From positions 32,001 through 96,000 of IMG/VR virus record IMGVR_UViG_3300005683_000016: DNA of 64,000 nucleotides. One strand, written 5' to 3'. A program made the position numbers and the translations under genes. Under the pieces are notes generated by a model that was not told where the DNA came from, made no database searches, and saw only the letters and a program-made list of their open reading frames with translations. This DNA comes from a virus. Numbering within the stretch: the first letter of the stretch is position 1; the number at the start of each line of letters is the position of its first letter. This document shows positions 1-64,000 of this stretch, one piece after another.

Positions 1-187
1 ATTCATAATCTTCTGGAAATTCGTAACAAAGTTCGTTACCCAACTGATTGACAACAAACCAATTATTCCCTTCGTTGTCGAATACGTCCCCATTTAGCAA
101 AAAAGTCAAATCCCTGTCCTCAAGCAAGGAAGGGTGTACATCGTAATTCAATTTTTGTCCAGCAGTTTGCTTAACAGAATCTACCAT
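1..187 (-). CDS. Partial (5' end) tail stabilisation/muzzle-like protein
   Basis: ATG at 187 overlaps the upstream stop and the frame is open to the window edge: MVDSVKQTAGQKLNYDVHPSLL...FLLNG...GNELC. This resembles the N-terminus of crAss-like tail stabilisation proteins and follows the ring genes. Confidence 0.5.
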   Translation of the reverse strand, partial: MVDSVKQTAGQKLNYDVHPSLLEDRDLTFLLNGDVFDNEGNNWFVVNQLGNELCYEFPEDYE

Positions 188-1092
188 CTATTATTTAAAG
201 GTCTTTTTGTAGGATGAGTTAATTGATTACCATGACCATATACAACTTGCTCAAACTTGGAATAACGATCATAAAAAGTTTTTCGAGCATCGTACATCTC
301 TTTGAAATCTACTTGTTTTACAAAAGATCTTGCGTTAGCCTCCAACACAGCAAGTTCGTTCTTTGAATCATGGTATCTTTGTTGTACATCTGCGTCATTG
401 TTCCAGTACATTACTTGAAATACTTTTTTGACACAAGCCCCCTTGATCCATTCTCTGATTCTTGCAAAGTCTGGAATTAACAAATCTTTCCCATCTATGG
501 TATCTTTTTCCAACTTCTGAAGATACTCCATATAAATGTAACCTGTTTCAAAACCTGCTACTAAAAGTTTACTTGACAGGTCTATTTGATGTTGATGCAA
601 AACACTTTTATTAAAGCAATTATTAGCACAGTAAGGTAAAGAAGAATTAGAAATAGATAAAGGAGCAAACTCCTTAAAAGTAACATCAAATGTTTCAAAT
701 CTCTGAACTATTCCCCACTGATCCCCGCACTCATCTGTACACAAAGTCGACTTACCTGTAACCATGAAGTCAGCAATGGTTGAATCGCTGACTTCATACA
801 ATTGAGGATTTTCTGTTGTAGTAGAGGTTATCTTGTAATCAAAACACGCTAATGCCAAGAGTAACTTATGAAAATCATCAGGTAAGGGAGACTTATAGTT
901 GTCTACGAAAAGAGTAGTTTTTCCTACAGGATAAATCTTGGAACCTAACTTGGAAAGACACTCTGCTATCACTGGATATAAGTGAGAATTATCTACTACT
1001 GCTCTTTCAAAATAGACTCGTAGATCGTTCTTTACTTCAGCGAGTAGATCTTCAGCAGTAATAAAATTTACGTTCTTATCGAGATTGGTCAT
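181..1092 (-). CDS. Virion tail ring / tubular-type structural protein
   Basis: 303 aa with an LPDDF motif and a C-terminal 'IPD..IREWI' helix pattern. Synteny matches crAss-like tail genes. Confidence 0.55.
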   Translation of the reverse strand: MTNLDKNVNFITAEDLLAEVKNDLRVYFERAVVDNSHLYPVIAECLSKLGSKIYPVGKTTLFVDNYKSPLPDDFHKLLLALACFDYKITSTTTENPQLYEVSDSTIADFMVTGKSTLCTDECGDQWGIVQRFETFDVTFKEFAPLSISNSSLPYCANNCFNKSVLHQHQIDLSSKLLVAGFETGYIYMEYLQKLEKDTIDGKDLLIPDFARIREWIKGACVKKVFQVMYWNNDADVQQRYHDSKNELAVLEANARSFVKQVDFKEMYDARKTFYDRYSKFEQVVYGHGNQLTHPTKRPLNNRW

Positions 1093-1097
1093 AAGCG

Positions 1098-1811
1098 TTA
1101 AGGTGAAATTTGTCTTTCAATAGTATTGGCATTAGGATGTTCATCCGGTTTCAATTGGGTAATTGGAACCAACTCAGATCTTGCCATTTTAATGGCAGCA
1201 TCTTCCAAATAATCAGGAAGTTGCACTTTAGATCTCAGTTTGGAACCACAATCTCCACTACTTGAATCTATTGGAGGGTTGGAAATAGAGTTGTTGTTAG
1301 AAGTGTTACAGTTGAAATCTGCAAGATCTCCTTCAAACAACGCTGACAAGGACAACCAAGGATATTCATGTTTAGGAGTATAAAGAAATCCGTTGTGAAT
1401 AAAAGCATAATTCTCTCTATTAAAACGGACTTTGCTTTTTACTTCATATTGAAAAGGACTAACTATTACAAAAGTTCTGCTTAAGTCTGGTGTAGCCAAC
1501 CATCTGTAAATAATTCCGTCGTTACTTTCTATGAATTTGGGAAGTTTTCTTTTGGAACGATACACTTCACAATTGGTAGGTAGCACAAGACAATTGCAAT
1601 AAATAGAATTAACTGCTTCCATTTCTATACAAATGGGTTCCCACACATCAGACATGGAATAAATGTTACCGGAAGCAGTATCTTGTTTAAGCAACTGTTT
1701 CATGGCAGTCAAATAAGTATTCCACAAATATCTGTTTGAGTAGATAGAATCATCAGATACTTCTTTTATTGAGGAACGAAGTCTTGCTACCACTTCACCT
1801 ATAGTTGTCAT
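1098..1811 (-). CDS. Virion tail ring structural protein
   Basis: 237 aa: MTTIGEVVARLRS..SDDS.YSNR N-terminus, Cys-rich middle, 'YAFIHNGFLY' motif; typical of crAss-like ring proteins. Confidence 0.6.
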   Translation of the reverse strand: MTTIGEVVARLRSSIKEVSDDSIYSNRYLWNTYLTAMKQLLKQDTASGNIYSMSDVWEPICIEMEAVNSIYCNCLVLPTNCEVYRSKRKLPKFIESNDGIIYRWLATPDLSRTFVIVSPFQYEVKSKVRFNRENYAFIHNGFLYTPKHEYPWLSLSALFEGDLADFNCNTSNNNSISNPPIDSSSGDCGSKLRSKVQLPDYLEDAAIKMARSELVPITQLKPDEHPNANTIERQISP

Positions 1812-1815
1812 TTTT

Positions 1816-2328
1816 CTATCTTAGAGATTTTATTAGATCAGTAGTTTCTTTTATTTTTTTGGGGTTTACTGCTTTTCGTTTAAAGAAGTCTAAGTCGTTT
1901 TCGTATTTAATCCAATGAAAAAATTTATCCTCCTTTATGCGACTGATAAGTTTATCTCTGAACAAACGAGCGGATTCAAACCTGTAACATAGTAACATTT
2001 GTAGTCTAAAACGTTCGAATTTTATATTCCACGCTAATTTATAATAAATGTTGTCTGTTCGTACCAACTTATGTTTTCTGTGTTTTTGTCTTTCAGTATC
2101 TATGTATTTAGCACCGATTATTTGAAGCCTACCCATTTTGTGAGGAAACTGAAAACCATCGGTAGTATCCAATATGACATCTTCTACGATTTCTCTAAAG
2201 GAAGATAGAATCTTTCTTATTGTCCAGTAATCAAATCCTTTCTCTTTAAGGTCAGGATGTCTTTTTTGAAACTCTCTCCATACTTCGTGAGAGATAGTTA
2301 TTTTATAATCATTGTATGCCTTGTACAT
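1816..2328 (-). CDS. HU/IHF-like basic DNA-binding protein
   Basis: Basic 170 aa with 'GFQFPHKMGRLQI' and 'YRFESAR' motifs resembling an HU arm; crAss-like tail regions carry IHF-like genes. Confidence 0.55.
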   Translation of the reverse strand: MYKAYNDYKITISHEVWREFQKRHPDLKEKGFDYWTIRKILSSFREIVEDVILDTTDGFQFPHKMGRLQIIGAKYIDTERQKHRKHKLVRTDNIYYKLAWNIKFERFRLQMLLCYRFESARLFRDKLISRIKEDKFFHWIKYENDLDFFKRKAVNPKKIKETTDLIKSLR

Positions 2329-2356
2329 AATATAACTAATTCAGACTAAATTTCAA
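2327..2356 (-). promoter_or_regulatory. Candidate late promoter TTGAAA-N13-AGTTATATTAT
   Basis: The same 11-mer and spacing recur in front of the portal gene (28695-28724). Confidence 0.45.
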
Positions 2357-2376
2357 AGAAATAGGTGTAATGTTTA

Positions 2377-3474
2377 TTATGTGTAAAACAAGTAATGTTC
2401 TTCAATTGCGTTGTTGGTAAGGATGTCCATGCATACACCCTTGGTGTTTTGCATGAAATTGGTCTGTGACCATTTGGAAGAACCGTACATAGAGAGAACG
2501 TTCTTATACCTGAAAAATTCTCCAAACTGACAAGATGCTTGATGTTGATCCCCCTTGACTACATGAATGTATTTAGAACTGATTTGATGGGCATCTATAT
2601 ATCTTTTAAAATAAAGTTCGGTCTTTAAGTCCAAGGTAGAAGGTAGGGGATTTTTTAAATCTTCTGCATCCTTACCATGACATAAGATAAAACAATGATT
2701 ATCTATCTCAAAATGCTCGATAAATTTATCTCCTATGTAAACCTCTACATCTGGATATTTAAGATTTATTGCTGTCTCTAATGACTTGTTGCATATCCAC
2801 TCAAAATCCCCTCCGTGATTGGATTCTCCTGCTGTGATATAGGAAAGATTACACTTACACTTTTCTTGAATCGTATGAACAAAGTCCAAATGAACCTTCA
2901 TAAAAACAGAATAAACCTCACGATTGGTCATGTTTTGAGGAAGGGTATGACCTCCTCTTGTAGTTTTTTTATCAAATCCGTCCACGGTGTCTAAAAGATC
3001 TATAAGAACTATAGCATCAAATTGACGATTGTTATGAAGATCAATGATATGCTTTGCCAAAACAGTCATCCTTCTCTCAAACTCTTCAGCATTGTACTCG
3101 TTATCAAAAAGAGAGTTTTCTTTGGTCTGTGCTCCTATATGCTTGTCAGACATATAAACAAGTAGTGCAGAAGAAACATCTTCATAAACAGGTACGGTTT
3201 CTTGAACAGGAGAATAGGTTTTTAAAAAAGATTCGAACTCTTCCTTGTAGTTAACTCCGTCTCCCTGTTTGACCATAAAAGTAGATCTTCCTTTCTCTTT
3301 GATCCATTGAGCCTTGACATCCCAACCTTCTTTGATTTGTTCAAGTGCTTTTTCTTTGGCTTCTCTTACGAGTTCTTCTTCTACTCCCAAAGATTTGGCT
3401 ATAGAAGGAACTCCTTTTTCCAAGTAGGAACGATGTGCAATAAAATGTTGAACAAGTGTTTCTAAAGTGTACAT
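2377..3474 (-). CDS. Calcineurin-like metallophosphoesterase
   Basis: Motifs SDKHIG, DTVDG, SNHGG, LCHG and GDQH appear in canonical order. Confidence 0.75.
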   Translation of the reverse strand: MYTLETLVQHFIAHRSYLEKGVPSIAKSLGVEEELVREAKEKALEQIKEGWDVKAQWIKEKGRSTFMVKQGDGVNYKEEFESFLKTYSPVQETVPVYEDVSSALLVYMSDKHIGAQTKENSLFDNEYNAEEFERRMTVLAKHIIDLHNNRQFDAIVLIDLLDTVDGFDKKTTRGGHTLPQNMTNREVYSVFMKVHLDFVHTIQEKCKCNLSYITAGESNHGGDFEWICNKSLETAINLKYPDVEVYIGDKFIEHFEIDNHCFILCHGKDAEDLKNPLPSTLDLKTELYFKRYIDAHQISSKYIHVVKGDQHQASCQFGEFFRYKNVLSMYGSSKWSQTNFMQNTKGVCMDILTNNAIEEHYLFYT

Positions 3475-3500
3475 TCAGTGTGTTTTTGTAAAAAGTTGAA

Positions 3501-3508
3501 CAAAGATA
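3501..3508 (-). promoter_or_regulatory. Bacteroidota sigma-A -7 element (TATCTTTG)
   Basis: Matches TAnnTTTG 26 nt upstream of the phosphoesterase start, just after a terminator. Confidence 0.6.
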
Positions 3509-3528
3509 TGTCAAATCTTTCAATTAAC

Positions 3529-3560
3529 AAAAAAGCCCCTCTCACTGTTGAGAAGAGCCT
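3529..3560 (-). terminator. Intrinsic terminator
   Basis: GCTCTTCTCA-loop-TGAGAGGGGC followed by TTTTTT on the minus strand. Confidence 0.7.
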
Positions 3561-3589
3561 GTTATAACCAACAATCGGATTTTGCATAT

Positions 3590-4510
3590 TTAAGTGATGA
3601 AATAACTTATTCCAGAGAAGTATACATTTCCGTCAAGATTCACTCCTCCTGCTATATCATCAGCAGCGACAGAAACTATACCACCTGTAGTAATCAGTAT
3701 GCTTGCCCATCCATTTGAATCTGCATCTGTGCATCTTACATAAAAAGTCATATTATATGAAGGTCTGTATTCTACTGGAAGAAGAAAAGTTTGAGTAGAA
3801 TTTTCCCCATTCTTTACCGCACCAGAGATTTTTACTTCATTTCCCTTACGATGTATCCGTATAGGATAGCCCAAAACATCTTCCCAATCATTTTCAAGAT
3901 CTACACTTTCTGTATAGGTGACAAGTTCTCCTGTAAAGTTGTTGCTTACCACAAGCCACTGATAAGAAACGTCATTTATTTGTACGAGTTTAAGTCTAAG
4001 TACTTTGTGAACAGGATCGGCAAGATCATAAAAAGAATTGGTCGTAAGAAGAGGATTCCAACTGTACTGAATCTGTACGTTGAACTTGTAATTCAAAAAA
4101 GCAATCTGATTGTCTGTAACACTACTTATGTCCTTTATCAGGATTTCTTTGTTTATAAAGGCAGAAGTGGTGGGAAGGACTAAAGTATTTTCATAAGTAC
4201 CAGATGCTTCATCATCGGTAAACGTAAGCAGTAGTATTTTGGTAACATCCTCTTCTACAATAGTATAAGAATCTCCATCATCTGTTTCTCCATCAGAATG
4301 AAACTTTATGATCTTGGATGCCATTTCATTGTTACATTCTATCAATTGCAACAAGTCTGTAAGGGTTCTTTTATCACCATCGTCCACACTGGAATTTTCA
4401 AAACAAAGGGGGTCTTTATCATAAATGACACAGTCTGCGTTTACCGTAGAAGCACATCCGGTAGAGCAAGGAGTAATGGTTTTGGTTTGAGAGCAATTTG
4501 TACAAGTCAT
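3590..4510 (-). CDS. Structural/fibre-like protein, paralogue 1 (Cys-rich N-terminus)
   Basis: N-terminal CxxC...NADCV.Y; C-terminal beta domain 'V.ISG...LPVEYRPS...FSGISY' common in tail fibre/baseplate proteins. Confidence 0.55.
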   Translation of the reverse strand: MTCTNCSQTKTITPCSTGCASTVNADCVIYDKDPLCFENSSVDDGDKRTLTDLLQLIECNNEMASKIIKFHSDGETDDGDSYTIVEEDVTKILLLTFTDDEASGTYENTLVLPTTSAFINKEILIKDISSVTDNQIAFLNYKFNVQIQYSWNPLLTTNSFYDLADPVHKVLRLKLVQINDVSYQWLVVSNNFTGELVTYTESVDLENDWEDVLGYPIRIHRKGNEVKISGAVKNGENSTQTFLLPVEYRPSYNMTFYVRCTDADSNGWASILITTGGIVSVAADDIAGGVNLDGNVYFSGISYFIT

Positions 4511-4546
4511 TTTATTTGTCTTAAGAGTTGAGATTTAATTAATTGA

Positions 4547-5395
4547 CTAATCAACATACCAACTTACACCGAACAAAGAAAGATTTTCTCCACTCGTAAG
4601 ATGGGTTCCTCCCGGAAAACTAACTGCAATAAAGGTATTGATCGTAAGAAGTGCTCGATAAGGAGAAGCATCTACCGCTACCAAAAAATAACCGGAAGAA
4701 GAAGGTCTGTCTTTGGCATCAAGATTCAAAAGAGTTGTAGGGACATTTCCTCCAGTGACCATACCCTGCAATTGTCTTAGTTTACCGAGTCTGATAAGTT
4801 TGAGTTCTTCTACTATTTCCCAATTGCCCTCAAGATCTTCATCTGTGAACACTTGAACAGAGGGAGTTCCTATAGAAGGACTTGTTACCACCCAAGAGTA
4901 GTTGATACCGTCTTTTTTCAGATAAGTCAAGTACAAGACTTTGTGAGGCTCCCATGCAAGTTTATCAAACTCGTTTGTTTCCTCTTCTTGATCAAATACA
5001 ATGTTTTCAGAAAACTCCCAATATACTGTACCAGAAGGATCATAATCTACCGAAATATCTTTTAGGATAAGAGTTTTATCTATAAATTCCGCAGACTCTG
5101 GTAATGTAATGGTATAAGTAACATCGTTTGCACTATTGATGTCTCCGTTTAAAAGAAGAATCTTACAAGCATCCTCTGTCAGAATTTCGTAATCTCCTGT
5201 TACAATTTTAGCACTCCTTTCGCACTTATCCTCTCCTATCAGTTCAAGTATCGAAGAAAGAGAACGAGAAGATCCGTTGTTTACATTTGTCTCAAAAGGA
5301 AGTTTGTCTCCCTTATACTCTACACAATCTGCGTTTACAGTATAAGGACAGTCACAGTTTTCCAGACTTACTTTTTTGCATGCTGTACAAGCCAT
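4547..5395 (-). CDS. Structural/fibre-like protein, paralogue 2
   Basis: Likely start MACTACKK at 5395. Collinear similarity to 3590-4510 (NADCV.Y, KILLL, KDIS, HKVL, RPS, G.S). Confidence 0.55.
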   Translation of the reverse strand: MACTACKKVSLENCDCPYTVNADCVEYKGDKLPFETNVNNGSSRSLSSILELIGEDKCERSAKIVTGDYEILTEDACKILLLNGDINSANDVTYTITLPESAEFIDKTLILKDISVDYDPSGTVYWEFSENIVFDQEEETNEFDKLAWEPHKVLYLTYLKKDGINYSWVVTSPSIGTPSVQVFTDEDLEGNWEIVEELKLIRLGKLRQLQGMVTGGNVPTTLLNLDAKDRPSSSGYFLVAVDASPYRALLTINTFIAVSFPGGTHLTSGENLSLFGVSWYVD

Positions 5396-5459
5396 TTTAA
5401 ATAGTTTTTTTAAAAAACACATAAATATAAGTTATAGATATATGAATAAAAGATAACAA

Positions 5460-5924
5460 TTATTCAACAAAGAAAGATATACCATCAAGGTATAATTTGG
5501 ATGATTCTCCAGTTGGAGCAGTACCTGTAAAATAAAGTCTCAGATTTCGATCTACTTCGATCTTTAAAAATACGTTATAGGTTGTTCCTGTAAACTCGTG
5601 TGCCAAGGGAACAATTCTTCTTTCGGTTATTTTGACGGGTAAAGTTGCAATAACTGATTGAACATCTCCACCGGAAAGTTCTCCAGAAAGGTGATAAAGT
5701 TTACCTTTTTTGAGAAGTTTGGGCTGTCGAACAATAGTCCATCCAGTTCCTACAACAATATCCTGAACAGAATCTAAAGTTTCTTCCTGACAGCATAGTT
5801 TTTCAGAAATTTCCTTAAGCCAATCATTAAGAGTGTTACCTTCAAATTCAAAACATTTTGGTTTACGAAGACCTACTTCTATTACTTGGTTAGAAGATAT
5901 GGGATTTGTGTTACAGTTGTCCAT
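5460..5924 (-). CDS. Short fibre-like protein, paralogue 3
   Basis: Shares the C-terminal domain (HLSGELSGG...LP...LYLDGISF) with the two neighbouring genes. Confidence 0.5.
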   Translation of the reverse strand: MDNCNTNPISSNQVIEVGLRKPKCFEFEGNTLNDWLKEISEKLCCQEETLDSVQDIVVGTGWTIVRQPKLLKKGKLYHLSGELSGGDVQSVIATLPVKITERRIVPLAHEFTGTTYNVFLKIEVDRNLRLYFTGTAPTGESSKLYLDGISFFVE

Positions 5925-5970
5925 GTTATTTAAGTTAATTAGTTGGTTAATAATTTAATAATTTAATAAT

Positions 5971-6909
5971 TTAATAATAAGAAGATACATTAGTATAAAT
6001 ACTACTTCTATTTGAAGATTGATTGGTCGGATAAACAATCAGTTCTTGAATTGATTCTGAGGAGTCAGCACTATCCGACCCAACCCATGCTGTAAACGTT
6101 CCCGATCTTGAAAAAGAAGCAAGACCTGAAGCAGACTCACTCTGAACTGAACCATCAATACGAATTTCAGCAGTTGACGCGTTTTGTACGATAGTTTCGC
6201 AAATATGCTGAGAATTGTCTGATACTGTTGTGTTCTTGTACATATATGACGAAACACCTTCAAACAAGGCATAAGAATTTGAAAAATCAGATCCAAAAAG
6301 AAGAAAATCGAGAGCAGTGTTATCACAGAGCGTATTTATAAAAGTGCTGGCAGACACTACCGAAATCCCGTATAATTGTGAAGAACCAGATACATCTGCA
6401 AAATCAACTGTTTCTGAAAGCGGAGTATCGTCCAATGAAAAAAGAGCAGGACGACTATTTTTTTCAAGAACAGAACCATTGTCAACTATTTGCCACTTAC
6501 TCATTGCGACATCAAACTCATATCCATTACCAGACTGGTCATACCATTTTATTACATATCCGTCTGTCCCGGAACAAAAAGTGGTCAACGCTGATTCATC
6601 GAGATCACCATCTGCTTCAAATCCTATGTCTTGGGTAGTGTTGTCTGAAGATCTTTGAACCCTGAGACAATTTCCCATATAAGAAGTAGAAAGTTTTCTA
6701 ACCGATAAAGCAAGTCCTGCTCCGGGATAATCATCAAGTATCCCTGTAAAGGTAGCCAGAGTAACACCGTTAACTTTTTTAATGTTTGAGTCAGAAACAG
6801 TAGATACTTTCTTAATGTCGGTATCTGTTACTCCATCTACTTTTTTGATGTCTTGAGAAGATAGAGGAAAAGAAATTAACAACAACAACAAAAACAACAA
6901 TCTTTTCAT
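5971..6909 (-). CDS. Signal-peptide-bearing ConA/LamG-like lectin (arabinofuranosidase-B catalytic-like) protein
   Basis: MKRLLFLLLLLISFPLSS|Q signal peptide, three IKKVxxV repeats, and 'LSVRKLSTSY.G..LRVQRSSDNT.QDIGF...WYDQSGNG' typical of phage AbfB-like domains. Confidence 0.7.
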   Translation of the reverse strand: MKRLLFLLLLLISFPLSSQDIKKVDGVTDTDIKKVSTVSDSNIKKVNGVTLATFTGILDDYPGAGLALSVRKLSTSYMGNCLRVQRSSDNTTQDIGFEADGDLDESALTTFCSGTDGYVIKWYDQSGNGYEFDVAMSKWQIVDNGSVLEKNSRPALFSLDDTPLSETVDFADVSGSSQLYGISVVSASTFINTLCDNTALDFLLFGSDFSNSYALFEGVSSYMYKNTTVSDNSQHICETIVQNASTAEIRIDGSVQSESASGLASFSRSGTFTAWVGSDSADSSESIQELIVYPTNQSSNRSSIYTNVSSYY

Positions 6910-6922
6910 AGTGTGTTTATAA

Positions 6923-7618
6923 TTATTTTACTTCAACAATAGTTTGAGAAGGATTTAAAAATTCTTTTACCTGAATGTCATTATTGTTCTTTTTACTGAA
7001 CAAAGTATGAAAAAGAACATGGCATTCTTTACAAAAAGTAATTCCGTTATTTATATCTGTCCTTAATTCAACATGAGAAGCATAATTAAATATATGATGA
7101 GCATTCAATTCTCCACCTCTTTGTTTACATTTTTGACATGTATAATTATCTCTTTTAAATACTTCCTTTCTCCAAACTGTATCTGCTGTATATCTTTTTT
7201 GTTTTACAGGTGTTTTATAATTACCATCGACCCAATTAGGATGTTCCGAACCATAATATGTAGGTGGTTTATTACCGTTTAATAATGATTTTTGTCTTAT
7301 TTTGTTTTTATGGTCTTCTGATAAACTACCTGTTTTTAATCCTTTGTTCCAAGATTTACGTCCTTTATTAAAACTATTACAAAGCATTCTCGTACTTACT
7401 GCTTTGTTGTAACATTCTCTACAGCAGTATTTTCTTGGTCGTTTGTGCCATCTTCCTTTAGGTGTAAACTCTTTATTACATATTAAACAGTTTTGAACTA
7501 TTTTGTTTTTCTCTTTTAGAGACTTAGATTTTTCGTATCTAAGTTTTGCTTTCTCTCTAAGTTTTTCCCTGTTTAATATATAATACTCTTTTTGTTTGTT
7601 TTTATCTTTATAAGGCAT
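6923..7618 (-). CDS. HNH homing endonuclease with NUMOD3-like motif
   Basis: 'WRKEVFKRDNYTCQKC...LNAHHI...NGITFCKECH..FH' HNH core plus 'SEDHKNKI' NUMOD3. Confidence 0.9.
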   Translation of the reverse strand: MPYKDKNKQKEYYILNREKLREKAKLRYEKSKSLKEKNKIVQNCLICNKEFTPKGRWHKRPRKYCCRECYNKAVSTRMLCNSFNKGRKSWNKGLKTGSLSEDHKNKIRQKSLLNGNKPPTYYGSEHPNWVDGNYKTPVKQKRYTADTVWRKEVFKRDNYTCQKCKQRGGELNAHHIFNYASHVELRTDINNGITFCKECHVLFHTLFSKKNNNDIQVKEFLNPSQTIVEVK

Positions 7619-7624
7619 AATAAA

Positions 7625-10600
7625 TTATTTTATTTCTACAATGGTCTTGTCTGGATCAACTAATATTCTATCAGGATGTACTGCAATACCTACAATCACC
7701 ACACAATCATCAGTACCACTTGGAGCAGTTTGAGTAAGAGTATTTCCTGTTGTTCCCGTAGTAGAAAGATAGACATAACCTCCTACTGTCCAGTTCCAAG
7801 AGTCATTTCTTGCAATACCCTTAAGTAAATAGGTTGCTGAGTTACCAGTAGTAACGGTAGCGGTACACATAGCAACTACTTTTGCTGTTGCTATGCCATC
7901 TGCATCAGCAAGGGTTGCATCACCATCAGAACCTATATATACTACGTCACCAAATGCTTGGTTTTCATTAGCAGTAAAAGTTATTTTTTCACCACTTACT
8001 GTTGTGTTAGAAGAAGGTGCAGCAGTAATTACCATTGAGTTTAAGGTGGTTGTCGTAAAGGACAAACCGTCTCCCAAAGTTACACCAGAAAAATCACCAT
8101 CACCATCGGCACCAACCAGTATCGTCGGGTTATCTGTTGTAAGATCTGAAACCCTTAACTCACCTGTAATGTCTACTGTTCTTGCTGGAGCAGAGGTAGA
8201 ACCAAAACGAGTTGCACCAGCAAAGTTGTTTGTAGTGGAAGAACCAGACTGATAAATACCTTTTGCAGATGAATTTGAATAAGCGATTTCTAATCCTCTA
8301 AAATCTGCAATTGTCGTAAGGGTCGGATTTAAGTAGATTCCTCTGGTAATACCACTTGCTCCACCTGTCTGATTAATCGTAGAAGTAAGATTTAGAGATG
8401 CATATGCTTGAGTACCTGAAGTCGGATTAAAAGTATCATCTAACAGAATAGTATGATCTCCTAAAGTAGTTACACTATAAGTAGAGGGAGAATAGACATA
8501 AATTTCTTCTGCCGAATCATCAAATCCCCACAAAGGATTATTATCGTTCCAAGCAAAAAAGAAAGTTCCGTTGGAAGATGCTTTTGCTACCGTAGCATCT
8601 GGAATAACATCCGAACCTCCATAAATACCATTTCCTGCACCTGCTGTAGCAGTAAGAGTTGTTCCTGTAAGACTTAATCCACTTCCTACTGTAATACTGG
8701 ACAACACACCGTTAGCATCTGCTCCTACTATACTGGCAGGATTAGTAGTAGACAAATCTCGTATTCTTACTTCTCCTCCAACATCAAGAGTTCTACTTGG
8801 ACTTGATGTGGAAGACCCTATTCCTAACTTACCTCTTAGATAAGATCTTACAGTATCACCTTCTGGTTGCCACAAAAACGTGTGAGTAGAAGGTTTATAG
8901 TTGATTCCTCTAAAATCATTGGGAGCAGCAGTAAGAGTAGGATCTATGAACAAACCGTTCATGGGTTGATTTGCACCACTGGTTTGATTTATAGTAGTTC
9001 CCAACCTGAGCAAAGAAGGGTATCCTGTGAGAGTACTTGCCAAAGTAGGTGAGTAAGTACCTTCAATGTTTAAAAAGGTGCTTCCTACAAACGTATCTGT
9101 TTTAGCAGCAGTTGGTACTATAGTTACCCCTTGAATAAAAGAATTACCACCCGGAGGTTCTAATTTTATGGTACCGCCCGATGTTTTCAAGGTCATGTTT
9201 CCAGATCCACTGATATAAGACGCATCGTCTTGATAAAGAGAAAATCCAGTAGAGGAAGAAGATCTTTCAATAAATATACCATCAGCAGTGGTGGATTGTT
9301 TTAAATAAAGTCTATAACTTGAAGAGGGACTTGCTCCAATTCCAACTTGAGCACCATTAAAAGTAAAGTCTGCATCACTAGTAACAGTTTGAGTTCCGTT
9401 AAAATAAGCAACCCTACCGGATACTCCACTACCTGTAATGTCGTCACTTGCATTAGTATCTCCCGTGTTTGTTAAAGTGATAGTGGATCCAGATTCGTTA
9501 ATAGAAAGTCCTGTAGAAGCCTCAATTGTAACAGCAGTAGAACCACTGGTATTACTTACAATAGTAGAGGTGGTTCCGCTTCCAGCACCTACTGTTAAAC
9601 TTCCTTCATTGGTTACACTTCCATCCACTTCAGTTGCTGTCACAGTAACGGCACCTGCGGTTTGAGAAATTACAGCAATCCCCGCTCCTGTAATAGACCA
9701 CGAACCACCACCATTAGATAAAGTATTGGTATAAGTAGTAGTACCTCCGTGAGAATATGTTTGTAGTTCATTTGAAGTACTACCGTCTACCTCGGTAGTA
9801 GTGATACGAAGTACATTGGACGATGGTTCACTAAGTACACTTATTCCTGCTGCTTCAATGGTGATGTCGTTAGAAGAACCAGAAATGTCAAATACATAAG
9901 GATTGCTTCCAGTAAGAGACAAATCTTGTATTTCGTTGGTAGTTGAACCGTCAACTTCAGTTGCACCAATAGTTATGGTTGATCCACTTTCACTTACAGT
10001 GACTATTCCTGATCCTTCTATAGTTACTGCTGTGGAACCAGATGTGTTACTCACAATTGTAGAACTATTTCCACCTCCTGTTCCAACAGTTAAACTACCT
10101 TCATTACTAACACTTGCGTCAGTAGCAGTAAAGACAAGAGTATTTGCCGGAGATTCCGACAAAGTTATACCGCTTCCAGAAATTGTAACGTCTGTCCCTG
10201 TTGACGATTCAATTGTATAAGTAGGCCCTGCACCACCAATTGTAAGATCGGTTGCTCCACCAGTTGCGGTTAAAGTGGTTCCAGACAATGACAATCCTGT
10301 TCCTACTGTAATACCGGCAAAATCACCATCGCCGTCTGCACCTACTAAAACAGTTGGGTTGTCTGTTACCAAGTCGCTGACCCTCAGTTCTCCAGTAACA
10401 TCTAATGTGCGTGCAGGAGTAGAGGTAGATCCTATTCTTGTATTACCTGCAAAGTTGTTTGTAGTACTTGTTCCAGACTGATAAATACCTTTTGCTGTGG
10501 CACTTGAATAAGGTATGTCTATTCCTCTATAGTCTGCTACAGCAGTAAGAGTTGGATTGATATAAATAGATCTGATTATACCGTTTGCTCCACCTGTCTG

Positions 10601-13600
10601 ATTAAATGTTCCATCAAAAATAAGTTGATTGTGGATAGCATTCCCGGACGTGGGGTTGAGTCCGTAAGCAAACCTCATATAGTTTCGTGTACCAGATGTT
10701 TGTCCGAGATTAGCAATGTTTCCTATAATTATACCAGCAGTAGAGTTTGCTGCGTTCGCACTGGCTGTTATATCTATTGCACTTGCAGATGTTGCTGTAT
10801 TCGAAACACTTACTAAACCAGTACTGCCTCCAAGAGTTATATTTTGAGCAGAATTTCCTACAGTATAAGTAGTAGCGACAGTAATGGCAGAGTTGGAAAT
10901 AGTAACTGGTGTGGTAGATCCTATGGATAAAATACCTGTAGAAGTGGTTCTATCTAACTTCATTATCTCTGCCAATGCTCCTGCATTGTCTCCCAACTGA
11001 AAAGACAGTGCTGCTTCCCTATTTGCGTGCGTGGCATTAGTCCAATAAGAAGCGATTCGAGCCATATCTTGATTGGTCGTTGTAGAAGAGTGACCCTGAA
11101 ATAAAAGAGCGTTACCAAACAATGTACCACCAGCAGTAGTCGAGTTAGTACGGAGTGTGAGTATATCAGAAACCGTAACAGTGTTTGCAGTAACCTCTGT
11201 CAGGGTCATTTGTCCTCCGGTGGAAGCACCTGTTGAAATAGATGCTCTTGTTACTCCGTTTGTTTCAAAAGATAAAGTGTTGTTGTCATTTGTACCTATA
11301 ATCATTGCTGCACTGAACGAATTACCATTTTGTAAAACATCTCCCGTACCTATCGGTGTAGCCCACGTTCCATCACCCCTCCAAAAAGTAGAAGAAGATG
11401 CTCCAGAACCACTATTTAAGTTGGCAACGGGAAGGTTTCCTGTAATGGCATCCCCATCGGCTAAATCTAAAGCACCCCAAGCATAAGTAGAGGCTCCAGT
11501 TACTCTTAAAACTTGACCAACTGTAGAAGAGTTTGTGATGGCAGTTACAGCAGAGGTTCCGTTACCCTGTAAAATACCAGTTAAAGAACCTGCTCCAGTA
11601 CCACCACGAGATACCGCTAATTGTCCTGTCCAACCTAAAGTCAAACTTGCGTCTCTCAAAAGAGAAGTGGAGGGGTTTCCTCCTAGAGTTAAAGTAACAT
11701 TGGTGTCGTCTACCTTAGTTAAAGCACCTGCTGCGGTATAAGAAGGTGCTGCTGTAGAACCTGTAGCATTACCAAAGTAAGTATTTGCTCCTGCATTAGA
11801 AAGAGAAAAGGTCAAAGCAGGAGTAGTGGTAGTAGTGGCTTCACTCGTAGTAAACAAAGGAGACAAATCACCCGCACTAAAGTTTGTTACAGTACCATTA
11901 TTTGTTGCTGCAATGGTCACCACACCTGCTCCACTTGTACCAGTAGTAGTTAAGGTAATACCACTTCCTTCGGAAAATTGTATAGACCCGCCAGAATTTG
12001 ACAGGGTTAAAGTGTGTGTAGTAGCATCACTTGTATTAGCAAGTGTTTGAAGTTCGTTGGTAGCAGATTCGTCCTGAAATACTCTGGAAAATACCAAATT
12101 TGTAGTTCCTAAAGTGAAAGGCCCCTTAGTATCTAATTTCCAATAAGTAGCACCATAAGTAGCACCTAATTTTACTGCTACTAAAATACCGGGATCCAAT
12201 TTAGATGCTCCATCAGCATCCGTAGAGCGCGTCCACGATCCTGCTGCACAATCCCAAATGCCGTTTTCTTTAGGATCTGTTTGACCTGCCACTAATACTC
12301 GTTGACCGGCACTAATTGAAACACCATCGATTGTTTCAGTACCACTCAAGTCAAGATTGGAAGTGGCAACTGCTTGAACAAATAATTTAGAAGTAGCAGT
12401 ATGATTGTTAAACGTAAAAGTAGGATTACCAGAAACCCCGTTTGTGTTTGCACTACCAATACCTATGTAGGAGGAGGATAAAGAAGAAGCGGAAATAGAT
12501 CTGGTTGCCCAAGTACCATCTCCTGTTCTTACTGCTAATCCTGTAGTTGATAGTCCTTCAACTCCTGCCAGATCATTTGCAAGAGCAAGGGTCATGTTTC
12601 CACTTGAAGTAACAGGAGAACCCGATACAGTAATACCAGCAGCAGGTTGAGTAATTCCTACACTTGTAACTGTTCCTACAGTGTTAGTTACATCAAAACT
12701 AACGGAGGGACTGTTTGTAAGACTAATAGTAAATCGTTCTATTCCTCCTACAGTAGTAGAGTCTATGGAGAGGTCTTGAGTATCAGTATCAGTAATAGTT
12801 GAGGCTATAGTTACGGTTCCAGCAGAACCAGTACCACCTGTGGTTAAGGTGATTCCAGTACCTTCAATAAATTGAACTGTTCCTCCACTATTAGACAGAG
12901 TTACAGTGTGACTTGTAGCATCAGAAGAATTAGTTATGGTCTGAAGTTCGTTCGTGGTAGAGCCATCTACTTCGGTAGCAGTTATTGTTAAAGTGTTAGA
13001 AGTAGCATTATAAGAAGTAGAAGCAATACCAGCACCAGCAAATAATAAAGTTTGGTTGCTAATAACCTCAGTATCTCCTGCGTCACCATCTACTGTCCAA
13101 GCCTCATTAGTAGTACTACCATCTGTTTCAGTTGCTGTAATAGTAAAGTTTGGGTATGTTCCAGTTATGTCTACTATTCCACCTTCAGTAAGAGAAACAG
13201 TTTGATCAGGAGCACTGTTAGTAATAGTTATAGCGTCTGTACCTGCATTTGTGGTAATGGTAATTCCAGTACCGTTTACTAATGTTAAAGCGTCTGTAGT
13301 ACCGTCTGCAACTACATCAGATTGTCCAGAAACTGAAACTGTCTGAAAGATATTTTGAAGTTCGTTGGTTGTGCTACCATCTACCTCTGTAGTAGTGATT
13401 CTAAGAACATTAGCAGAAGGCTCACTAAGTACAGAAATACCAGACGCTTCTATTGTAATGTCATTAGAAGAAGTAGAGATGTCAAAAACATACGGATTGG
13501 TTCCTGTTAAAGAAAGATCTTGAATCTCATTAGAGGTAGAAGCATCTACAGCAGCAATAGTTAATTCGTTAGAACTGCGACTAAGAGTAATACCAGATCC

Positions 13601-16600
13601 TTCAGCGAAAGTTACATCTGTACCTGTGTTTGAATTAAGAGTATAGGGAGAACTGGAACCTGAAAAGGTTAAATCAGTTACCCCTGCACCCGGAGTAGCA
13701 GCAATAGTAATAGTAGAACCAGATTCAGTAATAGTAACGTTAGAACCGCCCTCTATAGTTACTGCGGTAGATCCACTTGTATTACTAACTATGGTTGAAG
13801 AGTTACCTCCACCAGCACCTACAGTGAGTGAACCTTCATTAGTTACGCTCCCGTCTACCTCAGTAGAAGTAATTAAGAGCACATCAGTAGAAGTATTATA
13901 GTCAGTAGTAGTTATACCTGCACCCTGAAACTTTACAGTCTGATTACTAATAACTTCAGTATCAGCATCGTCAGCATCAATAGTCCATGCTTCATTTGTA
14001 GTGGAACCATCGACTTCAGTAGAAGTTATTGTAAAATTTGGATAAGTACCTGTCACTACAGTAATTCCACCATTATTTAATACAACAGTTTGATCGGGAG
14101 AAGAGTTAGTAATAACCAAAGTGTTAGCAGGACTCTCTGAAAGTGAAATTCCAGTACCGGCAGAGAAATTAACATCGTTGGAAGAACCACTAATATCTAA
14201 GGTGTAAGGAGAAGAAGAACCTGTAATAGTTAAGTCTTGAATCTCATTTGAAGTGCTTCCATCCACCTCCGTAGCAGTAAGAGTAATAGAACCACCATTA
14301 GAAGAAGTAGACTCACTAATCGCAAGAATACCAGCAGCATTTATAGTTACAGCGTTTCCAGTAGAAGTTGTAGTTAACAAAGTAGCAGATGTACCACTAC
14401 CTGCACCAACTCCTAAAATACCTTCGTTGGATATACTACCATCAACTTCAGTCCCTGTAATGATTAAAGTATTAGCAGGAGACTCGGAGAGTGTAATTAT
14501 ACCGGCACCAGAAATAGTTATATCTGTTCCTGTAGAAGACTCTACTGTGTAAGTAGGCCCGCTTCCTCCGATAGTTAAATCAGTAGATGCAGAAGGAGGT
14601 ACAGCCCAAGTTCCATCTTCTCTTAAAAACTCATCAGTACCACTTCCGTCTCCATCTGGAACCAAACCTCTTAAAGAGGAAGTCATTATTGGAATAGTAG
14701 TACCTGTTCCACCACTAATACCCAAAGCCCCGGTAGATTGAGTATAACTTAAATTTTGAGCATCGGTGTTATCTAAGTAGGAAGAGAGATCAACTGTTTT
14801 GAAAGGAACCCCATCAGAACTAAGAGAAGCACGAAGTATATTACTTACAATTTCAAATGTATCAATTTGTTGAATTTCATTTGTCGTGCTACCGTCTACT
14901 TCAGTACTCGTAATAGTAATGGTGTTTCCAGATTCGTTTACAGTAGTAATTCCAGATCCAGTAAGTGTAATAGTTGCGCTACCAGAACTGTTAGATTGGA
15001 TTAAAGAAGTGGTTCCAGTACCTGCTCCTACTGATAATACACCTTCATTTGTAACAGATCCATCTACCTCTGTTGCAGTTAAAATTAAAGTATTTGCAGG
15101 TGATTCACTTAAAGTTAAGATACCTGCCCCTTGAATAGTTACATCAGAACCCCCACTGATAGCAATATCGTAAGTAGGCCCCGATCCTTCTATGGTAAGA
15201 TTTTGAGCATCTGTATTAGTGACAGTACTCGCTATAGTAAAATTGGGATAAGTCCCTGTTACATCAATCCCTGTTCCTTCAGAAAGACTAACCGTTTGGT
15301 CTGGAGAACTATTAGTAATAGTTAACTCATTAGAAGAACGAGACAATGAAATTCCTGTGCCAGCAGCAATGGTCACATCTGTTCCAGAAGACGAGTTTAA
15401 TGTAAACGGAGTAGATGCTCCGGTAAAAGTAAGGTCGGTAGCTCCTCCCGAAGGAGCATCACCCCAATATATCTGCGAACCAGATGAATACAGTATTTGT
15501 CCAGCATCACCATAAGTTCCTGCTGATTTTATCGCAATGCTGTCCGGCGTGACCTGGATCAGATTGTTAGCACTGTTTGCCAACTGAACAACATCATTGT
15601 CAATATATACTTGTGCTTGTGCATTTGGACTGTAAAATCCTACGTGCCCATCTGTGGCAAGCGAATCTTCGCCAGAGTAGAAATCTGCCATGATCTCGCT
15701 GTTCGGATACATGAACTGAATGCTTGCAACACTGTCAAAATTTACGAGCCTAACGGTATCGGCCAAAATATTTCCATTTGAGTTGTAGATATTCTGACCA
15801 CCGGCAGTATTAATGTCAAAATAAATTGAATTGCCATCTTCAATACTGATTTCAAATCTTTCAATGTCTCCGATCATTGCGGAGTCAATCGAAAGGTTTT
15901 GGTTGTCTGTGTCAGTAATGGTGCTTGCGATGGTGAAATTCGGGTATGTGCCCGTCACATCAATTCCCGTACCCTCGGAAAGGCTCACTGTTTGGTCAGG
16001 CGCCGAGTTGGTGATGGTAAAATTGGGATAGGTGCCACTCACGCTGATCCCCGTTCCGTTGTTCAGAACAACCGTCTGATCGGGCGCTGAGTTGGTAATC
16101 ACCAAGGTATTTGCCGGGGACTCCGACAATGTGACCCCTGTTCCAGAAGCAAAATTCACATCGTTTGCCGAACCTGAAATGTCCAGGGTGAATGGGGAAG
16201 AAGACCCTGTGATGCTCAAGTCCTGTGCGTCGGTATTGACGTATGAAGAAAGATCAACGCTGGAAAAAGGAAGTCCGTCGTTTAACAGCGAAAGCCTGAG
16301 GGTATTTGACACGATCTCAAATGTATCAATGGTCTGGATTTCGTTAGTAGTAGACCCATCCACTTCGGATTGGAGATACCTTCCATCGAGATCTACTGTA
16401 TTACCTCCACTGATTGAGAGTTCTCCATTAGACCCATTCCAAGAGAGTGTTTGAGCATCAGTATTCGTAGAGGTATTAGTAATGGTAAAGTTGGGATAAG
16501 TTCCAGTAACTGAGATACCTGTACCATTATTAAGCACTACTGTCTGATCAGGAGCAGAGTTTACTAAAGTAGTTCCACTGAAATTTAACCCTGTTCCTAA

Positions 16601-18055
16601 GGTAATTTCACTTACATTAGCAGTAGATCCTGTAGGATTTCCTAACAATGTTTGAGCAGTGGCTTGCTGCATCTTAGCGTAAGTAATTTGATTATTACCT
16701 ACATGGATAGTCAAAACATTCAAGGTGTCTAAGAAAAGACCTCCCGGAATCCAGTTAGAACCATCGGATGCGTAGAAGTATTTAGATCCGTTAACATCTA
16801 CTGTTTTTAGAATAATAGACCCCTCTATATCTACAGAGGGTAAAGGAGTTATAATATCTAAATTATAAACTTGAGGACTGCTTCCACTTACTCCCGGAAG
16901 AACTACAAAGTCTTCGGGAATAGAATCATTAAATAGAGAGATGTAAAGAGTATCATTAGAAACTCTAAACGTGTCTACATACTGAAGATATGTATCGTCG
17001 TTATAATCTTTATGAGTAATACTTAAGGAGTCAAACGTAGCCCTGTGATCTGAGTAGTAACGAGCATCATTACCTCTGATAGTAACTCGATCTGGAGAAG
17101 TAGTAAATAAATTAATCCCATTACCACTTATGTCTAATCTATTAGTTCCTCCTATGTCGTTTTGTTTAAGAGTTAAACTATCAGGAGTAAATCTTGCTTG
17201 TGCTCCATATACTGTAAGATCGTAAAGGATGTCAAAATAAGCAGAATCTTTATCTGACAAAAAGGTGATACCGGAATCAATTACTGCTTCGTGATGATAA
17301 GTTACAGTGTCAGAAACTCCATAAATACCACCTCCTTGACTTGCAGAAAGTCCAGTAAGAACTACAAATTTTTTAGGAACTCCATCACTTGACAGTGAGA
17401 GATAAAGAGTGTCGTTAGATAGAACGAAGGAATCTATCTGTTGAATTTCATTAGTAGTAGATCCATCAACCTCTGTTGAGGTTATAGTAAAGTTAGGATA
17501 CGTTCCACTAATAGCACTAATACCTGCTCCAGTTAAAGTCACAGTCTGGTCAGGAGAACTATTTGTGATAGTAAAATTAGGATAAGTTCCACTTGTAGTT
17601 ATTCCTGTACCAGAGTTTAAAACTACAGTTTGATCAGGTGCTGTGTTAGTGATTATGTTACTACCTATGCTAATTCCTGTTCCTGCTGTGTAAGGTACTG
17701 AAGCACAGTTAAGACAATTCCAAGTAGAACTGTTGTACCAATAAATTAAGTTAGAGTTGTTAATAATAAAGTCTGGTTCCCCATACTTGGGAGACACAGT
17801 AGGAGCAGCATTGGAGTTTAGTTTACCAATCATAGATCCTGCTAAAACCCACACACTATTAGTGCGGTTAAATCTCCAAATCTTCGAAGTGGTAATATCT
17901 ATGGCCCATTCACTGTCATATTGAACTCTTGGTGTACCTGTAGGTTGACCATTAGTATAAATAACAGCAGCACCTTTACTCACGTTAGTAACCTGAGAAT
18001 AGAGGGAAATAGTAGAAATTAAAAGCAAAAGAGTAAAAATAATTTTATTCAACAT
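7625..18055 (-). CDS. Giant (~3,476 aa) Ser/Thr/Gly-rich repeat fibre/adhesin protein with N-terminal signal peptide
   Basis: Probable start [20 protein letters not shown]|Q at 18055 (the tracked start at 18163 lies inside the upstream gene). Many EVDGSTTNE(I/L)Q and PDQTV...GTYPNFTI repeats, a phage-fibre 'TIDGV...RVLV..QT..ENGIW...WTR' domain, and a C-terminal cement-like domain. Confidence 0.8.
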
Positions 18056-18419
18056 CTTCAACAAGGAGTTTAGGTGAACCATAAGGTAATCCATAAGTAT
18101 TATTTTCTGAAAGATAATAGATTTTGTCTTTTTGTACTCCGTTATCAAAGGCTTCTTGGTCATTAATAAAGAATTTAATAACGGTAGTTTCTCCGGGTAA
18201 AAGAGTACCGTCAGAAGTTACTATTCCCACATATCGAGTAGTTACCGAGAAAATTTCCGTAACTTCTTGGGGAAAGAATGAATTATTAAGTAAAAGATAA
18301 CTGTGTAGTAATTCAGACCAATCAATATCTTTTTGTCCTATTCCAAGATACCTTGAGAGGACATATTTATATTGTTGATTGAATAGTTTACATTTGGATT
18401 TATCGAGAGAAAACCGCAT
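18045..18419 (-). CDS. Hypothetical structural-module protein
   Basis: 124-aa ORF tightly packed in the operon. Confidence 0.6.
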
Positions 18420-18672
18420 ATAAGTTTTTTAAATATTTGTTACAGTTTGTATCATAATTCTTAATTGCTCTGTTAACTACTGAAAGGTCATAAGTAATTC
18501 GAGTAAGTTGAGTAGGAGTAGCACTAATTTTTTGATTTAAAAGAGACTCCTTTTTAGACTGAAGTTCTTCTAAAGTAAAGTGACATTCATCACTCTGTAC
18601 AGGTTCTTCTACAAAACGAGCATAAATCATTCCAGCATATTGCTGTTTTTGAGCACAAGATGCACAAGCCAT
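18400..18672 (-). CDS. Small Cys-containing hypothetical protein
   Basis: Likely start MACASCAQ at 18672, just after the upstream stop. Confidence 0.6.
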   Translation of the reverse strand: MACASCAQKQQYAGMIYARFVEEPVQSDECHFTLEELQSKKESLLNQKISATPTQLTRITYDLSVVNRAIKNYDTNCNKYLKNLYAVFSR

Positions 18673-18682
18673 AGTATTTTTA

Positions 18683-19228
18683 TTAACAGTCTCCTTGACA
18701 ATTATATTTTTTAAACGCTCTATCCACTTGGTTATAAATAATTGTAGCCTCTTCATGTTTTCCACAACACTCTGCCAAAAATTTTGCAGAGTCAAGGAGT
18801 TGGAGTAAGACAAAAATATCTTTAGACCAATTAGAAATATCAAGAGTGCAATTATTAATACCATCAAGTGTTGAACTAACATAACACATTATTTTCTTCT
18901 TAAGATTAACAATTCTAAAGTGATAATAATCTCTATAAAGACAATCATTGGGATAAACTGATTGTGTAAACTTCCAAAGTCCATCTGGAAGAATTAACAT
19001 AGAATCAAAAGAAGTAGTATCTGTCCACCCCAAAGCATTACTATTGATATAAATAGTGGAAAGCGTAGGGTAAATTAAAGAATAAACAGTAGAAAAATTA
19101 GGAGGACTAACTTTAAGCAGGGGTTGATCCACTTCTACGTCAGGGTTATATTCAGATACATCCTGAAGATAAATTAACTTTTCATTAGGGGTATCTATAA
19201 ACAATAATTCTAATTGAGTCTGGTTCAT
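18683..19228 (-). CDS. Conserved crAss-like structural protein
   Basis: 'QDVSEY', 'LPDGLW..T.SV.P' and C-terminal Cys motifs typical of crAss-like tail hub/fibre-attachment proteins. Confidence 0.55.
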   Translation of the reverse strand: MNQTQLELLFIDTPNEKLIYLQDVSEYNPDVEVDQPLLKVSPPNFSTVYSLIYPTLSTIYINSNALGWTDTTSFDSMLILPDGLWKFTQSVYPNDCLYRDYYHFRIVNLKKKIMCYVSSTLDGINNCTLDISNWSKDIFVLLQLLDSAKFLAECCGKHEEATIIYNQVDRAFKKYNCQGDC

Positions 19229-19237
19229 TTTTTAAAT

Positions 19238-19903
19238 TTAAGTATGTTTAATTCCTCTCTCTTGAGTTGTTTTATAATTCCACTGATCTGAAGTATCTGC
19301 CGATAAAAGATTGCAAGTATCGTTTAAAATTTCAATTAAAGACGGCCCTTGAAACTCTGGATGTACGTCAGTGGTGATTACTCCATTTACATCACTAAAC
19401 CCGTCACTCATGTTGATTGAGATTGGATACCTATAATATACTAAAACTATGTCAGATATTTGAAAAGAATTTTCTAAATCTGAATAAACTCTTAATTTAT
19501 TACCTATTAAGGTACACAGAGTTTCTCCCCATTCTATAGAAGGTTTCCAAAACTCATCTCTTAACAAAAGATTGATGTCCCCTTCTTTTTTAAGAATGTT
19601 TCTTATTTCACAAGGAGTATAAGAGACAGATCTTTTATAGTGAAAATAATCCAAGGGAAGATCTATTTCGTAATAGTTGTTGGTTGAAGTAGGTTTTAAT
19701 AGGTCGGTTTCTTTTAGCAACTGTTGAACTTCATCTTTACGAATAATGTTAGTTTCTGCTAATTTTATTCTATCTTCTGCCCATTGAAGTTGAACACTGT
19801 TGAACGCTAATACAAAAGCGTGTTTTGGAATGTTGTCTCCAAAGTTTGAACCAAGACGATTCAACCTTTCCTGCATATATTTATAAGCCTCGTTAACCGT
19901 CAT
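19238..19903 (-). CDS. Ring/head-tail connector protein
   Basis: Likely start MTVNEAY at 19903; LPLDYFHY, FWKPS.EWGET and YYRYP motifs of the crAss-like ring protein. Confidence 0.65.
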   Translation of the reverse strand: MTVNEAYKYMQERLNRLGSNFGDNIPKHAFVLAFNSVQLQWAEDRIKLAETNIIRKDEVQQLLKETDLLKPTSTNNYYEIDLPLDYFHYKRSVSYTPCEIRNILKKEGDINLLLRDEFWKPSIEWGETLCTLIGNKLRVYSDLENSFQISDIVLVYYRYPISINMSDGFSDVNGVITTDVHPEFQGPSLIEILNDTCNLLSADTSDQWNYKTTQERGIKHT

Positions 19904-19923
19904 CGTTTTAAGTTTAAGAAAAG

Positions 19924-19957
19924 AAAAAAAGGGAGTAGGAGTAATACCCCCACTCCC
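19924..19957 (-). terminator. Intrinsic terminator
   Basis: GGGAGTGGGGGT-ATT-ACTCCTACTCCC plus T7 after the 672-aa gene. Confidence 0.75.
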
Positions 19958-19979
19958 CCGGTTATTTAGCAATTAAAGG

Positions 19980-21998
19980 TTAAACCCAATTCTCCAATTT
20001 TGCTTCAGGGAAAGCACTACCAACGAGTTGTTTAACACTTGTTACTGTAGCACTATCTTTTTGGTTGACAAAAAGAGTTACACAGTGACGACGGTTAGAA
20101 TGACTGGTAGTAGTATTTTGAGCGTAATCTTCATTGAAGTAGATGTCTACTGCATAGTAGAAGTCATCTGTATTTACACCCAACTTAATTCCTTCACGCT
20201 GCAAGAACAACTGATTGGTTTTATCAGTTTGGTTAACCCAAGGCTCTTGATTGTAGTAACGATCAGTGATAATACGTTTGATAACATCATCTCCTCTCAG
20301 TTGACGGAAAGTAGCACGTTGAGCATGTAACCAAGTAGGACTTGTGTAATTACAAATACGAGTGTCTTGATCATCACGATAAACGGTTACTACCAGTTCA
20401 ACGGGTTCTTTTTCTAAATAGGTTGCAAAGTCATATCCTGCAAAGTTGTCCAAAAGTTGAGTGGTGGGTAATGTTTCAAACTTGATACCACATTGGCAAC
20501 AATTGTCATCTGCTACAGGAGGTACGGGACAACCAGTATCTTCATCATAAGTCCAACCTACGCAAGGACAGACAGCCCAATGAGAACCTTTAAAGGGAGG
20601 AAGAGGATCAAAGCGCGGTGCTGGTTCAGTATCACAATCTGCTGTCAAATAAGCATTATTGTACTGACTAATAGTAAGTTGCATTACACAACCAGAGGGA
20701 TCATTTTGATCACCCAAAGCAAGAGAATCTGCAACCACATCAGAAAGATTACCAAAAAATGCTGCTGCTTCAGCAAGAAGAACTGCTTGAGTATCTTCAG
20801 GATCATCACCACATACATCAGCACCCAAGGAAAGACACAAATCACGTTGAACCTTATACGTAGTTCCGGCAGTTAACCAAGAAGTTGTAGTAGAACCACC
20901 AGAACATTGATCGGGAACTGTACCCAAAGCAGTAAGAACCTTGTAGTTATTTACCAAGGAATCCGTGAGTTCTGTATCACTGATCAAGTGCCAGATAGCA
21001 CCATTTGCAGTGGTAGATACTTTAGTTCCACTGGTTACATCAGTCCAGATACCTTGAATTGTACTAAGAGTTGTCAAAGGCCCATCTTCCCCACCGATTT
21101 CAACAAGGTAAGCGTAACCACCATCTACCGAAGAATAACCAGAAGGACAATCACCACATTCGTTTACAAAGATTACTGTTTGTTGAGTAAAACTGGAGGG
21201 AGCACCACCAGTTTTAATAATTTCGTAAGTAGTGTAAGGAGCCTTACGTTCTACTACAGTTACTTTGTTACTGGTGTACTGATTTTGAACAGCAGAGAGA
21301 GCGAGTTCATCACCATTGTCACATACGGTAAGACGATACTTATTGAAAGTAGTCTTGGTCAAACCAGTAGGTTCTTCTGCGCATTTAACAACTTTGGAAG
21401 CCTTGAAAAAACGAGATACCCACAAACCGTTGTTGAAACGGTCTACCAGATCATCAATATACTTGTAACAATCTTCACCTGTATTGCAACCTACTTGAGT
21501 GCAGGTATCACAACAATCAGTGGAAAATTCAATAATCTCTCGCATTTCACCGGGAAAGATGTTGCGAACAGGACGACCTTTTACTTCTACATGAAACATG
21601 TAAGTTTTACCACACTCAAAATTGAGTGATTGGCAAGGCGCAAGTGTACCGTTGTAACCCAAGTAATATACGTTGGGTTTTTCAGTTTCTTTAGGAACCT
21701 GATAACGAAGTACATCTACGTTTTTTACGGGAATCAATTCTGTACGAAAATTGAGATCAGAATTGTTCAAATTGGAAAGACGCTCCGGTTTGGAGTTTTG
21801 TGTGAATTGACGAATGTTGGGAGAACCCACAGCCATATAAACCTTGCGATGTTTAACAACATCACCTGCACTCAAGGTTTTGTGTGTGTCCTCGTTGAAG
21901 ATGCCCAACTCAAAAGGCAACAGATTTTCAATGCTTTTGTTAGCACTGGCAACGCTTCGTACAATCCAGGAAGTTGGAATGTGTTTTGGAAAAGACAT
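19980..21998 (-). CDS. Abundant Cys-rich capsid-associated (auxiliary/decoration) protein
   Basis: 672 aa, two genes downstream of MCP, with strong codon bias and its own terminator. Confidence 0.6.
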   Translation of the reverse strand: MSFPKHIPTSWIVRSVASANKSIENLLPFELGIFNEDTHKTLSAGDVVKHRKVYMAVGSPNIRQFTQNSKPERLSNLNNSDLNFRTELIPVKNVDVLRYQVPKETEKPNVYYLGYNGTLAPCQSLNFECGKTYMFHVEVKGRPVRNIFPGEMREIIEFSTDCCDTCTQVGCNTGEDCYKYIDDLVDRFNNGLWVSRFFKASKVVKCAEEPTGLTKTTFNKYRLTVCDNGDELALSAVQNQYTSNKVTVVERKAPYTTYEIIKTGGAPSSFTQQTVIFVNECGDCPSGYSSVDGGYAYLVEIGGEDGPLTTLSTIQGIWTDVTSGTKVSTTANGAIWHLISDTELTDSLVNNYKVLTALGTVPDQCSGGSTTTSWLTAGTTYKVQRDLCLSLGADVCGDDPEDTQAVLLAEAAAFFGNLSDVVADSLALGDQNDPSGCVMQLTISQYNNAYLTADCDTEPAPRFDPLPPFKGSHWAVCPCVGWTYDEDTGCPVPPVADDNCCQCGIKFETLPTTQLLDNFAGYDFATYLEKEPVELVVTVYRDDQDTRICNYTSPTWLHAQRATFRQLRGDDVIKRIITDRYYNQEPWVNQTDKTNQLFLQREGIKLGVNTDDFYYAVDIYFNEDYAQNTTTSHSNRRHCVTLFVNQKDSATVTSVKQLVGSAFPEAKLENWV

Positions 21999-22038
21999 TT
22001 TTAATTAGTTTGTTTGTTAAAGTTAAATAGTTAGTTAA

Positions 22039-22899
22039 TTAATCTGTATACTGTTTGAGTTGAGCCATAATTGAAGTTGGAGAATCGTTTTTACTACCTG
22101 TTCCCATAATATCCTGATTAGCAGGATCAGTACAGAAACGGATAATTTCTTCTTCATTTCTCCCTAATGGGGTTTGTGTTGCAAACAACACATATTGACC
22201 ATTTGTATTTCTAATAATGTTACGATAAATTGCTTCACGAACACTTACTACAGTTTGAAGGTATTCAGGTTCAATCTTCATAATATCTAAAAACTGAATA
22301 GCGTTTTTAGAAGACTTGTCTACATAGTCGTAGAGTTTATCAAAAGAGGTGTCTTTATTGTTACCTACTCCAATACTTACTCCGAAGATATATTTAGCCA
22401 AAAGATTAATACGATTGGAAGAAGCAGACTTAAGTTTACCCAATTCAATAAATGCTTGAGTTTTAGATTCCTTACCTTTTACCCTTTCTTCTACTTCAGC
22501 ATATTCATCGCTGGCTATAAACTTAAAAGTATCAACAGGAGAGTTCTCAATTTCTATTTCACTTGTTGCTACAATACCCATCCCACCGTTTACTTTAAGA
22601 ACGTGAAGATCAAAAGCATCCTTAGGGTTTTTAATGTCGTAAGCAGAAATGTCGTGATTAATTTTAATCTCGTAAGTGCTTAAAAATTGTTCTCCTTCAG
22701 GAGAATCAAAAGTTACACCAAAATGTTTTTCAAACCTCTCTCGAAGTTTTTTATCTTCAAGACCAATATTGTAACGATTATTAACAATAGGGATTTCCAT
22801 TGTAGTTACACAATTAGGAAATACCGACATGTTGTATCGTTCCAAACCCATCAAATTTGTACCCTCTTTAGGAGGACGTTGTTTAACAAAGATTGCCAT
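22039..22899 (-). CDS. Conserved crAss-like protein downstream of MCP
   Basis: 286 aa; position and the C-terminal 'LGRNEEEII.F...NQD' pattern fit the conserved gene after MCP. Confidence 0.6.
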   Translation of the reverse strand: MAIFVKQRPPKEGTNLMGLERYNMSVFPNCVTTMEIPIVNNRYNIGLEDKKLRERFEKHFGVTFDSPEGEQFLSTYEIKINHDISAYDIKNPKDAFDLHVLKVNGGMGIVATSEIEIENSPVDTFKFIASDEYAEVEERVKGKESKTQAFIELGKLKSASSNRINLLAKYIFGVSIGVGNNKDTSFDKLYDYVDKSSKNAIQFLDIMKIEPEYLQTVVSVREAIYRNIIRNTNGQYVLFATQTPLGRNEEEIIRFCTDPANQDIMGTGSKNDSPTSIMAQLKQYTD

Positions 22900-22952
22900 T
22901 TTAATTATATTGTTGATTGTTAGTTAATTATAAGATTAAAAGTTTAAAATTT

Positions 22953-22988
22953 AAAAAAACCCGGCAGTTTGAATCAGGGACTGCCGGG
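22953..22988 (-). terminator. Intrinsic terminator after MCP
   Basis: CCCGGCAGT...ACTGCCGGG plus T7. Confidence 0.8.
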
Positions 22989-23002
22989 AATAAGGTTCCA
23001 AA

Positions 23003-24688
23003 TTACCCGAAATAGGGTTCAAAGATAGGACGACCTGTACGGGGATTGTAAGGTTTAATCAAAAGGGATTTGGTGGGATCTTTTACCCAATAAGCCTTGT
23101 GACGTTTTTCAATATAAACTTCAAAACCTGGAACACCGGGGCCACTGGATTGATAAGGGCCAGAACGAGAAGTACCAAGGTTAGGATTATCCATGTAATT
23201 CATACGACCATTTACATAAAAGTGATTGAAATCACGATCAGGGCCATACACAATTTCATAGATGTTGTCATTTTGAGCAGTCAAGTCATCAATGATAAAT
23301 ACATAAGAACTCAAACGGTGCCCATCAACCATCGGATTTTCGAGATCATTAGCATGGATAGGATCAAGTGCAGGAACATGCACAAACTCTACCACACCAA
23401 AAGACATACGATATTTGATAAAGTTGGGAGCATCCAGATAAAGTTTCTGATTATCGTTACCAGAGATGTACTTGTCGGAATCCCAAGTAAGACCCAAAGA
23501 TTGAGCAACATCCAACATTTGACCTCTTACCAACTTAAGACCTGCAAGACCAGTACCAATACGAATTACATTTTGACCATAGGGATCAATTTTGTCTTTG
23601 AGACGACTGGTAATCCAACTTTCGAGTTTACGAAGTTGGAACTTGGGAATATTGTAATTGTAAGTAGGGCCAAGATTCATTTGTTGGAAAAGACCAACAG
23701 GAAGACGTACTTGAGTTCTACCTTCTACATCAAGAGTACCACCAGCACCCCACATAGCGTAGAATTCAACGTCACGTTCTACCATTGTCATAGCAAGTGC
23801 TTCAACTTCAGGAATCCATGTACGTTTCACAATGTCACGTGCAAGGGCTTTTTCATCACCTTTGTAAGCCTGAACAAGTGTAGAATAGTCACCTTGTCCA
23901 CTACGAGATACATCCCAAGCAGCACTGCCGGGACGAAGTTGATACATCTCAATTACTTTACGATACTCTTTAAGACCAAGAACACACTTCTGACTAATAG
24001 TAGAAAGGGCTGCATCACGAGTTACAGTAAAGTGTACGTTAGCAATACCCTGACCTACATAGTTGTAGTATTCGGTGTAACCAGTCTTAATTGTACCAAA
24101 GTCGTTGTAAGTCTGACCGTATTCACCCAAGAGAGAACCAATTTGAAAGAAGATAGTACCTGCTTGCAAGTACTCTTTGGGGAACCACTTGAGTTTTTTG
24201 TTGGTCGAGTTAAGTTTAACAGTGTAAATTACACCATCACCGTCGTTACGAATTTCATCAGCAGTAACATAAAGTTCAATACCACTGAATTTATCCGGGG
24301 TGATAATAGCACTATTACCAAAAGAACGTTTGTTAAGTTTCAACTTAAAAGTAGTTCCTTCAATACCGGGTTTGTCTACACCACTTACATCTTCTACGAC
24401 ATAAGTAGGTTGATCTGCAATTGGGGTTTTCCAAGTAAAAATGTGTCCGTCCATTTGGAGAACACGATTTTGACCTTTACCAATCAAATCCCACATGCCC
24501 GGACGTTCCATATAACCTGTGGTTATCCAAGGAGTAATCATACCGAGATCTGTGGCATCTTGAGCCTTACCTGCTTCCATTTGCATCAGGTGGGCTTTGT
24601 CAAGGTGTACATGGTAATCATACTCCCTCTGTTGGAGGTAGATACCATTTACAAGTGTTTTTGGAATCGTTTGAACATTGGTTGTCAT
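23003..24688 (-). CDS. Major capsid protein
   Basis: 561 aa in the order portal - scaffold-like - MCP. Motifs 'PG..G.TF.LKL', 'GLFQQ', 'TG..G', 'FVH.PALD' and C-terminal 'WVKDPTKS' typical of crAss-like MCP. Confidence 0.85.
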   Translation of the reverse strand: MTTNVQTIPKTLVNGIYLQQREYDYHVHLDKAHLMQMEAGKAQDATDLGMITPWITTGYMERPGMWDLIGKGQNRVLQMDGHIFTWKTPIADQPTYVVEDVSGVDKPGIEGTTFKLKLNKRSFGNSAIITPDKFSGIELYVTADEIRNDGDGVIYTVKLNSTNKKLKWFPKEYLQAGTIFFQIGSLLGEYGQTYNDFGTIKTGYTEYYNYVGQGIANVHFTVTRDAALSTISQKCVLGLKEYRKVIEMYQLRPGSAAWDVSRSGQGDYSTLVQAYKGDEKALARDIVKRTWIPEVEALAMTMVERDVEFYAMWGAGGTLDVEGRTQVRLPVGLFQQMNLGPTYNYNIPKFQLRKLESWITSRLKDKIDPYGQNVIRIGTGLAGLKLVRGQMLDVAQSLGLTWDSDKYISGNDNQKLYLDAPNFIKYRMSFGVVEFVHVPALDPIHANDLENPMVDGHRLSSYVFIIDDLTAQNDNIYEIVYGPDRDFNHFYVNGRMNYMDNPNLGTSRSGPYQSSGPGVPGFEVYIEKRHKAYWVKDPTKSLLIKPYNPRTGRPIFEPYFG

Positions 24689-24739
24689 TTTTTCTTTTTT
24701 TAATTTAATTTAATTAAAGTGTTAGTTGTTAGTTAATTA

Positions 24740-25873
24740 TTACAGTGAAAGAGGCCATTTATAGTATTTTTCTTTGACCGGAGTTTCTTTTCGAGAAGAG
24801 TCCGGTTTAGAAACACCTCCACCTATTTTTAATCCGTTACTTTTTTTGATGTCTTTTACTACTTCGTTAGTTACTTGAGTAACTGCTCGTTTAGTGTAGA
24901 CATCTTCGAACTTTTCAGGATTAGTAAGCAAAAGAGTTGCAAGAGCAAGATTTTCAAGCGAACCCTTTTTATCGTACTTGTTAAAGAAGATGATTGCTTC
25001 AAGTGGAGTCATAGTTACTTTCTTACCTCCGTGAATAGTTACTTCCATTTCATCATTGGTTAAGAAAGAATAGACTTGACTCAAATCTTCTTTGTTAAGT
25101 TTTACTCCTTTGATTTGTCCTTCTTTTAGGACATTGATAACTCTTTGGGTATAGTCTTCGGAAACCTTTTTTTCCAACTCTCGAAGATTTTTTTGTTCTT
25201 CTTCCTTTTGTCGAGCAATATTTTCTGCTTCGAGATCCAGTTTAGGTTTAATTCGTTTTGCTTCTTTTTCCATCAAACCAGCGTCTTTTAACTCGCTAAT
25301 TTTCTCATCTATTTCTTCAGAGGTAAACTTGTCTTCATTTTTGTACCACTGACGAAGAATTTTTTCCTGATCGTATTCGTTTTCTGCGTTTAGAGATTTG
25401 ATCTGATTTTCTTCGACCAAAGTTCTAAGAAACTGATCTACATTTTCTCCCTTAGCGTTTACGTCATACTTAATAAGACGCTGAGAGTAGTCTGACAAGG
25501 AGGTGAAAAAAGAGTCAAAAGATTCTTCTACTTTTTTATTAATGTTTACTTCTAAAAACTTGGTCAGTGTTTCTTTAGTTACAGGAGCGTTTTCATCAAA
25601 GTCTTCCCAAACTTCACTATAACCAAGATCTACGAGTTCATTAATTGCAGTAACGTAAACTTTTTCATCGGTTTCTACTTCTTCCTCTTCTTCTTCTTTT
25701 ACAGAAACACCTTTTACAGGTTCTTTTTCTTCTTCCTCTTTAACAGGAGGTTCATCTTTTTTTGGTTCTTCTTTCTTTCCGAAGTCTAAACCAATGATGT
25801 CGGAGAATTCTTCGTCGTTAATTACTTCAGGATTACTAAATTCAAGACCGATTGATGTACTGTCGATTTGCAT
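24740..25873 (-). CDS. Acidic coiled-coil protein (putative scaffold)
   Basis: Glu-rich 377 aa between portal and MCP. Confidence 0.6.
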   Translation of the reverse strand: MQIDSTSIGLEFSNPEVINDEEFSDIIGLDFGKKEEPKKDEPPVKEEEEKEPVKGVSVKEEEEEEVETDEKVYVTAINELVDLGYSEVWEDFDENAPVTKETLTKFLEVNINKKVEESFDSFFTSLSDYSQRLIKYDVNAKGENVDQFLRTLVEENQIKSLNAENEYDQEKILRQWYKNEDKFTSEEIDEKISELKDAGLMEKEAKRIKPKLDLEAENIARQKEEEQKNLRELEKKVSEDYTQRVINVLKEGQIKGVKLNKEDLSQVYSFLTNDEMEVTIHGGKKVTMTPLEAIIFFNKYDKKGSLENLALATLLLTNPEKFEDVYTKRAVTQVTNEVVKDIKKSNGLKIGGGVSKPDSSRKETPVKEKYYKWPLSL

Positions 25874-25973
25874 AATTGTTGGTTTAAGATAATGATAATA
25901 TTAATTTTCTACAAGTATAACTTACTAATAACGTTTGTTACGATAAATTAGATTAGTAGTCATCTTAATGATT

Positions 25974-28691
25974 CTACTTTGAATATTTGTTTTTGTTTGT
26001 TTTTGCAATTAATAGATCGTTTTGAGATTTCTTTAAATCTGCTAATATTTTCTCTCTGCTAACATTTATTTTTTCTCTTTCGAGATCTAACTTGGATTGG
26101 TTAAGATTTCTATCTTCTACCGCTTTTTGCTTGTTCATATCAGCAGTAATCCTGTCTCTGTTAAGAGAAGTTAAAAGAGAATTATAGGTTGCTTTTTCTT
26201 TATCTTGAATTTGTTTAAGTTTAAGAAGTTCCTCATAACCGTCTCCTTCACTGAATTGAGACTGACCTATTACTCTGATTTCAGCAATTCTTTCTTCAGA
26301 TTCTCTATCAAGTTGTTTTTGGCGTGCTTCTTCTTCAAGTTTGGTTTGAAGCATTCTTTCTTGTGATTCTATTTGTTGTTGAACTAAGGATTGTTCTTGT
26401 TGATATTTTTGAGTTTCTTCTATTTGTTTTTTTAAGTTGATGTCTTTAAGTTTAGTATGGAGTTCAGAAACGCTTTTAGTACTTAAAGCAGTCACTTTTT
26501 CGTACAGATCTGCTCCCATTGTGTTATCTTGAAGAACCAGAGTTTTAATAGTCTGAATCAGAGAGTTGTCATCTATGCTTGAAGAGACGTAAACCCCTAA
26601 AAGATGAAGACTTAAATCTTCAGGAATAGAAAATATTTGACGTTCTCCTTCATCAGTGATGTACATTTTGGTTGGGTTGTTACCTCGAATGTCGTGGTAT
26701 TTAGCACATTCCAACATGGTTTGTCTAACAGACTCAAAGAGGGAGAAGTGTTCATCATACAAAGGTTTTAGTTGAGTTACACTTCTTTCAATTCCTTGTT
26801 GGATTCCTGTAGCAGTCTCGGAGGGTGAGATGTCTCCAAGAATCTGAGGAGAAAGTCCTACTTGAAGTAAGCATTCGTTCTTACATATTTCGGCAAGTTT
26901 TGCTTTTTCTAAAATCTGAGTAGTTACAGTGAGGTCTACTTCTTGTCCATAACCTCCAGTTGCAGCAAGCCCTGACTGTCCTGTATTTCCTAAAGAAGAA
27001 TCAACAGGGCCTACCTGTGTATCCCTTGCTGTGAGAATCCACTTCATGTAATTTTGTCTTCCCCACTCTTCTCCCATTGATTCTTGGGGGATGACATTTT
27101 GATTCATCAAAAAGAACTTACCTATTTCTCCCTTGATTAGTTGGTCGTTTCTATTCCATAAATAATTATAGAAAACCTGCCAAGGTTTACACTTATCTAC
27201 TAAGGTGATAGGATCATTATACTTGTTGGTTCTTGGGCCACCGTGAACAGGAATATAAGAACCGTATCTATATTCAGGTTTGGAAAGTTGAAAGGGATAT
27301 TTTTCTAAGGTAATCCAAATATCATCGTTGTTATCCGGGTTGGGATTTGTAGAGAGGTTGATCTTAAGAACCCTCCACAACTCATTGGTGTAGAACCAGT
27401 CTATGTGTTCACCATAAACCAAGGTTCTTTCTGTCTTTTCTTTTAAGATTGTAGTGTCATAAACAGGGTCTATGGTAGGTTTATAATACTCGTCCACTAT
27501 AGAGGAGACTTTTTCTCCTCCATTGGTCATTGTTAACTTTCCTAACTTACGGGGAATTTGGAGATACATGTGACAAATCTCCACAAGTCTTTCTTTATAC
27601 TCACCTCCTCTGTATCTATCATCTGTGTATTTAGAACCTCCTATTTCTCTGAACGCTAAGTAGTTTTGAGCAGCCTCTATATCTCCAGGAGTGTCAAGAT
27701 TGTATCTTTCGTTCGTGTTAATGTTAAGAAGAGTTCGATAGTGAATATGAAGGCTCTCCAACTTTTCCATACTCTCTTCGTCCAGTTTGGAACCAAAGCG
27801 AGTAATTAAGTTAAGAGGAGATTCGTATTCGTGCCACATGAACATTATCCCTTCACTTACATCGTCTATATAGGGACTCTTAAGATAAGCACAATAACGA
27901 GGATCTAAGACTTGAACAGAATAATCTGACTCAGAAAGGTTTACATGAACAAAAGGATGGTCTGTTACCAACTTATTAAAGAAGGCTTGTTTTTCTATGT
28001 CGTGTAACTTATATCTTCTTTGATCCATTTGAAGAGTATGATTGGCCCAATTCTCTGTTTCCAATCGAAACTCTTTTGCCATATATTTTTGGATTTTTGG
28101 CATCTGTTGAAACATTTCCATTTGTTGTTGGTAGACATCTGGGTGTGTTTCAGGTGTTACTCCTTGACTTTCAAGATCAGCGTTAAACTGTTCTTGGAGG
28201 GGTTGAATCAACATTTTTCGTAGAAGATTGTTTTTTTCTTCTACTATCATGTTTACTGCTTCTGGATTAACTGCTATTGCGGAGTAGTTAGTGTAGTTTT
28301 TGGACAACTCTCCTACTAACGTATTTATGATGTTAGGAATAATGGGGTAGAATTTAAGATCAAAATCTAAACTCTCTCCGTCCATTAATTCTAATTCTGC
28401 TTTATACTCAGAGTCTTGTTTAACGTAATCACTTGTATCAATTATCCCATAGGCTAAGTTAAACTTTTTATTAATAGCATCTCTGTGACGATTAATCTGT
28501 TGTCTACCTATCCATTCATAGTGATAAACTAATTGTTTAATCTTAGCAAAGTCATCCTTTTCTTTTTCTTCCTCAGAAAGAACAAAGGAATAGTCCATTG
28601 TTCCGTCTGTGTTCTGTTTGGTTCCCGGAATTACCTTCTTGGGTAATTTGGGTTTCATTCCTAATTGTGGTCTTTGATTTGAAGTAGTCAT
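25974..28691 (-). CDS. Portal protein
   Basis: 905 aa with FYPIIPNIINTLVGE, 'KPWQ..YN..WN', 'ETATG..Q' and a C-terminal coiled-coil barrel; follows the terminase. Confidence 0.85.
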   Translation of the reverse strand: MTTSNQRPQLGMKPKLPKKVIPGTKQNTDGTMDYSFVLSEEEKEKDDFAKIKQLVYHYEWIGRQQINRHRDAINKKFNLAYGIIDTSDYVKQDSEYKAELELMDGESLDFDLKFYPIIPNIINTLVGELSKNYTNYSAIAVNPEAVNMIVEEKNNLLRKMLIQPLQEQFNADLESQGVTPETHPDVYQQQMEMFQQMPKIQKYMAKEFRLETENWANHTLQMDQRRYKLHDIEKQAFFNKLVTDHPFVHVNLSESDYSVQVLDPRYCAYLKSPYIDDVSEGIMFMWHEYESPLNLITRFGSKLDEESMEKLESLHIHYRTLLNINTNERYNLDTPGDIEAAQNYLAFREIGGSKYTDDRYRGGEYKERLVEICHMYLQIPRKLGKLTMTNGGEKVSSIVDEYYKPTIDPVYDTTILKEKTERTLVYGEHIDWFYTNELWRVLKINLSTNPNPDNNDDIWITLEKYPFQLSKPEYRYGSYIPVHGGPRTNKYNDPITLVDKCKPWQVFYNYLWNRNDQLIKGEIGKFFLMNQNVIPQESMGEEWGRQNYMKWILTARDTQVGPVDSSLGNTGQSGLAATGGYGQEVDLTVTTQILEKAKLAEICKNECLLQVGLSPQILGDISPSETATGIQQGIERSVTQLKPLYDEHFSLFESVRQTMLECAKYHDIRGNNPTKMYITDEGERQIFSIPEDLSLHLLGVYVSSSIDDNSLIQTIKTLVLQDNTMGADLYEKVTALSTKSVSELHTKLKDINLKKQIEETQKYQQEQSLVQQQIESQERMLQTKLEEEARQKQLDRESEERIAEIRVIGQSQFSEGDGYEELLKLKQIQDKEKATYNSLLTSLNRDRITADMNKQKAVEDRNLNQSKLDLEREKINVSREKILADLKKSQNDLLIAKTNKNKYSK

Positions 28692-28694
28692 CCT

Positions 28695-28724
28695 ATAATA
28701 TAACTCTTTTTAAGAGTATGTCAA
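28695..28724 (-). promoter_or_regulatory. Candidate late promoter TTGACA-N13-AGTTATATTAT
   Basis: Identical 11-mer and spacing to the element at 2327-2356. Confidence 0.5.
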
Positions 28725-28745
28725 ATTTTTTGTTCAATTATTTTA

Positions 28746-30890
28746 CTATTTTACAAAGGGAGATCTTACTCTTTTAAATTGAGTAGGTACTTTAGATCTA
28801 AAAGCACTTGGTAATTTGGTACTAATACTTTTAGGTGTATCTTTAAAAGGATTTTTAACTCCTGTTATAATGTGACGATTGGTATCTGATTGTACTGCTA
28901 TAATTGCCAAAAGAGTTGCTACAATTCTATCGGTGTTTAACTTGGGGGTAAATTTGAGCATCTCTTTGATTAACATTGGATCTCTTAGTTTAGACACGTT
29001 GTAAATGTCGTGAGATTCTCCTGTTTCCATATCAAAAGCAGTAGATATAGGAGTTTGTAACCAAGCAATTAATTTCTCTAAGGCCCTTTGTTTAAAGTTT
29101 GCTTCCATTCGTACTCCTATCTCATCTCTAATCGTAGTGTTGGGACTTAACTCGTTAATTACTGTAAGTTCTCTTCTTCTCATTAAAAATCTGGATTTAC
29201 CTTGTCTGATCATCCATTCAGTAAAGTCTTTAACGTTAGATTCTACTGCTGTTCGAGCGTTGTACCATTCAATAATTAGGGAGCATTGTTCGTAGGTATC
29301 TCTTACGTTTTTATGTCTTCCTATATACTGACATACGGGGTAGGGTTCTACTATTTTACCGTCTCTTTCGTGAGTTCCTATCCAAACAGTTATTGCCATC
29401 AAAGAACCTGACGTTGAAGTATCTAAGTTATAAATAGGGTCTACTCCTGCATAATAAAGACCAAAGGGAGGTTTATCTATTGGAAATTCATAGACTATAA
29501 TTGCTCCCCTATTATCTTCGTTGGGGTTGGGTTTTAGTTTCTGAATGGGTACATTATCAGAAAACTTGTGGATTATTTTTCCATGAAAATCTTTTTCCAA
29601 AGAAACTATGATAGGCTTTTCTCCTATTAGAAGTTGTTCTTGCTTTTTTAAGAGTTCAGTGGGGAAACGATTATCTTCTCGTTGGTCAAAAGCATCTTGT
29701 AAGGTTAAAGGGTGTTGAGACTTGTACATTTTAAGTTCGGCCTCACCCGCTTGTTTTGCTTTTGCTGCTTCTAACTCAATATACTTAAGGGCGAGTTGAA
29801 TATTTGAGTTTCCGTGTTCATCGTAACACTTAACAATCTCTCCAGTTTCTTCATTCTTATAAGTGTAATTCCAGTAATCAGGATAAAAAAAAGCAACAGG
29901 TTCTAAAGTACCTGAGAAAGTATCTTGTACAGGTCTAATATTATACGCAGTAGGGTTGAAACAGAAGTCTTGTAAATCAGCAGCATCTCGTAGTTCACCT
30001 ACACTACCCATTGCAATAAACATCCCTGTTTTTACACCACCCATTTTTAAGTTATCTTTTACATATCCAAAAACTTTTTTAAGGTTATTATAGATACCTG
30101 CTTCAGTAGCATAAATATATCTGGCAGCACCACCCACAGATTTTGCAATATTCTTTTTAGTAGTTGCTCCTTTAATACGAGTTTTATTTCCTTTAAAAAA
30201 GGCTCTTTTATTTATTGTTCCTTCAGTGACTAAAACTTTTTGTTCCCAATTTAAAGACTCATTAGGTGTAAACTGACGATACCAACCTGTGTTTGAGTTT
30301 AACCAATCTCTGTATCCTTCCATAATAGCCCACTCCATTAACACGTATTCTTCTTCCATCCCTACTATTTTTGTAGTACTTTTTTTACCAAACCATACCT
30401 CTTTGGTTAAAAGCGCCATTAAAAATAGTGAAATCCCGCGCTGACGACATTTTGTACCAGCAGCGTCTTGATCTTCTAATTCGCACAAATCTAAATATAA
30501 TGCAAGATGGTATTGTCCATCAAACAAATCAGGAAATGTTTCACACATTTCTAACTTGTTATAGATAGGAGTATAATTAATAAACCAATAATAACTTCCG
30601 GGTATAAATACTCCATCTACAATAATTCCCTGCTCACACTTTCTCCTTTCTATTAACCAAAAATCTTTATATTCTTTGGACTTTTGGTGATAAGGAGTAT
30701 ACCGTTTTTCTTTTTTATAATAAAGAGCAGGTTGTCTCCAATTTTCTGTTCCGGTAAAATTGTATTCTCCGGGTAATTTCCAGTTAGATTTGACAAAAGC
30801 GAGGTAAGTTTGATAAGTTTCAAACCTTCTTTTTGTCCATTCTTTTGTTTTAGAATCGTATTCTAATATAGATTTTGGTTTCCAGATCAT
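28746..30890 (-). CDS. terL: Terminase large subunit
   Basis: K.RQRG.S Walker A-like motif, TEAG Walker B, and nuclease motifs YYAGVDP and 'NTDRI'. Confidence 0.88.
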   Translation of the reverse strand: MIWKPKSILEYDSKTKEWTKRRFETYQTYLAFVKSNWKLPGEYNFTGTENWRQPALYYKKEKRYTPYHQKSKEYKDFWLIERRKCEQGIIVDGVFIPGSYYWFINYTPIYNKLEMCETFPDLFDGQYHLALYLDLCELEDQDAAGTKCRQRGISLFLMALLTKEVWFGKKSTTKIVGMEEEYVLMEWAIMEGYRDWLNSNTGWYRQFTPNESLNWEQKVLVTEGTINKRAFFKGNKTRIKGATTKKNIAKSVGGAARYIYATEAGIYNNLKKVFGYVKDNLKMGGVKTGMFIAMGSVGELRDAADLQDFCFNPTAYNIRPVQDTFSGTLEPVAFFYPDYWNYTYKNEETGEIVKCYDEHGNSNIQLALKYIELEAAKAKQAGEAELKMYKSQHPLTLQDAFDQREDNRFPTELLKKQEQLLIGEKPIIVSLEKDFHGKIIHKFSDNVPIQKLKPNPNEDNRGAIIVYEFPIDKPPFGLYYAGVDPIYNLDTSTSGSLMAITVWIGTHERDGKIVEPYPVCQYIGRHKNVRDTYEQCSLIIEWYNARTAVESNVKDFTEWMIRQGKSRFLMRRRELTVINELSPNTTIRDEIGVRMEANFKQRALEKLIAWLQTPISTAFDMETGESHDIYNVSKLRDPMLIKEMLKFTPKLNTDRIVATLLAIIAVQSDTNRHIITGVKNPFKDTPKSISTKLPSAFRSKVPTQFKRVRSPFVK

Positions 30891-31666
30891 TTATATTTCC
30901 ATTTAAATCCCGCTGATTTATGCGTTTTACCTCTGAGACAAGATATTACAGAAGTCTTACTTACTCCACAAAATTCAGCAGCATCTTTTATACAATTCCA
31001 CTCCTTAATAAAGTTTCCATCTAAATCATATTGTAATATAGACTTAGAGTGTTTACTACTACCTCTTGAAGGCCACGTTCCAGGACGTTTGTAGGATTCA
31101 ATTTGTAGTCCTTTATATTCAAAAAACCACATCGTATTTTTAAATTTCTTTAAATGTCCTTTTAAACATTTTCGTAAAGTATTATACGGTATTCCTGTGC
31201 CTTCGGAAGCAAGAATAATTGAATCCCATTTCTTTATAAAATCTCCCTGAGTAGAATATTCAAATACACATTTTACAGTATGATGATTACTTCTACCTTT
31301 ACTTTTAAAAAACTCTTTTATTTTTTCTACTCTTTGACTTTTAACTTTATCTGGTAGTTTAAATCCAGACGTTCCTCCCGGAACTACGTTATATCCATGT
31401 GTAACACTTTGATAATAATTTATCCAAAAAATTTCTCGTTTGTTCAAATTTTTCGCAGAACAATACTCTATAACATAGAAGAATAAATTTTCTTTTCCAT
31501 ATTTATTATATGCTCTTTGTAGTTTAGTGCAATTACTTTGATTTTTACTAAGATCTCTATAATGACTATTTTTTCTTGTTTGTAAATTTGTAGTTAACCC
31601 TATATATCGCTTTCCGTTAACTATATTAAATATACAGTATATTCCTGATTTATTTGTTAATTTCAT
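30887..31666 (-). CDS. GIY-YIG homing endonuclease with NUMOD1 repeats
   Basis: SGIYCI...RYIG...RE..WI..Y...GYN and 'QYDLDGNFIKEW' repeats. Confidence 0.9.
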   Translation of the reverse strand: MKLTNKSGIYCIFNIVNGKRYIGLTTNLQTRKNSHYRDLSKNQSNCTKLQRAYNKYGKENLFFYVIEYCSAKNLNKREIFWINYYQSVTHGYNVVPGGTSGFKLPDKVKSQRVEKIKEFFKSKGRSNHHTVKCVFEYSTQGDFIKKWDSIILASEGTGIPYNTLRKCLKGHLKKFKNTMWFFEYKGLQIESYKRPGTWPSRGSSKHSKSILQYDLDGNFIKEWNCIKDAAEFCGVSKTSVISCLRGKTHKSAGFKWKYK

Positions 31667-31676
31667 ATTTTAATGA

Positions 31677-32201
31677 TTAATCGTCATAATCGCTTTCATA
31701 ATCTTCATCTACTGCGTTTTGAGCATCTCCTCTGTTTCTTTGAAGTTCTTGCTTGTAAGCATTTTCTGCTTCTTGATAAGCCTTGAGAATTTGAGGTAAA
31801 GATTTAATAGTCTGGACTATCTGAGATAAGTTGCCGTCTCTACCATCAGAGATTTCAGTCTCACTTAAGAAGGACGAGATGTTTTCTACTGCTCTCTTTG
31901 CTCCTGCGAGAATCTTTCTTAAGGGAGAAAAGTAAAGACGTTCTGCTTTATCTATAGCCTCAGACATTTCAATAGACTGGAGATACTTTTGTACAGGAAA
32001 GTCTTTAAGTACTTGAGCCTCTCTCTCATGTTCTTCAAAGTTCATATAAGGACTTTGTGGATCGTACATCCCCCAAATGTACATGAAGGGAAGAGTGTCT
32101 CCTTGAAAGAACTCTAAGAGAGCATTAAATTCAGGTATGGCAAATATAGTCTCATCCAGAATTATTTTATTCTGACTGACCGTTAGTATTCTTGGAAGCA
32201 T
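31677..32201 (-). CDS. Conserved protein upstream of terminase (possible small subunit)
   Basis: 174-aa helical protein with 'DPQSPY' and 'DGRDGN..Q' motifs and an acidic tail; position upstream of terL. Confidence 0.5.
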   Translation of the reverse strand: MLPRILTVSQNKIILDETIFAIPEFNALLEFFQGDTLPFMYIWGMYDPQSPYMNFEEHEREAQVLKDFPVQKYLQSIEMSEAIDKAERLYFSPLRKILAGAKRAVENISSFLSETEISDGRDGNLSQIVQTIKSLPQILKAYQEAENAYKQELQRNRGDAQNAVDEDYESDYDD

Positions 32202-32625
32202 TAACGGGAATTAGTTTAGTATGAACGGCTCCAAATTGCTCCAAAAGATTCATCCATTGAGTTTCGGTAGCCTTAATGTGATATTGCATAAATTCAGAAT
32301 TGACACGAGAATAACAATCCACCACTACAATTTGGCATTCGTTATCTTCATCCCATTCTTCTACCCAATTAGAAAAAACTTTGTCACACAAGTTAAAGTT
32401 CATTCTTTTGTAACCTGTTTTGTATTTAGGTTCTACAGGTCGCTTAAGATTTCCAGTTAAACCTAAACGAGATGCTTCTTCAAAGTCATTTTCATATTCT
32501 TCTAAAGCCTCGTTGTATTCATCTATTTCTCTTTTGGTTATTTTACCACTTAGGATGTTCAGTTGTACAAAAATGTGATCATCCAAGACTTTAGTGATGT
32601 CTGTGTTATTAACAGTATCCTGCAT
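32167..32625 (-). CDS. Hypothetical protein
   Basis: Likely start MQDTVNN at 32625. Confidence 0.6.
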   Translation of the reverse strand: MQDTVNNTDITKVLDDHIFVQLNILSGKITKREIDEYNEALEEYENDFEEASRLGLTGNLKRPVEPKYKTGYKRMNFNLCDKVFSNWVEEWDEDNECQIVVVDCYSRVNSEFMQYHIKATETQWMNLLEQFGAVHTKLIPVNASKNTNGQSE

Positions 32626-33355
32626 TTGAATTAAATTCTGTTGGTGAATAATTAGATGTGTTTCTTCCTTGCCAGTTAGATCCCCATTTAGCATCGTGAG
32701 ACTCTAAATGAATACCTACTATTTCAGGGATTAAAATTCGTTTTTCTCGTGACCATTGATTAGTAAAAACCAAATCACAGTGATCTGCTCCTACACAATC
32801 ATTGGGGTATTCTTTGAATTGACTCTTGTGAGCAAGTTGAAAAAACCCTAAAGGTTTCCATCCTGTGAACTTTCCGTTTTCTCCCTGTTGTCCATAATAG
32901 TGAGAGATTCTTGCTCCTACTTCATACTCAGAGAGATTCATCAACCAATTGTCTAAAATCAGGGAAGGGTTATTACAATAATTAAACCACTGCTCAAAAG
33001 ATTTTAAGTTAATTCGATCTGTACCATAAAGACACTCTTTGTCTAATTTAAGAGAATCCAGTACTCTTTTGGTAATGTTAGGTAAAGCAATGTCTACGTC
33101 TAAAAATAAAACCCAATCTGTTGAAGATTTTTCCAAACCTACGTTGATTCCGTTGAACTTTTTAAATGTATCTCCTTCGTAAAAAGCATCTGTTTGAACT
33201 ACAGTGTAACCTTGAGACAAGGCTATATTTTTAGTTTTGAAATCTTTAGTGTCAGTTACTATGATCCACTTGGAAAATAGTCCTTTGTTTGCTAATGCTG
33301 TCCAAGCGAAAAAATCTGAATAGTTTACACAGACACTAATTGCTGTAAGATTCAT
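32609..33355 (-). CDS. GT-A fold (family 2-like) glycosyltransferase
   Basis: 'TAISVCVNY', 'IN.GL', DxD motif in 'WVLFLDVDI', 'GFFQL', 'HL' near the C-terminus. Confidence 0.75.
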   Translation of the reverse strand: MNLTAISVCVNYSDFFAWTALANKGLFSKWIIVTDTKDFKTKNIALSQGYTVVQTDAFYEGDTFKKFNGINVGLEKSSTDWVLFLDVDIALPNITKRVLDSLKLDKECLYGTDRINLKSFEQWFNYCNNPSLILDNWLMNLSEYEVGARISHYYGQQGENGKFTGWKPLGFFQLAHKSQFKEYPNDCVGADHCDLVFTNQWSREKRILIPEIVGIHLESHDAKWGSNWQGRNTSNYSPTEFNSNAGYC

Positions 33356-33357
33356 AT

Positions 33358-33612
33358 TTAATTTTCAAACGTTATTAGTTGTGAAATTTGTGATGCGTAA
33401 TATGGCATTCTTGATAGTTTGATTATATCGTTTTTTTGTGCTTGAAGATGTACATATTGTTTACCAAATTCTTTTTGCACATTAATAATTACAAGAATGT
33501 CATCCTTTTGAAACATGTTAGAGATCAATACTCTTTGAAATCCTAATAAACTCAAAATGTGTATTACTTTATCTTCAGATAACCCAATCCATTCTGTTAA
33601 GTAATTATCCAT
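33358..33612 (-). CDS. Hypothetical protein
   Basis: 84-aa ORF packed in the operon. Confidence 0.55.
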   Translation of the reverse strand: MDNYLTEWIGLSEDKVIHILSLLGFQRVLISNMFQKDDILVIINVQKEFGKQYVHLQAQKNDIIKLSRMPYYASQISQLITFEN

Positions 33613-34351
33613 TCTTCTTTTTAAAGTGATTAAGTAAAGTGTGAACTTCTTTTTTTAGATAGTCTATAGGGTAGTCTTGGGTATTTATTACTTTTCCATT
33701 CTCCATAATAAGATGTTCTATTACCATTTCTCCAGGTTTCATTTCAGGGTTAGATCTAAGTAGCAAATAAAGATAAAGTGAAAGTTGTAAAGAATAATGA
33801 TTAAAGTTACAATCTTCAAGGTGGCTAAGAGGTGGAGACATTTTTTTATATGTCCCGTCCCAAGACTTAAATCCTCGCATAACTATTTTTTCAGAAGTCT
33901 TGTAATCATATATATTAATAGTATTGTTTATTACCTCTATTCTATCGGCTTGCCCTGCTACTTTATAGTAAAGATCAAAGATTAATTTCTCTATATAAAT
34001 AGTATTGTTGTCAAGTTTTAATGATGTCGCACATTTATTATTACAATCATTAGCACTGTCCCATTTGATTAAAAGTTCACAATTATCTTTTGTAATTTTA
34101 CCAAGGGATTTATAGAAATTCTCTTTTTCAAGATGAACAGCAGTGCCTTGAATCTGACTGTTAAGTTTTTTATCAGCCCATTCTTTCAGTAATTCTTCCT
34201 TACTAATACCAATTTTTTTGGCCTTTTTTTCTGCTTCTAAGTCCCAATTTACAATTGGTTTTACTGTGTTTATTAATGAAGTACATGAAGTAAGTATTGT
34301 GTTTGTAGTTGTTTCTCTGTATGTATGGGTATTTTCAATAAATTCAACCAT
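33605..34351 (-). CDS. PD-(D/E)XK (RecB/Cas4-like) nuclease
   Basis: GTAVH, E, AGQAD, IYDYKT and Y.LQLSLY motifs. Confidence 0.85.
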   Translation of the reverse strand: MVEFIENTHTYRETTTNTILTSCTSLINTVKPIVNWDLEAEKKAKKIGISKEELLKEWADKKLNSQIQGTAVHLEKENFYKSLGKITKDNCELLIKWDSANDCNNKCATSLKLDNNTIYIEKLIFDLYYKVAGQADRIEVINNTINIYDYKTSEKIVMRGFKSWDGTYKKMSPPLSHLEDCNFNHYSLQLSLYLYLLLRSNPEMKPGEMVIEHLIMENGKVINTQDYPIDYLKKEVHTLLNHFKKKNG

Positions 34352-34353
34352 TT

Positions 34354-35109
34354 TTAAATATATTTAAAATAATATTTATTTACACGATAACCAAGGTTAA
34401 TTGATTTTTCAATTCCTCTTCTTAATATATTTAAATCTTCTACTGCATATTTTATAGAAAAATAACACATAATAGGAGTTTTATTTAAATCCATACATAA
34501 AATCCTTTTTCCATATAAAAAGGCAGTATTCCAGCGAAAAGGATTTATTTTATCTCCCTTATATTCTTTATACCATCTAAACCCGGCAGATGTTTTTGTT
34601 CTAAGTGAAATACGTTTGTTTAGTATTTTAACTGCGTCTGAATGACTTTCCCACTTTTTTATGAAATCACCTGCTAAACTATATTGATATATAGGAATTT
34701 TTGTGTGAGATTTGTCTCTAAACTTTGTATTTTTTAATTTTTTGTATTTTTCAATATCTATTTTTACTCCCTTCAAACTGTCTCCACCATTTGTTAAATT
34801 TGCAAGAATTCCTGTTTTATTATCTATTCTACCATAAAGTTTAATAAATTCGATTTCCTTTTGTAAAATAAACTCATAATCATTGGACTCTAATATTATT
34901 TCTACTCTGTAGTCATTGTTATTTTTTTTAACAATCTTTTTCCAAAGATCTGATTTATTGTATAAAGAGTGTGCTCTCGTATATTCTGATTTAAAATACG
35001 CATGTTTTATCTTTTTGAAAGATTTTGTACCTACTCCAATATAAAAGGGAGTTCCTTTATCTAATCTAATATGCCGATAAAGGTAATATTTGCCAATGTC
35101 TGTTATCAT
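34354..35109 (-). CDS. GIY-YIG-superfamily homing endonuclease with NUMOD1
   Basis: YLYRHIR...FYIGVG...E.EFIKLYGR....GILANLT.GG and QYSL.G.FIK.W. Confidence 0.85.
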   Translation of the reverse strand: MITDIGKYYLYRHIRLDKGTPFYIGVGTKSFKKIKHAYFKSEYTRAHSLYNKSDLWKKIVKKNNNDYRVEIILESNDYEFILQKEIEFIKLYGRIDNKTGILANLTNGGDSLKGVKIDIEKYKKLKNTKFRDKSHTKIPIYQYSLAGDFIKKWESHSDAVKILNKRISLRTKTSAGFRWYKEYKGDKINPFRWNTAFLYGKRILCMDLNKTPIMCYFSIKYAVEDLNILRRGIEKSINLGYRVNKYYFKYI

Positions 35110-35119
35110 TATTTTTTTA

Positions 35120-35302
35120 TTATTTATTATTTACCAAAACTTCCTCCTTAGTTATTCCTCTTTCTTTAGCCTTCTTAGTTGCTATACCATCAGAATCAAA
35201 AGGTTGTTTAACCAATTCAAGAAGTTTAGATACTGAGGTAAAAGAGATTTCGGAATTATTTTGTAAAACATACTGGTGTGATTCTGGAATAAAAATGATC
35301 AT
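35120..35302 (-). pseudogene. Orphaned N-terminal fragment of the PD-(D/E)XK nuclease
   Basis: 60 aa aligning with the first ~57 aa of 33605-34351 (F...H.Y...TS...L...VK...KKAK..GI.KEE.L). Confidence 0.75.
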
Positions 35303-35655
35303 TTCTTAGTTTTAGTGTATATTAAAATTGAATCTATTCGATCTATTATGTATTGGTCGTTTGATAAATAAGTTTGATCAGTCGTTTCCTTTTGAAACTC
35401 TATTCCTAAATTATAAGCCCTTTCAACTTGAAAAGAAACTGATTTAGAAAGCATATAATAAGCAAACATATAACCTATTAAAGCCCCTCCTATTAAGAAT
35501 AAGAGTTGGGATTGATGAGGTTTAGTATTTGATTGCTCTCCATACCTTTTATTGTAACCGTATTTAATTCCAAGGCCAAAGGTAAGAAATAAAAGTAATA
35601 TTACTGTTAAGCCAGAAATAACAATTAAGAATAGGTCAGGGTTTAAGTTCTCCAT
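35299..35655 (-). CDS. Two-TM membrane protein
   Basis: Two hydrophobic stretches. Confidence 0.6.
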   Translation of the reverse strand: MENLNPDLFLIVISGLTVILLLFLTFGLGIKYGYNKRYGEQSNTKPHQSQLLFLIGGALIGYMFAYYMLSKSVSFQVERAYNLGIEFQKETTDQTYLSNDQYIIDRIDSILIYTKTKK

Positions 35656-35932
35656 TTACTTTGAGTTTTTCTGTTTGACCGTTGTCAAATTCAAGAGTTA
35701 AAGAAGCACCAAAATATCCAGTCTGACCTGTTTTATCTACTGTCATAGAAACTTCAAAAGGAACTCCGGGATAAACTTCAGTGGGAGTTACTGAAGAAGT
35801 ACAAGTACAACTTTTTAGCACTTTCGTAATTCTGACGTTTGAGTGTCCATTATTAACTCCTTTGAAAATGTGAGTATAAGGAGTTTTATTAGAGATAGAA
35901 ATTCTTACGGTAGGTTGTTCAAACACTATCAT
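35636..35932 (-). CDS. DUF1573-like Ig-fold protein
   Basis: 'N.G...V.I..V..SCTCT.....V.PG' signature. Confidence 0.65.
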   Translation of the reverse strand: MIVFEQPTVRISISNKTPYTHIFKGVNNGHSNVRITKVLKSCTCTSSVTPTEVYPGVPFEVSMTVDKTGQTGYFGASLTLEFDNGQTEKLKVNGELKP

Positions 35933-35938
35933 ATTTAA

Positions 35939-36163
35939 TTAAAGTTCAATTGATTTAATTATACGTTCAAGGCTTTCTTTTGAATCTGGTTTACCATGAT
36001 ATAAAACGTTAGCAGAATCATCATAGATTAATAAAATGTTTTCTATACAATCTAAAGAAAGAGTTAAGATTTTTGTAGGTGTTTCTTTCTGGTAGTCTAG
36101 ATATTTACCTGACGCGTTGATTTGTTGGAGTCCTAAAGATTCTAAATCATCTTGTGTTATCAT
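35939..36163 (-). CDS. Hypothetical protein
   Basis: 74-aa ORF in the operon. Confidence 0.55.
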   Translation of the reverse strand: MITQDDLESLGLQQINASGKYLDYQKETPTKILTLSLDCIENILLIYDDSANVLYHGKPDSKESLERIIKSIEL

Positions 36164-36536
36164 GTTGTTTAAATTTTAATATGTCTTTTTCTGTTAGAAA
36201 CTGATATTCATTTAAAGATCCTGGAACAGGTACAAAAAATAAAGCCTCGTAAGAACCATTGTCATATAGAGAAAAAGATGCGTTTACATACTCTATAACC
36301 AATTCATCGTTGTATTTATACGCAATCGTTCCTTTTGTATAAATTTTTGTAAGAAGTACAGGCTCATTTACTATCGAATCCCCAGGATTAAATCCTATTA
36401 TTGTAAGTAGTCCTGATGTGTCATGCATCAAAGTTACATCAGGGCCTGATATTATTTGATTCCAATTTGGAGTTTGCGCTTTACTGATAATAGTACTCAG
36501 TAAACTAAGCAGGAAAAAGAATGTCTTTACGTTCAT
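36147..36536 (-). CDS. Secreted hypothetical protein
   Basis: Signal peptide ending SKA|Q. Confidence 0.6.
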   Translation of the reverse strand: MNVKTFFFLLSLLSTIISKAQTPNWNQIISGPDVTLMHDTSGLLTIIGFNPGDSIVNEPVLLTKIYTKGTIAYKYNDELVIEYVNASFSLYDNGSYEALFFVPVPGSLNEYQFLTEKDILKFKQHDNTR

Positions 36537-36559
36537 ATAATTTTTGATTAATTATGTTT

Positions 36560-37705
36560 TTAGTAATATTGTTTTAGTTGTTCGCCTTGATAAGCGTAAG
36601 TAAAAATATAATCATCTGCTTTTTTAGTTTTTCCTATTACATTACTCCTTACCTTAGACCCTTTAACACCAAACTCTCTTGCAGCACTTTGAGTTGAGAC
36701 ACACGATTTGATATAAAGTTTTGTTACAGCATCATACACAAACGTAGTCTTAGCGGTTTTTGGTAAATTAGAGTTATAAAAACCCACAGTTCCTTCTCCG
36801 CCTTTTGTGAGGTTACTTAATGTACCTAACTTGTTACTCTTTTGTCCATATAAGGCAATGAATTCAATTTCTTTCTTTTTTATAAACGCATAATTATCAG
36901 ATTCCATGATAATTTCTACTTGATATACACCGTTGTTTTTATTGACTATATCATTCCATATTTTGTTTCTCTTTCCTTTTGTAAAGGCTCTTTTATAGTC
37001 ATTTGAGTAACATTCAAGGCTATATGTATAATTAATTTTTTTACCAATTCCTATATAAAATACTTCATTTTTGTCAGGGCGAATATGTCGATATAAATAA
37101 TATTCTCCATTTTCCATTTCATAATTACCTTCAACTTTATGTATTTCCAAGTTAGACAATTTTGGAACATATCTATTCAGAGTCTTTCTTTGTATATTTA
37201 TGTTTTCATCTTGTCCTTCACGGATATAGAAACCAAAACAAGTACCGTTTGTTTTTAAACACTGAGTAACTGAAGAACAGGTACAATTTAAATAAATTCT
37301 ACACTGTTTGACTGACGTAAATGTTTTTTCTTTAATTCCATTTTTATTATAAATACTAATAATTTTTCGTTTTTCTTTCCTTTCATAAGGAAGTATAGAT
37401 ACTCCTTCAAATTTATCTTTCCAAATAAAACCTCCTATACTTTTTTTATTTTTTAAACCGCCTACTTTTATATTAAGTATTTTCTTAACGTCTGACCTTT
37501 TTTCCCAATACTTAATAAACGTTCCGTCTAAACCATACTGATAAACATCTTTGCTCCATACATCTATACAAGTCCATCTTGGATTTTTTGTTTTTAGTCT
37601 TTCTGAGGCTTTTGGATTAGACCTGCCTTTAGAAACACGTCCGTCTTTATTTGGATTATTCAACTTCATCCTTTCTGAAAGTTTCTTTCTCTGTTCGTTT
37701 GTCAT
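36560..37705 (-). CDS. Homing endonuclease (NUMOD repeats plus GIY-YIG-like domain)
   Basis: N-terminal NUMOD3/NUMOD1-like motifs; C-terminal YLYRHIR..FYIGIG..NLTKGGEG related to 34354-35109. Confidence 0.8.
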   Translation of the reverse strand: MTNEQRKKLSERMKLNNPNKDGRVSKGRSNPKASERLKTKNPRWTCIDVWSKDVYQYGLDGTFIKYWEKRSDVKKILNIKVGGLKNKKSIGGFIWKDKFEGVSILPYERKEKRKIISIYNKNGIKEKTFTSVKQCRIYLNCTCSSVTQCLKTNGTCFGFYIREGQDENINIQRKTLNRYVPKLSNLEIHKVEGNYEMENGEYYLYRHIRPDKNEVFYIGIGKKINYTYSLECYSNDYKRAFTKGKRNKIWNDIVNKNNGVYQVEIIMESDNYAFIKKKEIEFIALYGQKSNKLGTLSNLTKGGEGTVGFYNSNLPKTAKTTFVYDAVTKLYIKSCVSTQSAAREFGVKGSKVRSNVIGKTKKADDYIFTYAYQGEQLKQYY

Positions 37706-37991
37706 AGTGATTTAAATTTTTCCATTCTTCTTTTGAAAGCATTTTACCATAACAAGGAGGGTCGTTTTCACAAGCATCGTCACTTAGAAATTTTTCAGGG
37801 GTGGAACAGCCACAATGTTTACATTCTCCTAACTCCAAGCATTCTTTAGCCATCTCACATCTATAAATAAACTGTTCTTCAATGTGAGCAGGAAGAGCAC
37901 CTGGATATATTTCTTTTAGTAAGGTTCTATAGTGTCCTTGAATAAATCCTTTAATGTTCTTTAGTGTAAAATTTTTTGATGTAATCTTCAT
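37656..37991 (-). CDS. Cys-rich (Zn-binding) conserved protein
   Basis: C..G.C..CGC...C....C pattern. Confidence 0.6.
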   Translation of the reverse strand: MKITSKNFTLKNIKGFIQGHYRTLLKEIYPGALPAHIEEQFIYRCEMAKECLELGECKHCGCSTPEKFLSDDACENDPPCYGKMLSKEEWKNLNHYDKRTEKETFRKDEVE

Positions 37992-38400
37992 AATCTTCTT
38001 TTAATAGGAATTTTAAAATTTCATCCTTTCTTGAATCAGAGTTGTGTTTGTCGTAATATTCAGTCTTTCTTATTACTGTTTGTTTTCTTTTTTCAGACTT
38101 TATCCTCGGTCTTGTTTTTGCAAACTCTAAAAGGGATTCGAGATTGGTTTTCTTCTCTTCTAACTTAGGTAAGGGATTAGACCTTAATTTTTTGTTGATT
38201 TTATTAATCTCTCGTTGGACTAAGTTTTCAGAAAGTACAAACGTTCCCCATAATGATGCTATTTCTGGTTTAGATGGAGTTTGAATTTGTTTTAAAAGAG
38301 ACTCCCAATAAATATCTACCAACTCTTTGATTAAGTCTGAATTTTTCTCTGGATATTTATCTATGAGATTTTGAATAACATCTTCTGTTTTTAGTACCAT
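37951..38400 (-). CDS. HU/IHF-like hypothetical protein
   Basis: Two N-terminal helices then 'WGTF'; basic composition. Confidence 0.45.
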   Translation of the reverse strand: MVLKTEDVIQNLIDKYPEKNSDLIKELVDIYWESLLKQIQTPSKPEIASLWGTFVLSENLVQREINKINKKLRSNPLPKLEEKKTNLESLLEFAKTRPRIKSEKRKQTVIRKTEYYDKHNSDSRKDEILKFLLKEDYEDYIKKFYTKEH

Positions 38401-38401
38401 T

Positions 38402-38779
38402 TTATTTACGATAATACTTGTGATAAACTTCGTCTGAGTTGGGGTCGAGAGTAACTATAGAAATTTGAATAAAATCTTCCGTTAGAAGTTTGATGTTCGG
38501 GTTTAAAGTAAGAGTGTATTTACCCTTTTCTATTTGAGTTTTAATAATATATCCTCTTTGGACTAAAGAGGAGATAGCGTTAGTTACTGATTTGGGATGA
38601 GTGAAGATTCTATCAGTTAATAATAGGTGTTGAGAATCTATCCCGTGAATATAAATATACGCTAAAATAGTGATGTCTGTTTGAGACAGAGTAGGAAGTC
38701 CACCATTAATAATGTTGTTTAGTTGAAACCGATAGAACTCGATTGGTGATAGTTTGTATTCTCTTTTTATTTTCTGCAT
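38402..38779 (-). CDS. Winged-helix DNA-binding protein
   Basis: 'SVTNAISSLVQRGYIIK...LNP' wHTH pattern. Confidence 0.55.
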   Translation of the reverse strand: MQKIKREYKLSPIEFYRFQLNNIINGGLPTLSQTDITILAYIYIHGIDSQHLLLTDRIFTHPKSVTNAISSLVQRGYIIKTQIEKGKYTLTLNPNIKLLTEDFIQISIVTLDPNSDEVYHKYYRK

Positions 38780-38784
38780 ATATC

Positions 38785-39066
38785 TTAGAAGTAGTCTTGT
38801 TTGTTTTTACGTTGAGTCTTAAGTGCTTTTTTAGTCTTGGAGTCTACGTTAAGAATGTTTAAGTCTTCAGCAGAGAACAAGATTCTAACCATGTTTACAT
38901 TAAATTTAGTAGAAAGGTGTTCTGCTTGTTTTAGGTTAAGGTTCCATTTTTTTCTTTTAATCTCGCTTAGAACATAAGTATAGGTGAGATCTTTTTCGAG
39001 GGCTTGATTAATAAGAGTATCTAAATCTTGCATTTTGTTATTTTTAATTTGGATAAAGTAAATCAA
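38785..39066 (-). CDS. Hypothetical protein (possible HTH)
   Basis: ORF in the operon; the real start may be MQDLD. Confidence 0.5.
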   Translation of the reverse strand: MIYFIQIKNNKMQDLDTLINQALEKDLTYTYVLSEIKRKKWNLNLKQAEHLSTKFNVNMVRILFSAEDLNILNVDSKTKKALKTQRKNKQDYF

Positions 39067-39382
39067 TGTATTCTACGTTATTTCCCAAGATGTCTGTTTC
39101 ATCATCTTCTTCTTTTAGTTCTGCTATGATAGGACAAAGATAAGGTAAGTCTGATTTAGGAAAGTCTGAGTAGAGATAGTTCATTAAATAATGAGCGTCT
39201 TTGTAAGACTTGGATAAAATATCTTGTGCCATAACTGCTATTTTTAAATCTTTGGTGGGACTCCACCAACCTATCTGAATAGCGTATTTATAGTAACCGT
39301 TTACTTGAATTGGGTTTTCCATCTGTTTTATTAAGAGCCTGTTGAAAAATATAACTTGATAGATAGGCAAGAGGTTCGTCAT
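39044..39382 (-). CDS. Hypothetical protein
   Basis: ORF in the operon; the real start is probably MENPIQ. Confidence 0.5.
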   Translation of the reverse strand: MTNLLPIYQVIFFNRLLIKQMENPIQVNGYYKYAIQIGWWSPTKDLKIAVMAQDILSKSYKDAHYLMNYLYSDFPKSDLPYLCPIIAELKEEDDETDILGNNVEYIDLLYPN

Positions 39383-39671
39383 TTCCTCTTTGAATCCCTA
39401 CTCCTACTTCACCGAGAATCCAATTGGCGGCGTGGATACATTCGTGATGTAGATGTTGAAGAAAAGTCTTGTTTCTTTCTAAGAGAATTATAGCAGATTG
39501 ATAACTACTGTATTCATTTGGGAGCAGGGTAAGTGCTCCAAACTTTGACATATCAAGGTCTACTTTTGTTTTTAATAACTTTTCGCATTCTTCTTTAGAT
39601 TCTTGAAGAGTTTTATTAACAAAAAAATATACCGTGTACGGATAAATATGACATTTTACATTAAAATTCAT
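39288..39671 (-). CDS. HExxH metallopeptidase-like protein
   Basis: HHECIHA...DEPLAY. Confidence 0.6.
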   Translation of the reverse strand: MNFNVKCHIYPYTVYFFVNKTLQESKEECEKLLKTKVDLDMSKFGALTLLPNEYSSYQSAIILLERNKTFLQHLHHECIHAANWILGEVGVGIQRGNDEPLAYLSSYIFQQALNKTDGKPNSSKRLL

Positions 39672-39987
39672 TAGATAGTTGTTTTGCTTTCTCTTCTAAC
39701 TCGATTAACAGTAGAGGAGATATATTAGTTTTTAACAGATCAAGAAGGATTTCATTGTAAGACTTTTTAGTTTTTAAGTAGTTAATTCGAGACTGTATTT
39801 GTTGTTTGAGAATGATTTGAAGTTTTCTTGCTGACTTGGTTTTAGAGTCAGGAACCCTTTCTATGGCTATAGAGAGGGTGATTAGATTTTCTTCCACTTT
39901 AAGAAGCCACTCTTTTAGTTTAAAGATGTCGTACTCTTTATTGACATCTTCGGTTGAAATGTTTAGAAATTTATTATAGATGTTCAT
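39661..39987 (-). CDS. Hypothetical helical protein
   Basis: 108-aa ORF. Confidence 0.55.
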   Translation of the reverse strand: MNIYNKFLNISTEDVNKEYDIFKLKEWLLKVEENLITLSIAIERVPDSKTKSARKLQIILKQQIQSRINYLKTKKSYNEILLDLLKTNISPLLLIELEEKAKQLSNEF

Positions 39988-40001
39988 TCTATGGGTTTAG
40001 A

Positions 40002-40460
40002 TTAACAGTTAGGACACTCCACTTCTAAAATGTATTTTAACATTTTATCTCTTTCAGATTGGGATCGTTTCCAAACATAACGAGGATTAACTCTGTATAG
40101 TCCAGTAGCAACTCTAATGACAATTCCTTTCTTTGTAAGTGTGGTTAAACAGTTATTAATAGTCTGAATATGTAAGGTGGAGGATTTTGCAATCTCTTCT
40201 TTAACGTATAGAGGAAGAGCAATTTTATTCTCACCATCACACATCATGGATAAATGAAGAAGGAGACGAGACTCTGCTAAAGAGAGTTTATCTATAATAC
40301 CATTGATTGAGTAGTAGAGTTGATAGAATTCTTTTTCGTTATTAACGAGAATTGTTCTGGATTTAGAATCAGATTTAGTTTCTATTAATTCTCCTGTCTC
40401 TGAATCTATAACTTGTAGAGACTCTTTGGTTGTTTCTACTTTTTTTAGATAGGGTTTCAT
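40002..40460 (-). CDS. RepL-like winged-helix protein
   Basis: 'IDSETGE' N-terminus and 'TINNCLTTL.KKG....G.YRVNP.YVW'. Confidence 0.7.
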   Translation of the reverse strand: MKPYLKKVETTKESLQVIDSETGELIETKSDSKSRTILVNNEKEFYQLYYSINGIIDKLSLAESRLLLHLSMMCDGENKIALPLYVKEEIAKSSTLHIQTINNCLTTLTKKGIVIRVATGLYRVNPRYVWKRSQSERDKMLKYILEVECPNC

Positions 40461-40495
40461 TACTTATTTAGAGTAGTTAAATTACTTGAACGATG

Positions 40496-40503
40496 CAAAT
40501 ATA
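40496..40503 (-). promoter_or_regulatory. Bacteroidota -7 element (TATATTTG)
   Basis: TAnnTTTG upstream of the RepL-like gene. Confidence 0.65.
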
Positions 40504-40563
40504 AGTAATGAAATTAATTTTACAAAGTAATCTTAGGTATATTTTTCGTAAAATCACTAAATC

Positions 40564-40623
40564 ATTACTTGGGAAAGTAATCCCGTATAGTCTGAGACAT
40601 AATGGGATTACTTGGGAAAGTAA
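40564..40623. repeat. Two exact 17-bp quasi-palindromic direct repeats ATTACTTGGGAAAGTAA
   Basis: Copies at 40564-40580 and 40607-40623; half-sites ATTACTT/AAGTAAT also occur near 40481, 40503 and 40526. Confidence 0.85.
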
Positions 40624-40729
40624 CCCTAACACTGCTTTTACAGAGACAGATATTTGGTTGTCAGTTAGTTAAAACAATTTTCCCCGTATTTGTTCTTATA
40701 TATGTATTACACCTATTTTTCTAACTAAA

Positions 40730-41941
40730 TTACAAAACGTGTTTAACCGTTTTAAACTTAAGACCTTTGTAATGTTTTTTACCTTCGTAAAGAACCTTTT
40801 CGATTGCTTTTCTTTTGAACTCTGGATGTTTAGATATAAAATCATTGATGGAAGGATATTCAGTTTCGGTATCTCCATTTATTACAATTAGTTTTACTTT
40901 AGGCGCATTTGATGTATTTACCCTAAACTTAACTGACTCTAATTTATCTTCATAAGCAAAAGGATATTGAAGAGTGGGAAGTCCTTTACATAAAATAGTC
41001 CGCAAAGAACTTTCGTTTAAATCGTGCTCTATAAGTAAATGCTTAACCGAAGCATATCTTTTTAAAATATTTTTATCTTGATCTATGTGAAGAACGTTGG
41101 TGGTTTTTTTTCTTATTGTATATAGTTCATTAGGATCATATTCTTTTTCTGGAACAAAGATTAATCCTTTAGTAGATCGCTGTCCTTCTTTACCATATAG
41201 AATTCTTTCTAAAGCATTTACAGATACTTGGGGATAAGTGTCTCTAATCTCTTTAGGAGAAGTAAAGGTTTTAATTATTTCTGAAGAATCAGGTTTGATC
41301 TGGAAAATGTTTCCTAATGAAGTAAAAAGTTGAACTTCAAATTCTTCTTTAGTGACTATTCTATAAGGGTTGAGAAAAAGATATACGTCTTTCACTAAAC
41401 CTGTTTCTTTAGATGTTAAGATTATTTTGAGTTTATTGTTACTCTTTCTATCTAAGAAAATAGAATGAGTGTCTTTGAATTTTAAAGTACGTTCTATAAT
41501 ATTGGTTTTAATAGAATCTTCTATGCCATCGAGTGTTTTTAACTTTGAATAATGTTCAAAGTTTTTCTCAGACATTCTCTTCTGCTTACGTTCTCTTTCT
41601 TGTATATGCCATTCTGCATTAAAAGTACCCTGGATAGCCGATTGAAAATTATACCCCCCACCCACTTTTAAGGACTCATAATAATCCATCCAGTAATCTT
41701 CTCTTTCGTTTAAGAGAGATTTATTATTAGGGTCAATAAGTTCTAATATCCTAAACACAAATGCTTGTTCTCCATACTTATTCCAAGAAGATTGTAAATA
41801 AGTATTACCGTGTATTCCTTTTCTTAGAGAAGATCTATGTTGTGACCACCTCGAAGTAATATTTACACTTTGACCAATGTAACGTTTGTTGTTTTCTAAA
41901 TTAAGAATTTCGTAGATACCTGATTTTGCTTTGTGTGTCAT
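40730..41941 (-). CDS. GIY-YIG homing endonuclease
   Basis: Likely start MTHKAKSGIYEI...RYIGQS...RW.QH...LQ.SWNKYG. Confidence 0.88.
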   Translation of the reverse strand: MTHKAKSGIYEILNLENNKRYIGQSVNITSRWSQHRSSLRKGIHGNTYLQSSWNKYGEQAFVFRILELIDPNNKSLLNEREDYWMDYYESLKVGGGYNFQSAIQGTFNAEWHIQERERKQKRMSEKNFEHYSKLKTLDGIEDSIKTNIIERTLKFKDTHSIFLDRKSNNKLKIILTSKETGLVKDVYLFLNPYRIVTKEEFEVQLFTSLGNIFQIKPDSSEIIKTFTSPKEIRDTYPQVSVNALERILYGKEGQRSTKGLIFVPEKEYDPNELYTIRKKTTNVLHIDQDKNILKRYASVKHLLIEHDLNESSLRTILCKGLPTLQYPFAYEDKLESVKFRVNTSNAPKVKLIVINGDTETEYPSINDFISKHPEFKRKAIEKVLYEGKKHYKGLKFKTVKHVL

Positions 41942-42132
41942 GTTATATGTTTTTGATTGCGGGGGTAAAGGTACAAAAAAATAAGAAGGGTGTATGGATT
42001 TTAACATTTTGTTATGCTTGTAAGATAGCATAAGTTTAGCCTCATCCCCCTCACCCATCCTCAATTTGATCTCCTACGCCCCCTATGGGTTATTTGGAGA
42101 TCATATTTTTTCACATGAAAATTTCCAGCAAC

Positions 42133-42468
42133 ATGGCTGCTAAAAATGAAAAGTGGAATGTCCTCACTCGTGGTGAAGTGTTCCAAAAACCAATCCTGTC
42201 AGTAAAACCTGTTGAAGTCAACGGTGTTCCCAAATACGTCATCAATGAGATGTATTGGAGCACTGTAAGGCCCGCAGAAGATGTGGCCTTTGTATGTCTT
42301 CAGCATGTCACTTTGGAACGCGGTGAAGGTGACAAGAAGGAAACACAGACTACGGTCAATGTGGTGTCCTACGCACGTCAATCCGCACAGATGTCCGTGC
42401 AGGACAAAATCAAGACCATCACAGAAAATCCCGATGTTGCAATGGCTCTTGCAACCCTTTTGAAATAG
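42133..42468 (+). CDS. First plus-strand (early) gene, hypothetical
   Basis: Likely start MAAKNEK; codon usage is more GC-rich than its neighbours; followed by a strong terminator. Confidence 0.7.
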   Translation: MAAKNEKWNVLTRGEVFQKPILSVKPVEVNGVPKYVINEMYWSTVRPAEDVAFVCLQHVTLERGEGDKKETQTTVNVVSYARQSAQMSVQDKIKTITENPDVAMALATLLK

Positions 42469-42491
42469 GAGGTAATCCGGGATTAGATCTC

Positions 42492-42535
42492 ACCTTCGTC
42501 CTGTCGTACAATCGTATGATGGGACGAAGGTTTTT
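42492..42535 (+). terminator. Intrinsic terminator
   Basis: ACCTTCGTCCTGTCGTAC-AATC-GTATGATGGGACGAAGGT plus T-run. Confidence 0.8.
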
Positions 42536-42560
42536 ATTTACCTATATTATATATAGGTGT

Positions 42561-42613
42561 AACTGTCCAGAGATATGTATCTCTGCTGATGAGTCCTAAA
42601 GGACGAAACAGTT
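42561..42613 (+). ncRNA. Type III hammerhead ribozyme
   Basis: AACTGT-C | CAGAGAT-ATGT-ATCTCTG | CTGATGA | GTCC-TAAA-GGAC | GAA-ACAGTT: complete core with a GUC cleavage triplet (cut after 42567). Confidence 0.93.
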
Positions 42614-42741
42614 TTATTTACTATTGGACATCATTAAGGTGCTCCGATAGTATTTAGACCAGAAGGATGGTTTATTAATAATCATTTAATGGTCTTAGTT
42701 ACTTAATTAAGTAAATAGTACAATTAATATTGGTATCAAGC

Positions 42742-43155
42742 CTATTTGTTGTAGTATTGTAATATCTTTTGAATATGAGATATAAACTCATCTATTGTGT
42801 GAGTATATTTCATCATGTTACAGGTATTACAAGAAGGTTGCACATTTTCAAGAGTATATCCTTTTTTAGAATCCACTCGATCAAGACAGTTTGCTTTATC
42901 TCCACAATAAACACAAGGAGTATTTAGCAATGTATCTATTTGATCAACTGTTAAGGAGAACTCAATTCCTTTTCTATTTGCTCGTTTAATATAACCTTCT
43001 GCTTTTCTTTCAGCAGGTGTAAGGTCTTTTAAAGGTTTATTACGAGACGAAATAGATTTAGGTTTTTTCTTTTTCTTGATTTCATGTTGTTGTAACTGCT
43101 GTTTTAATTCAGCAAGTTCTAAAGCAAGTTCGTATCCAGTTTTAATCTGTATCAT
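42742..43155 (-). CDS. HNH endonuclease
   Basis: CVYCG...LDRVDS.KGY...NV.PSCNTCN.MK; likely start MIQIK right after TACCTTTG. Confidence 0.85.
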   Translation of the reverse strand: MIQIKTGYELALELAELKQQLQQHEIKKKKKPKSISSRNKPLKDLTPAERKAEGYIKRANRKGIEFSLTVDQIDTLLNTPCVYCGDKANCLDRVDSKKGYTLENVQPSCNTCNMMKYTHTIDEFISHIQKILQYYNK

Positions 43156-43160
43156 AAATA

Positions 43161-43168
43161 CAAAGGTA
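43161..43168 (-). promoter_or_regulatory. Bacteroidota -7 element (TACCTTTG)
   Basis: TAnnTTTG 5 nt upstream of the HNH start. Confidence 0.6.
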
Positions 43169-43735
43169 ATGTTTAAACTGGAATTATCCAAATATAATTT
43201 GATCTCCACGCTGGAGGTTGTGTCATATTGAACCCATAAAAACATGGGTTGACCAAATTATATATTTTGAACTGTTCATTAACTCATCATACCATGACAC
43301 TCATTTTGAATCCGTCAGGTTCCCTGTCCACTGCTGGTGGATATGATTGGGACAAAAAGTAATGAGTAAAACCTTTCTAACAGTCAAGGGTGATTTGTGA
43401 GAGACTGTTATTTTAGTTTTCATTTGGTTAATATTATCTATTTGTTTGGTTAACTGTTTGTTAATTTAAACAAGTGATTTAACCAAGTGGTTAACTGTAA
43501 GTCATTGATTGTCAGGGGTAAATAAGAACACAAACCCCAACAAAATAGCAACAAATCCTCTCAAATATTCAAGAGAGGACAACTATAGAAGTAATAAGCA
43601 AATATTCGGTGCCCAATCGGTGCATCAAGAGATGGTACTCTCCAGTAAAACTCTACGCTGTTCTCAGACTCACCACCTGAAGCAATGCAGATATGGAAGA
43701 ATTAACAATTTTTTCATTTGTAAAATCAAAAAATT

Positions 43736-44068
43736 ATGATACTACTTGGGAAGAGAATTAACCAGACCAACCACCGTCTTGATACGTGGTTGAATGAAAA
43801 CCAGATCCAAAAAGCCATCAATAATGGTGGTAAAGTAGATCTTGGGCCTTGTACGATTGAAATCATCAACAACAATCTCGCTCGTGCTACTTATGAAGAC
43901 GGTGGTTACGAAGAGTATTCGTTTGTTCGTAAGATGTGGGCAGTCTACTTTAATGTAGATGGAATAATGCCCAAATTCTTTTCAACTTCAGAAAAGGCAG
44001 TAGATTTCTTTATATCGGATAAGGAAACAAGTTTTCCGCTTCTTGGTATTCAAGAAATCTGGCGATAA
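43736..44068 (+). CDS. Hypothetical early protein
   Basis: 110 aa with an A-rich upstream region. Confidence 0.65.
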   Translation: MILLGKRINQTNHRLDTWLNENQIQKAINNGGKVDLGPCTIEIINNNLARATYEDGGYEEYSFVRKMWAVYFNVDGIMPKFFSTSEKAVDFFISDKETSFPLLGIQEIWR

Positions 44069-44173
44069 TAGTGGTGCAAATCAGGAGTAACAGTTAAGTT
44101 ACTCCTAATTGTTCTATTTTTTAGATAGGATTAGGCTCTTAGCAGCGCTCAAACCATTAAATAAGAAAAAAAA

Positions 44174-44587
44174 ATGCTTTACCTATTCAACACTACAATC
44201 ATGCCTAATGAAGGCGTGTTTGTAAATCGCAAAGTATCCAAAGAACAAGCCTGGGAGATTATTGCAAACGCACCAGCGTTTACATCTGCGTTGGGCCATC
44301 AAGGCTCAGCAGATGTATTTAATGCTGTGTTTCCAACATTTGAAGTATCTGTAAATCGCATCCAAGCACAAATGCAACCCAAAGATGAGGCAGTATGTCT
44401 CAAAGTGTTGGGTCGTCTTCCAGAAGGACAAATCCTTTCTCTTGAACAATTGCAAGAGATTGGTTTCGAATTTTTCCATGTCCAAATGGTCATGGGAATT
44501 ACAGAAAACCCAATCGCATTTACTTGCGAGATGGGAGGGTCAAAAAACGAAAAAACATTCACCGCGTTTGGTGAGTGTAAATTTTAA
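44174..44587 (+). CDS. acrIII-1: DUF1874 / AcrIII-1 family viral ring nuclease
   Basis: YLFN N-terminus, FTSALGH (catalytic His), VNRI and GRLPEGQIL: the signature motifs of the STIV B116/YddF family. Confidence 0.88.
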   Translation: MLYLFNTTIMPNEGVFVNRKVSKEQAWEIIANAPAFTSALGHQGSADVFNAVFPTFEVSVNRIQAQMQPKDEAVCLKVLGRLPEGQILSLEQLQEIGFEFFHVQMVMGITENPIAFTCEMGGSKNEKTFTAFGECKF

Positions 44588-44598
44588 AAAAAACTATT

Positions 44599-44838
44599 AT
44601 GAAAAAACTTTTGCATCCAGTTACCCTTTTCCTGATCGGATATGTAATATCCGTGATTTGGATTTTTTGGGGCACTCCAGTTCCTAAATACTTTAATTGG
44701 CTTCCATTTGGAAACGCCAATGCTGGTATTTTCGTTATTGGAGGAACGGTTCTGATTGCAGCAATAGGAATATTGCTGTTGTTTACAGGATTTAAATATG
44801 TTGATTGGTACGAAAAAAAATATCAATCAAAAGATTAA
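44599..44838 (+). CDS. Two-TM membrane protein
   Basis: Two hydrophobic segments. Confidence 0.65.
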   Translation: MKKLLHPVTLFLIGYVISVIWIFWGTPVPKYFNWLPFGNANAGIFVIGGTVLIAAIGILLLFTGFKYVDWYEKKYQSKD

Positions 44839-44966
44839 ACAAATCTACCACGACTGTTAAATGCGCCAGAGGGCTAACAGGTGAAAAGGTAATGCGTAAT
44901 TCAAAGATTTATATCTTTGACGCGGTAATTTGTTTATTTTAATAAATAAAAAAAAAACAAAAAATT

Positions 44967-45599
44967 ATGAAAAATAAAAAAATCCTGTCTATTGATGCCG
45001 AAACCGATGGACTTTGGGGCAATCCGTTTGTAGTTGCCGCTATCGTATATGAGTGGCAACCAGAAAAATTCATCCCAGGTATGGATCGTGGTGTAGATGG
45101 GTACAGACCTGAACACATCCTTCAAGGATATTGGAAAGAAACCAACAAAATTCTGTTAAAACTACCTGATACAGTGGTTTCTAACCAATGGGTAATCGAG
45201 AACGTATTACCTACATTGAGCAATATCCGCCAACACTCTGGCGGTGCTGGTAGTGAATATGTGAACCATACTCACGAATCTTATGAAGACATGCTGCGTG
45301 ATTTTGCAGCATTTTATCTTGCTCACAAACAAAATGCAGATTGCATCTGCCACATGGGCTACATTGTAGAGGCCCATTTGTTTCGGGAAATGCACCACCT
45401 TGGTCACATAGGAGAATGGGATGCACCATACCCGTTGCTTGATGTGTCAGGCAATCTCCAGCAAGTTGGAGAAGATCCTACAAGTGTAGATAATTATGCT
45501 AAAAAACATCGGTTACCAATCACGGATTATGGTTCAACCCATAATCCCCTGTACGACTGCGAAGTTGCCGCCAAAGTGTATATGCACTTAACACGGTAA
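44967..45599 (+). CDS. DEDDh 3'-5' exonuclease
   Basis: SIDAETDGL (ExoI) ... HNPLYDC (ExoIII). Confidence 0.8.
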   Translation: MKNKKILSIDAETDGLWGNPFVVAAIVYEWQPEKFIPGMDRGVDGYRPEHILQGYWKETNKILLKLPDTVVSNQWVIENVLPTLSNIRQHSGGAGSEYVNHTHESYEDMLRDFAAFYLAHKQNADCICHMGYIVEAHLFREMHHLGHIGEWDAPYPLLDVSGNLQQVGEDPTSVDNYAKKHRLPITDYGSTHNPLYDCEVAAKVYMHLTR

Positions 45600-45605
45600 A
45601 CAATC

Positions 45606-45773
45606 AAAATCAAAAGTGAAGTGAAATATATCCATAATGTAATAGACGGTAAGCAGTCCGTTGAGCATATTTGGTTAATCGTGAATGTACTATGTACAAT
45701 GCGAGTATTAAGACCTTTAACGGGTTGCAAGGAGATAATATAATTATCAAATTGTAGGACGGCTTTTGATTTT
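45606..45773 (+). ncRNA. Unidentified multibranched structured RNA
   Basis: Closing stem AAAATCAAAAGT/GCTTTTGATTTT encloses TCCATAAT/ATTGTAGGA and four hairpins. Confidence 0.5.
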
Positions 45774-45897
45774 TTTTAATAAGATTACGGTGAGAATCCG
45801 TCTCTCAGCAAAGTAGTAATACTTGAACTAATAGAGAGTGTAATAAGATGTTCAGTAGCGAAGAAATTAATTTTTCTTAGCGAGAATGGAGAAATCC

Positions 45898-46041
45898 TCT
45901 GAAGTTATTACAGATAACCATGTGGGGCTTATGTCTTGAAATTCTTAAAAAGTGGCGCACTTTTTATTAATAAGTTATAATTCTGTATTAGTACAGCGTA
46001 ACTTAGATTATCAAGCATTAGTGCAGACTTAAAAATCATGG
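45898..46041 (+). ncRNA. Hatchet ribozyme with expanded P4
   Basis: P1 TCTG/CAGA, then CCATG-TGGGGCTTATG-T-CTTGA...TCAAG-CATTAGTGCAGAC-TTAAAAAT-CATGG. This matches the hatchet core as I recall it (CAUGUGGGGCUUAU...AUUAGUGCAGAC...CAUG), with compensatory changes. Confidence 0.85.
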
Positions 46042-46163
46042 AGTGGTACGACCTCAACTCGTATAATCTTTGTTGCAGATATTGATGAAAACATGAAAAG
46101 ATGTTCTGAGAGTCTTTTAAAAAGGTATCAAAAAGCAAAAGAAATTTTATTAAAAATATAAAA

Positions 46164-46594
46164 CATTCACTCCGTAAAGTCTCAGTCTTTAACAGGACTC
46201 ATCACAATTCCTTTAACGTAACATAAGTTGGTGGAACAACAGGCTTAGGTCTGTCTCACAAGTATGGTGGAAGTTTGGTTGGTAAAGACAGGAGATAATG
46301 TAATCCGAAAGGATTGGCAGCAGATGGACATTGTGTTCTTAGAACATAAATAGGTCAATACAAGATGAACAGATTAAATGCTGTTATGCTTGGACGTTTC
46401 CTTATCTGCCTTTTCAAGGTAACACTTTCAAACCAGTAATGGTGAGATAATGAAGAGTATACATGTGGCAAAAGTGTTCCAGTAAGAGCATACCCACCTG
46501 ACAGGGTAATTCCAGTTTCCAAATTGTATAAGGAAACAAACGGGTTAGGATATAATTGTGCAGACGCCCTAATAGTTAGGCTAAGGGTGTAACA
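46164..46594 (+). ncRNA. Unidentified large structured RNA, copy A
   Basis: Shares conserved blocks and covarying stems with 47241-47677. Confidence 0.75.
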
Positions 46595-46599
46595 ACTCC

Positions 46600-47230
46600 C
46601 AATCATTGGGTTAAATGGTAGTTATCAGTTACTTTAACTGATTTAGTTTACCTGTTTGTATAAATTTAACAGGAGTTCTTGTACATACAAGTGTTGTTAC
46701 TTTTTCCAGCAGTCAGAAAAAAGCGTGTAATCTACGAGATAAGATTAACCTACTGTACTTAGGTTTGAGGGTAGTTCCATGTACAACATTGAACCGAAAG
46801 GTATCATGTAAGCCCTTAAGTGGGATAAATTGAGTTAAATTGTGTTAGGTTGAAAATATACCTGTAAGAAATAATACATTTTTCGCATTTGTGAGATTTG
46901 TTAAGGTTCTTCCACAATAATATCCTACACTCAACGATGGCAGCCGGGTTGGAACCCACAGTAGATAAATAACTATACTCTTTTAGGGAGTGAAGTCAGT
47001 GTAGTTTTACTGAAAAAGTTAGTATTTATTAGACTGTTTAATAGGCGTTTTGTATATTGTAAAGTTGAATTTGTATCATAGAGAATCTGTGGGTGGATTT
47101 GCCTAATGTTAGGTGAGAGTAAGTTCGATCCTTACCGTTGATATAAATTTAACAGATATACAATCCTATACTATATAAGTCTGATCAACTTATGTAGTAA
47201 TTGTGCGACCCACATTATTGTGGGTGACAT
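46600..47230 (+). ncRNA. Unidentified ~630-nt ornate RNA (ROOL/GOLLD size class)
   Basis: No ORF; many hairpins and long-range stems; ends in the same 3' module as copies A and B. Confidence 0.6.
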
Positions 47231-47240
47231 TTTTTAAAAA

Positions 47241-47677
47241 CATCCACTCTGTAAAGTCTTGTAATTCGCGGAAGGTTTAACCAAATATTCTCTCTTTGGG
47301 GATAAAAAAGGTGAGAATCCTTTTTCTGTGTATAGACAGGAGATGATGTAAACCAATAATATGGTTTGGCAGCAGATGGACATTGTTATTTCTTAAATGA
47401 ACTAATAAATAGGTTACTGTTCAACTTATATAAGTTGAAAGAGATTTCCTTATCTGCCTCTTCACGTTAATAGCGTTCAAGATACACTATGACCGTTGTG
47501 AAATTCAACAGGAACTACTGATTCTATACCAATCAGAGTAGTGTACATCCAGTAATGGTGAGATAATGAAGAGTATACTAAGGGTAGTCCGTAATTCAGA
47601 AATGAATTAGAGTGGGAAAATAGACTTATAAAAATCCTACCTTAGTAATTGTGCGGCATCCCAAGTGGATGCAACAT
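47241..47677 (+). ncRNA. Unidentified large structured RNA, copy B
   Basis: Conserved blocks and covarying stems shared with copy A. Confidence 0.75.
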
Positions 47678-47689
47678 TTATTAACAAAA

Positions 47690-47724
47690 TTTTAACTTTT
47701 AACTTTTAACTTTTAACTTTTAAA
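47690..47724. repeat. Tandem heptamer (TTTTAAC)x4 plus TTTTAAA
   Basis: Read directly; lies immediately upstream of the ATG at 47737. Confidence 0.9.
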
Positions 47725-47736
47725 ATTGTAACGGAC

Positions 47737-48114
47737 ATGCAATTTACATTAGATCACAAAGTAGGAACAAACTATGTAACTGTCACTTTAAGTGGAAAAG
47801 TATCTCCACTTATATGGTGTGAGTTTTTCACAAAACTCCAATATCTTGGAGGAAAACAAGCAGTAGAAGGACAGTCGGATATTTGGCTGTTACCTACTTT
47901 TGTTACATCACAAGTCATTGAAGAAATCATCCATAACACATGTTTCGTGTGTGGTGGATTGATGAAAGATTCTACTGCATTTTTGAATGACTGTGTATCA
48001 TTCGATGATTTTGGTAATGATGCTGGACAACGAGGTACAACACAATCACGTGTTGGAGAAGCAAAACAAGTCAAAGTTCGCAAGTGCTCTTCTTGCGGAC
48101 ACTCACACACTTAA
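47737..48114 (+). CDS. Hypothetical protein with Zn ribbon
   Basis: CFVCGG ... KCSSCGHS. Confidence 0.7.
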   Translation: MQFTLDHKVGTNYVTVTLSGKVSPLIWCEFFTKLQYLGGKQAVEGQSDIWLLPTFVTSQVIEEIIHNTCFVCGGLMKDSTAFLNDCVSFDDFGNDAGQRGTTQSRVGEAKQVKVRKCSSCGHSHT

Positions 48115-48118
48115 AAAC

Positions 48119-48285
48119 AAAACAGGTGTAAGGGGGTGGAACCTTACTTTAAATGCTACCAACATTGGTTGGCCTCCAGGCATGGATGGGTCTAAAGTTC
48201 TTAAAGAACAGGGGTGAATAATGCTTAGAAGTCTGTTAAAAGACAACTTATAGTAGAATATCTCCCATGAAGGCATTACTGTTTT
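48119..48285 (+). ncRNA. Unidentified structured intergenic RNA
   Basis: AAAACAG/CTGTTTT closing stem, AATGCT/GGCATT inner stem, several GC-rich hairpins. Confidence 0.45.
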
Positions 48286-48300
48286 TAAAACAAGCAAACT

Positions 48301-48468
48301 ATGAACAAGATATTGGGAGCATTTAATATAACACGAGAGTATGATGGACGTGAAGTAGACTATATTGGATTTTTATCTTGTACAGACGGAGAATGGGTCG
48401 GATCAGGAGAATCTACATGTATACGATATGTAGAATGGTTGATCCACACCAATCAGATTCCAAATTAA
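48301..48468 (+). CDS. Small hypothetical protein (55 aa, not in the ORF track)
   Basis: ATG to TAA open frame, MNKILGAFNITREYDGREV... Confidence 0.5.
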   Translation: MNKILGAFNITREYDGREVDYIGFLSCTDGEWVGSGESTCIRYVEWLIHTNQIPN

Positions 48469-48482
48469 AAAAACAATAAAAT

Positions 48483-48866
48483 ATGAATCAACCAATCATT
48501 TTCAACAAAAATAACCCAACAGAAAAATACATTATTACCGAAAAATGGGAGTTTAACCCCAACGGTATAACCGTCTTTGATATGGAAGTTGGAGGAATCA
48601 CAGATAACGGATTTTACCATTTTTCAGAAATCGAAAATTGGAAAAATTTAGTTAAGCAGGATTTAAAACCTAAAGTCGTAGAAGCAATTCAATCACAAAA
48701 CCTTGAAAAGGTATTATCGTTGCTTCATTTTATGTCAGATAACGGTGTATTATATCAAGGAAGATATAACGCTCTAAAGAAACAGTATACTATGGGCATG
48801 ATTGAATCCTCAGAATATACAAGAGGAATTGCTCAAATAGGTTACGACATTTTGAAAAAATTTTAA
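48483..48866 (+). CDS. Protein with C-terminal EAD11-like helical domain
   Basis: 'EAIQSQNLEKVLSLL...LYQGRYNALKKQYTMGMIESSEYTRGIAQIGYDIL' follows the EAD11 pattern (L..R...L......G.I.........I...L). Confidence 0.6.
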   Translation: MNQPIIFNKNNPTEKYIITEKWEFNPNGITVFDMEVGGITDNGFYHFSEIENWKNLVKQDLKPKVVEAIQSQNLEKVLSLLHFMSDNGVLYQGRYNALKKQYTMGMIESSEYTRGIAQIGYDILKKF

Positions 48867-48944
48867 AAACCATTGTTAAACACCCACCCCAAAATTCCAA
48901 ATGATTTATTAGTTATTGAGGAGCGGGTTTATTAAAAAAATTGT

Positions 48945-49379
48945 ATGAAAATACCAGAACAATTTATCAATAAAAATCAACTTAAAAACCTTCCTATAGG
49001 TGCTATAGGCTATGCTGTTCCTTGGGTAATGTGGGTAGATATGGAAGGGAATGCTTTTCTTAATGAGAATTACGATTTACACCCTTCAAAAGGAGGTACA
49101 GTAAATCTTCAGATTACAAAAGTACCTGAAGGATATGTTGTGCATTTAGATAAATTCAGGTATTATGACAGAGAATATACTTGGACAAAACAAGAAAGTC
49201 CAGGATTTGCTTCCCCAAACGAAGTTTGCTATGGTAGAGTAGTTGCTTTTTCAGATAAAGAATATCAAGCATTGCAAAAAGATCCTGAGAGAATTAGGAA
49301 TCTTATTAACGAATGTATTCTTAACGAGAATTATGAACAAGCAAGAGAGTACCAAAACATTCTCGATCAATTGAATTAA
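48945..49379 (+). CDS. Hypothetical protein with C-terminal UVR-like motif
   Basis: 'INECILNENYEQAREYQNIL'. Confidence 0.65.
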   Translation: MKIPEQFINKNQLKNLPIGAIGYAVPWVMWVDMEGNAFLNENYDLHPSKGGTVNLQITKVPEGYVVHLDKFRYYDREYTWTKQESPGFASPNEVCYGRVVAFSDKEYQALQKDPERIRNLINECILNENYEQAREYQNILDQLN

Positions 49380-49386
49380 CTGGTTT

Positions 49387-49472
49387 GCTCCTGTGGCGAA
49401 ATTGGCAGCACGCTGCGGTCTTAAACACCGTTGGAGAAATCCGTAAGGGTTCAAGTCCCTTCAGGAGCACCA
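49387..49472 (+). tRNA. tRNA-Leu (anticodon TAA)
   Basis: GCTCCTG/CAGGAGC acceptor, GCGGT-CTTAAAC-ACCGT anticodon arm, long variable arm, TTCAAGT T-loop, encoded ACCA. Confidence 0.93.
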
Positions 49473-49606
49473 AACATTATTTTATGAACATTTACAACCG
49501 CATCAGAAAACGTACATCTTGGAAAACCAAATTAAAAGTTTGGGTCAAGATGCGTATTTTATTAATTTATAATTACTTTAAACAATGAGAACTTAGAACT
49601 TATAAA

Positions 49607-49694
49607 GGCCCCGTAACACATCATCGTTCTAAGGTGACGCTTAAAAGAGTGTAATTGGAAACAGCGTTTGGGAGTTCGAGTCTCTCCGGGGTCA
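49607..49694 (+). ncRNA. Aberrant tRNA-like element
   Basis: Acceptor GGCCCCG/CGGGGTC-A and T-arm GGGAG-TTCGAGT-CTCTC are intact, but the D/anticodon region is non-canonical. Confidence 0.65.
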
Positions 49695-49707
49695 CGCTAT
49701 TTGTTTT

Positions 49708-49739
49708 ATCCGTTTGTTGTAAAATGAACGGATTTTTTT
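49708..49739 (+). terminator. Intrinsic terminator after the tRNA cluster
   Basis: ATCCGTTTGTT-loop-AATGAACGGAT plus T-run. Confidence 0.75.
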
Positions 49740-49760
49740 GTTTTACAAACATCAGATTAA

Positions 49761-50006
49761 ATGAACAATTCTCAATTTGCAATCCTCCTATTAATTATAG
49801 TAGGAGGGTTGTTTTTCTTTCTCACAAAGCATCGTTCAGAAGATGCTGAACTCAAAATCGCCAAGGAAGTACTTGGCTCTGACAAAAGAATGTGGAATCT
49901 ATTTAATGTTTCCTATTCTAATTATAAACGTGGCAAAATAGTAGCACTTCTTGTTGCTGCTATCTTTGCTATTATCGTTGTATATGTAATTTTACCTGCA
50001 AAATAG
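49761..50006 (+). CDS. Two-TM membrane protein
   Basis: N- and C-terminal hydrophobic helices. Confidence 0.65.
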   Translation: MNNSQFAILLLIIVGGLFFFLTKHRSEDAELKIAKEVLGSDKRMWNLFNVSYSNYKRGKIVALLVAAIFAIIVVYVILPAK

Positions 50007-50016
50007 AAAATATGAA

Positions 50017-50832
50017 ATGAATAAAGTAAGTCGTCAAATCAGTTACGTTCCTGTTGTATACAGGAATAAAGAAATCAAAATCAAATTAATCCCATCAATA
50101 ACTCTATTGGTGGGATTTTTTATTTTATCTATAGGATGTGGAAAGGCATTGTTTTCTACTCATACAGTAATTAAAGAAGCAGTTCCTTATAAAGTGGTGG
50201 AACGAGATACTGTTATCAAAACAGTAACCAAAATTAAAGTAGTAGAAAAACCAGATCCTCTTAGCAAGAGAATTGTTAGGGATTTTACTAAAAGTTACAA
50301 AAGCCTCCCAATTGAGAATAAAAATACTGCTGCTAAGTATAAAGGATATACTCCTTACCAAATTATGATGTGGCACTTAAAAGCACACGAAAGTTTTAGA
50401 CCTCATCAATATCCTGATGGAGATTATCCTTCTAAAGGATTCGGTTTAAATCTTAGTCCAGAACACATTGCGTGGGCCAAATCTCAATTAGGATTTCATC
50501 CTAAAAAAAGAGACTGGACATTTGAAGAGGGTCAGAAATTGTTAATTGCGTACTGTAAAGAACATACGCTCGACCCACTTAGGAAACAATATCCTAAATT
50601 AAATCAGTTTCAAATTGTTGCTTATGCTTGTCATAAATACAACACAGGTAACACAAGAAACTTTGGATTTTGTTGTGGAGGTAAGTCTACAAAAATGAGA
50701 TGTGGAAGGAAAAGTAAAGCACATCATGCTCGTAGAGTATTTGAAGTGCAATTATTTAACGGAACATTACCTGCTTCTAAGATTGAAGCAGATCGTGTTA
50801 AAGCAATAAATCTACAACAAACATATCAATAA
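50017..50832 (+). CDS. Membrane-anchored GH24-like lysozyme
   Basis: TM segment, then 'LKAHESFR...YPDG...GFG', 'YNTG' and 'RR..E..LF'. Confidence 0.7.
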   Translation: MNKVSRQISYVPVVYRNKEIKIKLIPSITLLVGFFILSIGCGKALFSTHTVIKEAVPYKVVERDTVIKTVTKIKVVEKPDPLSKRIVRDFTKSYKSLPIENKNTAAKYKGYTPYQIMMWHLKAHESFRPHQYPDGDYPSKGFGLNLSPEHIAWAKSQLGFHPKKRDWTFEEGQKLLIAYCKEHTLDPLRKQYPKLNQFQIVAYACHKYNTGNTRNFGFCCGGKSTKMRCGRKSKAHHARRVFEVQLFNGTLPASKIEADRVKAINLQQTYQ

Positions 50833-50836
50833 TATT

Positions 50837-51103
50837 ATGGGAGGAATCGAAGTATTTGAATTTGAAGGAAATATGAAACTTGTTTATAAAGTGGCATTAT
50901 ATTTTCCTCAAGACATAACCGCTTTAAATGAAATGGCAACCAATTTAGAAAAAATAGCACAGTGGAACGGGTTTGTTCTGAAAAGTACTGTACAAGTAAA
51001 CTATGGTGTCAAACCTCGTAGAGATGGTTTAATTACTCTGTATATAGACGTAGAATATAAAGAAAATCATCCTTTTAGAACCACTACTTCTTTGTTAGGA
51101 TGA
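50837..51103 (+). CDS. Hypothetical protein
   Basis: 88-aa ORF in the operon. Confidence 0.55.
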   Translation: MGGIEVFEFEGNMKLVYKVALYFPQDITALNEMATNLEKIAQWNGFVLKSTVQVNYGVKPRRDGLITLYIDVEYKENHPFRTTTSLLG

Positions 51104-51435
51104 AAATTTTTCTTATATTAAGTGTTATTGGTATCTGTTTATGGGAATCTTATTCACCTCTCCCTGATTTTAGTAAGAAAGAGTTCGAATATTATTATCC
51201 CATTTGTTCACAATTTAAATCAAACGTACCTGTATCTATTTTGATTCTTTACAAGATTCAATCTAAAGATCAGGTACGTTTGTTTAAGAAAAAACATTTA
51301 CTTAGATCAAAATCTTTAAAGGACTGGATTCAATATATGAATCTTTCTGACGAAGAAATTGAAAAATTACTAAAATATGAGAATTACGAAAACAGTCTTC
51401 GTAGTCGTAGTTCTTCTATTAGGATATACCGTTAA
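51100..51435 (+). CDS. Signal-anchored hypothetical protein (degenerate glucosaminidase-like?)
   Basis: N-terminal hydrophobic stretch; 'VPVSILIL..IQS' weakly recalls GH73 but lacks the catalytic Glu. Confidence 0.4.
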   Translation: MKIFLILSVIGICLWESYSPLPDFSKKEFEYYYPICSQFKSNVPVSILILYKIQSKDQVRLFKKKHLLRSKSLKDWIQYMNLSDEEIEKLLKYENYENSLRSRSSSIRIYR

Positions 51436-51961
51436 CTCTTATACTGTTGAGTTGGGTTCTCCTCGAATAGAAGAACCTGAAACAATCGAAGAGAAATACA
51501 AAGTGATACAAGAATGGAGTCACGGGCTAAAAGAAAAAGGATTGATTTCGATTAGTCCTGATTCTTTTGCTAAGGCTGCAATTATTGTAATGTGGTGCGA
51601 AAGTAGACTTGAAACTAAATCTCAAGATAAGTTGGGAAGTCAAGGATTAAATCAACTGCTTCCTTCTACAAGAAAGTTGATTGGTGCTCCTAATGATATT
51701 CGAAATAAATCATTTAGAGAACATCTTGAATACTTTGAGGCCTACCTTGTATTAACTGGAAAGAGCAATCAAATCGAGTGTAGTATAGATCTCCACGCAC
51801 TTAATTTTGCACCATCAAGATTTCACAAAGAAGTGTTTTGCAAGACTTCTAAAGGGTTAAAGGCCCTTGACAAGAATCAAGACGGTGTAATCAGTCGTCA
51901 AGATTTACACTTGTTTCAACAAAAGAAAATTATAAAAAATTCTTTTTTAAAATCTCTATAA
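51377..51961 (+). CDS. Lytic transglycosylase (SLT-like) with signal anchor
   Basis: 'MWCES', 'QGLNQLLPST' and a C-terminal 'LDKNQDGVIS' EF-hand-like motif. Confidence 0.75.
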   Translation: MRITKTVFVVVVLLLGYTVNSYTVELGSPRIEEPETIEEKYKVIQEWSHGLKEKGLISISPDSFAKAAIIVMWCESRLETKSQDKLGSQGLNQLLPSTRKLIGAPNDIRNKSFREHLEYFEAYLVLTGKSNQIECSIDLHALNFAPSRFHKEVFCKTSKGLKALDKNQDGVISRQDLHLFQQKKIIKNSFLKSL

Positions 51962-52017
51962 CAAACCAAATGGAAAGGCCCGTAGCATATTAATAACTAC
52001 ATTAAAGGTCAGGAAAA

Positions 52018-52191
52018 ATGACAATAGAAGAAAAAGTTCAGTTTCTTAAGTCTTATACAAATGAAGCATGGTATTATGAATACATGCTACAAAATGAAAA
52101 AGACGAGAAAAGAAAAGAGTTGATCATCAAAAAAATTAACGACACTTATGCGTATATTGTCGCACAAGATTCTAACTTACACCAACTATGA
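52018..52191 (+). CDS. Small hypothetical protein (57 aa, not in the ORF track)
   Basis: MTIEEKVQFLKSY... open frame. Confidence 0.5.
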   Translation: MTIEEKVQFLKSYTNEAWYYEYMLQNEKDEKRKELIIKKINDTYAYIVAQDSNLHQL

Positions 52192-52261
52192 AGTACAGTT
52201 TTTTAACTAAGATACAAGTCTATCTTGTGTCTCTATTTTCAATCTTTAAATTGTTTAAAAA

Positions 52262-52455
52262 ATGACTATCCTTACAATAATACTACTTATAGCAGGTATA
52301 ATTGGTTTGTTTGGAGGACTCCTTTCTTTCCTCGGTATATTTGATTATACCGATGATTGACCCACACTATTGTCACCTATCAAAAGCAAGGAACGATAAT
52401 GATGGTAGTAGGTTTTATTCTACTAATATTATCGTTTGGAAATATTTATCACTAA
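52262..52455 (+). pseudogene. Frameshifted two-TM membrane gene
   Basis: TM1 (MTILTIILLIAGIIG...) and TM2 (GTIMMVVGFILLILSFG) lie in different frames; one added base near 52357 would join them. Confidence 0.45.
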
Positions 52456-52475
52456 TCTTGTTTAATTTAATTAAT

Positions 52476-52835
52476 ATGAAACGTATTTTTAGTATCGTCT
52501 TTTTTTTGACAGTGTGGTTTACCTGTCAGAGTCAAAATTTTAGTTTGGTTTCCCCATCATTCCAAGATGAACCTCTTGTAATGATTGATAACAACGGAGA
52601 GTTTTTGTTTGAAAAACCTTACCAAACTTCAAACAGTGAGTATCTTCCGTACACTCGAATTGTACATCAAAATAATGAGATCGAGATCAACCTTGGTGGT
52701 AGTTATGTAATGTGTATTTCATTGACAGAAGACTGTCAGTGGATTTCCAAATATGATCTCTACCAAGATTGGAATTGGATTGAAGGGTTTGTTTTCGTAA
52801 TCGCGGAAGATGTTATTATGTATGGAAAAGATTAA
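52476..52835 (+). CDS. Secreted hypothetical protein
   Basis: MKRIFSIVFFLTVWFTCQS|Q signal peptide. Confidence 0.65.
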   Translation: MKRIFSIVFFLTVWFTCQSQNFSLVSPSFQDEPLVMIDNNGEFLFEKPYQTSNSEYLPYTRIVHQNNEIEINLGGSYVMCISLTEDCQWISKYDLYQDWNWIEGFVFVIAEDVIMYGKD

Positions 52836-53010
52836 TGCTTTAACAGCAATGAAAGCAATAACAGCCATAGTATGTGTATTGTATACTTTGGCTTATTTCG
52901 AAGAAGGATGGACAATTCTACAGTTGGTAGAAAAAGTTCTCTCTTCTTTGTGTGTAATATGGGTGTCATATTCGCTTGGTTGGTTCCAAGCGATGTCGCA
53001 GATAAAATAA
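52810..53010 (+). CDS. Small two-TM protein
   Basis: Two hydrophobic segments. Confidence 0.55.
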   Translation: MLLCMEKINALTAMKAITAIVCVLYTLAYFEEGWTILQLVEKVLSSLCVIWVSYSLGWFQAMSQIK

Positions 53011-53036
53011 ATTTTTTCATGTGAATAATTTTGTTG

Positions 53037-53068
53037 AACCTCCTTGATGAAAATCAAGGAGGTTTTTT
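53037..53068 (+). terminator. Intrinsic terminator
   Basis: AACCTCCTTGAT-GAAA-ATCAAGGAGGTT plus T-run. Confidence 0.85.
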
Positions 53069-53101
53069 CTTTTGAACTTTTCACTTTTAAATAGTATAAA
53101 A

Positions 53102-53473
53102 ATGTTCTTTGTAGTTAAAGTAAACATGTTTAACGGTACTACCGACAATCCTGCTCGTCCTGACAAAAACGGACTTTATCCAGTGCTTTTGACCTCTTAT
53201 AACGGTACAATTCCTTCTAACACAAGAGTTATCGCAGGTACAGTTGCACATAGGGCTGGGCTGGAACCTGGTAAAAACTTTGCAATCCAATTGACTAAAA
53301 CGAGTGTTGATCCTCAATACGGAGATCGGTATCAAATTGATGTAATCGGTGAAGTAACTACACTGGAAATTGTTACCAAGATTCGTGAATTTGGTCAAGG
53401 TCAGGTTCAAGTTGCTCCCGGAGTAAAATCTGAAACACGGGTGTTGGATACCGTAACAGTTGAAGAAGACTAA
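53102..53473 (+). CDS. Hypothetical beta-rich protein (possible OB-fold)
   Basis: Biased codon usage, acidic C-terminal tail, downstream hairpin at 53493-53514. Confidence 0.65.
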   Translation: MFFVVKVNMFNGTTDNPARPDKNGLYPVLLTSYNGTIPSNTRVIAGTVAHRAGLEPGKNFAIQLTKTSVDPQYGDRYQIDVIGEVTTLEIVTKIREFGQGQVQVAPGVKSETRVLDTVTVEED

Positions 53474-53527
53474 TTTAATTTCTAATTTAACCGGGAGGAG
53501 GTAACACTCCTCCCAAAACTTTCTTAT

Positions 53528-54031
53528 ATGATAATGACACCTATGAGCAAAGTACTGCTCAATCTTTTGGTATCTCATCAATACTTTATTAAAAAGGGAA
53601 AAACCGAGGCTGCTAAGTTTGTAGAGTCGCAAATCCTTGCTTTCTATAATAGTAAATGCGGAGAAATTTCCAGCCAAGTATATTGGCTTGAAACTGAAGG
53701 GTATATCTTGAGAGATGGGAAGATCACTAAAAAAGGACGGCAGGTAATTGCACCTGTTGAGCAAGTGATTCAACAAGAGTCTTTTCTTGATACTCTTTAC
53801 GAACTTCCATCAAACACTTTGATTAAATTGATGTCCGATGTCCTCACAATTTCAGCAGATAGAATTCGAGAAGAAGGGATTGAGATTGTAAGTCAAGACT
53901 GCGTAGATGCCCTTAATAATATGAACGAAGTGTACAACCGTTGTATCACTCCGTTTGTACTTGACGACAGTGTTGTAGAAGACGAAGATATGTTCCATGA
54001 AGAAGTTGTCACTCAACTGCAAATGGCATAG
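53528..54031 (+). CDS. Hypothetical protein with wHTH-like N-terminus
   Basis: 'WLETEGYI...ITKKGR'. Confidence 0.6.
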   Translation: MIMTPMSKVLLNLLVSHQYFIKKGKTEAAKFVESQILAFYNSKCGEISSQVYWLETEGYILRDGKITKKGRQVIAPVEQVIQQESFLDTLYELPSNTLIKLMSDVLTISADRIREEGIEIVSQDCVDALNNMNEVYNRCITPFVLDDSVVEDEDMFHEEVVTQLQMA

Positions 54032-54053
54032 GGTTATTTTGGTGAAAATTGAT

Positions 54054-54091
54054 AGGAAGGTAAGTAGCAATATTTACCTTCCTTATTTTTT
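54054..54091 (+). terminator. Intrinsic terminator
   Basis: AGGAAGGTAAGTA-GCAA-TATTTACCTTCCT plus T-rich tail. Confidence 0.75.
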
Positions 54092-54109
54092 AATTTCTAA
54101 AACAAAAAA

Positions 54110-54475
54110 ATGAAATATATCATTTTTCTATTATTTTTGCCTCTTACCTTAAGAAGTCAAAATACGACTTCTTATGAGTCCTACTTTCAGACTATTACTG
54201 ACAACGAATCTGTAAACATCTATCACGTTAAAATGGTAATTAAAGTGACAGATGATTACGTAGAAGTTCTTAGTGATGTAGAAAGCGAGTTTATGTCACT
54301 TGCTAAAGTTGAAGTAGAATGGCAATTAGGAACAGGATTTTTAATGTCTGCTAATAAAGAACATACTGTGTTCTATTATCCTAAAATTAATAAACTTGTA
54401 ATTATCAATTTAAACAATCAAACAGAAAGTATATTTTATGGAAATATCCCAAAGTCCGTTGAAATCTCAAAATAA
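54110..54475 (+). CDS. Secreted hypothetical protein
   Basis: MKYIIFLLFLPLTLRS|Q signal peptide. Confidence 0.65.
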   Translation: MKYIIFLLFLPLTLRSQNTTSYESYFQTITDNESVNIYHVKMVIKVTDDYVEVLSDVESEFMSLAKVEVEWQLGTGFLMSANKEHTVFYYPKINKLVIINLNNQTESIFYGNIPKSVEISK

Positions 54476-54503
54476 TAAATTTAGAATTTATTAAAAATTG
54501 TCA

Positions 54504-54608
54504 TACTTTTGTTCTGCTTTTGTAATATCAGTAACACAAAATAATAATTATATAGCCACACTCAAGGTATTACCAGGCTGGTATTACAAAAGCACTTGAG
54601 ATGTGGCT
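54504..54608 (+). promoter_or_regulatory. -7 promoter element plus structured leader of the LAGLIDADG gene
   Basis: TACTTTTG at 54504; inverted pairs 54515-54532/54577-54594 and 54554-54566/54595-54608. Confidence 0.55.
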
Positions 54609-54619
54609 TTTTATTTATT

Positions 54620-55561
54620 ATGAAGATTAAAAGTTGGACAGTAGAACAGTTAAAGTTATTAAAAAATCATTATGCGGACTCTAATATAAGTATAAAGGAG
54701 TTAAGCAAACTCATTGGTAGATCAGAACAGGCTATTATCCAAAAGGCTTGTAAATTAAAAATTCATAGATTTAGTCAAATTAAGGATAGTAGTATAGAAT
54801 TTTTAAAAAATAATTATCATAATTTACAAATACCTCATAAAATCTTTGAAGCAGAGATTGGAAGGAGTTGGCCCACCATATTACTGCTTGCAAAAAGTTT
54901 AGGATTAAAGCGGACTATTTCTTATACACCCAACTCTAATTATTTTAATAGTATTGACTGTTGGGAAAAATCTTACATAATAGGATTATTTTGGGCTGAT
55001 GCGCATAATAGTATTATAGAAAATAGAATTTCAATAGGATTACAGGAGCAAGATAAGCATATTCTCGAATCAATCAATAATATCATACAAAAAGATACAC
55101 CTTTAATGTTTAAACCTGGTAGAATAGCGAAAGGTTATAGACAAAAAAGTAAAAATCAATATGTTCTTAGAATAAGAGACAAAACAATTTCTCAGAAACT
55201 GTTAGAATATGGAATGACTTCGAATAAAACTAAAACTTTAAAATTTCCAACTTGTATCCCTGATCAATTTCTTTCTGCTTTTATCTTAGGTTATTTTGAT
55301 GGAGATGGGTGTATTTATTTAGGTAAGAAATGTAGTAATAAAGTATCTATTTGTGGGACTCTAAGTATGTTAACGGAAATAAAGAGGATATTAATTGAAA
55401 ACTGTAATGTATCTGATGTTAAAATCAGACAAGTAGGAAATATATACGACATTGCTTGGAGTAAAAAAGAAGATTTAAAAAATATTAGAAGTTTTTTATA
55501 CTCAAATGCTACTTTATATTTACAACGAAAATATAATAAATTTCATTCTATAGAAAATTAA
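54620..55561 (+). CDS. LAGLIDADG homing endonuclease
   Basis: YIIGLFWADA and FILGYFDGDG motifs; C-terminal LQRKY. Confidence 0.9.
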   Translation: MKIKSWTVEQLKLLKNHYADSNISIKELSKLIGRSEQAIIQKACKLKIHRFSQIKDSSIEFLKNNYHNLQIPHKIFEAEIGRSWPTILLLAKSLGLKRTISYTPNSNYFNSIDCWEKSYIIGLFWADAHNSIIENRISIGLQEQDKHILESINNIIQKDTPLMFKPGRIAKGYRQKSKNQYVLRIRDKTISQKLLEYGMTSNKTKTLKFPTCIPDQFLSAFILGYFDGDGCIYLGKKCSNKVSICGTLSMLTEIKRILIENCNVSDVKIRQVGNIYDIAWSKKEDLKNIRSFLYSNATLYLQRKYNKFHSIEN

Positions 55562-55565
55562 CTAT

Positions 55566-56288
55566 ATGAATAATCTAATAACAATCAACGTTATCACATA
55601 TAATGAGTCTGTAATGATTCAGTTTTTTATTGACCATTACAGAAAAATGTTTCCTGATTGCAGAATCAGAGTATACGATAATTATTCTACAGATAATACG
55701 GTAGAGATTGCTTTAGCCAATAATTGCGAAGTAATACCTTATGATTCTGGTAATGAAATTAGAGATGATATTTATATTGATATAAAAAATAATTGTCACA
55801 AGTATTGTAATACTCCTTTTGTCTTTATTGGAGATTGTGACGAAATAGTATTTATAACTCAAGAACAGTTATTAAAAGAGCAAGAAAAAGGTACAACTGT
55901 TATTTCTTTTGAGGGGTGGAATATGATAACTATGAGTGATGATCCAGACATTATTGATTTAGATTTACATTGGGCCTCTCGTGCTTCGCAGTATGACAAA
56001 ATTTACATATACAATAGAGAAGAGATTTCTCATGTAAGTTATAGTGCGGGAGCACATTTTTGTGCTTTAACTGGTAATGTAAAATATAGTGAACACTTTT
56101 ATTTAATGTGTCATTTTAAAGCCCTTGGTTTAAATTATATGATTAATCGTCACACAGAATTCGGTAAGAGACTTAGTAAACAAAATTTAGTTGCTGGACA
56201 TGGTATACACTACCTTGATAGCGAACAACAGATTAGGAACAATTGGAAGTTTTATCAAACTCATCCAGATTTAGTTAAAGTGCTATGA
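55566..56288 (+). CDS. Family 2-like glycosyltransferase
   Basis: ITYNE, YDNYSTDNT, GDCDE. Confidence 0.85.
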   Translation: MNNLITINVITYNESVMIQFFIDHYRKMFPDCRIRVYDNYSTDNTVEIALANNCEVIPYDSGNEIRDDIYIDIKNNCHKYCNTPFVFIGDCDEIVFITQEQLLKEQEKGTTVISFEGWNMITMSDDPDIIDLDLHWASRASQYDKIYIYNREEISHVSYSAGAHFCALTGNVKYSEHFYLMCHFKALGLNYMINRHTEFGKRLSKQNLVAGHGIHYLDSEQQIRNNWKFYQTHPDLVKVL

Positions 56289-56932
56289 TAACTTTTTGTA
56301 TTACTTCTTGCGGAAGATGGAAATTACTCGAACAAACTTTAGATTCGTTTTTAAAGTTAAATATGTTTCCTATCGAGAAATTTATCCTCAATGAAGATAG
56401 TGGAGACACAGGAATTGTAAAGAGGATTTTGGATAAATATGGGGATAAATTTCACATTATTCGAAGTCCTAAAAACCAAGGACTACTTAAATCTGCTGAC
56501 AATCTAATGTCCTTGGTAGATACACCGTATGTATTTTGGGCAGAAGATGATTGGTTATTTCAAGGAAACTCTAATTTCATTCAGGAATCTTTGCAAATCT
56601 TATCTACAAGAGAAGACATTCATCAGGTATGGATAAGATCAGGTATTCCTAAAGACTGGCTTGAAACAGAGGATTTAGGAGGGTTTAGAATGGTTAAAGA
56701 TTGTCATTTTGGAGATTGGTGCGGATTTAGTTTCAATCCCGGTCTTCGAAGACTTAGAGATTACAAAATAATGTTTCCTCAAGGATATAATGCTTTAAAC
56801 ACTCATGGAACAAACTCTGCTCTTAATGAACACGAATGTAACCAAGTAGCATCTACTTTTGGTTACAGAGCAGCAATTTTAAACAATCCTTCTTGCCAAC
56901 ACATAGGAGAAGGTAAATCAACGTACAAATGA
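56285..56932 (+). CDS. Family 2-like glycosyltransferase
   Basis: TSCGR..LL..TL.SF, EDS, AEDDW, FSFNP.L, HIG. Confidence 0.85.
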   Translation: MITFCITSCGRWKLLEQTLDSFLKLNMFPIEKFILNEDSGDTGIVKRILDKYGDKFHIIRSPKNQGLLKSADNLMSLVDTPYVFWAEDDWLFQGNSNFIQESLQILSTREDIHQVWIRSGIPKDWLETEDLGGFRMVKDCHFGDWCGFSFNPGLRRLRDYKIMFPQGYNALNTHGTNSALNEHECNQVASTFGYRAAILNNPSCQHIGEGKSTYK

Positions 56933-57459
56933 TTGATATACATAATGCCTATGTAATGAAGCATGGAAACAAAGTCTGTATTGTTACTTTTATGGATGCA
57001 GATAGATTTCCTGTTAATTTTAGTCACGGGTTTGTAGAATGTACTACTCAGACAAATATTTATTCAAATATGCTTCCATACATTACAGTTAATGTAGACA
57101 CTTTAATTGATGCAGATGAATGGGGACTTAAAACAGATGGAATGCCGTGTAAAGGAGCAGGTCTTATTGGAATTGTTACCCGTGCGTTATTTTATATGAA
57201 ACGAGTAAAAGGATTTCTTGGAGGAATTTTGTATGAAGAAAAAATTATCAATATGATTGATACAAATATCAAAGAGTTTTGTCGGGTAGTAATTCGAATA
57301 AATGAGATAAATGAATACTTAGATAAAGAAAAAGAATCTTTTTATGACGGAAGACACTCATTTGAAGAGGTTTATTCAAATTCGATTAATGAATTAAAAG
57401 ATTTACAAAAAGAGTTTCTTTTTGTATTTACAGTGCTTAAAATAAAGACAGCAAATTAA
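56929..57459 (+). CDS. Hypothetical protein
   Basis: 176-aa ORF overlapping its neighbours. Confidence 0.6.
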   Translation: MIDIHNAYVMKHGNKVCIVTFMDADRFPVNFSHGFVECTTQTNIYSNMLPYITVNVDTLIDADEWGLKTDGMPCKGAGLIGIVTRALFYMKRVKGFLGGILYEEKIINMIDTNIKEFCRVVIRINEINEYLDKEKESFYDGRHSFEEVYSNSINELKDLQKEFLFVFTVLKIKTAN

Positions 57460-57815
57460 TGACTGAATTAAAATTTTATAGATACGACTCTGTAGAATAT
57501 GCTTCATTAGACTTTGATGGAGACGCTATAGTTCCTCCTTTTCCAAATCCTACAATAGAATTGCGTACATTTGATCTATTTAAAGAAACTTCAAAAGGAT
57601 ATTGGATTATTTCAAGTGGTTTAAAATTTTTCTCTCGATACAAGAAATGGGTATCTAAAACTGCTAAAAAAAGATATGCTTATCCTTCTAAAAAAGAAGC
57701 ATTGAACAGTTTTATTAAACGAAATCAAAGAAGATTAGAAATACTTGAAAGACAACTTGAATTGTGTAAGGCAAACTTAGCAAAAGCAGAACTCATAAAA
57801 ACGGACGATAATTAA
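57459..57815 (+). CDS. Hypothetical phage protein
   Basis: 'KET.KGYWI...KWVSK..KKRYAYP.K.EAL.SF..R'. Confidence 0.65.
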   Translation: MTELKFYRYDSVEYASLDFDGDAIVPPFPNPTIELRTFDLFKETSKGYWIISSGLKFFSRYKKWVSKTAKKRYAYPSKKEALNSFIKRNQRRLEILERQLELCKANLAKAELIKTDDN

Positions 57816-57843
57816 TGTTTAAAGTAAAAATCTATTATGAAAA

Positions 57844-58026
57844 ATGAGCAATAAAAAAATATTTATTATTCTATTTATAACCCTACTTGTAATAGGACTC
57901 TGGTTTGTTCCTTTACTTGGATTTAAAGTTGTTTACGGTACATGGGGATTACTGTATGTTCCTATTTTTATAATTAATATGATGTGGTTTTCATACCTAA
58001 CAGAAGTCTTAAAGCAAGTAGAATGA
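57844..58026 (+). CDS. Small two-TM protein
   Basis: Hydrophobic 60 aa. Confidence 0.55.
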   Translation: MSNKKIFIILFITLLVIGLWFVPLLGFKVVYGTWGLLYVPIFIINMMWFSYLTEVLKQVE

Positions 58027-58973
58027 AAGATAAACGAGTATTAGTTACTGGAATAGGATCTATAGGATCTGAGGTTGTTCGACAAATTTGTTTTAATGGA
58101 GCAGATACTGTTATTCTATTTGATAGAAACGAGGAGAAAATCTTTTACCTTGAAAGAGAGATCAATAAAGACTATCCTAATATCAAAGTAATCCCTCGAA
58201 TAGGATCAATTACTGACAAGAAGAGAGTGGATATGATATTTGAGGAAACTCGGCCTCAAATAGTTATTCACACAGCAGCAATGAAACACGTTCCCCTTTG
58301 TGAGGAAAACCCTCACGAATGTATTATTAATAACGTAGGAGGAACTAAAAACTTAGTTGAAGTTTCAGTTAAATACAATGTGGAGCAATTCTTTTTCATC
58401 TCTACAGATAAGGCAGTGCAACCCATATCTGTAATGGGTATGAGTAAACGGTTATGTGAGTTATTTATTATGTCTATTTGGGACAGATACTTAACTAAAT
58501 TTACTATTGTAAGATTTGGTAATGTATATGGATCAAGTGGTAGTGTAATTGAAATATTTAAAAAACAACTTCCCACAGGAGTTCTTACAGTAACTCATCC
58601 AGAAATGGAACGTTACTTTATTAGTGTAGAAGAAGCAGTTTACAAGTTGATTAGAATTAAAGAGTCTGGACTATATGTTCTCAATATGGGAAAACCAGTA
58701 AATATTTTCAATCTTGCTAATCAACTAATAGAAGCATCTGGTAAACCCTGTAAAATAGAAATTACTGGAATAAGGCCCGGTGAAAAACTTAAAGAAAAAC
58801 TTTTGTATAATTATGAAGTTTCCAACAATAATAAAGATGTAATGCGAATAGCAAACACATATCCTTTTAATAAAGGAGATGATTATTTAAACATCTGTCT
58901 TCTAATAAATGATTGTGATAATATGAGTAAAGAAAACCTATTGATTGAAATAGACGAGATTATCAATGGATAA
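58023..58973 (+). CDS. CapD/PglF-like UDP-sugar 4,6-dehydratase (Polysacc_synt_2)
   Basis: VLVTG.GSIGSE, HTAAMKHVP, ISTDKAV.P...MG.SK, VRFGNV.GSSGSV, G.RPGEKL.E. Confidence 0.92.
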   Translation: MKDKRVLVTGIGSIGSEVVRQICFNGADTVILFDRNEEKIFYLEREINKDYPNIKVIPRIGSITDKKRVDMIFEETRPQIVIHTAAMKHVPLCEENPHECIINNVGGTKNLVEVSVKYNVEQFFFISTDKAVQPISVMGMSKRLCELFIMSIWDRYLTKFTIVRFGNVYGSSGSVIEIFKKQLPTGVLTVTHPEMERYFISVEEAVYKLIRIKESGLYVLNMGKPVNIFNLANQLIEASGKPCKIEITGIRPGEKLKEKLLYNYEVSNNNKDVMRIANTYPFNKGDDYLNICLLINDCDNMSKENLLIEIDEIING

Positions 58974-59110
58974 AGAAATTTTAATTCTGGCTGAAAGATT
59001 AGCAACAGTGACCCAACGTGTATTATCTGCTAATATATGTAACTTAAGTTACAGATTATTTGAATTAGAACAAGCATTAAACGAATACAATAAAATAATA
59101 GAAATAAGTA

Positions 59111-59683
59111 ATGAAAGCAAAAATCAGTAAAACTGGATATTGGGAAGGAGATAAAGCCCATATTCACCATGCGCATTCTAAAGAATTGGCAGAGTACATT
59201 ACCACTATTTTACGAGGTGCAGAAAACGATCCTATTTATGATTTAGGTTGTGGACAAGGATATTATCTTAAACACCTTGAAGACAACGGGTTTAAATATC
59301 TCCTCGGATTTGAGGGAGAAGTTCCTGCTAAAAAATTCTTTATCAATATTATTCAGCAAGATCTTGCTCAAGACTTAGATATTCCTGTTAAAGGACATGT
59401 CATTTGTCTTGAAGTTCTTGAGCATATTCCTCAAGAATATGAAAAAAAAGTCGTTAACAACATTAAAGATGCAATAGGATTAGATTGTCTGTTAATTCTT
59501 TCTTGGGCTGTAGAAGGTCAAGAGGGTTATGGACACGTTAACTGTCGTAACAATGATTATGTTATTGATTTGTTTGAGCGTAAAGGATTTAAATACTTAC
59601 CCTATCTTTCTAACAAAGCACGAGAATCAGTAGGTGATGATACTCCTTGGTTTCGTAACACTCTAATGATTTTTAAAAAATGA
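59111..59683 (+). CDS. Class I SAM-dependent methyltransferase
   Basis: YDLGCGQG, CLEVLEHI, GQ.G.GHVN, WF. Confidence 0.88.
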   Translation: MKAKISKTGYWEGDKAHIHHAHSKELAEYITTILRGAENDPIYDLGCGQGYYLKHLEDNGFKYLLGFEGEVPAKKFFINIIQQDLAQDLDIPVKGHVICLEVLEHIPQEYEKKVVNNIKDAIGLDCLLILSWAVEGQEGYGHVNCRNNDYVIDLFERKGFKYLPYLSNKARESVGDDTPWFRNTLMIFKK

Positions 59684-60267
59684 GATATTTAGCAAGACTG
59701 TTTAAGTTTCATTGGATGCTTTTTAGAAAGCATAATAAAAGCATCTGGAGTAGGGAGAGTGTTTCGGAGTTGAACATACCTATTCCTTGGTATACTTATG
59801 GAGCCATTTACTTCTTAATGAGGATAAATGCCGAGAATATATTTGAATACGGCTGTGGAAACTCTACTCTTTTTTGGAGTAAAAGATGTAAAAATCTTTA
59901 CTTTGTAGAGCACGATTCCAAATGGTTTGAAAAAATCATAGAAAAGTGTCCAAAAAACGTAGAGGGATACGAAACCTCTAATTTGAGTGTGGCTTATCCA
60001 AACTCGATCTCTATACCAGAGAAAAAGTTTGACATGATAATAATTGACGGAGAAGAAAGAATGAGATGTGCAGCGGTCTGTATTCCTTACCTTTCTGAAA
60101 ATGGAGTAATCGTTCTTGACAACTCCGACAGATTTCTCGAAGTATCTTTTTTCCTACAAGGAGAAGGATTTGTAGAAATTCCTTTTAAGGGTATTGGGCC
60201 TATCAATGAGTATGAGTGGACTACCAGTGTGTTTGTTAAGAACCTTAATTTATGGAAGATAGCATAA
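59680..60267 (+). CDS. Class I SAM-dependent methyltransferase
   Basis: PWYTY, FEYGCGNST, VEHD..W, IIIDG, IVLDNSDR. Confidence 0.88.
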   Translation: MRYLARLFKFHWMLFRKHNKSIWSRESVSELNIPIPWYTYGAIYFLMRINAENIFEYGCGNSTLFWSKRCKNLYFVEHDSKWFEKIIEKCPKNVEGYETSNLSVAYPNSISIPEKKFDMIIIDGEERMRCAAVCIPYLSENGVIVLDNSDRFLEVSFFLQGEGFVEIPFKGIGPINEYEWTTSVFVKNLNLWKIA

Positions 60268-60268
60268 T

Positions 60269-61912
60269 ATGTACAGAATTCTTGCTATAGGAAAGATGAA
60301 AGGAGGTTCGGTTTATCACAGACTGAACCTTCTAAAGTATTCTAACTATTCGGTAGACTTTGTTGATCAAATGGATATACAACTGGTTCAAAAGTATGAC
60401 CTTTTGTATATCCGTCAAAGTAATGTAAAGGCTGCTACTTTAAGTATGTGGCAGTCTTTGTTTGGACTTAAGATAATTGTAGATAGGGACGATTCTTTTA
60501 TTATTCCTAAAGATTACCCTAACAAACACTTGTTTAAAGATCAAGAAGATCTCAAAGATTTACTTAGAGTAGCAGATTGTGTAACTACTACTACGGAGTT
60601 CTTAAAGAAAGAATTCTTAGAATACAACGAGAACGTACAAGTGATTCCTAATCGAATCCCTTATGGGAGGGAACAGTTTCAGATTAACCCTGAAACCAAA
60701 GAGCAATTTATGTCTCGTAAGATTCGAGTAGGATTGGTGGGATCATTCTATCACCATCAAGATTGGTTTTCAATTAAGGGTTGGTTGATGACCCTTACGC
60801 GAAATCAGTGGTTTCGAGAAAATTGTGAGTTTTTGTTGTGTGGATATGACGAATCTACCAAACTATTCTGGAAAGATCTTGAATCTTTGGGAAGATTAGT
60901 TAACGCAAGAAAAGATGTTACTGACTATATAAGTCTTTATAACAATCTGGACATAATTCTCTGCCCTCTTAAAGATAATCACTTTAACAGAGCCAAGTCT
61001 TCACTTAGAATAATGGAGGCAGGAGTTTCTAACTCTTTGTGTCTATTGAGTCCTTTATACAAAGAGAAGGGAGATTTTCCTGACTGTGGACACATTTACA
61101 TTAACGAAGAGAAAGAATGGTTTACCAAAACTCTTGAAGTCTGTCAGAATAAAGAGTTGTTGTGGAACCTAAAGAGCGAAACTGGTGTAAAAGCAAGGGA
61201 AGTCCTTTTTACTAATACAATAGAATTGAGAGATTCTCTTATTGACTTTGTTATTTATCTTCCAAAAGATGAAATAACCAACAACCTTTACACTATCAGA
61301 TATTCTCAAGAACAACCTTATGAGTACATCCCCGTACTCAATAAGATCAAAACCGTTGAACAAAAGAGTTGGAGATTTGAGTACAATATTATCATCAACT
61401 TAATCAATGATGTTGATAATAACAAACAATGGACAGGGTTTTTCTCTTGGAAGTTTCCTATCAAGACTCATCTTTTTAGAAAGAAGGTAGAGAAAATCTT
61501 AGATGAGAAATACGACTGTATCAATTTTTGTAGACCTTTAAAAGATCCTTACTTAAAGTTTACAGAAAGAGCACATCCTGGATTTATGAATCTTTTTAAA
61601 TTGATTTGTAAAGACTTGAACCTTCCTGTGAGTGAACCTAAGAACATAATTTATTCTAATTTTTTTGTACTTAAAACTCCATTATATAAAAGGTACGTCC
61701 AAGAAGTTTTAATTCCTGCTCTCTATCTCTTAGAAGGTAAGTATTGGAACTGGGCAAACAAAGATGCTCAGTATAAATCAGGACTTCCTTCCGATAAACT
61801 TAAAATGTACACAGGGTTAGAATATTATAATTTTGTAACTTTTATCTGTGAACGTCTTATAGGACAGTGGATTGAGAAAAATAATATCAAAACATTAAAC
61901 TGTTTTAAATGA
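60269..61912 (+). CDS. GT-B (family 4-like) glycosyltransferase fused to a DUF4422-like domain
   Basis: DRDD, VTTTT..L, VIPN, PL.DN.FN.AKS.L...EAG; C-terminal GFFSWKF...YSNFFV...F..ERL. Confidence 0.8.
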   Translation: MYRILAIGKMKGGSVYHRLNLLKYSNYSVDFVDQMDIQLVQKYDLLYIRQSNVKAATLSMWQSLFGLKIIVDRDDSFIIPKDYPNKHLFKDQEDLKDLLRVADCVTTTTEFLKKEFLEYNENVQVIPNRIPYGREQFQINPETKEQFMSRKIRVGLVGSFYHHQDWFSIKGWLMTLTRNQWFRENCEFLLCGYDESTKLFWKDLESLGRLVNARKDVTDYISLYNNLDIILCPLKDNHFNRAKSSLRIMEAGVSNSLCLLSPLYKEKGDFPDCGHIYINEEKEWFTKTLEVCQNKELLWNLKSETGVKAREVLFTNTIELRDSLIDFVIYLPKDEITNNLYTIRYSQEQPYEYIPVLNKIKTVEQKSWRFEYNIIINLINDVDNNKQWTGFFSWKFPIKTHLFRKKVEKILDEKYDCINFCRPLKDPYLKFTERAHPGFMNLFKLICKDLNLPVSEPKNIIYSNFFVLKTPLYKRYVQEVLIPALYLLEGKYWNWANKDAQYKSGLPSDKLKMYTGLEYYNFVTFICERLIGQWIEKNNIKTLNCFK

Positions 61913-62554
61913 TAGGTAAATATACTGATGTTGAGTTTACATCTATATGTCAAAAAGCACCTTGGTATCATATAGATTACATTAAAAAAACTGCTGTTGT
62001 TCAATATGGGAAAAACACTTTAAACTATTATAAACAAGAATCGGATTATAATTGGACTAATTATGCGTGTAGAACAAAGTAAATTTACTATAAAAAAGAT
62101 AATTGAAGAGTTAGAAAAAAGACCCACCTTTTATCAGAAAAAAAAATTTTTAAAAGAACACAATTTTAAAATTTATCAAGGTTATAGTAGAGCAGTTATT
62201 CAGGTAAGTAAACATAAGGTTTTAAAAATAGCAAAAGACAACGAAGATGTTTTTCAGAATAGACAAGAAGTAGAAAATTGGGTTTACGGTACTAAAAAAC
62301 AACGCAAATATTTAGCAACAATTTATAGTTATGATAATAATTATAAATGGTTACTTATGGAGAAAGTAAAACCTTGTAAACGCAGTACTTCGGAAAAACT
62401 TATAAGAGAAAATAATAACTTACATAACATTTTTTGGCATGAATTAGACGCAGACCCTTGGGAAACAGTGCGTCAATGTGGTTTTAACAAAAGAGGAAAA
62501 CTAAAAGTATATGATTACGGTTATTAACTAACATATTAAACTGTTTTAAATGAT
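61894..62554. repeat. 20-bp direct repeat ATTAAACTGTTTTAAATGAT flanking a two-gene cassette
   Basis: Exact copies at 61894-61913 and 62535-62554. Confidence 0.85.
62063..62527 (+). CDS. Protein kinase-like protein
   Basis: G.SRAV, VLKIA, QN..E, LLMEK and a C-terminal DYG (DFG-like). Confidence 0.65.
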   Translation: MRVEQSKFTIKKIIEELEKRPTFYQKKKFLKEHNFKIYQGYSRAVIQVSKHKVLKIAKDNEDVFQNRQEVENWVYGTKKQRKYLATIYSYDNNYKWLLMEKVKPCKRSTSEKLIRENNNLHNIFWHELDADPWETVRQCGFNKRGKLKVYDYGY

Positions 62555-62777
62555 TGAACAAAAATTAGATTTTGAGCGCATCACTTTTTCTGATGAATTC
62601 AACACAGAAATAGCTGTTGGAATTGATTACCTTAGTAAAGAGGCTGAATTCATAACATCCAAAACGACATATAGAATACCTACTCACACAGGTACAATCT
62701 TAGCATTTAAACAAGAAATATCATTACTTTTAGTAGTAATCAAAACTGTTGAACAAAAATTAAATAATGTAGAATGA
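62550..62777 (+). CDS. Hypothetical protein
   Basis: 75-aa ORF. Confidence 0.55.
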   Translation: MIEQKLDFERITFSDEFNTEIAVGIDYLSKEAEFITSKTTYRIPTHTGTILAFKQEISLLLVVIKTVEQKLNNVE

Positions 62778-63253
62778 AAAAACTTTTCTTTTTAGTATTG
62801 CTCGTACCTTTTATTTCGTGTCAACCAGATACGATTTCTCGTCAAGTTGTAGTTCCTGCTACTCTTGAAACAGTTAAAACCCATCAAGAAGGGTTTAACG
62901 TAGTAACCACTCTACAACTTCTTAAAGATAGTGTATCTGTTTGGAGTAACTGTAAGATCGTTCAAGATGAGGTTATGTCTGATAAGACAGACTTCATTCA
63001 TAAAGTAGATCGTACAGTATGCTCTAAGTACGAAGGAATTTATTACGCTTACAAAGGTGTTCTTATTGCTGAAATGAACGGTACTCAGACTCCTTTGGAA
63101 ATCGTATTTATTTCCAAGTCCTTGCTCGGTAAAGAAGATTTGATTGATGACGGTATCGGAACTTATGTTAAAGTTCGTGCTGTTCAAGATTTTGAACTAA
63201 CAAATTGGCCTTCTAATACCAGTGATAAAATCTTTGTATATGAAGAAAATTAA
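62774..63253 (+). CDS. Putative lipoprotein
   Basis: MKKLFFLVLLVPFIS|C lipobox. Confidence 0.7.
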   Translation: MKKLFFLVLLVPFISCQPDTISRQVVVPATLETVKTHQEGFNVVTTLQLLKDSVSVWSNCKIVQDEVMSDKTDFIHKVDRTVCSKYEGIYYAYKGVLIAEMNGTQTPLEIVFISKSLLGKEDLIDDGIGTYVKVRAVQDFELTNWPSNTSDKIFVYEEN

Positions 63254-63416
63254 TTGGTTAAGAGTAAGTGCTTGGTGTATTGGATTGCTGTTGGTAGGAA
63301 TTTATATCAATGGCTGCACCAAGAAATACAAAGCAGAGAAAGAGCATCAAACTATTGATGCTAAAAAAGCATACAGAATTACTATTAAAAGGGCTATGAA
63401 TATGGCTCGAAAATAA
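63222..63416 (+). CDS. Small membrane/lipoprotein
   Basis: Hydrophobic stretch ending ING|C. Confidence 0.5.
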   Translation: MIKSLYMKKINWLRVSAWCIGLLLVGIYINGCTKKYKAEKEHQTIDAKKAYRITIKRAMNMARK

Positions 63417-63433
63417 AAAACAATTTTAATCCG

Positions 63434-64000
63434 ATGAAGAAACAGTTAATTGATATAGAGGTGTTTAGAAATTATTTCCTTTTAGGAATTAAAGATTACA
63501 ACACCAAACAATTAATAAGCATTGAGGTTTCTCCTTGGAAAGACGAGCGAGAAACCTTAATTAACTGGTTAAATACCAACAATGGATTTGTGATCTCATT
63601 TAACGGGATACATTATGATAACATGGTTCTTGCTTATATAAAGCAAGATTGGGATTTAATCAAATATCTGGATGCAGAAAATTTTTGCAATCAAATTAAA
63701 ATATTTTCTGATAAAGTAATTAATTCAGATTCTTATTGGGAAGAACTTAAGCCTTATAAGTATGTATTTTCTAAGCAATGGACAGATATAGACCTATATT
63801 TATATTGGGCACAGATGCTTAGAATGAGTAAAAAAATATCTCTTAAAGGTTTAGGAATTCAAATGGGTTATCCTGTTGTAATGGAACTTCCTTACGAACC
63901 AGAAACAATTCTAACTCAATCAGAATCTGAAGAGATTAAAATTTATAACCTTCAACACGATTTAGGTATTCTTGATTTACTTACTCTTCAATTTGAAGGT
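63434..64000 (+). CDS. Family B DNA polymerase, N-terminal exonuclease domain (partial)
   Basis: Open to the window end: IDIEVF.NYF (ExoI), SFNGIHYD (ExoII), SLK.L.I...ELPY, YN..D (ExoIII), as in crAss-like PolB. Confidence 0.8.
   Translation, partial: MKKQLIDIEVFRNYFLLGIKDYNTKQLISIEVSPWKDERETLINWLNTNNGFVISFNGIHYDNMVLAYIKQDWDLIKYLDAENFCNQIKIFSDKVINSDSYWEELKPYKYVFSKQWTDIDLYLYWAQMLRMSKKISLKGLGIQMGYPVVMELPYEPETILTQSESEEIKIYNLQHDLGILDLLTLQFEG

Follow-up and report, generated by a model that had tools for sequence, protein, structure and literature searches.

Sec-type signal peptides on a giant fibre-like protein and a ConA-like protein of a crAss-like phage suggest fibre maturation outside the cytoplasm

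The window analyzed here is a 64,000-nucleotide stretch (positions 32,001 to 96,000 of IMG/VR record IMGVR_UViG_3300005683_000016) from the genome of a 142-kb crAss-like phage. Two open reading frames (ORFs), both on the minus strand of the window, concern us: one for a giant fibre-like protein of 3,476 aa (7625..18055; ATG at 18055, stop at 7625-7627) and one for a ConA-like/ArabFuran-catal-like protein of 312 aa (5971..6909). The gene that stands between them encodes an HNH homing-type endonuclease (6923..7618, minus strand), which matches Pfam HNH and PHROG HNH families; it was not mentioned in the first-pass annotation, is missing at this place in two relatives (L007 and L026), and does not belong to the fibre system. 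Upstream of the giant lies the gene for a 124-aa protein without a signal peptide (18045..18419, minus strand), which is kept in L026 and carries one copy of a repeat of about 45 aa that ends in ..YYLsxNTYGxPYGxxK. Four copies of this repeat are found in signal-bearing proteins encoded upstream of fibres with the giant's N-terminal domain in two other contigs (L011 and L024), and the upstream proteins of a further three (L012, L013, and L021) match it as well. A megablast search of the locus against phage records returned no match.

The ATG of the giant at 18055 falls inside the final codons of the upstream gene (GAAGATGTTGAATAA), with an overlap of 11 nt, and in L026 the start of the giant is embedded in the upstream gene in the same way. 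Relatives of the giant (P0124-P0127) likewise start with MLNK... or MSPK...; with the alternative, longer frame that opens at 18163, the overlap with the upstream gene would grow to 119 nt. The predicted start codon is thus shared with relatives and linked to the upstream gene by translational coupling, and translation would begin ahead of the hydrophobic segment that follows, not downstream of it.

The first-pass annotation of this region had proposed that both proteins begin with a Sec signal peptide followed by a glutamine, and our analysis confirmed this. The signal peptide of the giant (17996..18055, minus strand) comprises 20 residues with Ser at −1 and a predicted signal peptidase I cut before Gln21, giving the mature start QVTNV. 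That of the ConA-like protein, MKRLLFLLLLLISFPLSS (6856..6909, minus strand), comprises 18 residues, again with Ser at −1, a predicted cut before Gln19, and QDIKKV thereafter. The calls come from a heuristic that considers n-region charge, hydrophobic core, and c-region, not from a dedicated predictor; by this measure, both proteins have a positive n-region, an uncharged hydrophobic core of 10 to 15 residues, and a short c-region. A heuristic scan of the 142-kb genome for ORFs that combine a K/R n-region and a hydrophobic core with a small residue directly ahead of Gln retrieved about 6 of roughly 300, and the giant and the ConA-like protein are the sole large ones among them, so that the predicted signals of this pair are more than chance. 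The presence of Gln at +1 (the Q-rule) is specific to signal peptidase I substrates of Bacteroidota (PMC5837995, PMC10653852). Both proteins resemble such substrates in their tripartite signal and in a Gln +1 that is invariant across homologues; however, the known Q-rule substrates are cellular envelope proteins, whereas those described here are tailed-phage fibres.

A survey of homologues, which had been suggested in the first-pass annotation, revealed that the signals are kept. They are present in 44 of the 45 proteins that contain the giant's N-terminal domain, the 45th being truncated within the signal, and in all 22 close homologues of the ConA-like protein. Across 44 homologues, the n-region carries a charge of +1 to +3, and the mean Kyte-Doolittle value is 2.4 in the core versus −0.1 at the mature start. 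For the giant and its relatives, Gln +1 is an invariant column in alignment A1 (38 sequences). In the corresponding alignment of the ConA-like proteins (A3), Gln19 is invariant, position −1 is occupied by S, A, or G in 22/22 homologues, and pairwise identity is 0.33 before the cleavage site versus 0.84 after it. The predicted signals are preserved in character, not in sequence. Both partners bear a signal in relatives L007, L009, L017, and L026; in L016, the ConA-like homologue is devoid of a signal peptide, and so are its neighbours.

These data bear on a conventional explanation, in which the hydrophobic N termini are not cleaved export signals and assembly is cytoplasmic throughout, with the segment either ending up inside the virion or being clipped off by a phage protease, or with Sec being shut down or saturated by the phage. 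Such an explanation would agree with the normally cytoplasmic nature of tailed-phage virion proteins, and predicted signals on capsid proteins of Porphyromonas gingivalis phages have been attributed to prohead-protease cleavage (PMC10367356). However, a structural segment should keep its sequence, whereas only the physicochemical pattern and Gln +1 are kept here, and the pattern is found on two different proteins of one operon as well as on neighbours in other phages. Furthermore, in homologues without a signal peptide, the same domains begin straight at Met1, with no hydrophobic segment. We consider purely cytoplasmic assembly of these proteins to be improbable. A dual route, in which a mostly exported free fibre would be accompanied by a minority isoform that starts internally and is built into particles in the cytoplasm, strikes us as very improbable indeed: a GTG codon does lie five codons past the predicted cleavage site of the giant, but the corresponding Val is missing in P0126 and P0127, and there is no conserved Met after the signal in either the giant or the ConA-like protein.

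With respect to the route beyond the inner membrane, both proteins are without a lipobox and have no Cys near the cleavage site, since Gln, not Cys, comes after the signal. The C-terminal sorting domain of the type IX secretion system (T9SS; TIGR04183) had no NCBIfam match at an E value of ≤0.1 in either protein, and the Pfam model PF18962 (Por_Secre_tail), which performed weakly in controls, had none in six frames of the whole phage genome. Neither a signal peptidase (PF10502) nor a glutaminyl cyclase (PF05096) was found in the phage genome. Since the phage supplies none of these four elements, the predicted Sec export of both proteins is well supported, more so than any one final destination. 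Of the periplasmic routing proposed in the first-pass annotation, the export part has strong comparative support, given the conserved start and the divergent signals with an invariant Gln; the virion and the cell surface are both candidate destinations.

The giant itself is a mosaic of fibre repeats to which no Pfam or NCBIfam family could be assigned, and its first 400 aa have 2,134 relatives at an E value of ≤1e-3. Its conserved N-terminal domain (17651..17995, minus strand; mature residues 1-115), whose first residue in homologues lies no more than a few positions from the predicted cut, is built of two small beta modules in an AF2 model (pLDDT 80.6). A Foldseek search with this model against the PDB gave nothing at an E value of ≤0.001; the best VIA-align Z score, 3.5, was obtained with small beta modules of phage tailspikes and falls short of the noise level, and the fold match to chain l of 7qof is weak (Z score of 2.1 over 34 residues). 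The central TIDGV..RVLV..ENGIW domain (11960..12379, minus strand), which had been noticed by its motif, proved to be real and matches the "capsid decoration protein" of PDB entry 9nx3_A (E value, 1.3e-9). The C-terminal domain (7628..8020, minus strand; 131 aa), which is kept in relatives (alignment A4), had been described as cement-like, a designation for which we obtained no confirmation: its matches are phrog_12121, of unknown function (E value, 1e-7), and the C-terminal part of neck fibre protein gp82 of Anabaena phage A-1(L), with nothing beyond these two, and its AF2 model (pLDDT 42) is unusable. The neck fibre of A-1(L), composed of gp82, gp81, and gp80, is a multiprotein fibre (PMC10966104, PDB 8keg); unlike the signal-bearing pair, its proteins are cytoplasmic, and the similarity is weak (E value, 0.0025). 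A Pfam search placed no S74 domain in the giant.

The ConA-like protein has 559 homologues. Its match to Pfam family PF09206, the catalytic domain of alpha-L-arabinofuranosidase B (E value, 6e-11), covers only positions 18-87 of the 315 positions of the profile, and the name ArabFuran (GH54) denotes a fold, not an activity. The mature N terminus carries three (D/N)(I/L)KKVxGV repeats (6754..6855, minus strand), in agreement with the IKKV repeats reported earlier, which we recovered as three (D/N)IKKVxGV copies; residues K22, K23, V24, G26, and V27 are invariant in A3. Two homologues without a signal peptide (P0031 and P0064) open with similar I.KV.GV repeats, and in phages of Arthrobacter, Gordonia, and Synechococcus, signal-less ConA-like homologues bear annotations as structural proteins of the tail or virion. 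As judged from 9nx3, the A-1(L) neck fibre, and the tail and virion proteins of cultured phages, the modules of the pair are of virion-fibre ancestry. It is plausible that the giant and the ConA-like protein are physical partners. In L017, the IKKV repeats reside on an 87-aa protein without a signal peptide and the C-terminal domain resides on a different protein, an arrangement with which a simple bead-and-hairpin docking of the two proteins fits poorly.

In three unrelated phage contigs (L011, L012, and L013), the tail-fibre slot, which has genes for capsid and protease as neighbours, is taken by fibres with the N-terminal domain of the giant. We found at least five such loci in IMG/VR, with the fibres in the fibre slot of their contigs, and at least two small MAG contigs among 185,579 species genomes, both counts being lower bounds because the genome-contig and IMG/VR pattern searches were narrow. 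A tblastn search of 50,697 phage records gave no match to the N-terminal domain and none to a repeat-rich stretch, which in the latter case may be explained by low-complexity masking. In these data, fibres of this kind appear to be nearly absent from bacterial genomes, with an essentially phage-only distribution. Since both proteins carry a host secretion signal, which is also found in related and unrelated uncultured phages, the fibres probably mature outside the cytoplasm, the compartment in which tailed-phage particles are built.

Export does, however, leave another fate to be weighed, namely, that the pair never joins the virion and instead decorates the envelope of the infected cell, at its surface or within it, as a fibre or adhesin anchored by the conserved N-terminal domain in analogy to what is proposed for the MAT fibres of Bdellovibrio. 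Possible roles would include receptor masking, superinfection exclusion, the shielding of progeny from trapping by debris, and the clumping of infected with uninfected cells. This scenario is the main rival to virion attachment, and we regard it as less likely than not. MATs of Bdellovibrio bacteriovorus combine a signal peptide, a beta-rich N-terminal domain of about 130 aa that is proposed to bind a cell-surface element, a long trimeric fibre of phage-fibre-like modules, and variable tips (PMC10769870), and the giant is similar in architecture, its signal peptide leading directly into a conserved beta-rich N-terminal domain and then a modular fibre. However, MATs are proteins of a cellular predator, many of them ending in S74, whereas the giant is phage encoded, lies in the virion operon, and lacks S74; none among its best 150 matches resembled a MAT. 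P. gingivalis phages encode small Q-rule proteins of unknown function, for which a role in modifying the host envelope has been suggested (PMC10367356), and on contigs of 211-254 kb there are cellular Bacteroidota proteins in which a signal peptide is joined to the same fibre repeats and to an S74 chaperone. In addition, the phage has other fibre candidates without signal peptides (154, 291, 306, and 672 aa), and thus the exported pair need not be receptor-binding gear. Against a surface role, there is no outer membrane route, with the T9SS C-terminal domain and the lipobox both absent; the gene sits in the fibre slot of a structural operon across several phage lineages and is essentially missing from cellular genomes; and a 10-kb gene would be a high price for masking.

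Cellulophaga phage phi10:1 (NC_021802) also speaks against a surface role. Its proteins gp091-gp095 each start with a signal peptide and Gln, and gp091-gp094 are annotated with "experimental MS/MS proteomics." Signal-bearing, MS/MS-detected proteins annotated as structural and located at the tail end favour periplasmic maturation and joining at lysis, although their detection could result from copurifying free fibres. Like the phage studied here, whose host is probably a member of the Bacteroidota, phi10:1 infects Bacteroidota and has consecutive late tail-end proteins in which a K/R-rich n-region leads into a hydrophobic core and then a small residue with Gln behind it; unlike it, phi10:1 is a 54-kb siphovirus and not crAss-like. 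The ORFs of phi10:1 matched neither the profile of the N-terminal domain nor the 124-aa protein, and we found no discussion of its signals in print. In the cultured crAss-like phage phi14:2, none of the structural proteins examined bears a signal, which counts against exported fibres. PhicrAss001 shares with our phage its crAss-like nature and the position of the fibre genes between capsid and tail-ring genes. The extreme N termini of its head and tail fibre proteins gp21, gp29, and gp22 (residues 1-26, 1-38, and 1-58) lie in the tail hub or in hexon pockets, and the word "signal" occurs 0 times in the paper describing them (PMC10172136). Whereas these fibre N termini insert into the virion, the giant opens with a predicted signal peptide and continues with a seemingly unrelated domain, the weak fold match to chain l of 7qof being the sole trace of an inserted N terminus of this type.

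In the literature searched, we found neither a precedent for nor a published description of exported fibres of tailed phages and nothing relevant on signal peptides of tail fibres. According to the textbook view, tailed-phage assembly is wholly cytoplasmic. The explanation that we prefer, and to which we assign an even chance, is that the giant and the ConA-like protein are exported phage-fibre components that mature in the periplasm and join the particles at lysis. In this scenario, both proteins would be synthesized late from the structural operon in precursor form, headed by a Sec signal of the Bacteroidota type, and would be moved across the membrane unfolded by SecYEG. Host signal peptidase I would then cleave before the Gln, which host glutaminyl cyclase would probably cap as pyroglutamate. 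The fibre would fold and trimerise in the periplasm, where the ConA-like protein would probably dock via its N-terminal IKKV repeats, and the conserved domain at the new N terminus would serve as the attachment end. Upon the holin-mediated breach of the inner membrane at lysis, particles built in the cytoplasm would pick up the periplasmic fibres. The signals, their conservation, and their strict tie to the N-terminal domain are seen in the sequences, whereas we infer that the proteins are indeed exported and cleaved, that they dock with each other, and that they attach to particles at lysis. A broader version, by which many tailed phages of Bacteroidota assemble part of their virion outside the cytoplasm and the N-terminal domain docks after lysis, is put forward tentatively, at slightly less than even chances.

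If true, this would constitute a two-compartment assembly pathway, which is unknown for Caudoviricetes, and host secretion, signal peptidase I, and glutaminyl cyclase would become host factors for phage infectivity. Sec dependence could also explain the failure of such fibres to assemble when expressed in Escherichia coli. For annotation, it is relevant that a signal peptide is often counted against a virion role. The N-terminal domain at the cleavage site provides a concrete experimental handle, and phi10:1 offers a cultured system for testing the idea.

We also considered export in the service of O-glycosylation and dropped this possibility, as D[ST][AILMTV] sequons are not enriched overall: the giant has 16 versus about 27 expected, and the ConA-like lectin has 1 versus 2.4 expected. 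Thirteen of the 16 sequons of the giant cluster in mature residues 186-832, a region picked after inspection of the data, and the family-wide ratio of observed to expected sequons is 0.99 in signal-bearing fibres versus 0.79 in fibres without a signal peptide.

Regarding the host, a putative member of the Bacteroidota, related contigs are binned with Saprospiraceae and Bacteroidia MAGs. For the portal protein, 67 of the 111 matching phage records are from phages of Bacteroides (30), Flavobacterium (28), and Cellulophaga (9), and for host prediction, the Gln at +1 points to Bacteroidota.

The giant protein (3,476 aa; frame 7625-18163, minus strand) and the ConA-like protein (312 aa; 5971-6909, minus strand) both begin with a Sec-type signal followed by Gln, confirming what the first-pass annotation had proposed. 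The giant's start, the ATG at 18055, is conserved and sits within the final codons of the upstream 124-aa gene (GAAGATGTTGAATAA); its relatives start at the same Met and the related locus L026 has the same overlap, which argues against a translation start downstream of the hydrophobic segment. A 20-letter leader precedes QVTNV in the giant, and the ConA-like protein reads MKRLLFLLLLLISFPLSS and then QDIKKV. At each N-terminus a positive n-region leads into a hydrophobic core free of charges, with Ser at -1 and Gln at +1; Gln in that position is the Q-rule, specific to Bacteroidota, for substrates of signal peptidase I (PMC5837995, PMC10653852). A heuristic scan of the genome picked out about six ORFs with N-termini of this type, of which only these two are large.

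The signals were judged by comparison of homologues. In each of the 27 close ConA-like homologues listed (38-99% identity) a hydrophobic leader ends before Gln, and more than 90 distant homologues begin straight at the mature sequence. Across an alignment of 22 close homologues, the leader varies, in contrast to the invariant Gln19 and IKKV repeats; pairwise identity is 0.33 over the 15 residues before the site versus 0.84 over the 15 that follow, and position -1 holds S, A or G in every one of the 22. For the giant, a full HMMER search with the first 400 residues returned 2,134 relatives, and the conserved domain at its mature N-terminus (N-domain) is present in 45 of the best 150 of these. 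A signal-like N-terminus was found in 44 of the 45, the remaining one being an ORF truncated inside the signal, and in all 45 cases the N-domain starts at most a few residues from where cleavage is predicted. A MAFFT alignment of 38 N-domain proteins shows no variation at the Gln that begins the mature protein, and the N-domain profile matches only the signal-bearing fibre in every locus examined. That the pattern is kept on two different proteins while the sequence is not is the mark of a functional signal peptide, and we regard the reading that there is no export at all as improbable. Counts of O-glycosylation sequons neither support nor undermine export: the whole mature giant holds 16 versus 27 expected, 13 of the 16 clustering in residues 186-832, and no family-wide enrichment was found.

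The window covers bases 32001-96000 of a 142,038-bp IMG/VR virus record. By gene content, the phage is a distant crAss-like one and the locus lies in its structural operon, with capsid genes on one side and tail-ring genes on the other. This assignment follows from three lines of evidence. First, PHROG profiles place the large terminase (28746-30890), portal (25974-28691) and capsid protein (23003-24688) on the minus strand. Second, among 50,697 phage records the portal has relatives only in Crassvirales and related phages, at 20-27% identity, and of the 111 records it matches, 67 belong to phages of Bacteroides, Flavobacterium or Cellulophaga. Third, Pfam Crass_capsid and CrAss_Ring_2 flank the same gene block in relatives on 70-141 kb contigs. 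Directly upstream of the large terminase gene in the sense of transcription lies a GIY-YIG homing endonuclease gene (30887-31666, minus strand; 4-nt overlap). An HNH endonuclease gene (6923-7618, minus strand) separates the giant and ConA-like genes, starting six bases past the giant's stop, and is missing at this position in the relatives L007 and L026; the C-terminus of its product, QTIVEVK, resembles the giant's KTIVEIK. Downstream of the ConA-like gene, also on the minus strand, follow proteins of 154, 291 and 306 aa (5460-5924, 4547-5422 and 3590-4510) without signal peptides, which are probably conventional fibre proteins assembled in the cytoplasm. Their N-termini are Cys-rich (MACTACKK..CDC.., MTCTNCSQ..C..GC), and they have in common a C-terminal motif (LDGISFFVE, LFGVSWYVD, FSGISYFIT); the proteins themselves are kept in relatives.

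Fibre repeats make up the giant in mosaic fashion and recur in many phage fibres lacking a signal peptide. Its central domain matches a 'capsid decoration protein' (PDB 9nx3, E 1e-9), and its C-terminal domain weakly matches (E 0.0025) the C-terminal part of the Anabaena phage A-1(L) neck fibre protein gp82, a trimeric bead into which the following fibre protein inserts its N-terminal hairpins, in a fibre whose tip is carbohydrate-binding (PMC10966104). The confident AF2 model of the N-domain (pLDDT 80.6) comprises two small beta modules and gave no significant PDB match. In Arthrobacter, Gordonia and Synechococcus phages, signal-less relatives of the ConA-like protein bear tail, minor tail or virion structural annotations. 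Its close homologues agree in their N-terminal half and differ greatly in their C-terminal half, as receptor-binding proteins do.

Judged by their genomic setting, the N-domain fibres are phage genes. Three unrelated contigs, of 58, 97 and 45 kb, have the fibre gene after genes for the prohead protease, the capsid and other structural proteins; on one of them, L011, it stands ahead of an Amidase_2 (endolysin-like) gene, which is the usual tail-fibre slot. Further copies lie on five IMG/VR contigs, and a pattern scan of one genome from each of 185,579 prokaryote species found the N-domain only on two small MAG contigs. A signal peptide followed by Gln is also encoded by a gene close upstream of the fibre in L011, and by the one immediately upstream in L012, L013, L021 and L024. 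In alignments, the L011 (L011:6704-7672) and L024 proteins carry a ~45-aa repeat, with the ending YYLsxNTYGxPYGxKKvIP, in four copies, and those of L012 (L012:9202-9996), L013 (L013:8878-9999) and L021 also match. The 124-aa protein upstream of the giant (18045-18419, minus strand) has one copy and no signal, as does its L026 counterpart. The repeat pattern (ND.eA..NG....YYLs.NTYGxPYG..K) identifies this upstream gene across phage lineages with N-domain fibres, indicating a conserved neighbour that accompanies the fibre and is a candidate adaptor or partner for it.

The relatives L007, L009, L017 and L026 retain signals on the giant as well as on the ConA-like protein, and L016 has a signal-less ConA-like homologue with signal-less neighbours. 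In L017, NIKKVGGV repeats occur on a signal-less 87-aa protein (L017:3560-3823) upstream of a signal-bearing 2,067-aa fibre (L017:3828-10031) whose N-terminal domain differs from the giant's, and the ConA-like protein there has a signal without IKKV repeats; modules are, to judge from this arrangement, shuffled between proteins.

Profile searches found no T9SS C-terminal domain in either protein or across the phage genome, and neither protein has a lipobox. Nothing in their sequences suggests a route across the outer membrane after Sec export, and they would accordingly stay in the periplasm. No phage-encoded signal peptidase or glutaminyl cyclase was found in the genome. The fibres may then join particles once the inner membrane is breached at lysis, a route to which we give an even chance. 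In Cellulophaga phage phi10:1, gp091-gp095 all start with a signal peptide and then Gln, and the records of gp091-gp094 combine structural or tail-fibre product names with the note 'annotation based on experimental MS/MS proteomics analysis'; this sole experimental pointer favours the virion route, with co-purification a possible explanation. Such signals are absent from all the structural proteins examined of phi14:2, a cultured crAss-like phage, so the trait is specific to certain clades. A surface fibre that is exported and never joins the virion seems less likely. It would resemble the Bdellovibrio MAT fibres, which have the same layout, with a conserved beta-rich N-domain (~130 aa) after the signal peptide and then a modular fibre, and whose N-domain has been proposed to bind an element of the cell surface (PMC10769870); that the phage also encodes signal-less fibre candidates fits this alternative.

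Literature searches returned no published account of signal-bearing tailed-phage fibres, the nearest being small Q-rule proteins of unknown function encoded by P. gingivalis phages (PMC10367356). This locus contributes a giant fibre with an internal match to a capsid decoration protein and a weak one to a neck fibre; an N-domain that keeps strictly to the cleavage site from one phage lineage to another; a repeat protein conserved upstream; and a signal-bearing lectin-like protein placed where a fibre tip would be. The fibre is of a known kind, a phage fibre; if joining at lysis is confirmed, this would be a new assembly pathway.

Bacteroidota-type signals also occur on small phage proteins at 36147-36536 (minus strand), 54110-54475 (plus), 52302-52835 (plus, from internal Met58) and 62774-63253 (plus). 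Examples are MNVKTFFFLLSLLSTIISKA, MKYIIFLLFLPLTLRS and MKRIFSIVFFLTVWFTCQS, each followed by Q, and one protein resembles a lipoprotein (MKKLFFLVLLVPFIS, then C). In L011, Q-rule signals are carried by a Peptidase_S8 protein and a 106-aa protein (L011:14797-16245 and L011:13789-14109) adjoining the Amidase_2 gene. A second class of signal-bearing fibre proteins, the homologues P0145, P0200 and P0144, combines the giant's repeats with another N-domain (Q-TPEKxNYQAV); some terminate in a Peptidase_S74 chaperone, members of one cluster lie on contigs of 211-254 kb, and the class probably represents cellular Bacteroidota surface fibres.

What the first reader, a model, noticed from the sequence alone, without database searches (positions are those of the whole stretch)
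46164..47677. Two divergent copies of an unrecognised ~430-nt RNA with conserved core and covariation
Seen: copies A (46164-46594) and B (47241-47677) share ordered blocks CATYCACTCYGTAAAGTCT / AGACAGGAGATRATGTAA / TTGGCAGCAGATGGACATTGT / TAAATAGGT / TTTCCTTATCTGCCTYTTCA / CCAGTAATGGTGAGATAATGAAGAGTATAC / TAATTGTGC. The blocks are separated by unrelated sequences that still form hairpins. Compensatory changes include CATT:AATG vs CATC:GATG, TAATCC-GAAA-GGATTG vs TAAACCA-loop-TGGTTTG, and AAG..CTT vs ACG..CGT. Long-range helices GCAGATGG/TTATCTGC and CTYTTCA/TGAAGAG occur in both. There is no ORF. Established: an invariant core with variable peripheral stems is the pattern of large catalytic or structural RNAs. 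Inference: a new class of large phage ncRNA (ribozyme or scaffold), kept as paralogues. I cannot match it to group I/II introns, RNase P, tmRNA, raiA or OLE.
Basis: partly seen in the sequence, partly recalled or inferred. Interest (0 to 1): 0.9.

Follow-up and report, generated by a model that had tools for sequence, protein, structure and literature searches.

The report
New modular phage RNA family, two copies
Two neighbouring ~440-base stretches of this phage genome encode paralogous copies of a large, intricately folded non-coding RNA that matches no described RNA family, sits between a self-cleaving ribozyme and a tRNA gene, and is targeted by an RNA-cutting CRISPR system of a likely host.

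Summary
Copies A (46161-46600) and B (47238-47680) share ordered, partly exact blocks (a 21-mer and a 30-mer) found nowhere else in the 142-kb phage.

Ten further distinct members turned up in viral and metagenome contigs. Across 11-12 members the five core helices are about 96% paired, against 33-51% when partners are slid. Nine or ten pairs carry compensatory changes. The hairpins between the blocks are unrelated in sequence but always fold.

Nothing in Rfam 15 matches: not GOLLD, ROOL, RNase P, tmRNA or group I/II introns.

The RNAs lie on the + strand in an island made of a hatchet ribozyme, large RNAs and tRNA genes, and this layout recurs in other loci. Some members carry a ~170-nt tRNA-like insert. 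A third, related RNA (M) lies between A and B.

A Saprospiraceae MAG holds a Cas13b spacer that matches the most conserved block 29/30, probably against the sense RNA.

My reading is a new class of phage structured RNA. It resembles GOLLD and ROOL in context but is unrelated to them. Its function is unknown, and a scaffold or decoy role is the most likely.

Earlier scan notes all concern this same genome, none other DNA.

The parts
46161..46600 (+). Copy A of the RNA. Leader ACAUU 46163-46167; b1 ACUCCGUAAAGUCU 46169-46182; variable domain 1 46183-46285; b2 AGACAGGAGAUAAUGUAA 46286-46303; Pd hairpin to 46315; GGCAGCAGAU 46316-46325; variable domain 3; AUCUGC-CUUUUCA 46404-46416; short hairpin and linker 46417-46432; b5 46433-46460; variable domain 4 46461-46553; AAUUGUGC 46554-46561; 3' hairpin 46562-46591.
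47238..47680 (+). Copy B. Leader ACAUC 47240-47244; b1 47246-47259; b2 47334-47351; GGCAGCAGAU 47368-47377; GCCUCUUCA 47456-47464; an 84-nt linker holding the small hairpin and a reduced Y-shaped insert 47465-47548; b5 47549-47576; variable domain 4 47577-47646; AAUUGUGC 47647-47654; 3' hairpin GCAUCC-CAAGU-GGAUGC 47656-47672; tail AACAUU 47673-47678.
46595..47240 (+). Element M, a third large non-coding RNA between A and B. It is conserved in at least 8 other loci. It shares the 3' module with A and B (AUACAAUCCUA, hairpin, UAAUUGUGC at 47198, hairpin CCCACA-UUAU-UGUGGG, then ACAUUUU). It holds a T-arm-like hairpin GUAAG-UUCGAUC-CUUAC.
   Evidence: sequence read
45894..46041 (+). Hatchet self-cleaving ribozyme, 120 nt upstream of copy A on the same strand. 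A hatchet also lies upstream of the RNA cluster in L149, L142, L145 and L143.
   Evidence: (67 bits, gathering score 51)
46432..46461 (+). Protospacer of a Cas13b spacer from a Saprospiraceae MAG (29/30 identical). The same block in copy B (47549-47576) matches 28/28.
44912..44919 (+). Bacteroidota-type -7 promoter motif TATCTTTG ahead of ORF 44967-45599. No such motif lies directly before A or B, which suggests one transcript running ORF, hatchet, A, M, B (inference).
47737..48114 (+). ORF of 125 aa with two CxxC pairs (zinc-ribbon-like). It directly follows the RNA here and in L142, L106, L146, L200 and L203. It has 163 homologues, all unnamed.
49387..49472 (+). tRNA-Leu(UAA), the only tRNA of the phage, on the same strand downstream. 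Related loci carry 1-4 tRNA genes downstream of the RNA.

Best explanation
A and B are two paralogous genes for a previously undescribed family of modular, highly structured non-coding RNAs. The family is carried by phages of Bacteroidota, with Saprospiraceae as the host lead.

The RNA is read from the + strand. It is most likely part of one transcript that starts before ORF 44967-45599 and is cut free from that mRNA by the hatchet ribozyme. That transcript carries A, the related RNA M, and B in tandem (inferred).

Each RNA folds into a conserved core:
- A 5' stem built from the leader and b1 against b2 (P1, P1b, P1c), capped by variable domain 1.
- A variable hairpin, Pd.
- A long-range helix Pc (GCAGAU/AUCUGC) that closes variable domain 3. 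It is directly continuous with helix Pb (CUCUUCA/UGAAGAG).
- Pb closes a junction holding a small GNRA hairpin, the linker GUUCAA, an optional tRNA-like module, the hairpin CCA-GYAA-UGG and the invariant GUGAGAUAA.
- Then variable hairpin 4, AAUUGUGC and a terminal hairpin.

The peripheral domains are swapped between members by recombination, while the core is held constant.

The most likely mode of action is inferred, not shown. I propose a stable structural RNA of the GOLLD/ROOL sort: a scaffold or decoy that acts through its folded core, and where present through its tRNA mimic, on host RNA- or tRNA-handling machinery during infection.
For: The family is real and conserved. Ten further distinct members exist: L106, L136, L142-L146, L148, L149 and L200. 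All 11 metagenome hits to a 23-mer of b5 carry the whole architecture.

Structure:
- 26 core pairs across 11 sequences are 95.5% canonical, against 34-47% with slid partners. Eight pairs change on both sides. None of 1000 shuffles reaches the observed values.
- Tool counts agree: 96.6% paired with 6 compensatory pairs and covariation 0.219 against 0.108 (0/500 shuffles) for Pc, Pb and the hairpins; 95.8% with 3 compensatory pairs for the 5' stem. L200 adds one more compensatory pair.
- Pd, variable hairpin 4 and the 3' hairpin fold in every member from unrelated sequences.

Strand:
- 13 G.U cells in core helices would be A.C on the other strand.
- GNRA loops read correctly only on the + strand.
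- The hatchet and the tRNAs are on the same strand.

Not coding.

Not a known family.

Context recurs: a hatchet upstream in 5 loci and tRNA genes downstream in most.

tRNA-like insert in L136, L142 and L143: an 8-bp acceptor stem, a D arm, a GGUUCGAAUCC-type T arm and N-CCA, but no consistent anticodon arm.

Expression lead: an intact Cas13b locus (590 bits) holds a spacer 29/30 identical to b5. Three points indicate that its crRNA is complementary to the + strand RNA: the repeat orientation by the published convention (same direction as cas13b, U-rich loop), the 3'-repeat crRNA design, and a + strand terminator-like hairpin after the array.

The parallel with GOLLD and ROOL (phage-encoded, near tRNA islands, conserved 3' and variable 5' region, tRNAs in a linker) is documented in PMC12286853.
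Against: - There is no direct evidence of transcription, ends, stability or abundance.
- The function is inferred from context only. No oligomerisation signal, binding partner or activity was shown.
- Folding-energy z-scores are ordinary.
- Only 12 members are known. Many share recombinant modules, so there are fewer independent compensatory events than sequences.
- One Cas13b spacer is a single anecdote, and its orientation is inferred, not measured.
- The tRNA-like insert is absent from A and reduced in B, so it cannot be the core function.
Confidence: 0.55

Rival explanations
1. The RNA is a ribozyme. It might be self-processing or self-ligating, or it might act in trans on tRNA-like substrates. 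The invariant single-stranded blocks (GUAAA, GGCA, GUUCAA, GUGAGAUAA, AAUUGUGC) would then form an active site.
For: - Blocks of 14-28 nt are almost invariant while everything around them changes. This is typical of catalytic cores.
- The family sits among self-cleaving ribozymes: hatchet, hammerhead and a twister-like hit.
- A 5-nt internal element of b2 (RAURU) is complementary to both the 5' leader and the 3' tail. At least one of the two is perfect in 11 of 12 members. That would suit end alignment.
- Some members hold a tRNA-like substrate mimic in cis.
Against: - There is no similarity to any catalytic RNA in Rfam.
- The GUAAAGUC resemblance to RNase P helix P4 fails. That strand pairs locally across a domain that shrinks to a 4-nt loop in L142.
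- No cleavage or ligation site can be deduced from sequence.
Confidence: 0.15
2. The units are mobile, intron-like or insertion-like genetic elements. Their internal guide (RAURU in b2) would recognise the flanking AAYAUU repeats.
For: - AAYAUU is found at both borders and is complementary to b2. It changes with b2 in L144 and L149.
- Copy number and order differ between otherwise related phages: L142 lacks an A-type unit and L143 has M units on both sides.
- GIY-YIG and HNH homing endonuclease genes lie nearby.
- Units abut directly in L200.
Against: - The units are not inserted in any gene. The flanks are intergenic or other RNA units.
- There is no group I or II core.
- No ORF lies inside the units.
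- No empty site with a precise boundary could be found.
- The tail AACAUUU(U) may simply be part of a terminator-like U-rich tract, or the leader of a lost next unit.
Confidence: 0.08
3. The RNA is a long cis-acting leader that controls the downstream zinc-ribbon ORF (47737-48114).
For: A homologue of this ORF directly follows the RNA in 6 loci. The terminal hairpin is followed by a U-rich stretch in several members.
Against: - Copy A is followed by M.
- L136 is followed by tRNA-Met.
- L143, L145 and L148 are followed by an unrelated ORF.
- Most homologues of the ORF examined have no such RNA upstream: L196-L199, L201, L202 and L204.
- 430-650 nt with swapped domains and tandem copies is unlike known leaders.
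Confidence: 0.07
4. It is not an RNA gene. The repeats would act as DNA (origin, packaging or protein-binding repeats), or they would be decayed coding sequence.
For: It is an AT-rich, gene-free 2-kb stretch with repeated blocks. A 230-codon frame is open on the minus strand if TGA is read as Trp.
Against: - Compensatory changes and 13 G.U pairs are strand-specific.
- GNRA loops and a tRNA-like module are present.
- The code-4 frame overlaps the validated hatchet ribozyme, has no counterpart in B, and the phage's genes are open under table 11.
- The spacer belongs to an RNA-targeting system.
Confidence: 0.03

Closest known systems
GOLLD RNA (Rfam RF02032)
   Same: It is phage-encoded and lies next to tRNA genes. 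It is several hundred nucleotides long. One part is strongly conserved and the other regions are variable. tRNAs or tRNA-like units are sometimes embedded in a linker. Its function is unknown (PMC12286853).
   Different: There is no match to the GOLLD model at E<=10 in the genome, or at E<=1 in nine related loci. The size is smaller (430-650 nt against about 800). The core helices and conserved blocks are different. The hosts are different (Bacteroidota lead). Whether it forms a multimer is unknown.
ROOL RNA (Rfam RF03087)
   Same: A large ornate RNA of phages and prophages near tRNA islands, with no known protein partner.
   Different: There is no match to the ROOL model. The conserved sequence is unrelated. 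Here the periphery is modular and is swapped between members.
Bacterial Y RNA-like RNAs (YrlA) and other RNAs with tRNA-like modules
   Same: An embedded tRNA-like module has an acceptor stem, a D arm and a T arm, but a replaced anticodon arm (from my own knowledge of YrlA; module shown).
   Different: The phage has no Ro60/TROVE gene. The module is optional in this family. The RNA is several times larger. This module ends in an encoded N-CCA that doubles as the 5' strand of a GNRA hairpin.
Hatchet ribozyme (RF02678)
   Same: It is a neighbour in the same island, and AUUGUGCAGAC in copy A resembles a hatchet core segment.
   Different: Only the upstream element (45894-46041) matches the hatchet model. 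The GCAGAC part is not conserved in B, M or most members.

Membership tests
GOLLD RNA (RF02032) | Match to the family covariance model (gathering score 150 bits) | tested here: not met
   No match at E<=10 in the whole 142-kb genome. None in the window region at E<=10 or in 9 homologous loci at E<=1.
GOLLD RNA (RF02032) | Phage location near tRNA genes, with tRNA sometimes in a linker | tested here: met
   Phage record. tRNA genes lie downstream. A tRNA-like insert is present in L136, L142 and L143. This is context only and does not define membership.
ROOL RNA (RF03087) | Match to the family covariance model (gathering score 99.1 bits) | tested here: not met
   No match at E<=10. The control genomes did not ring either, so this single call is weak on its own. 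The two cmscan runs are independent of it.
RNase P RNA | Match to the RNase P models, and helix P4 formed by distant strands around the specificity and catalytic domains | tested here: not met
   No RNase P hit at E<=10. GUAAAGUCU pairs locally with AGAC across a domain that is only UUUU in L142.
Group I / group II introns | Match to intron core models; insertion within a host gene | tested here: not met
   No hit. The group-II-D1D4-1 model gives no match at E<=10. The flanks are non-coding.
tmRNA | tRNA-like ends plus a tag reading frame; detection by ARAGORN or Rfam | tested here: not met
   ARAGORN finds no tmRNA. The only Rfam tmRNA hits are two chance-level ones, 15.2 bits in L146 at the RNA's 3' end and 13 bits in L143 outside the RNA, against a gathering score of 47.
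tRNA (for the insert in L136, L142, L143) | Cloverleaf with a canonical anticodon arm | tested here: not met
   The Rfam tRNA model does not hit the inserts at E<=1. ARAGORN calls them only with 57-78-nt 'introns' and three different anticodons. This is a tRNA-like structure, not a tRNA.
Hatchet ribozyme (RF02678), upstream element only | Match above the gathering score | tested here: met
   67 bits against 51 over the full model, at 45894-46041.
Type VI-B CRISPR target (protospacer in a transcript) | A 30-nt spacer beside 36-nt repeats next to cas13b, with the crRNA complementary to the transcript | tested here: inconclusive
   The spacer, repeats and Cas13b are confirmed. The orientation is inferred from the published convention, the U-rich loop and a terminator-like hairpin. 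No RNA data were available.

The most novel reading that the evidence does not exclude
This is a wholly new class of large functional RNA with its own mechanism. One possibility is a ribozyme or a self-assembling RNA that uses the internal RAURU element to capture its own 5' leader or 3' tail. That could serve circularisation, head-to-tail multimerisation or a conformational switch. It would display tRNA mimics to subvert host tRNA-directed or RNA-directed immunity such as Cas13.
Probability: 0.25. Interest if true: 0.92.

Novelty: new variant of a known kind. Interest (0 to 1): 0.76.

Why it matters
Large, ornate bacterial and phage RNAs of unknown function are very few: OLE, GOLLD, ROOL, raiA and HEARO. 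Two of them were recently shown to build RNA-only nanocages.

A further family that is unrelated in sequence but sits in the same genomic niche (phage, tRNA island) would show that phages evolved such RNAs repeatedly.

This family offers an unusually tractable case, for four reasons:
- The core is small and sharply defined.
- The peripheral domains are naturally swapped, which amounts to a natural mutagenesis series.
- The tRNA-like module is optional.
- Two paralogues occur in one genome.

The Cas13b spacer gives a host lead. It also gives a rare hint that a host aims RNA-targeting immunity at a phage non-coding RNA.

Tried and rejected
- Rfam at gathering and at permissive thresholds, on the window and on nine related loci. 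Only hatchet, hammerhead, tRNA and chance-level hits appeared.
- GOLLD, ROOL and group-II-D1D4 models on the whole genome: nothing. I first used RF01998 for GOLLD from memory. It is a group II model. The correct accession is RF02032.
- INPHARED phages by blastn: no match.
- A 15-mer scan of IMG/VR was too unspecific: 1 true hit among 116. Scans with b2, the M block and the 3' hairpin loop found no new IMG/VR members.
- A search for relatives of the downstream ORF in IMG/VR by peptide patterns found none.
- Pattern search of 401 genomes of the MAG's family with 2 mismatches gave only chance-level hits beside the spacer, 17 against about 10 in the reversed control.
- TROVE/Ro60 in the phage: absent.
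- Coding hypotheses under table 11 and recoded stops: rejected.
- The RNase P idea (GUAAAGUC) was rejected on helix geometry.
- A tetraloop-receptor search and a palindromic kissing-loop search, both by eye, gave nothing firm.
- Folding-energy z-scores did not discriminate the strand.
- Three encoding-contig look-ups returned no DNA.
- Literature searches found no description of this family. The IMG/VR catalogue of about 8,500 short candidate structured RNAs (PMC10690425) might contain fragments of it. I could not check this.
Full report
**1. The observation**

The window is bases 32001-96000 of a 142,038-bp IMG/VR virus record that CheckV rates complete. Between ORF 44967-45599 and ORF 47737-48114 lie about 2 kb with no credible ORF. 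The longest open + frame is 63 codons.

Copies A (about 46161-46600) and B (about 47238-47680) align at 74% column identity overall, but the identity is concentrated in blocks. The 21-mer TTGGCAGCAGATGGACATTGT and the 30-mer CCAGTAATGGTGAGATAATGAAGAGTATAC are exact in both copies. They have no other match at up to 3 mismatches in the window, with zero expected. The genome holds no further copy.

**2. It is a family**

Pattern scans found related copies as follows:
- In IMG/VR: L106, and L136 (the same sequence as L124 and L158).
- In metagenome contigs: all 11 hits to a 23-mer of block b5, namely L142-L152.
- One more (L200) came from walking out from homologues of the downstream ORF.

That gives 12 distinct members including A and B. 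All have the same order of parts:
- Leader AAYAUU.
- b1, ACUCYGUAAAGUCU.
- Variable domain 1 (2 to 103 nt).
- b2, AGACAGGAGAURAURUA.
- Hairpin Pd (12 to 98 nt).
- GGCAGC.
- Variable domain 3 (40 to 108 nt).
- GCCUYUUCA.
- A small hairpin (CUC-GAAA-GAG or CGUUAAUAGCG).
- GUUCAA.
- An optional insert.
- b5, CCAGYAAUGGUGAGAUAAUGAARAGUA.
- Variable hairpin 4 (14 to 149 nt).
- AAUUGUGC.
- A terminal hairpin of two types.
- AAYAUU.

The variable domains come in a few unrelated types that are shuffled between members and even between positions. One module is domain 1 in L145 and L149 but sits in Pd in L148. L106 combines the 5' half of an A-like RNA with the 3' half of L146. So the family evolves by modular recombination around a fixed core.

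**3. Structure**

I anchored on the invariant blocks and tabulated five core helices:
- P1: leader ACAUU with RAURU of b2.
- P1b: CUCC/GGAG.
- P1c: GUCU/AGAC.
- Pc: the six bases after GGCA with the six before CUCUUCA.
- Pb: CUCUUCA/UGAAGAG.

Over 26 pairs and 11 sequences, 95.5% of cells are canonical. With the 3' partner slid by 1-3 columns the figure is 34-47%. Eight pairs change on both sides. None of 1000 column shuffles reaches the observed values.

Examples of compensatory change:
- P1c: GUCU/AGAC becomes GUAU/AUAC in L149.
- Pc: GCAGAU/AUCUGC becomes GCAAU/AUUGC (L145), ACAAC/GUUGU (L146), GCCC/GGGC (L136) and GCAGAC/GUCUGC (L200).
- Pb: C-G becomes U-A in L146 and U.G in three others. 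The one mismatch is in the recombinant L106.

The pair-counting tool gave the same picture on MAFFT alignments made independently of my anchoring:
- Pc, Pb, the small hairpin and CCA-GYAA-UGG: 96.6% paired against 38-45% slid, six compensatory pairs, covariation score 0.219 against 0.108 (0/500 shuffles).
- The 5' stem: 95.8% against 33-51% slid, three compensatory pairs.

Pd, hairpin 4 and the terminal hairpin fold in every member although their sequences are unrelated.

Several loops are GNRA tetraloops (GAAA, GUAA, GCAA). The start of b5 itself is a CCA-GYAA-UGG hairpin.

Thirteen G.U cells in the core would be A.C on the opposite strand, which fixes the + strand. Single-sequence folding energies are not informative (z -0.88 and -2.06; reverse strands +0.52 and -2.19).

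A caveat applies. Twelve partly recombinant sequences give limited independent events, and no R-scape-type test was possible.

**4. An unexplained detail**

The 5-nt element RAURU of b2 is complementary to the 5' leader. It is also complementary to the 5-mer that follows the terminal hairpin.
- The leader is perfect in 7 of 12 members.
- The tail is perfect in 9 of 12.
- At least one of the two is perfect in 11 of 12.
- Where b2 is AAUAU, the tail is AUAUU (L144, L149).

This could mean alternative closing helices, head-to-tail association between molecules, or alignment of ends. It could also reflect only that the tail is the leader of a next unit in a tandem array: in L200 an M unit's terminal hairpin abuts the next unit's b1 directly. 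Or the tail may be part of a U-rich terminator-like tract. I leave it open.

**5. The tRNA-like insert**

In L136, L142 and L143 about 170 nt are inserted between GUUCAA and b5. ARAGORN, only when allowed long introns, draws an 8-bp acceptor stem, a D arm (AAUUGGUAGA type), a T arm with a GGUUCGAAUCC-type loop and N-CCA. It assigns three different anticodons with 57-78-nt 'introns'. The Rfam tRNA model does not hit the inserts.

So this is a tRNA-like structure with an elaborated anticodon arm, not a tRNA. Its CCA is the CCA of block b5. Copy B has a reduced Y-shaped element at the same place, and copy A has none.

**6. Surroundings**

A hatchet ribozyme (67 bits, gathering score 51) lies at 45894-46041, 120 nt before A on the same strand. 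Hatchets also precede the RNA cluster in L149 and L142, and further upstream in L145 and L143. tRNA genes follow in most loci. The phage's only tRNA (Leu-UAA) is 1.7 kb downstream.

The only Bacteroidota-type -7 promoter motif near the region is at 44912, before ORF 44967-45599. From this I infer one transcript from which the hatchet separates the mRNA from the RNA array.

Between A and B lies M (46595-47240). It is conserved in at least eight of the other loci. It shares the 3' module with A and B: AUACAAUCCUA, a hairpin, UAUUGUGC, a hairpin often with a GAAA loop, then UAACAUUU. It also has a T-arm-like hairpin. L203 has a unit with only the 3' domain, and a hammerhead-like core about 1.1 kb upstream.

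GIY-YIG and HNH endonuclease genes and many small ORFs surround the island. A 125-aa ORF with two CxxC pairs follows the RNA in six loci and has 163 unnamed homologues. Most homologues examined lack the RNA upstream.

**7. The CRISPR spacer**

A 20-mer scan of 185,579 species genomes hit contig CAYZVM010000009.1 of an uncultured Saprospiraceae MAG. The match is a 30-nt spacer in a 17-repeat array of 36-nt repeats. The array sits next to an intact cas13b gene (573 and 590 bits against a cut-off of 150; 1132 aa).

The spacer is 29/30 identical to A (46432-46461) and 28/28 to B and most members. No other spacer of the array hits this phage.

Published Cas13b arrays have 36-nt repeats with a U-rich loop. 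They are read in the direction of cas13b and give crRNAs with a 5' spacer and a 3' repeat. Here cas13b is on the + strand of the locus. The + strand repeat has the U-rich loop (GAUUUG), and a + strand hairpin with a T-run follows the array.

On that reading the crRNA is complementary to the sense strand of the RNA. The flanks in A (5' A, 3' CAU) fit the rules reported for BzCas13b.

This gives a host lead and a hint of expression. It is not proof: about a quarter of mapped Cas13b spacers in that study (9 of 36) did not target the coding strand.

**8. What it is not**

- cmscan of the region at E<=10 and of nine related loci at E<=1 gives nothing for GOLLD, ROOL, OLE, raiA, RNase P, group I/II introns or riboswitch-like families. 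Its only tmRNA rows are two chance-level hits, 15.2 bits in L146 and 13 bits in L143, against a gathering score of 47.
- The GOLLD, ROOL and a group II model run on the whole genome also give nothing.
- The resemblance of GUAAAGUC to RNase P helix P4 fails on geometry.
- The phage has no Ro60 gene.
- INPHARED holds no similar phage.
- Literature searches found no description. A catalogue of short candidate structured RNAs from IMG/VR could hold fragments, which I could not check.

**9. How it most likely works**

Shown:
- A conserved, covarying, strand-specific fold.
- Modular exchange of the periphery.
- A recurrent ribozyme, RNA and tRNA island.
- An optional tRNA mimic.

Inferred:
- Co-transcription and release by the hatchet.
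- Stability as a discrete RNA.
- Targeting by Cas13b.

Proposed, at about 0.55 for the whole statement: a structural RNA acting as a scaffold or decoy during infection. This is the same niche as GOLLD and ROOL, but the family is unrelated to them.

Rivals: a ribozyme (0.15), a mobile intron-like unit with an internal guide (0.08), a leader of the downstream ORF (0.07), and not an RNA at all (0.03).

**10. Verdict**

This is a real and well-delimited feature. It is a new family by every membership test available, and it belongs by context to the small group of large phage RNAs of unknown function. It ranks high in interest because it is experimentally tractable, and because natural domain swaps, paralogues and a host CRISPR record come with it.

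Noticed in passing
L154:3672-4765 and L154:4928-7999 (MAG contig CAYZVM010000009.1; genome handle G001): A type VI-B CRISPR-Cas13b locus in an uncultured Saprospiraceae MAG. Spacer L154:3842-3871 matches block b5 of the RNA 29/30. A PIN-like toxin-antitoxin pair lies on the other side of the array.
   Followed up: yes
window 46595-47240: Element M is a third large non-coding RNA between A and B. It is conserved in at least 8 other loci. It has a T-arm-like hairpin (GUAAG-UUCGAUC-CUUAC) and the same 3' module as A and B. It is probably a sister family.
   Followed up: partly
window 42560-42614: A type III hammerhead ribozyme (49.7 bits, gathering score 48.5) lies 3.3 kb upstream, between a small ORF and an HNH/endonuclease VII-like ORF.
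   Followed up: no
window 47690-47725: About five tandem copies of TTTTAAC lie between the end of copy B and the start of ORF 47737. The related L142 has only one.
   Followed up: no
window 47737-48114: A small protein with two CxxC pairs (conserved C-terminal HNTCFVCGGLMKDSTA...VRKCxSCGHSHT). It has 163 unnamed metagenomic homologues and often sits at the downstream edge of non-coding or tRNA-rich stretches.
   Followed up: partly
window 40730-42064 (-) and 42742-43245 (-): GIY-YIG and HNH/endonuclease VII-like homing endonuclease genes flank the ribozyme and RNA island.
   Followed up: no
window 48483-48866 and 44174-44587: An ORF with an Effector-associated domain 11 (EAD11, E 4e-8) and an ORF of the STIV B116-like family (E 2e-20) sit among the small genes around the island.
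   Followed up: no
L203:2128-2150 and L203:3291-3470: A hammerhead-like core (CUGAUGAG...CGAAAC) lies in a 1.5-kb non-coding stretch. About 1.1 kb downstream is a unit with only the 3' domain of the family (b5-like block, hairpin, UAUUGUGC, terminal hairpin), ahead of a homologue of the zinc-ribbon ORF.
   Followed up: partly
L143:1583-1654, L143:3010-3046, L145:4667-4703: A twister-P1-like hit below threshold (46 bits against 67.2) and DUF805b RNA motif hits (46.9 and 35.5 bits against 35.6) occur in the same islands as the RNA family.
   Followed up: no
L156:3075-3093 (-): The invariant loop of the type-1 terminal hairpin (CCUAAUAGUUAGGCUAAGG) also occurs right after a GIY-YIG-type ORF in an otherwise unrelated 106-kb viral contig. 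This suggests a portable hairpin module.
   Followed up: no
L204:2440-3300: The 1.1-kb non-coding stretch upstream of another zinc-ribbon ORF homologue holds several tRNA or tRNA-like 3' halves (GGUUCGAAUCC-type T arms) but no A/B-type core.
   Followed up: no

Follow-up and report, generated by a model that had tools for sequence, protein, structure and literature searches.

Phage regions that combine self-cleaving ribozymes with orphan structured RNAs have been known for more than ten years, and their purpose is obscure. Arrays of this kind, rich in hammerhead, twister, hatchet, pistol and RAGATH motifs, were reportedly described in phages by Perreault in 2011 and by Weinberg in 2015 and 2017, and we know of no description among them of one 3′ module common to different large RNA classes. 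GOLLD and ROOL are large, ornate phage RNAs found near tRNA genes; to our knowledge, they too have no 3′ module in common with other RNA classes. Polycistronic RNAs can be processed in a punctuated manner, as in tRNA punctuation and in the release of sRNAs by RNase E. New ribozyme classes have been found in ribozyme-rich neighbourhoods (PMC6154101).

The phage locus analyzed here is like the ribozyme-rich arrays in combining, on a single strand, small ORFs of unknown function with tRNAs, several ribozymes that cleave themselves and structured RNAs of no known class, yet none of the motifs listed above, the RAGATH families in Rfam included, matches either the module that we describe or the large RNAs that end in it. 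With GOLLD and ROOL it has in common highly structured non-coding RNAs of several hundred nucleotides in a phage genome beside tRNAs, but its RNAs have no sequence or structure match in Rfam. The Rfam 15 covariance models (covering twister, twister-sister, pistol, hammerhead, hairpin, HDV, RAGATH, Drum, GOLLD and ROOL among others) gave only chance-level matches over the modules and the three RNAs, at E-values up to 10. No match for the module or its RNAs was found in Rfam 15 or the literature, and searches on non-coding RNAs of crAss-like phages returned nothing about these RNAs. Ribozyme-rich RNA arrays in phages are as such a known phenomenon.

The RNA array and its genomic setting

The window, the 64,000-nt stretch analyzed as a whole, comprises bases 32001–96000 of a 142-kb IMG/VR virus record, and the closest matches of its large terminase are terminases of crAss-like phages, at 24–27% identity. 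A 2.1-kb stretch between the end of one ORF at 45599 and the start of another at 47737 has no credible ORF and contains three RNAs in the order RNA A (approximately 46160–46594), middle RNA (46595–47229) and RNA B (approximately 47237–47676). A hatchet self-cleaving ribozyme on the + strand (45894–46041; Rfam RF02678, 67 bits versus a gathering score of 51, E 7e-13) precedes RNA A by 120 nt, and this placement upstream of the RNA array is kept in the relatives L151, L146, L143 and L141. Because a hatchet cleaves at its own 5′ end, this one should generate the 3′ end of the structured RNA that precedes it (45600–45893). The Rfam scan also found a type III hammerhead at 42560–42614 and a tRNA-Leu(UAA) at 49387 in the window, and a hatchet, a twister-P1-like match and many tRNAs in the arrays of relatives; a neighbourhood so rich in self-cleaving ribozymes and tRNAs fits the processing of a long transcript. 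Among the flanking window proteins tested there was no RNA-related family, and no cas gene among the window neighbours tested.

No unit has an obvious promoter of its own: a Bacteroidota-type −33/−7 pair was not seen by eye, and a sigma-70 promoter scan gave chance-level results only. The −7 box of the Bacteroidota sigma-A promoter is TAnnTTTG with a conserved TA at its start. We rejected the module as such a box, since TAATTGTG resembles it in the window only, relatives carrying CAATTGTG, GATTGTG, AAATTGTG or ACATTGTG, and the TA is not conserved.

A sequence-only reading of the window had described a 3′ module occurring three times with different but pairing hairpins, at 46553, 47198 and 47646, each hairpin followed by R-ACA and each copy preceded by a variable stem. 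We find these features in the window, with the hairpins as first written. The string TAATTGTGCR has exactly three copies in the 64 kb, all on the + strand and at these positions, versus a mean of 0.24 in shuffled sequence, where 0 of 100 shuffles reached three; the looser pattern ATTGTGCR-N14-34-RACA returns the same three sites versus 0.52 expected. A covariance model of the core detects only the three known copies in the window and one or two per related contig, and the whole 142-kb genome holds a single further module match, chance-like in appearance. Within this phage, the module is restricted to the RNA array.

Anatomy of the module and comparison with known RNA elements

Judged from its alignment across related phages, the core of the module is a variable hairpin, A-UUGUGC-R, a hairpin of 6–8 bp and R-AYA, formed as RNA on the + strand, because both hairpins covary strongly with many G-U pairs. 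We parsed 22 distinct cores of the form (N)A-UUGUGC-R(N), a stem of 6–8 bp and R-AYA, using a script because a model-fitted alignment mis-registered the stems, the linker being variable in length. UUGUGC is invariant in all 22, and the tail is ACA in 17 and AUA in 5. The TAA that precedes UUGUGC in the window varies across relatives (TA, AA, GA, CA, AG), and the RACA of the sequence-only reading is really R-AYA. The terminal hairpin takes 16 different stems among the 22 modules, with the outer six positions 100% paired and two to five pair types per position, G-U included; when the 3′ strands were swapped between sequences as a control, pairing was 59% ± 4% with a maximum of 73% in 2000 trials. 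Its loop is GNRA, UUAU, CAAGU or, in nine A-type copies with differing stems, the identical 13-nt AAUAGUUAGGCUA. UU follows AYA in 17 of the 25 modules tallied and is absent from 8, and about half of the 25 have at least 4 U in the 6 nt after AYA. The junction bases UGU can pair with the tail AYA, where Y is C or U and either pairs with G, and RNAfold favours the neighbouring register GUG:CAU; since these bases never vary, the sequences are compatible with either register.

RNA A and RNA B have five conserved blocks in common. The most conserved (46432–46461, + strand), a CCA-GUAA-UGG hairpin followed by UGAGAUAA, UGAAGAG and UA, is a 30-nt exact repeat (D1) with its second copy at 47548–47577. 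Within it, UGAAGAG (46451–46457, + strand) pairs with CUUUUCA at 46410–46416 and so provides the 3′ side of a helix by which module A is anchored to the body of the RNA; in copy B the anchor is formed by 47567–47573 with 47458–47464. Most sequences have CUCUUCA/UGAAGAG at this helix; both sides are changed in L148 (CUUUUCA/UGAAAAG), and copy A of the window has CUUUUCA/UGAAGAG, that is, one U-G pair. The first element of module A is a branched variable stem (46460–46554, + strand) with a closing helix of 46460–46464 and 46550–46554 that includes one C-A mismatch, and its homologue in L151 closes with UUUAU/AUAAA. Across the A/B type, this element ranges from C-GAAA-G (L147) and a 6-bp hairpin (L141) up to branched inserts of more than 130 nt, so that in this type it is dispensable. 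The junction A-UUGUGC-AG (46555–46563, + strand) leads to the terminal hairpin of ACGCCCU, loop AAUAGUUAGGCUA and AGGGUGU with an AACA tail (46564–46594, + strand; hairpin proper 46564–46590), after which the next RNA, beginning ACUCCC, starts at 46595 with zero spacer. In module B, a variable stem closed by UACUAAGG/CCUUAGUA (47576–47647, + strand, from the stem parse and local fold) is followed by A-UUGUGC-G, the hairpin GCAUCC-CAAGU-GGAUGC (47656–47672) and an AACA tail (together 47648–47676, + strand), after which comes UUUAUUAAC. A GUAUA:UGUGC pairing considered for the A type is compatible with most sequences but broken in L150, L151 and L160, and competes with the closing pairs of the stem.

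The middle RNA begins ACUCC and has GGCAGC and ACAGNAGAUAA motifs, as read from its sequence, in common with RNAs A and B; the earlier view that it is unlike them holds apart from these shared features. Its module also differs in what precedes it. The string TATAC, which had been noted before each copy, does not represent a single shared element: in A/B-type RNAs it consists of the UA junction and the first bases of the variable stem, while in the middle type it lies in AUAUACAA (47156–47163), the 3′ strand of a long-range helix with UUGUAUAU (47050–47057, + strand), approximately 100 nt upstream. The inner pairs of this helix covary in relatives, where the variants UUGUAUUCCG/CGGAAUACAA (L143), UUGUAUACC/GGUAUACAA (L147) and UUGUAUAUC/GAUAUACAA (L012 and L146) occur. 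The first hairpin of the middle module (47169–47199, + strand) has exactly 12 bp and a 7-nt loop, and covariation supports it: across 12 aligned relatives, 99.3% of the cells pair versus 58% in shuffles and 32–48% in controls slid by one to three columns, all 12 pairs change on both sides, and the length stays at 12 bp throughout with loops of 7–9 nt. It is followed by A-UUGUGC-G, the hairpin ACCCACA-UUAU-UGUGGGU (47208–47225) and a GACA tail (together 47200–47229, + strand; local fold z = −4.5), after which comes UUUUUU. Two further pairings of the junction were set aside, UACAA:UUGUG of the local fold because it is displaced by the covarying long-range helix UUGUAU.../...AUACAA, and a GUACAA:UUGUGC pseudoknot because it is possible in only six middle-type variants.

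The nearest known structure is the hatchet ribozyme, whose conserved nucleotides lie in the P1–P2 linker and in an asymmetric bulge between P2 and P3, and which in about 90% of cases has a hairpin of free sequence, P0, a few nucleotides before the cleavage site (PMC4604424). P0 and the cleavage site have the same layout as the terminal hairpin and AYA at the end of a unit, and the module strand UUGUGCR resembles the hatchet strand U-N-GUGCA. By contrast, the module is without P1 and P2, the CAA linker and the conserved AGACGUUAAAAUCA strand. When we compared the features of hatchet membership (P2 enclosing P3 and P4, cleavage at the 5′ base of P1), the module had only U-N-GUGC(A) of the conserved nucleotides, with variable bases after GUGC, and UGAAGAG on its 5′ side pairs upstream with CUYUUCA instead of downstream, which makes its topology a different one. 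The true hatchet at 45894–46041 is the sole match to RF02678 (gathering score 51 bits), with none at the modules at E-values up to 10. With no model match, the linker and bulge strands missing and a different topology, the module does not appear to be a hatchet ribozyme. The terminal hairpin is also ruled out as an optional hatchet hairpin within the 3′ strand, as the extra hairpin of hatchets is P0, 5′ of the cleavage site.

Several other identities were considered and rejected: a K-turn or a sarcin-ricin motif at the junction (the G-A pairs or the GAA strand that such motifs need are absent), an integron attC-like site (there is no GTTRRRY core, and ORFs are without a copy of their own), a TnpB/IscB guide RNA (no such ORF is adjacent) and a CRISPR-repeat-like hairpin for a Cas6-type nuclease (stems differ per copy, and units measure 230–630 nt).

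Unit boundaries in related phages and a Cas13b spacer

A blastn search of the 2.1-kb region against 50,697 phage records gave no match. In IMG/VR, a 17-nt pattern scan returned mostly chance matches, with only L012, L016 and L015/L018 related, and a flank-only pattern of the module returned 93 loci, with the hairpin present only in the same clade. Pattern scans of IMG/VR and metagenome contigs together recovered about a dozen related contigs (L012, L016, L141, L143, L145–L148, L150, L151, L155, L160 and L162–L164). Conservation in relatives, which the sequence-only reading had left to a search of related genomes, is borne out by these contigs, in every one of which each A/B-type and middle-type unit ends in the module.

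What follows the module changes from phage to phage, with at least four different elements after the A-type terminal hairpin alone. A-type terminal hairpins are followed by a middle-type RNA in the window and L143, with ACUCCC directly after AACA; near-identical A-type hairpins elsewhere are followed by two other RNA types (one in L146 and L150, the other in L145, L147 and L151), and the A-type hairpin of L016 by a tRNA. Modules with B-type hairpins (loop CAAGU, stems like those of B) precede a tRNA-like element ending in ACCA in L012, L148 and L155, and the next gene in the window and L141. Middle-type modules are usually followed, 20–30 nt on, by small ORFs of 54–104 aa that are mutually unrelated, and the A-type RNA begins at the stop codon of the small ORF that trails the middle-type module; in the window and L145, the intervening ORF is absent and the RNAs abut. 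Because the downstream neighbour differs in this way, the module is a unit boundary that closes each RNA unit where the neighbour changes between related phages.

Among species-representative genomes, the pattern scan matched a contig (CAYZVM010000009.1) from the MAG of an uncultured member of the Saprospiraceae. The match lies within a CRISPR array, with repeats of 36 nt and spacers of 30 nt, that sits immediately upstream of a gene for Cas13b (NF038190, 573 bits versus a cut-off of 150). The spacer (L166 3842–3871) is identical at 29 of 30 positions to window 46432–46460 and at 28 of 30 to copy B, and most relatives also match. Read in the direction of cas13b, which is the convention of Smargon et al. 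(bioRxiv 10.1101/092577), the spacer is antisense to the phage + strand, so its crRNA would pair with the A/B-type RNA. In this direction, the repeat has self-complementary ends and a loop with a run of U, both as described (bioRxiv 10.1101/092577), and has, by hand count, 21/36 identity to the PspCas13b repeat versus 17/36 in reverse, and the protospacer flanks (5′ A, 3′ CAU) fit the BzCas13b rules (bioRxiv 10.1101/092577). Degenerate repeats, on the other hand, lie at the array end far from cas13b, which would normally place the leader next to cas13b and reverse the reading. The orientation that makes the spacer antisense to the A/B-type RNA is thus likely, although not settled. From its match to a spacer of the RNA-targeting Cas13b, the A/B-type RNA is probably expressed.

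Possible roles of the module

Our tentative preference, which we hold at slightly less than even confidence, is that the module is a predicted 3′-end-defining and protecting domain within a processed polycistronic transcript. It would be the common 3′-terminal domain of a modular family of phage non-coding RNAs, in which a variable hairpin leads into the invariant and single-stranded A-UUGUGC-R junction, followed by another hairpin, whose sequence is free, and by the R-AYA(UU) tail. Pairing of three junction bases with the tail, which the sequences allow, would give this second hairpin a conserved base containing a small internal loop. We infer that the RNAs, small ORFs, tRNAs and ribozymes of the early region would be co-transcribed as one long + strand transcript and that this transcript would be cut just 3′ of the module, whose terminal hairpin would then shield the released RNA from 3′-to-5′ degradation. 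The cutter might be a host enzyme of the RNase E/G type acting in the AYA↓UU tail or, alternatively, whatever activity matures the element downstream, such as RNase P for a tRNA or a hatchet that cleaves itself at its 5′ end; where a tRNA, tRNA-like or other processed element lies downstream, its own maturation would also free the 3′ end. Since the elements 3′ of the module vary, no downstream ribozyme can be responsible in general. As in punctuated processing, structured units abut at distances of 0–30 nt, and tRNAs or tRNA-like elements stand directly after some modules. As in the release of sRNAs by RNase E, the AYA↓UU tail fits, and an RNase E/G protein (PF10150, 331 bits) is encoded by the candidate host, the Saprospiraceae MAG in which the matching spacer lies. 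Enterobacterial RNase E reportedly prefers RN↓WUU (Chao and colleagues, 2017); A-Y↓A-U-U is found in 17 of 25 modules, although RN↓WUU is a short, enterobacterial motif that may not hold in Saprospiraceae. Unlike in RNase E punctuation, the cut here is a predicted one, and the enzyme preference comes from enterobacteria and not from Saprospiraceae. Some observations sit awkwardly with protection: simple 3′ protection does not explain the invariance of UUGUGC, which probably stems from a tertiary or protein contact; the conserved 13-nt A-type loop points to an extra role (tertiary, kissing or protein contact); and 8 of 25 tails are without UU. The invariant UUGUGC and the conserved A-type loop together suggest an additional specific contact to RNA or protein. 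Finally, the next RNA follows AACA directly at the A-to-middle junction, so RNA A and the middle RNA could remain one molecule.

The terminal hairpin with its U-rich tail might instead be an intrinsic transcription terminator, each RNA being a separate primary transcript end. Like intrinsic terminators and the 3′ stabilizing hairpins of sRNAs, the module has a stable 3′ hairpin, often a GNRA loop and in part a U-rich tract; unlike them, it has an invariant 6-nt junction first, often no U tract and ORFs directly downstream, and it is confined to these RNAs. In a simple consensus scan, two of the three window modules pass as terminator-like, the middle and B modules, whose stems of 7 and 6 bp are followed by GACAUUUUUU and AACAUUUAUU, and many middle-type tails are ACAUUUNUU, but a U tract is lacking in module A and in other modules of the A type (AACAACUCC, AAUACGAAC, AAUAUUGAAG), and the U run begins 4 nt after the strong stem. 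In relatives, the 20–30 nt between a module and the ORF downstream leave no space for a promoter, so transcription must often read through; the module is moreover at no other gene end of the phage, and an invariant UUGUGC is needless for a terminator. On these grounds, we consider the terminator reading unlikely. The module does not appear to serve this phage as a terminator in general; some copies may terminate transcription in part, and termination alone fits poorly as its role. The sequence-only reading, in which a shared processing, termination or protein-loading signal divides a transcript of about 1.5 kb into three RNAs, is thus supported in part, in that the module is a conserved RNA element closing each unit at the point of change in the downstream neighbour. 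Equally improbable in our estimate is that the module serves chiefly as a handle for RNA architecture, protein binding or assembly, its 3′ position being incidental, with the UUGUGC/AYA junction and the loops docking elsewhere on the same RNA, on a second RNA of the array or on a protein of phage or host. This would suit the placement of the invariant nucleotides in the junction and not in the stems, the identity of the 13-nt loop over nine different stems, the first hairpin of exactly 12 bp in 12 of 12 middle-type relatives, which looks like a length rule, and the loop with GUACAA, complementary to UUGUGC, in six middle-type variants. It gives no account, however, of why the module is always found at the points of change in the downstream neighbour; other variants have the loops AAAGGCCAA and CUGAUCA in place of one with GUACAA, and no conserved candidate binding protein lies beside the RNAs, the neighbouring ORFs being mutually unrelated.

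A new self-cleaving ribozyme, formed by the module or by the RNA that it closes, with a core including UUGUGC-R and R-AYA, seems to us very unlikely. Invariant junction nucleotides between covarying helices are typical of small ribozymes, the arrays also hold a hatchet, a hammerhead and a twister-like match, and AUUGUGCAGAC, which some modules contain, is almost the same as the AUUUGUGCAGAC strand in the L146 hatchet. Against this, no known ribozyme class matches at E-values up to 10, the CAA linker, AGACGUUAAAAUCA strand and enclosing P2 of the hatchet are absent, and AGAC after GUGC is not conserved. A broader and more speculative proposal, for which we see little probability, is that the UUGUGC-R/R-AYA junction and its two flanking helices lie at the heart of a device for RNA processing that has yet to be described, be it a new class of self-cleaving ribozyme or a site dedicated to a nuclease. 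Saprospiraceae phages would use it to divide a long early transcript, yielding small mRNAs as well as several large non-coding RNAs, and the Cas13b of the host would target these RNAs.

Whichever reading applies, different large RNAs carry one precisely conserved 3′ module exactly where related phages swap units, and a minimal module of 59 nt (L141) and a minimal RNA of approximately 235 nt (L147) offer a handle on how such arrays are cut. The Cas13b spacer provides a host assignment to Saprospiraceae and a hint that infected cells make these RNAs and that the host can see them. Should the module turn out to be no more than a protective hairpin, it would still be a useful marker for finding this RNA family; should it prove catalytic or the dedicated site of a nuclease, it would amount to a new signal for RNA processing.

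Sequence features flanking and within the RNA array

Upstream of the hatchet ribozyme (RF02678, window 45894-46041) lies a further structured stretch without an open reading frame (window 45600-45893), which contains AGGAGAUAAUAUAAUU, a block found in identical form in A-type RNAs such as the copy in the related phage contig L016. The 3′ module shared by the large RNAs is absent from this stretch, and the 3′ end of the corresponding RNA would instead be cut by the hatchet. Past the array, window 47687-47739 carries four tandem copies of the heptad TTTTAAC followed by AAAATTGTAACGGACATG. In at least seven relatives, the motif TTGYAACGGAYATG sits 5′ of whichever gene comes first past the RNA array; its exact form occurs only once in the window.

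Within the array, UAGGAUAUAAUUGUG (window 46546-46560), which combines the last part of the variable stem in RNA A with the junction, is 93% complementary to CACAAUAAUAUCCUA of the middle RNA (window 46913-46927), the latter overlapping AUAUCCUAYACUCAA, a block conserved among middle-type RNAs. This complementarity could reflect an RNA-RNA contact or chance.

Inserts, tRNA-like elements and ribozymes

In relatives L012, L016, L141, L143, L147, L148 and L155, small, mutually unrelated ORFs (54-104 aa) are inserted at one and the same junction, where they separate the middle-type module from the 5′ end of the A-type RNA; AACAUU flanks several of these inserts on both sides. The stop codon of the ORF in L148, like that in L155, falls within ACUCCGUAAAG, the A-type RNA's first helix. 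Rfam DUF805b RNA motifs were matched 9-14 nt 5′ of small ORFs in L143 (3010-3046; 46.9 bits) and L146 (4667-4703, minus strand; 35.5 bits), the gathering score being 35.6. The same RNA and ORF array of L143 includes a twister-P1-like match (1583-1654; 46 bits, below the gathering score of 67).

An element resembling a tRNA or tmRNA, with a T arm and a terminal ACCA, begins some 15 nt past the A-type module in L012 (~5440-5545, minus strand), L148 (3230-3351) and L155 (1934-2055); its Rfam tmRNA match is weak (15 bits). T-arm look-alikes are also embedded in the large RNAs themselves, as GUAAG-UUCGAUC-CUUAC in the middle RNA (window 47119-47135) and as GGUUCGAAUCC and GGUUCGAGUCC within A/B-type inserts of L016 (minus strand) and L141; ARAGORN made no tRNA call for these embedded look-alikes in the window, L016 or L141.

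Elsewhere, the window has a type III hammerhead ribozyme (42560-42614; 49.7 bits against a gathering score of 48.5) just past the divergent switch from minus-strand to plus-strand genes, and a GIY-YIG endonuclease gene occupies 40730-42064.

A Cas13b spacer matching the A/B-type RNA

An uncultured Saprospiraceae MAG (L166, contig CAYZVM010000009.1) harbors a type VI-B (Cas13b) CRISPR locus (3740-4765 and 4928-7999), and one spacer of its array matches window 46432-46461 at 29 of 30 positions and the second copy (47548-47577) at 28 of 30. No other block of the A/B-type RNA is as well conserved as this matched sequence. By this spacer match, Saprospiraceae would be the host of the phage, and the match suggests that a non-coding phage RNA is the target of an RNA-guided RNase.

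Follow-up and report, generated by a model that had tools for sequence, protein, structure and literature searches.

To our knowledge, only a handful of large 'ornate' RNA classes have been described from bacteria and their phages, namely OLE, GOLLD, ROOL and raiA. Three of these four were recently shown to form RNA-only dimers or cages. ROOL typically derives from Firmicutes prophages, and OLE is found in bacteria, namely extremophilic Bacillota, where it works together with proteins. The dimerisation initiation site of HIV-1 is a loop of ~9 nt with a central palindrome between unpaired purines (AAGCGCGCA), and its natural variants swap palindromes.

The palindrome of loop L9.3 in OLE mediates a symmetric dimer, and the apical loop L21a of GOLLD, which switches between self-complementary sequences, forms a symmetric intermolecular kissing loop; both intermolecular loops have been visualised by cryo-EM, and the switching of a palindrome from GGCC to GAUC or AGCU was used as evidence for such loops (Kretsch et al. 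2025, PMC12286853). GOLLD consists of a conserved part joined to variable regions able to hold tRNA(-like) elements, and ROOL is an ornate, pseudoknotted RNA encoded near tRNAs, without a known protein partner, that multimerises via kissing loops and A-minor contacts (PMC12286853). In the crAss-like phage phi14:2, long intergenic regions are reported to be transcribed more strongly than most genes (10.1101/2020.03.07.982082).

Here we analysed a stretch of 64,000 nucleotides from the virus record IMGVR_UViG_3300005683_000016 (positions 32,001 to 96,000; hereafter the window), which encodes an RNA that we term M. It is a member of a large structured RNA family that is absent from Rfam, real, conserved and strongly covarying, and a literature search did not find this family described. 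M represents a new class within a known kind, the large ornate phage RNAs of tRNA islands: like ROOL and GOLLD, it is phage-encoded, is longer than 250 nt, contains many covarying helices and has tRNA genes nearby.

M and GOLLD (RF02032) are both large phage RNAs found near tRNA islands, and both combine a conserved part with variable regions able to contain tRNA-like elements and have a palindrome-switching apical loop; however, GOLLD exceeds 800 nt, whereas the M core spans 244-450 nt across the family, and the consensus sequences and helices of the two differ. ROOL (RF03087) is likewise an ornate phage or prophage RNA near tRNAs, but it differs from M in architecture and apparently also in host phylum, judging by the crAss-like terminase of the M phages. 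The L9.3 loop of OLE resembles the P6 helix of M in bearing an apical tetranucleotide palindrome that switches (GGCC, GAUC and AGCU in OLE; GGCC, GUAC, (U)GAUC(A), UAAUUA and UUGCAA in M), although OLE is of bacterial rather than phage origin and has no sequence or model similarity to M. The M loops RAAGGCCAA and RAAGUACAA also recall the HIV-1 site in their palindrome with purine flanks, but the latter belongs to the genome of a eukaryotic retrovirus, with neither origin nor context in common with M.

As a further ornate class, M would bring in another phage lineage of ecological importance (crAss-like, Bacteroidota), and its compact core is well suited to cryo-EM. It offers a clear mutable prediction, namely that the palindromic P6 loop mediates self-association, for which natural variants already swap the palindrome. 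The array of paralogous RNAs, self-cleaving ribozymes and tRNAs in which it is embedded provides a concrete system for studying how phages make and use such RNAs.

The locus and its array of RNA elements

The virus genome record comprises 142 kb and encodes the phage hallmark genes for portal, large terminase and major head protein. The large terminase (TerL) is 24-27% identical to the terminases of crAss-like phages of Bacteroides, Flavobacterium and Cellulophaga, a resemblance that makes a host within Bacteroidota likely. The phages carrying the M family are probably distant relatives of crAss-like phages with hosts among the Bacteroidota. The window also contains an ORF of 3512 aa (7625-18163, minus strand), comparable in size to the giant virion proteins (RNA polymerases) known from crAss-like and N4-like phages.

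The locus is a 2.1-kb ORF-free gap (45600-47737) within a gene cluster on the plus strand. As the first-pass annotation had stated, the region studied here holds no ORF of note, the sole frame, on the minus strand, being a GTG frame of 47 aa. An Rfam scan of the whole window at the gathering score detected three elements, a hammerhead ribozyme, a hatchet ribozyme and a tRNA-Leu at 49387, and no match was found within 46042-47737, even when the region was scanned with permissive filters at E<=10. The window and the majority of the homologous loci contain tRNAs on the same strand, and homing endonucleases are frequent near M. A Bacteroidota -7 promoter motif was sought, with no informative match. 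The elements follow one another on the same strand in the order hatchet ribozyme, F, X, M, F (Table 1).

Table 1. Positions of the RNA elements in the window and of the conserved parts of M
Feature	Position	Strand	Description and evidence
Type III hammerhead	42560-42614	+	49.7 bits; 3.3 kb upstream of hatchet, same strand
Hatchet self-cleaving ribozyme	45894-46041	+	RF02678; 67 bits (gathering score 51); heads the RNA array
F copy A	46160-46597	+	Paralogous RNA of ~440 nt (probable), directly upstream of the X/M region
Module X	46591-46781	+	Separate conserved cassette; left border AACAACUCC, right border AACAUU
M RNA	46782-47231	+	~450 nt; homologues, HMM, fold z-score, RNAalifold
P1	46786-46809	+	95.8% of cells paired; 7/9 pairs with changes on both sides
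P2	46812-46824	+	Hairpin CCC-UUAAGU-GGG; 100% paired
P3	46829-46935	+	AUUGAG (46829-46834) with CUCAAC (46930-46935); encloses V1
GAUGGCAGC junction and P4, long form	46936-47047	+	Hairpin GGGU-UGGA-ACCC at 46945-46957
P5	47050-47163	+	UUGUAUAU/AUAUACAA; z = -3.53; RNAalifold; encloses V2
P6	47169-47199	+	12-bp stem (47169-47180/47188-47199); loop CUGAUCA (47181-47187), palindrome UGAUCA
3' module	47200-47231	+	AUUGUGC, P7 hairpin (47208-47225) and tail GACAUU; common to flanking F copies
F copy B	47237-47680	+	Paralogous RNA of ~440 nt (probable), directly downstream of M

The two F copies have in common the exact 30-mer CCAGTAATGGTGAGATAATGAAGAGTATAC and several other blocks. F also shares with M the AACAUU start, the AUGUAA-hairpin, the GGCAGC helix and the 3' module; the closing pairs of its P1 (ACAU...AUGU, CUCC...GGAG) are as in M, and both F copies and M end with AUUGUGC, a hairpin and RACAU. 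The matching 5' hairpin logic and 3' module suggest that M and F are paralogues. The succession of M and then F recurs in seven lineages, including the loci L001, L009, L015, L021, L029 and L037.

A single RNA of ~630 nt, as the region had first been read, is not what the comparison revealed: M starts at ~46782, and the first 190 nt (46591-46781) constitute the separable module X. This cassette is conserved in L029 (3047-3243, minus strand) and in L028, and in L029 it is positioned after M and before an F unit with the same AACAACUCC and AACAUU borders; its fold carries no thermodynamic signal relative to chance (z = 0.11). The long-range helix proposed between ACTTTTTCCAG (46699) and CTGAAAAAGT (47010), i.e. 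ACUUUUUCCAG/CUGAAAAAGU, would join X to an optional insert of P4. It is not conserved, and it lacks support because the P4 insert is missing in most homologues and forms a local fold of its own.

The cassette borders fall exactly on AACA(U/A) motifs, which also follow P7 where an ORF rather than an RNA comes next. The AACAU motif was considered as a general gene punctuation and rejected, being no more frequent than expected by chance upstream of protein genes. Elsewhere in the window, a small hairpin (AACAUUCACC-GCGUUU-GGUGAGUGU; 44553-44585, plus strand), positioned about 15-45 nt upstream of an ORF starting at 44599, mimics the P1 logic of F and M with its ACA...UGU closing pairs. About four tandem copies of the heptamer TTTTAAC (47687-47716, plus strand) separate F copy B from a 125-aa Zn-ribbon-like ORF that begins at 47737. 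The family of the Zn-ribbon-like protein counts 163 homologues, many of them from phages without M.

Homologues and conserved core of M

Homologues of M were retrieved with three independent sequence patterns and then confirmed by HMM, chance matches being set aside. The first pattern described the 3' blocks (GATATACAATCCTA N15-45 ATTGTGC), the second the P4 flanks and the third the 5' hairpin region. Besides the window copy, 20 distinct homologues were obtained from phage/IMG/VR and metagenome contigs, and the full-length copies scored 148-229 bits. The window copy is also more stable than expected from its composition, as none of 100 shuffles was equally stable (z = -2.93). Among the other searches, the pattern TGTTTAATAGGCGTTTTG recovered L001 only, the pattern GCCGGGTTGGAACCCAC returned mostly GC-rich chance matches, and contigs encoding homologues of the Zn-ribbon protein yielded L009 and L015; a related-locus search with this downstream protein gave nothing. 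Bacterial genomes contained no M homologue, the sole match (L044, a Flavobacterium MAG) being due to chance, and blastn of the 2.1-kb island against GenBank phages found nothing.

The M core comprises seven conserved helices, including the long-range helices P3 and P5. Covariation was counted on sub-alignments and by scripts, and P1, P2, P3, P4, P6 and P7 were all found to covary strongly. P1 and P2 together are 96.9% paired in 16 sequences, with nine of the 13 pairs changed on both sides; none of 500 shuffles was as good, and slid controls reached only 25-47%. P1 contains the ACC-GAAA-GGT hairpin that had been noticed in the window and that is indeed real and conserved across the family. From its ACA/UGU closing pairs, P1 proceeds through an optional 1-nt bulge to two 3-bp segments separated by a bulged A, the second of them capped by the GAAA loop. 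The bulged A is invariant, and the GAAA tetraloop (46796-46799) is invariant in the 16 aligned homologues and was seen in all 17 sequences then in hand. The CCC/GGG strands of P2 are replaced by CUC/GAG, UUCC/GGAA or CUAC/GUAG among the homologues. P3, which reads GUUGAG/CUCAAC across the family, is 95.8% paired vs 62% in shuffles, with two to four pair types per position, and inside it the conserved junction AUAUCCUACA (46920-46929) lies alongside the variable domain V1.

P4 occurs in a long and a short form. In the window copy it carries an 80-nt three-way insert (46958-47037) that folds locally (z = -2.48), and in 12 homologues the short form, GCAGGU-UGGAU-ACUUGC, is 98.6% paired vs 74.5% when shuffled. 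The helix UUGUAUAU/AUAUACAA (47050-47057 with 47156-47163), originally seen in the window sequence only, turned out to be the family-conserved P5. It is almost invariant, and the A-to-G changes in L009, L015, L027 and L035 preserve G-U pairs. An alternative pairing, ACAAU/AUUGU at the base of P6, conflicts with P5, and the latter is favoured by the double change in L065, in which a G-C pair is compensated to A-U. The reported extension of P5, GUUGAAUUUGUAUCA/UGAUAUAAAUUUAAC, is the basal helix of V2; it is real as well, and is limited to the window copy and close relatives.

V2 also holds the T-loop described previously. The motif stands as a canonical T-arm (GUAAG-UUCGAUC-CUUAC, 47119-47135), but it lies in a variable insert and is shared only by the L021 lineage. 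Despite this arm, the V2 insert is tRNA-like only: in a search for a tRNA or tmRNA, ARAGORN and Rfam called nothing but the tRNA-Leu at 49387.

P7 forms a hairpin in all 17 copies examined, with a GNRA loop in 11. Near-invariant strands occupy the junctions of M (GAAGGCAGC, GCGUUUUGUAUAU, GAUAUACAAUCCUA and AUUGUGC), and large inserts are tolerated at three positions, namely V1, the P4 insert and V2. RNAalifold applied to five short members recovered P1, P2, P4, P5, P6 and P7 independently, and it also proposed a 3-bp closing helix, GCA/UGC, between GGCAGC and AUUGUGC. A further candidate is a pseudoknot in which the P4 loop (UGGAU) pairs with the junction AUCC, with covariation in L011 (AGGAAU/AUUCCU) and L035 (UUGGU/ACCAA); it remains tentative because it amounts to only 3 bp in the window copy. 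Many U-G pairs of M are possible on the plus strand only, and therefore the structure is one of the RNA, made from this strand.

The P6 stem and its palindromic loop

The 12-bp stem capped by CUGAUCA had been singled out from the window alone. The stem proved to be a family-wide feature, and the loop sequence is limited to the window copy and close relatives. The P6 stem is 99.4% paired, all 12 pairs show double changes, and none of 500 shuffles was as good. A palindrome of at least 4 nt is present in the P6 loop of 19 of 20 members with the canonical architecture, distributed over five classes (16/16 among the first members, window included). These are GGCC (L001, L015, L021, L043), GUAC/UGUACA (L022, L025, L029, L035, L037, L041), UGAUCA (window, L009, L023, L056), UAAUUA (L011, L027) and a fifth that emerged from a prediction test. 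In this test, homologues were fetched via the 5' domain alone, without reference to P6, and all three canonical ones were palindromic: L062 with GUAC, L064 with UAAUUA and L065 with UUGCAA, the new class. In the divergent copy L063, a hairpin loop contains AAGCUU, and the exception is L054, a divergent canonical member with no clear palindrome in its P6 loop. The palindrome is usually placed between unpaired, non-complementary purine flanks (RAA...AA).

When the loop-shuffle probabilities were multiplied over four classes, a value of about 6e-5 was obtained. Because 37% of random A/U-rich 9-mers already include a palindrome of 4 nt or longer, no single loop is decisive, and the weight of the argument comes from consistency and switching. 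L001 and L037 are 89% identical in the 5'/core part and carry unrelated P6 cassettes (GGCC vs UGUACA), both of them palindromic, and the window copy and L009 show the reverse pattern. P6 thus behaves as an exchangeable cassette among the M variants. Since the homologues are kin and P6 is swapped as a block, the independent palindrome switches are fewer than the sequences.

This switching is of the same kind as that used as evidence for intermolecular loops by Kretsch et al. (2025, PMC12286853), and symmetric kissing is hence taken as the most likely role of P6, its apex being a candidate kissing loop through which M would self-associate. The suggestion that the region encodes a new multimerising RNA gains comparative support to this extent, from the loop palindromes and the 12 covarying stem pairs. 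We consider it somewhat probable that M is, as a whole, an uncatalogued structured phage RNA with a conserved core that self-associates via the P6 kissing loop. Overall, what the first-pass annotation had observed is partly confirmed, and its interpretation is partly supported.

According to this model, which follows the symmetric kissing loops used by OLE, GOLLD and ROOL, M would be transcribed and then released from the array. Two M molecules could join by a symmetric loop-loop contact between their palindromic P6 apices, each presented on a rigid 12-bp stem, and the outcome would be a homodimer or a larger particle, either RNA-only or RNA-protein. The palindrome carried by a copy would determine its possible RNA partners. 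The genes next to M offer no link to a function. One possibility, considering the tRNA-like insert and the tRNA-island setting, is that the particle sequesters or presents tRNA-related factors of the host or phage. An extended version, which we regard as unlikely, would treat the island as an 'RNA operon' of modular design whose ornate RNAs form a new superfamily. Its units might be excised at shared AACAU junctions, possibly by the RNAs themselves. The 3' ACAU could then re-form P1, so bringing both ends into proximity, and the P6 cassettes would serve as self-labels for like-with-like dimers or particles with tRNA-like domains.

Alternative readings and neighbouring elements

M could instead be a monomeric scaffold or a protein-bound RNA, with the P6 apex being either the site of a dimeric protein or a DNA-level by-product, arising from cassette recombination or as the target of a homing endonuclease. 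The movement of P6 hairpins between M variants as blocks would fit such an origin, as would the frequency of homing endonucleases nearby, one of them inside an M homologue, and the fact that a hairpin with a palindromic loop approximates a perfect DNA palindrome. However, the U-G pairs of the stem correspond to C-A mismatches on the other strand and break the DNA symmetry, and the non-complementary purine flanks are kept around the palindrome as in kissing loops such as the HIV-1 site. In addition, no conserved protein gene accompanies M. We therefore hold this reading to be rather unlikely, and continue to favour the symmetric kissing of P6.

M, F and X could also be parts of a self-processing RNA or a large ribozyme, in which the AACAU borders would be sites of cleavage or ligation and the ACAU at the 3' end could take the place of its 5' counterpart in P1. 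AACA(U/A) is conserved at the two termini of M as well as at the borders of F and X, the cassettes are shuffled exactly there, and L011 reads AAUA instead of AACA both at the 5' copy and after P7. The near-invariant junction strands are reminiscent of catalytic cores, and ribozymes are at hand, with hatchet and hammerhead in the island and a twister ribozyme in L015. Nevertheless, the motif has only 4-5 nt and is enriched 2.3-fold in the island, the known self-cleaving classes are far smaller than M, and the borders could equally be host RNase sites or recombination joints, which makes self-processing improbable as the explanation of the array.

It is very unlikely that M is a cis-acting element of a neighbouring gene, whether as a leader, as a terminator region or as a group-I-like intron. 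In 11 of the 17 loci checked, the 3' AACAU is followed at a distance of 4-43 nt by the start of an ORF; however, the ORFs downstream of M share no similarity, which argues that M is not a leader, and in the window, L015 and L029 it is followed by an RNA instead of an ORF. P7 together with its U-run looks terminator-like in the window copy, but the U-run is missing from most homologues. One M homologue harbours a GIY-YIG ORF in the manner of group I introns, yet Intron_gpI has no match in the region, the flanks are unrelated and provide no conserved exons, the outer pairs of P1 are A-U, C-G and A-U with no U-G at the P1 site, and the 3' border is preceded by U, C, G or A rather than by a conserved G. 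Readings of M as a group I intron or as RNase P-like or tmRNA-like were rejected, as they were based on short motif resemblances with no model support.

The ROOL/GOLLD-like identity that had initially been proposed as one of two options is hardly credible as family membership, even for a divergent form, in spite of the similar size class, phage origin, tRNA-island setting, conserved 3' part and variable inserts with a tRNA-like one, because no model of these families matches at E<=10 in the region, at M in ten homologous loci, or anywhere in the 142-kb genome (ROOL, RF03087, with control genomes in the same search likewise giving none; GOLLD, RF02032, whose model represents the conserved 3' domain). 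OLE and all other Rfam families were rejected for the region on the same threshold, and M was unmatched by Rfam in the ten loci. One of the homologous loci, L043, has a match to GOLLD (567-967, plus strand; 89.3 bits, E = 8e-22) that covers the whole model and is below the gathering score of 150. This GOLLD-like RNA is a separate gene 1.7 kb upstream of M, so the model is able to detect such RNAs in these phages, and M is distinct from this one.

Several other elements were observed in the related loci. Upstream of M, L015 contains a twister-P3 ribozyme and L029 a sub-threshold hatchet (41.8 bits). A conserved non-coding element of about 240 nt, termed Y, was found in L015 (4047-4284), L009 (2138-2371) and L056 (1642-1824, minus strand). 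The window lacks Y, which immediately precedes M in L015 and L056 and terminates in a covarying hairpin (AUAGG...CCUAU / ACAGG...CCUGU) with AACAUU after it. On the 244.7-kb phage contig L063, an M-like RNA (11220-12330, minus strand) contains a same-strand 216-aa GIY-YIG/NUMOD homing-endonuclease ORF, inserted between P2 and P3 with about 12 nt partly duplicated (GGGATAAGTT / GGAGATAAGTTTGAG). The 3' half of this RNA differs from M and retains UAUUGUGC-hairpin-AACAAC in addition to its AAGCUU loop.

The long gene-free region of the M locus resembles the intergenic RNAs of Cellulophaga phage phi14:2, a distant crAss-like relative that infects Bacteroidota, in which the region is early. No similarity to M, F, X or Y was detected by nhmmer in the long non-coding regions of that phage. 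One of its long intergenic regions with reportedly high transcription (L061, about 3990-4560) resembles a tmRNA gene by eye (GGGGUCGAC ... GGGGGUUCGAAUCCCCCCGACUCCAC).

Pieces similar to tRNA or tmRNA were present in L001 (5445-5550, minus strand), L015 (3960-4045, plus strand) and L037 (1934-2055, plus strand). They combine an acceptor-like stem with a GGUUCGAUUCC T-arm that terminates in ACCA, the L001 piece also containing a long internal insert, and their matches to tmRNA are weak (E = 0.05-2.4). In L009, positions 3385-3590 (plus strand) read as a hatchet ribozyme core (CAACCAUGUGGGGC ... GUGCAGACUUAAAAAUCAUGG) that does not attain the gathering score, and this sequence accommodates an insert of ~110 nt with a T-arm-like hairpin.
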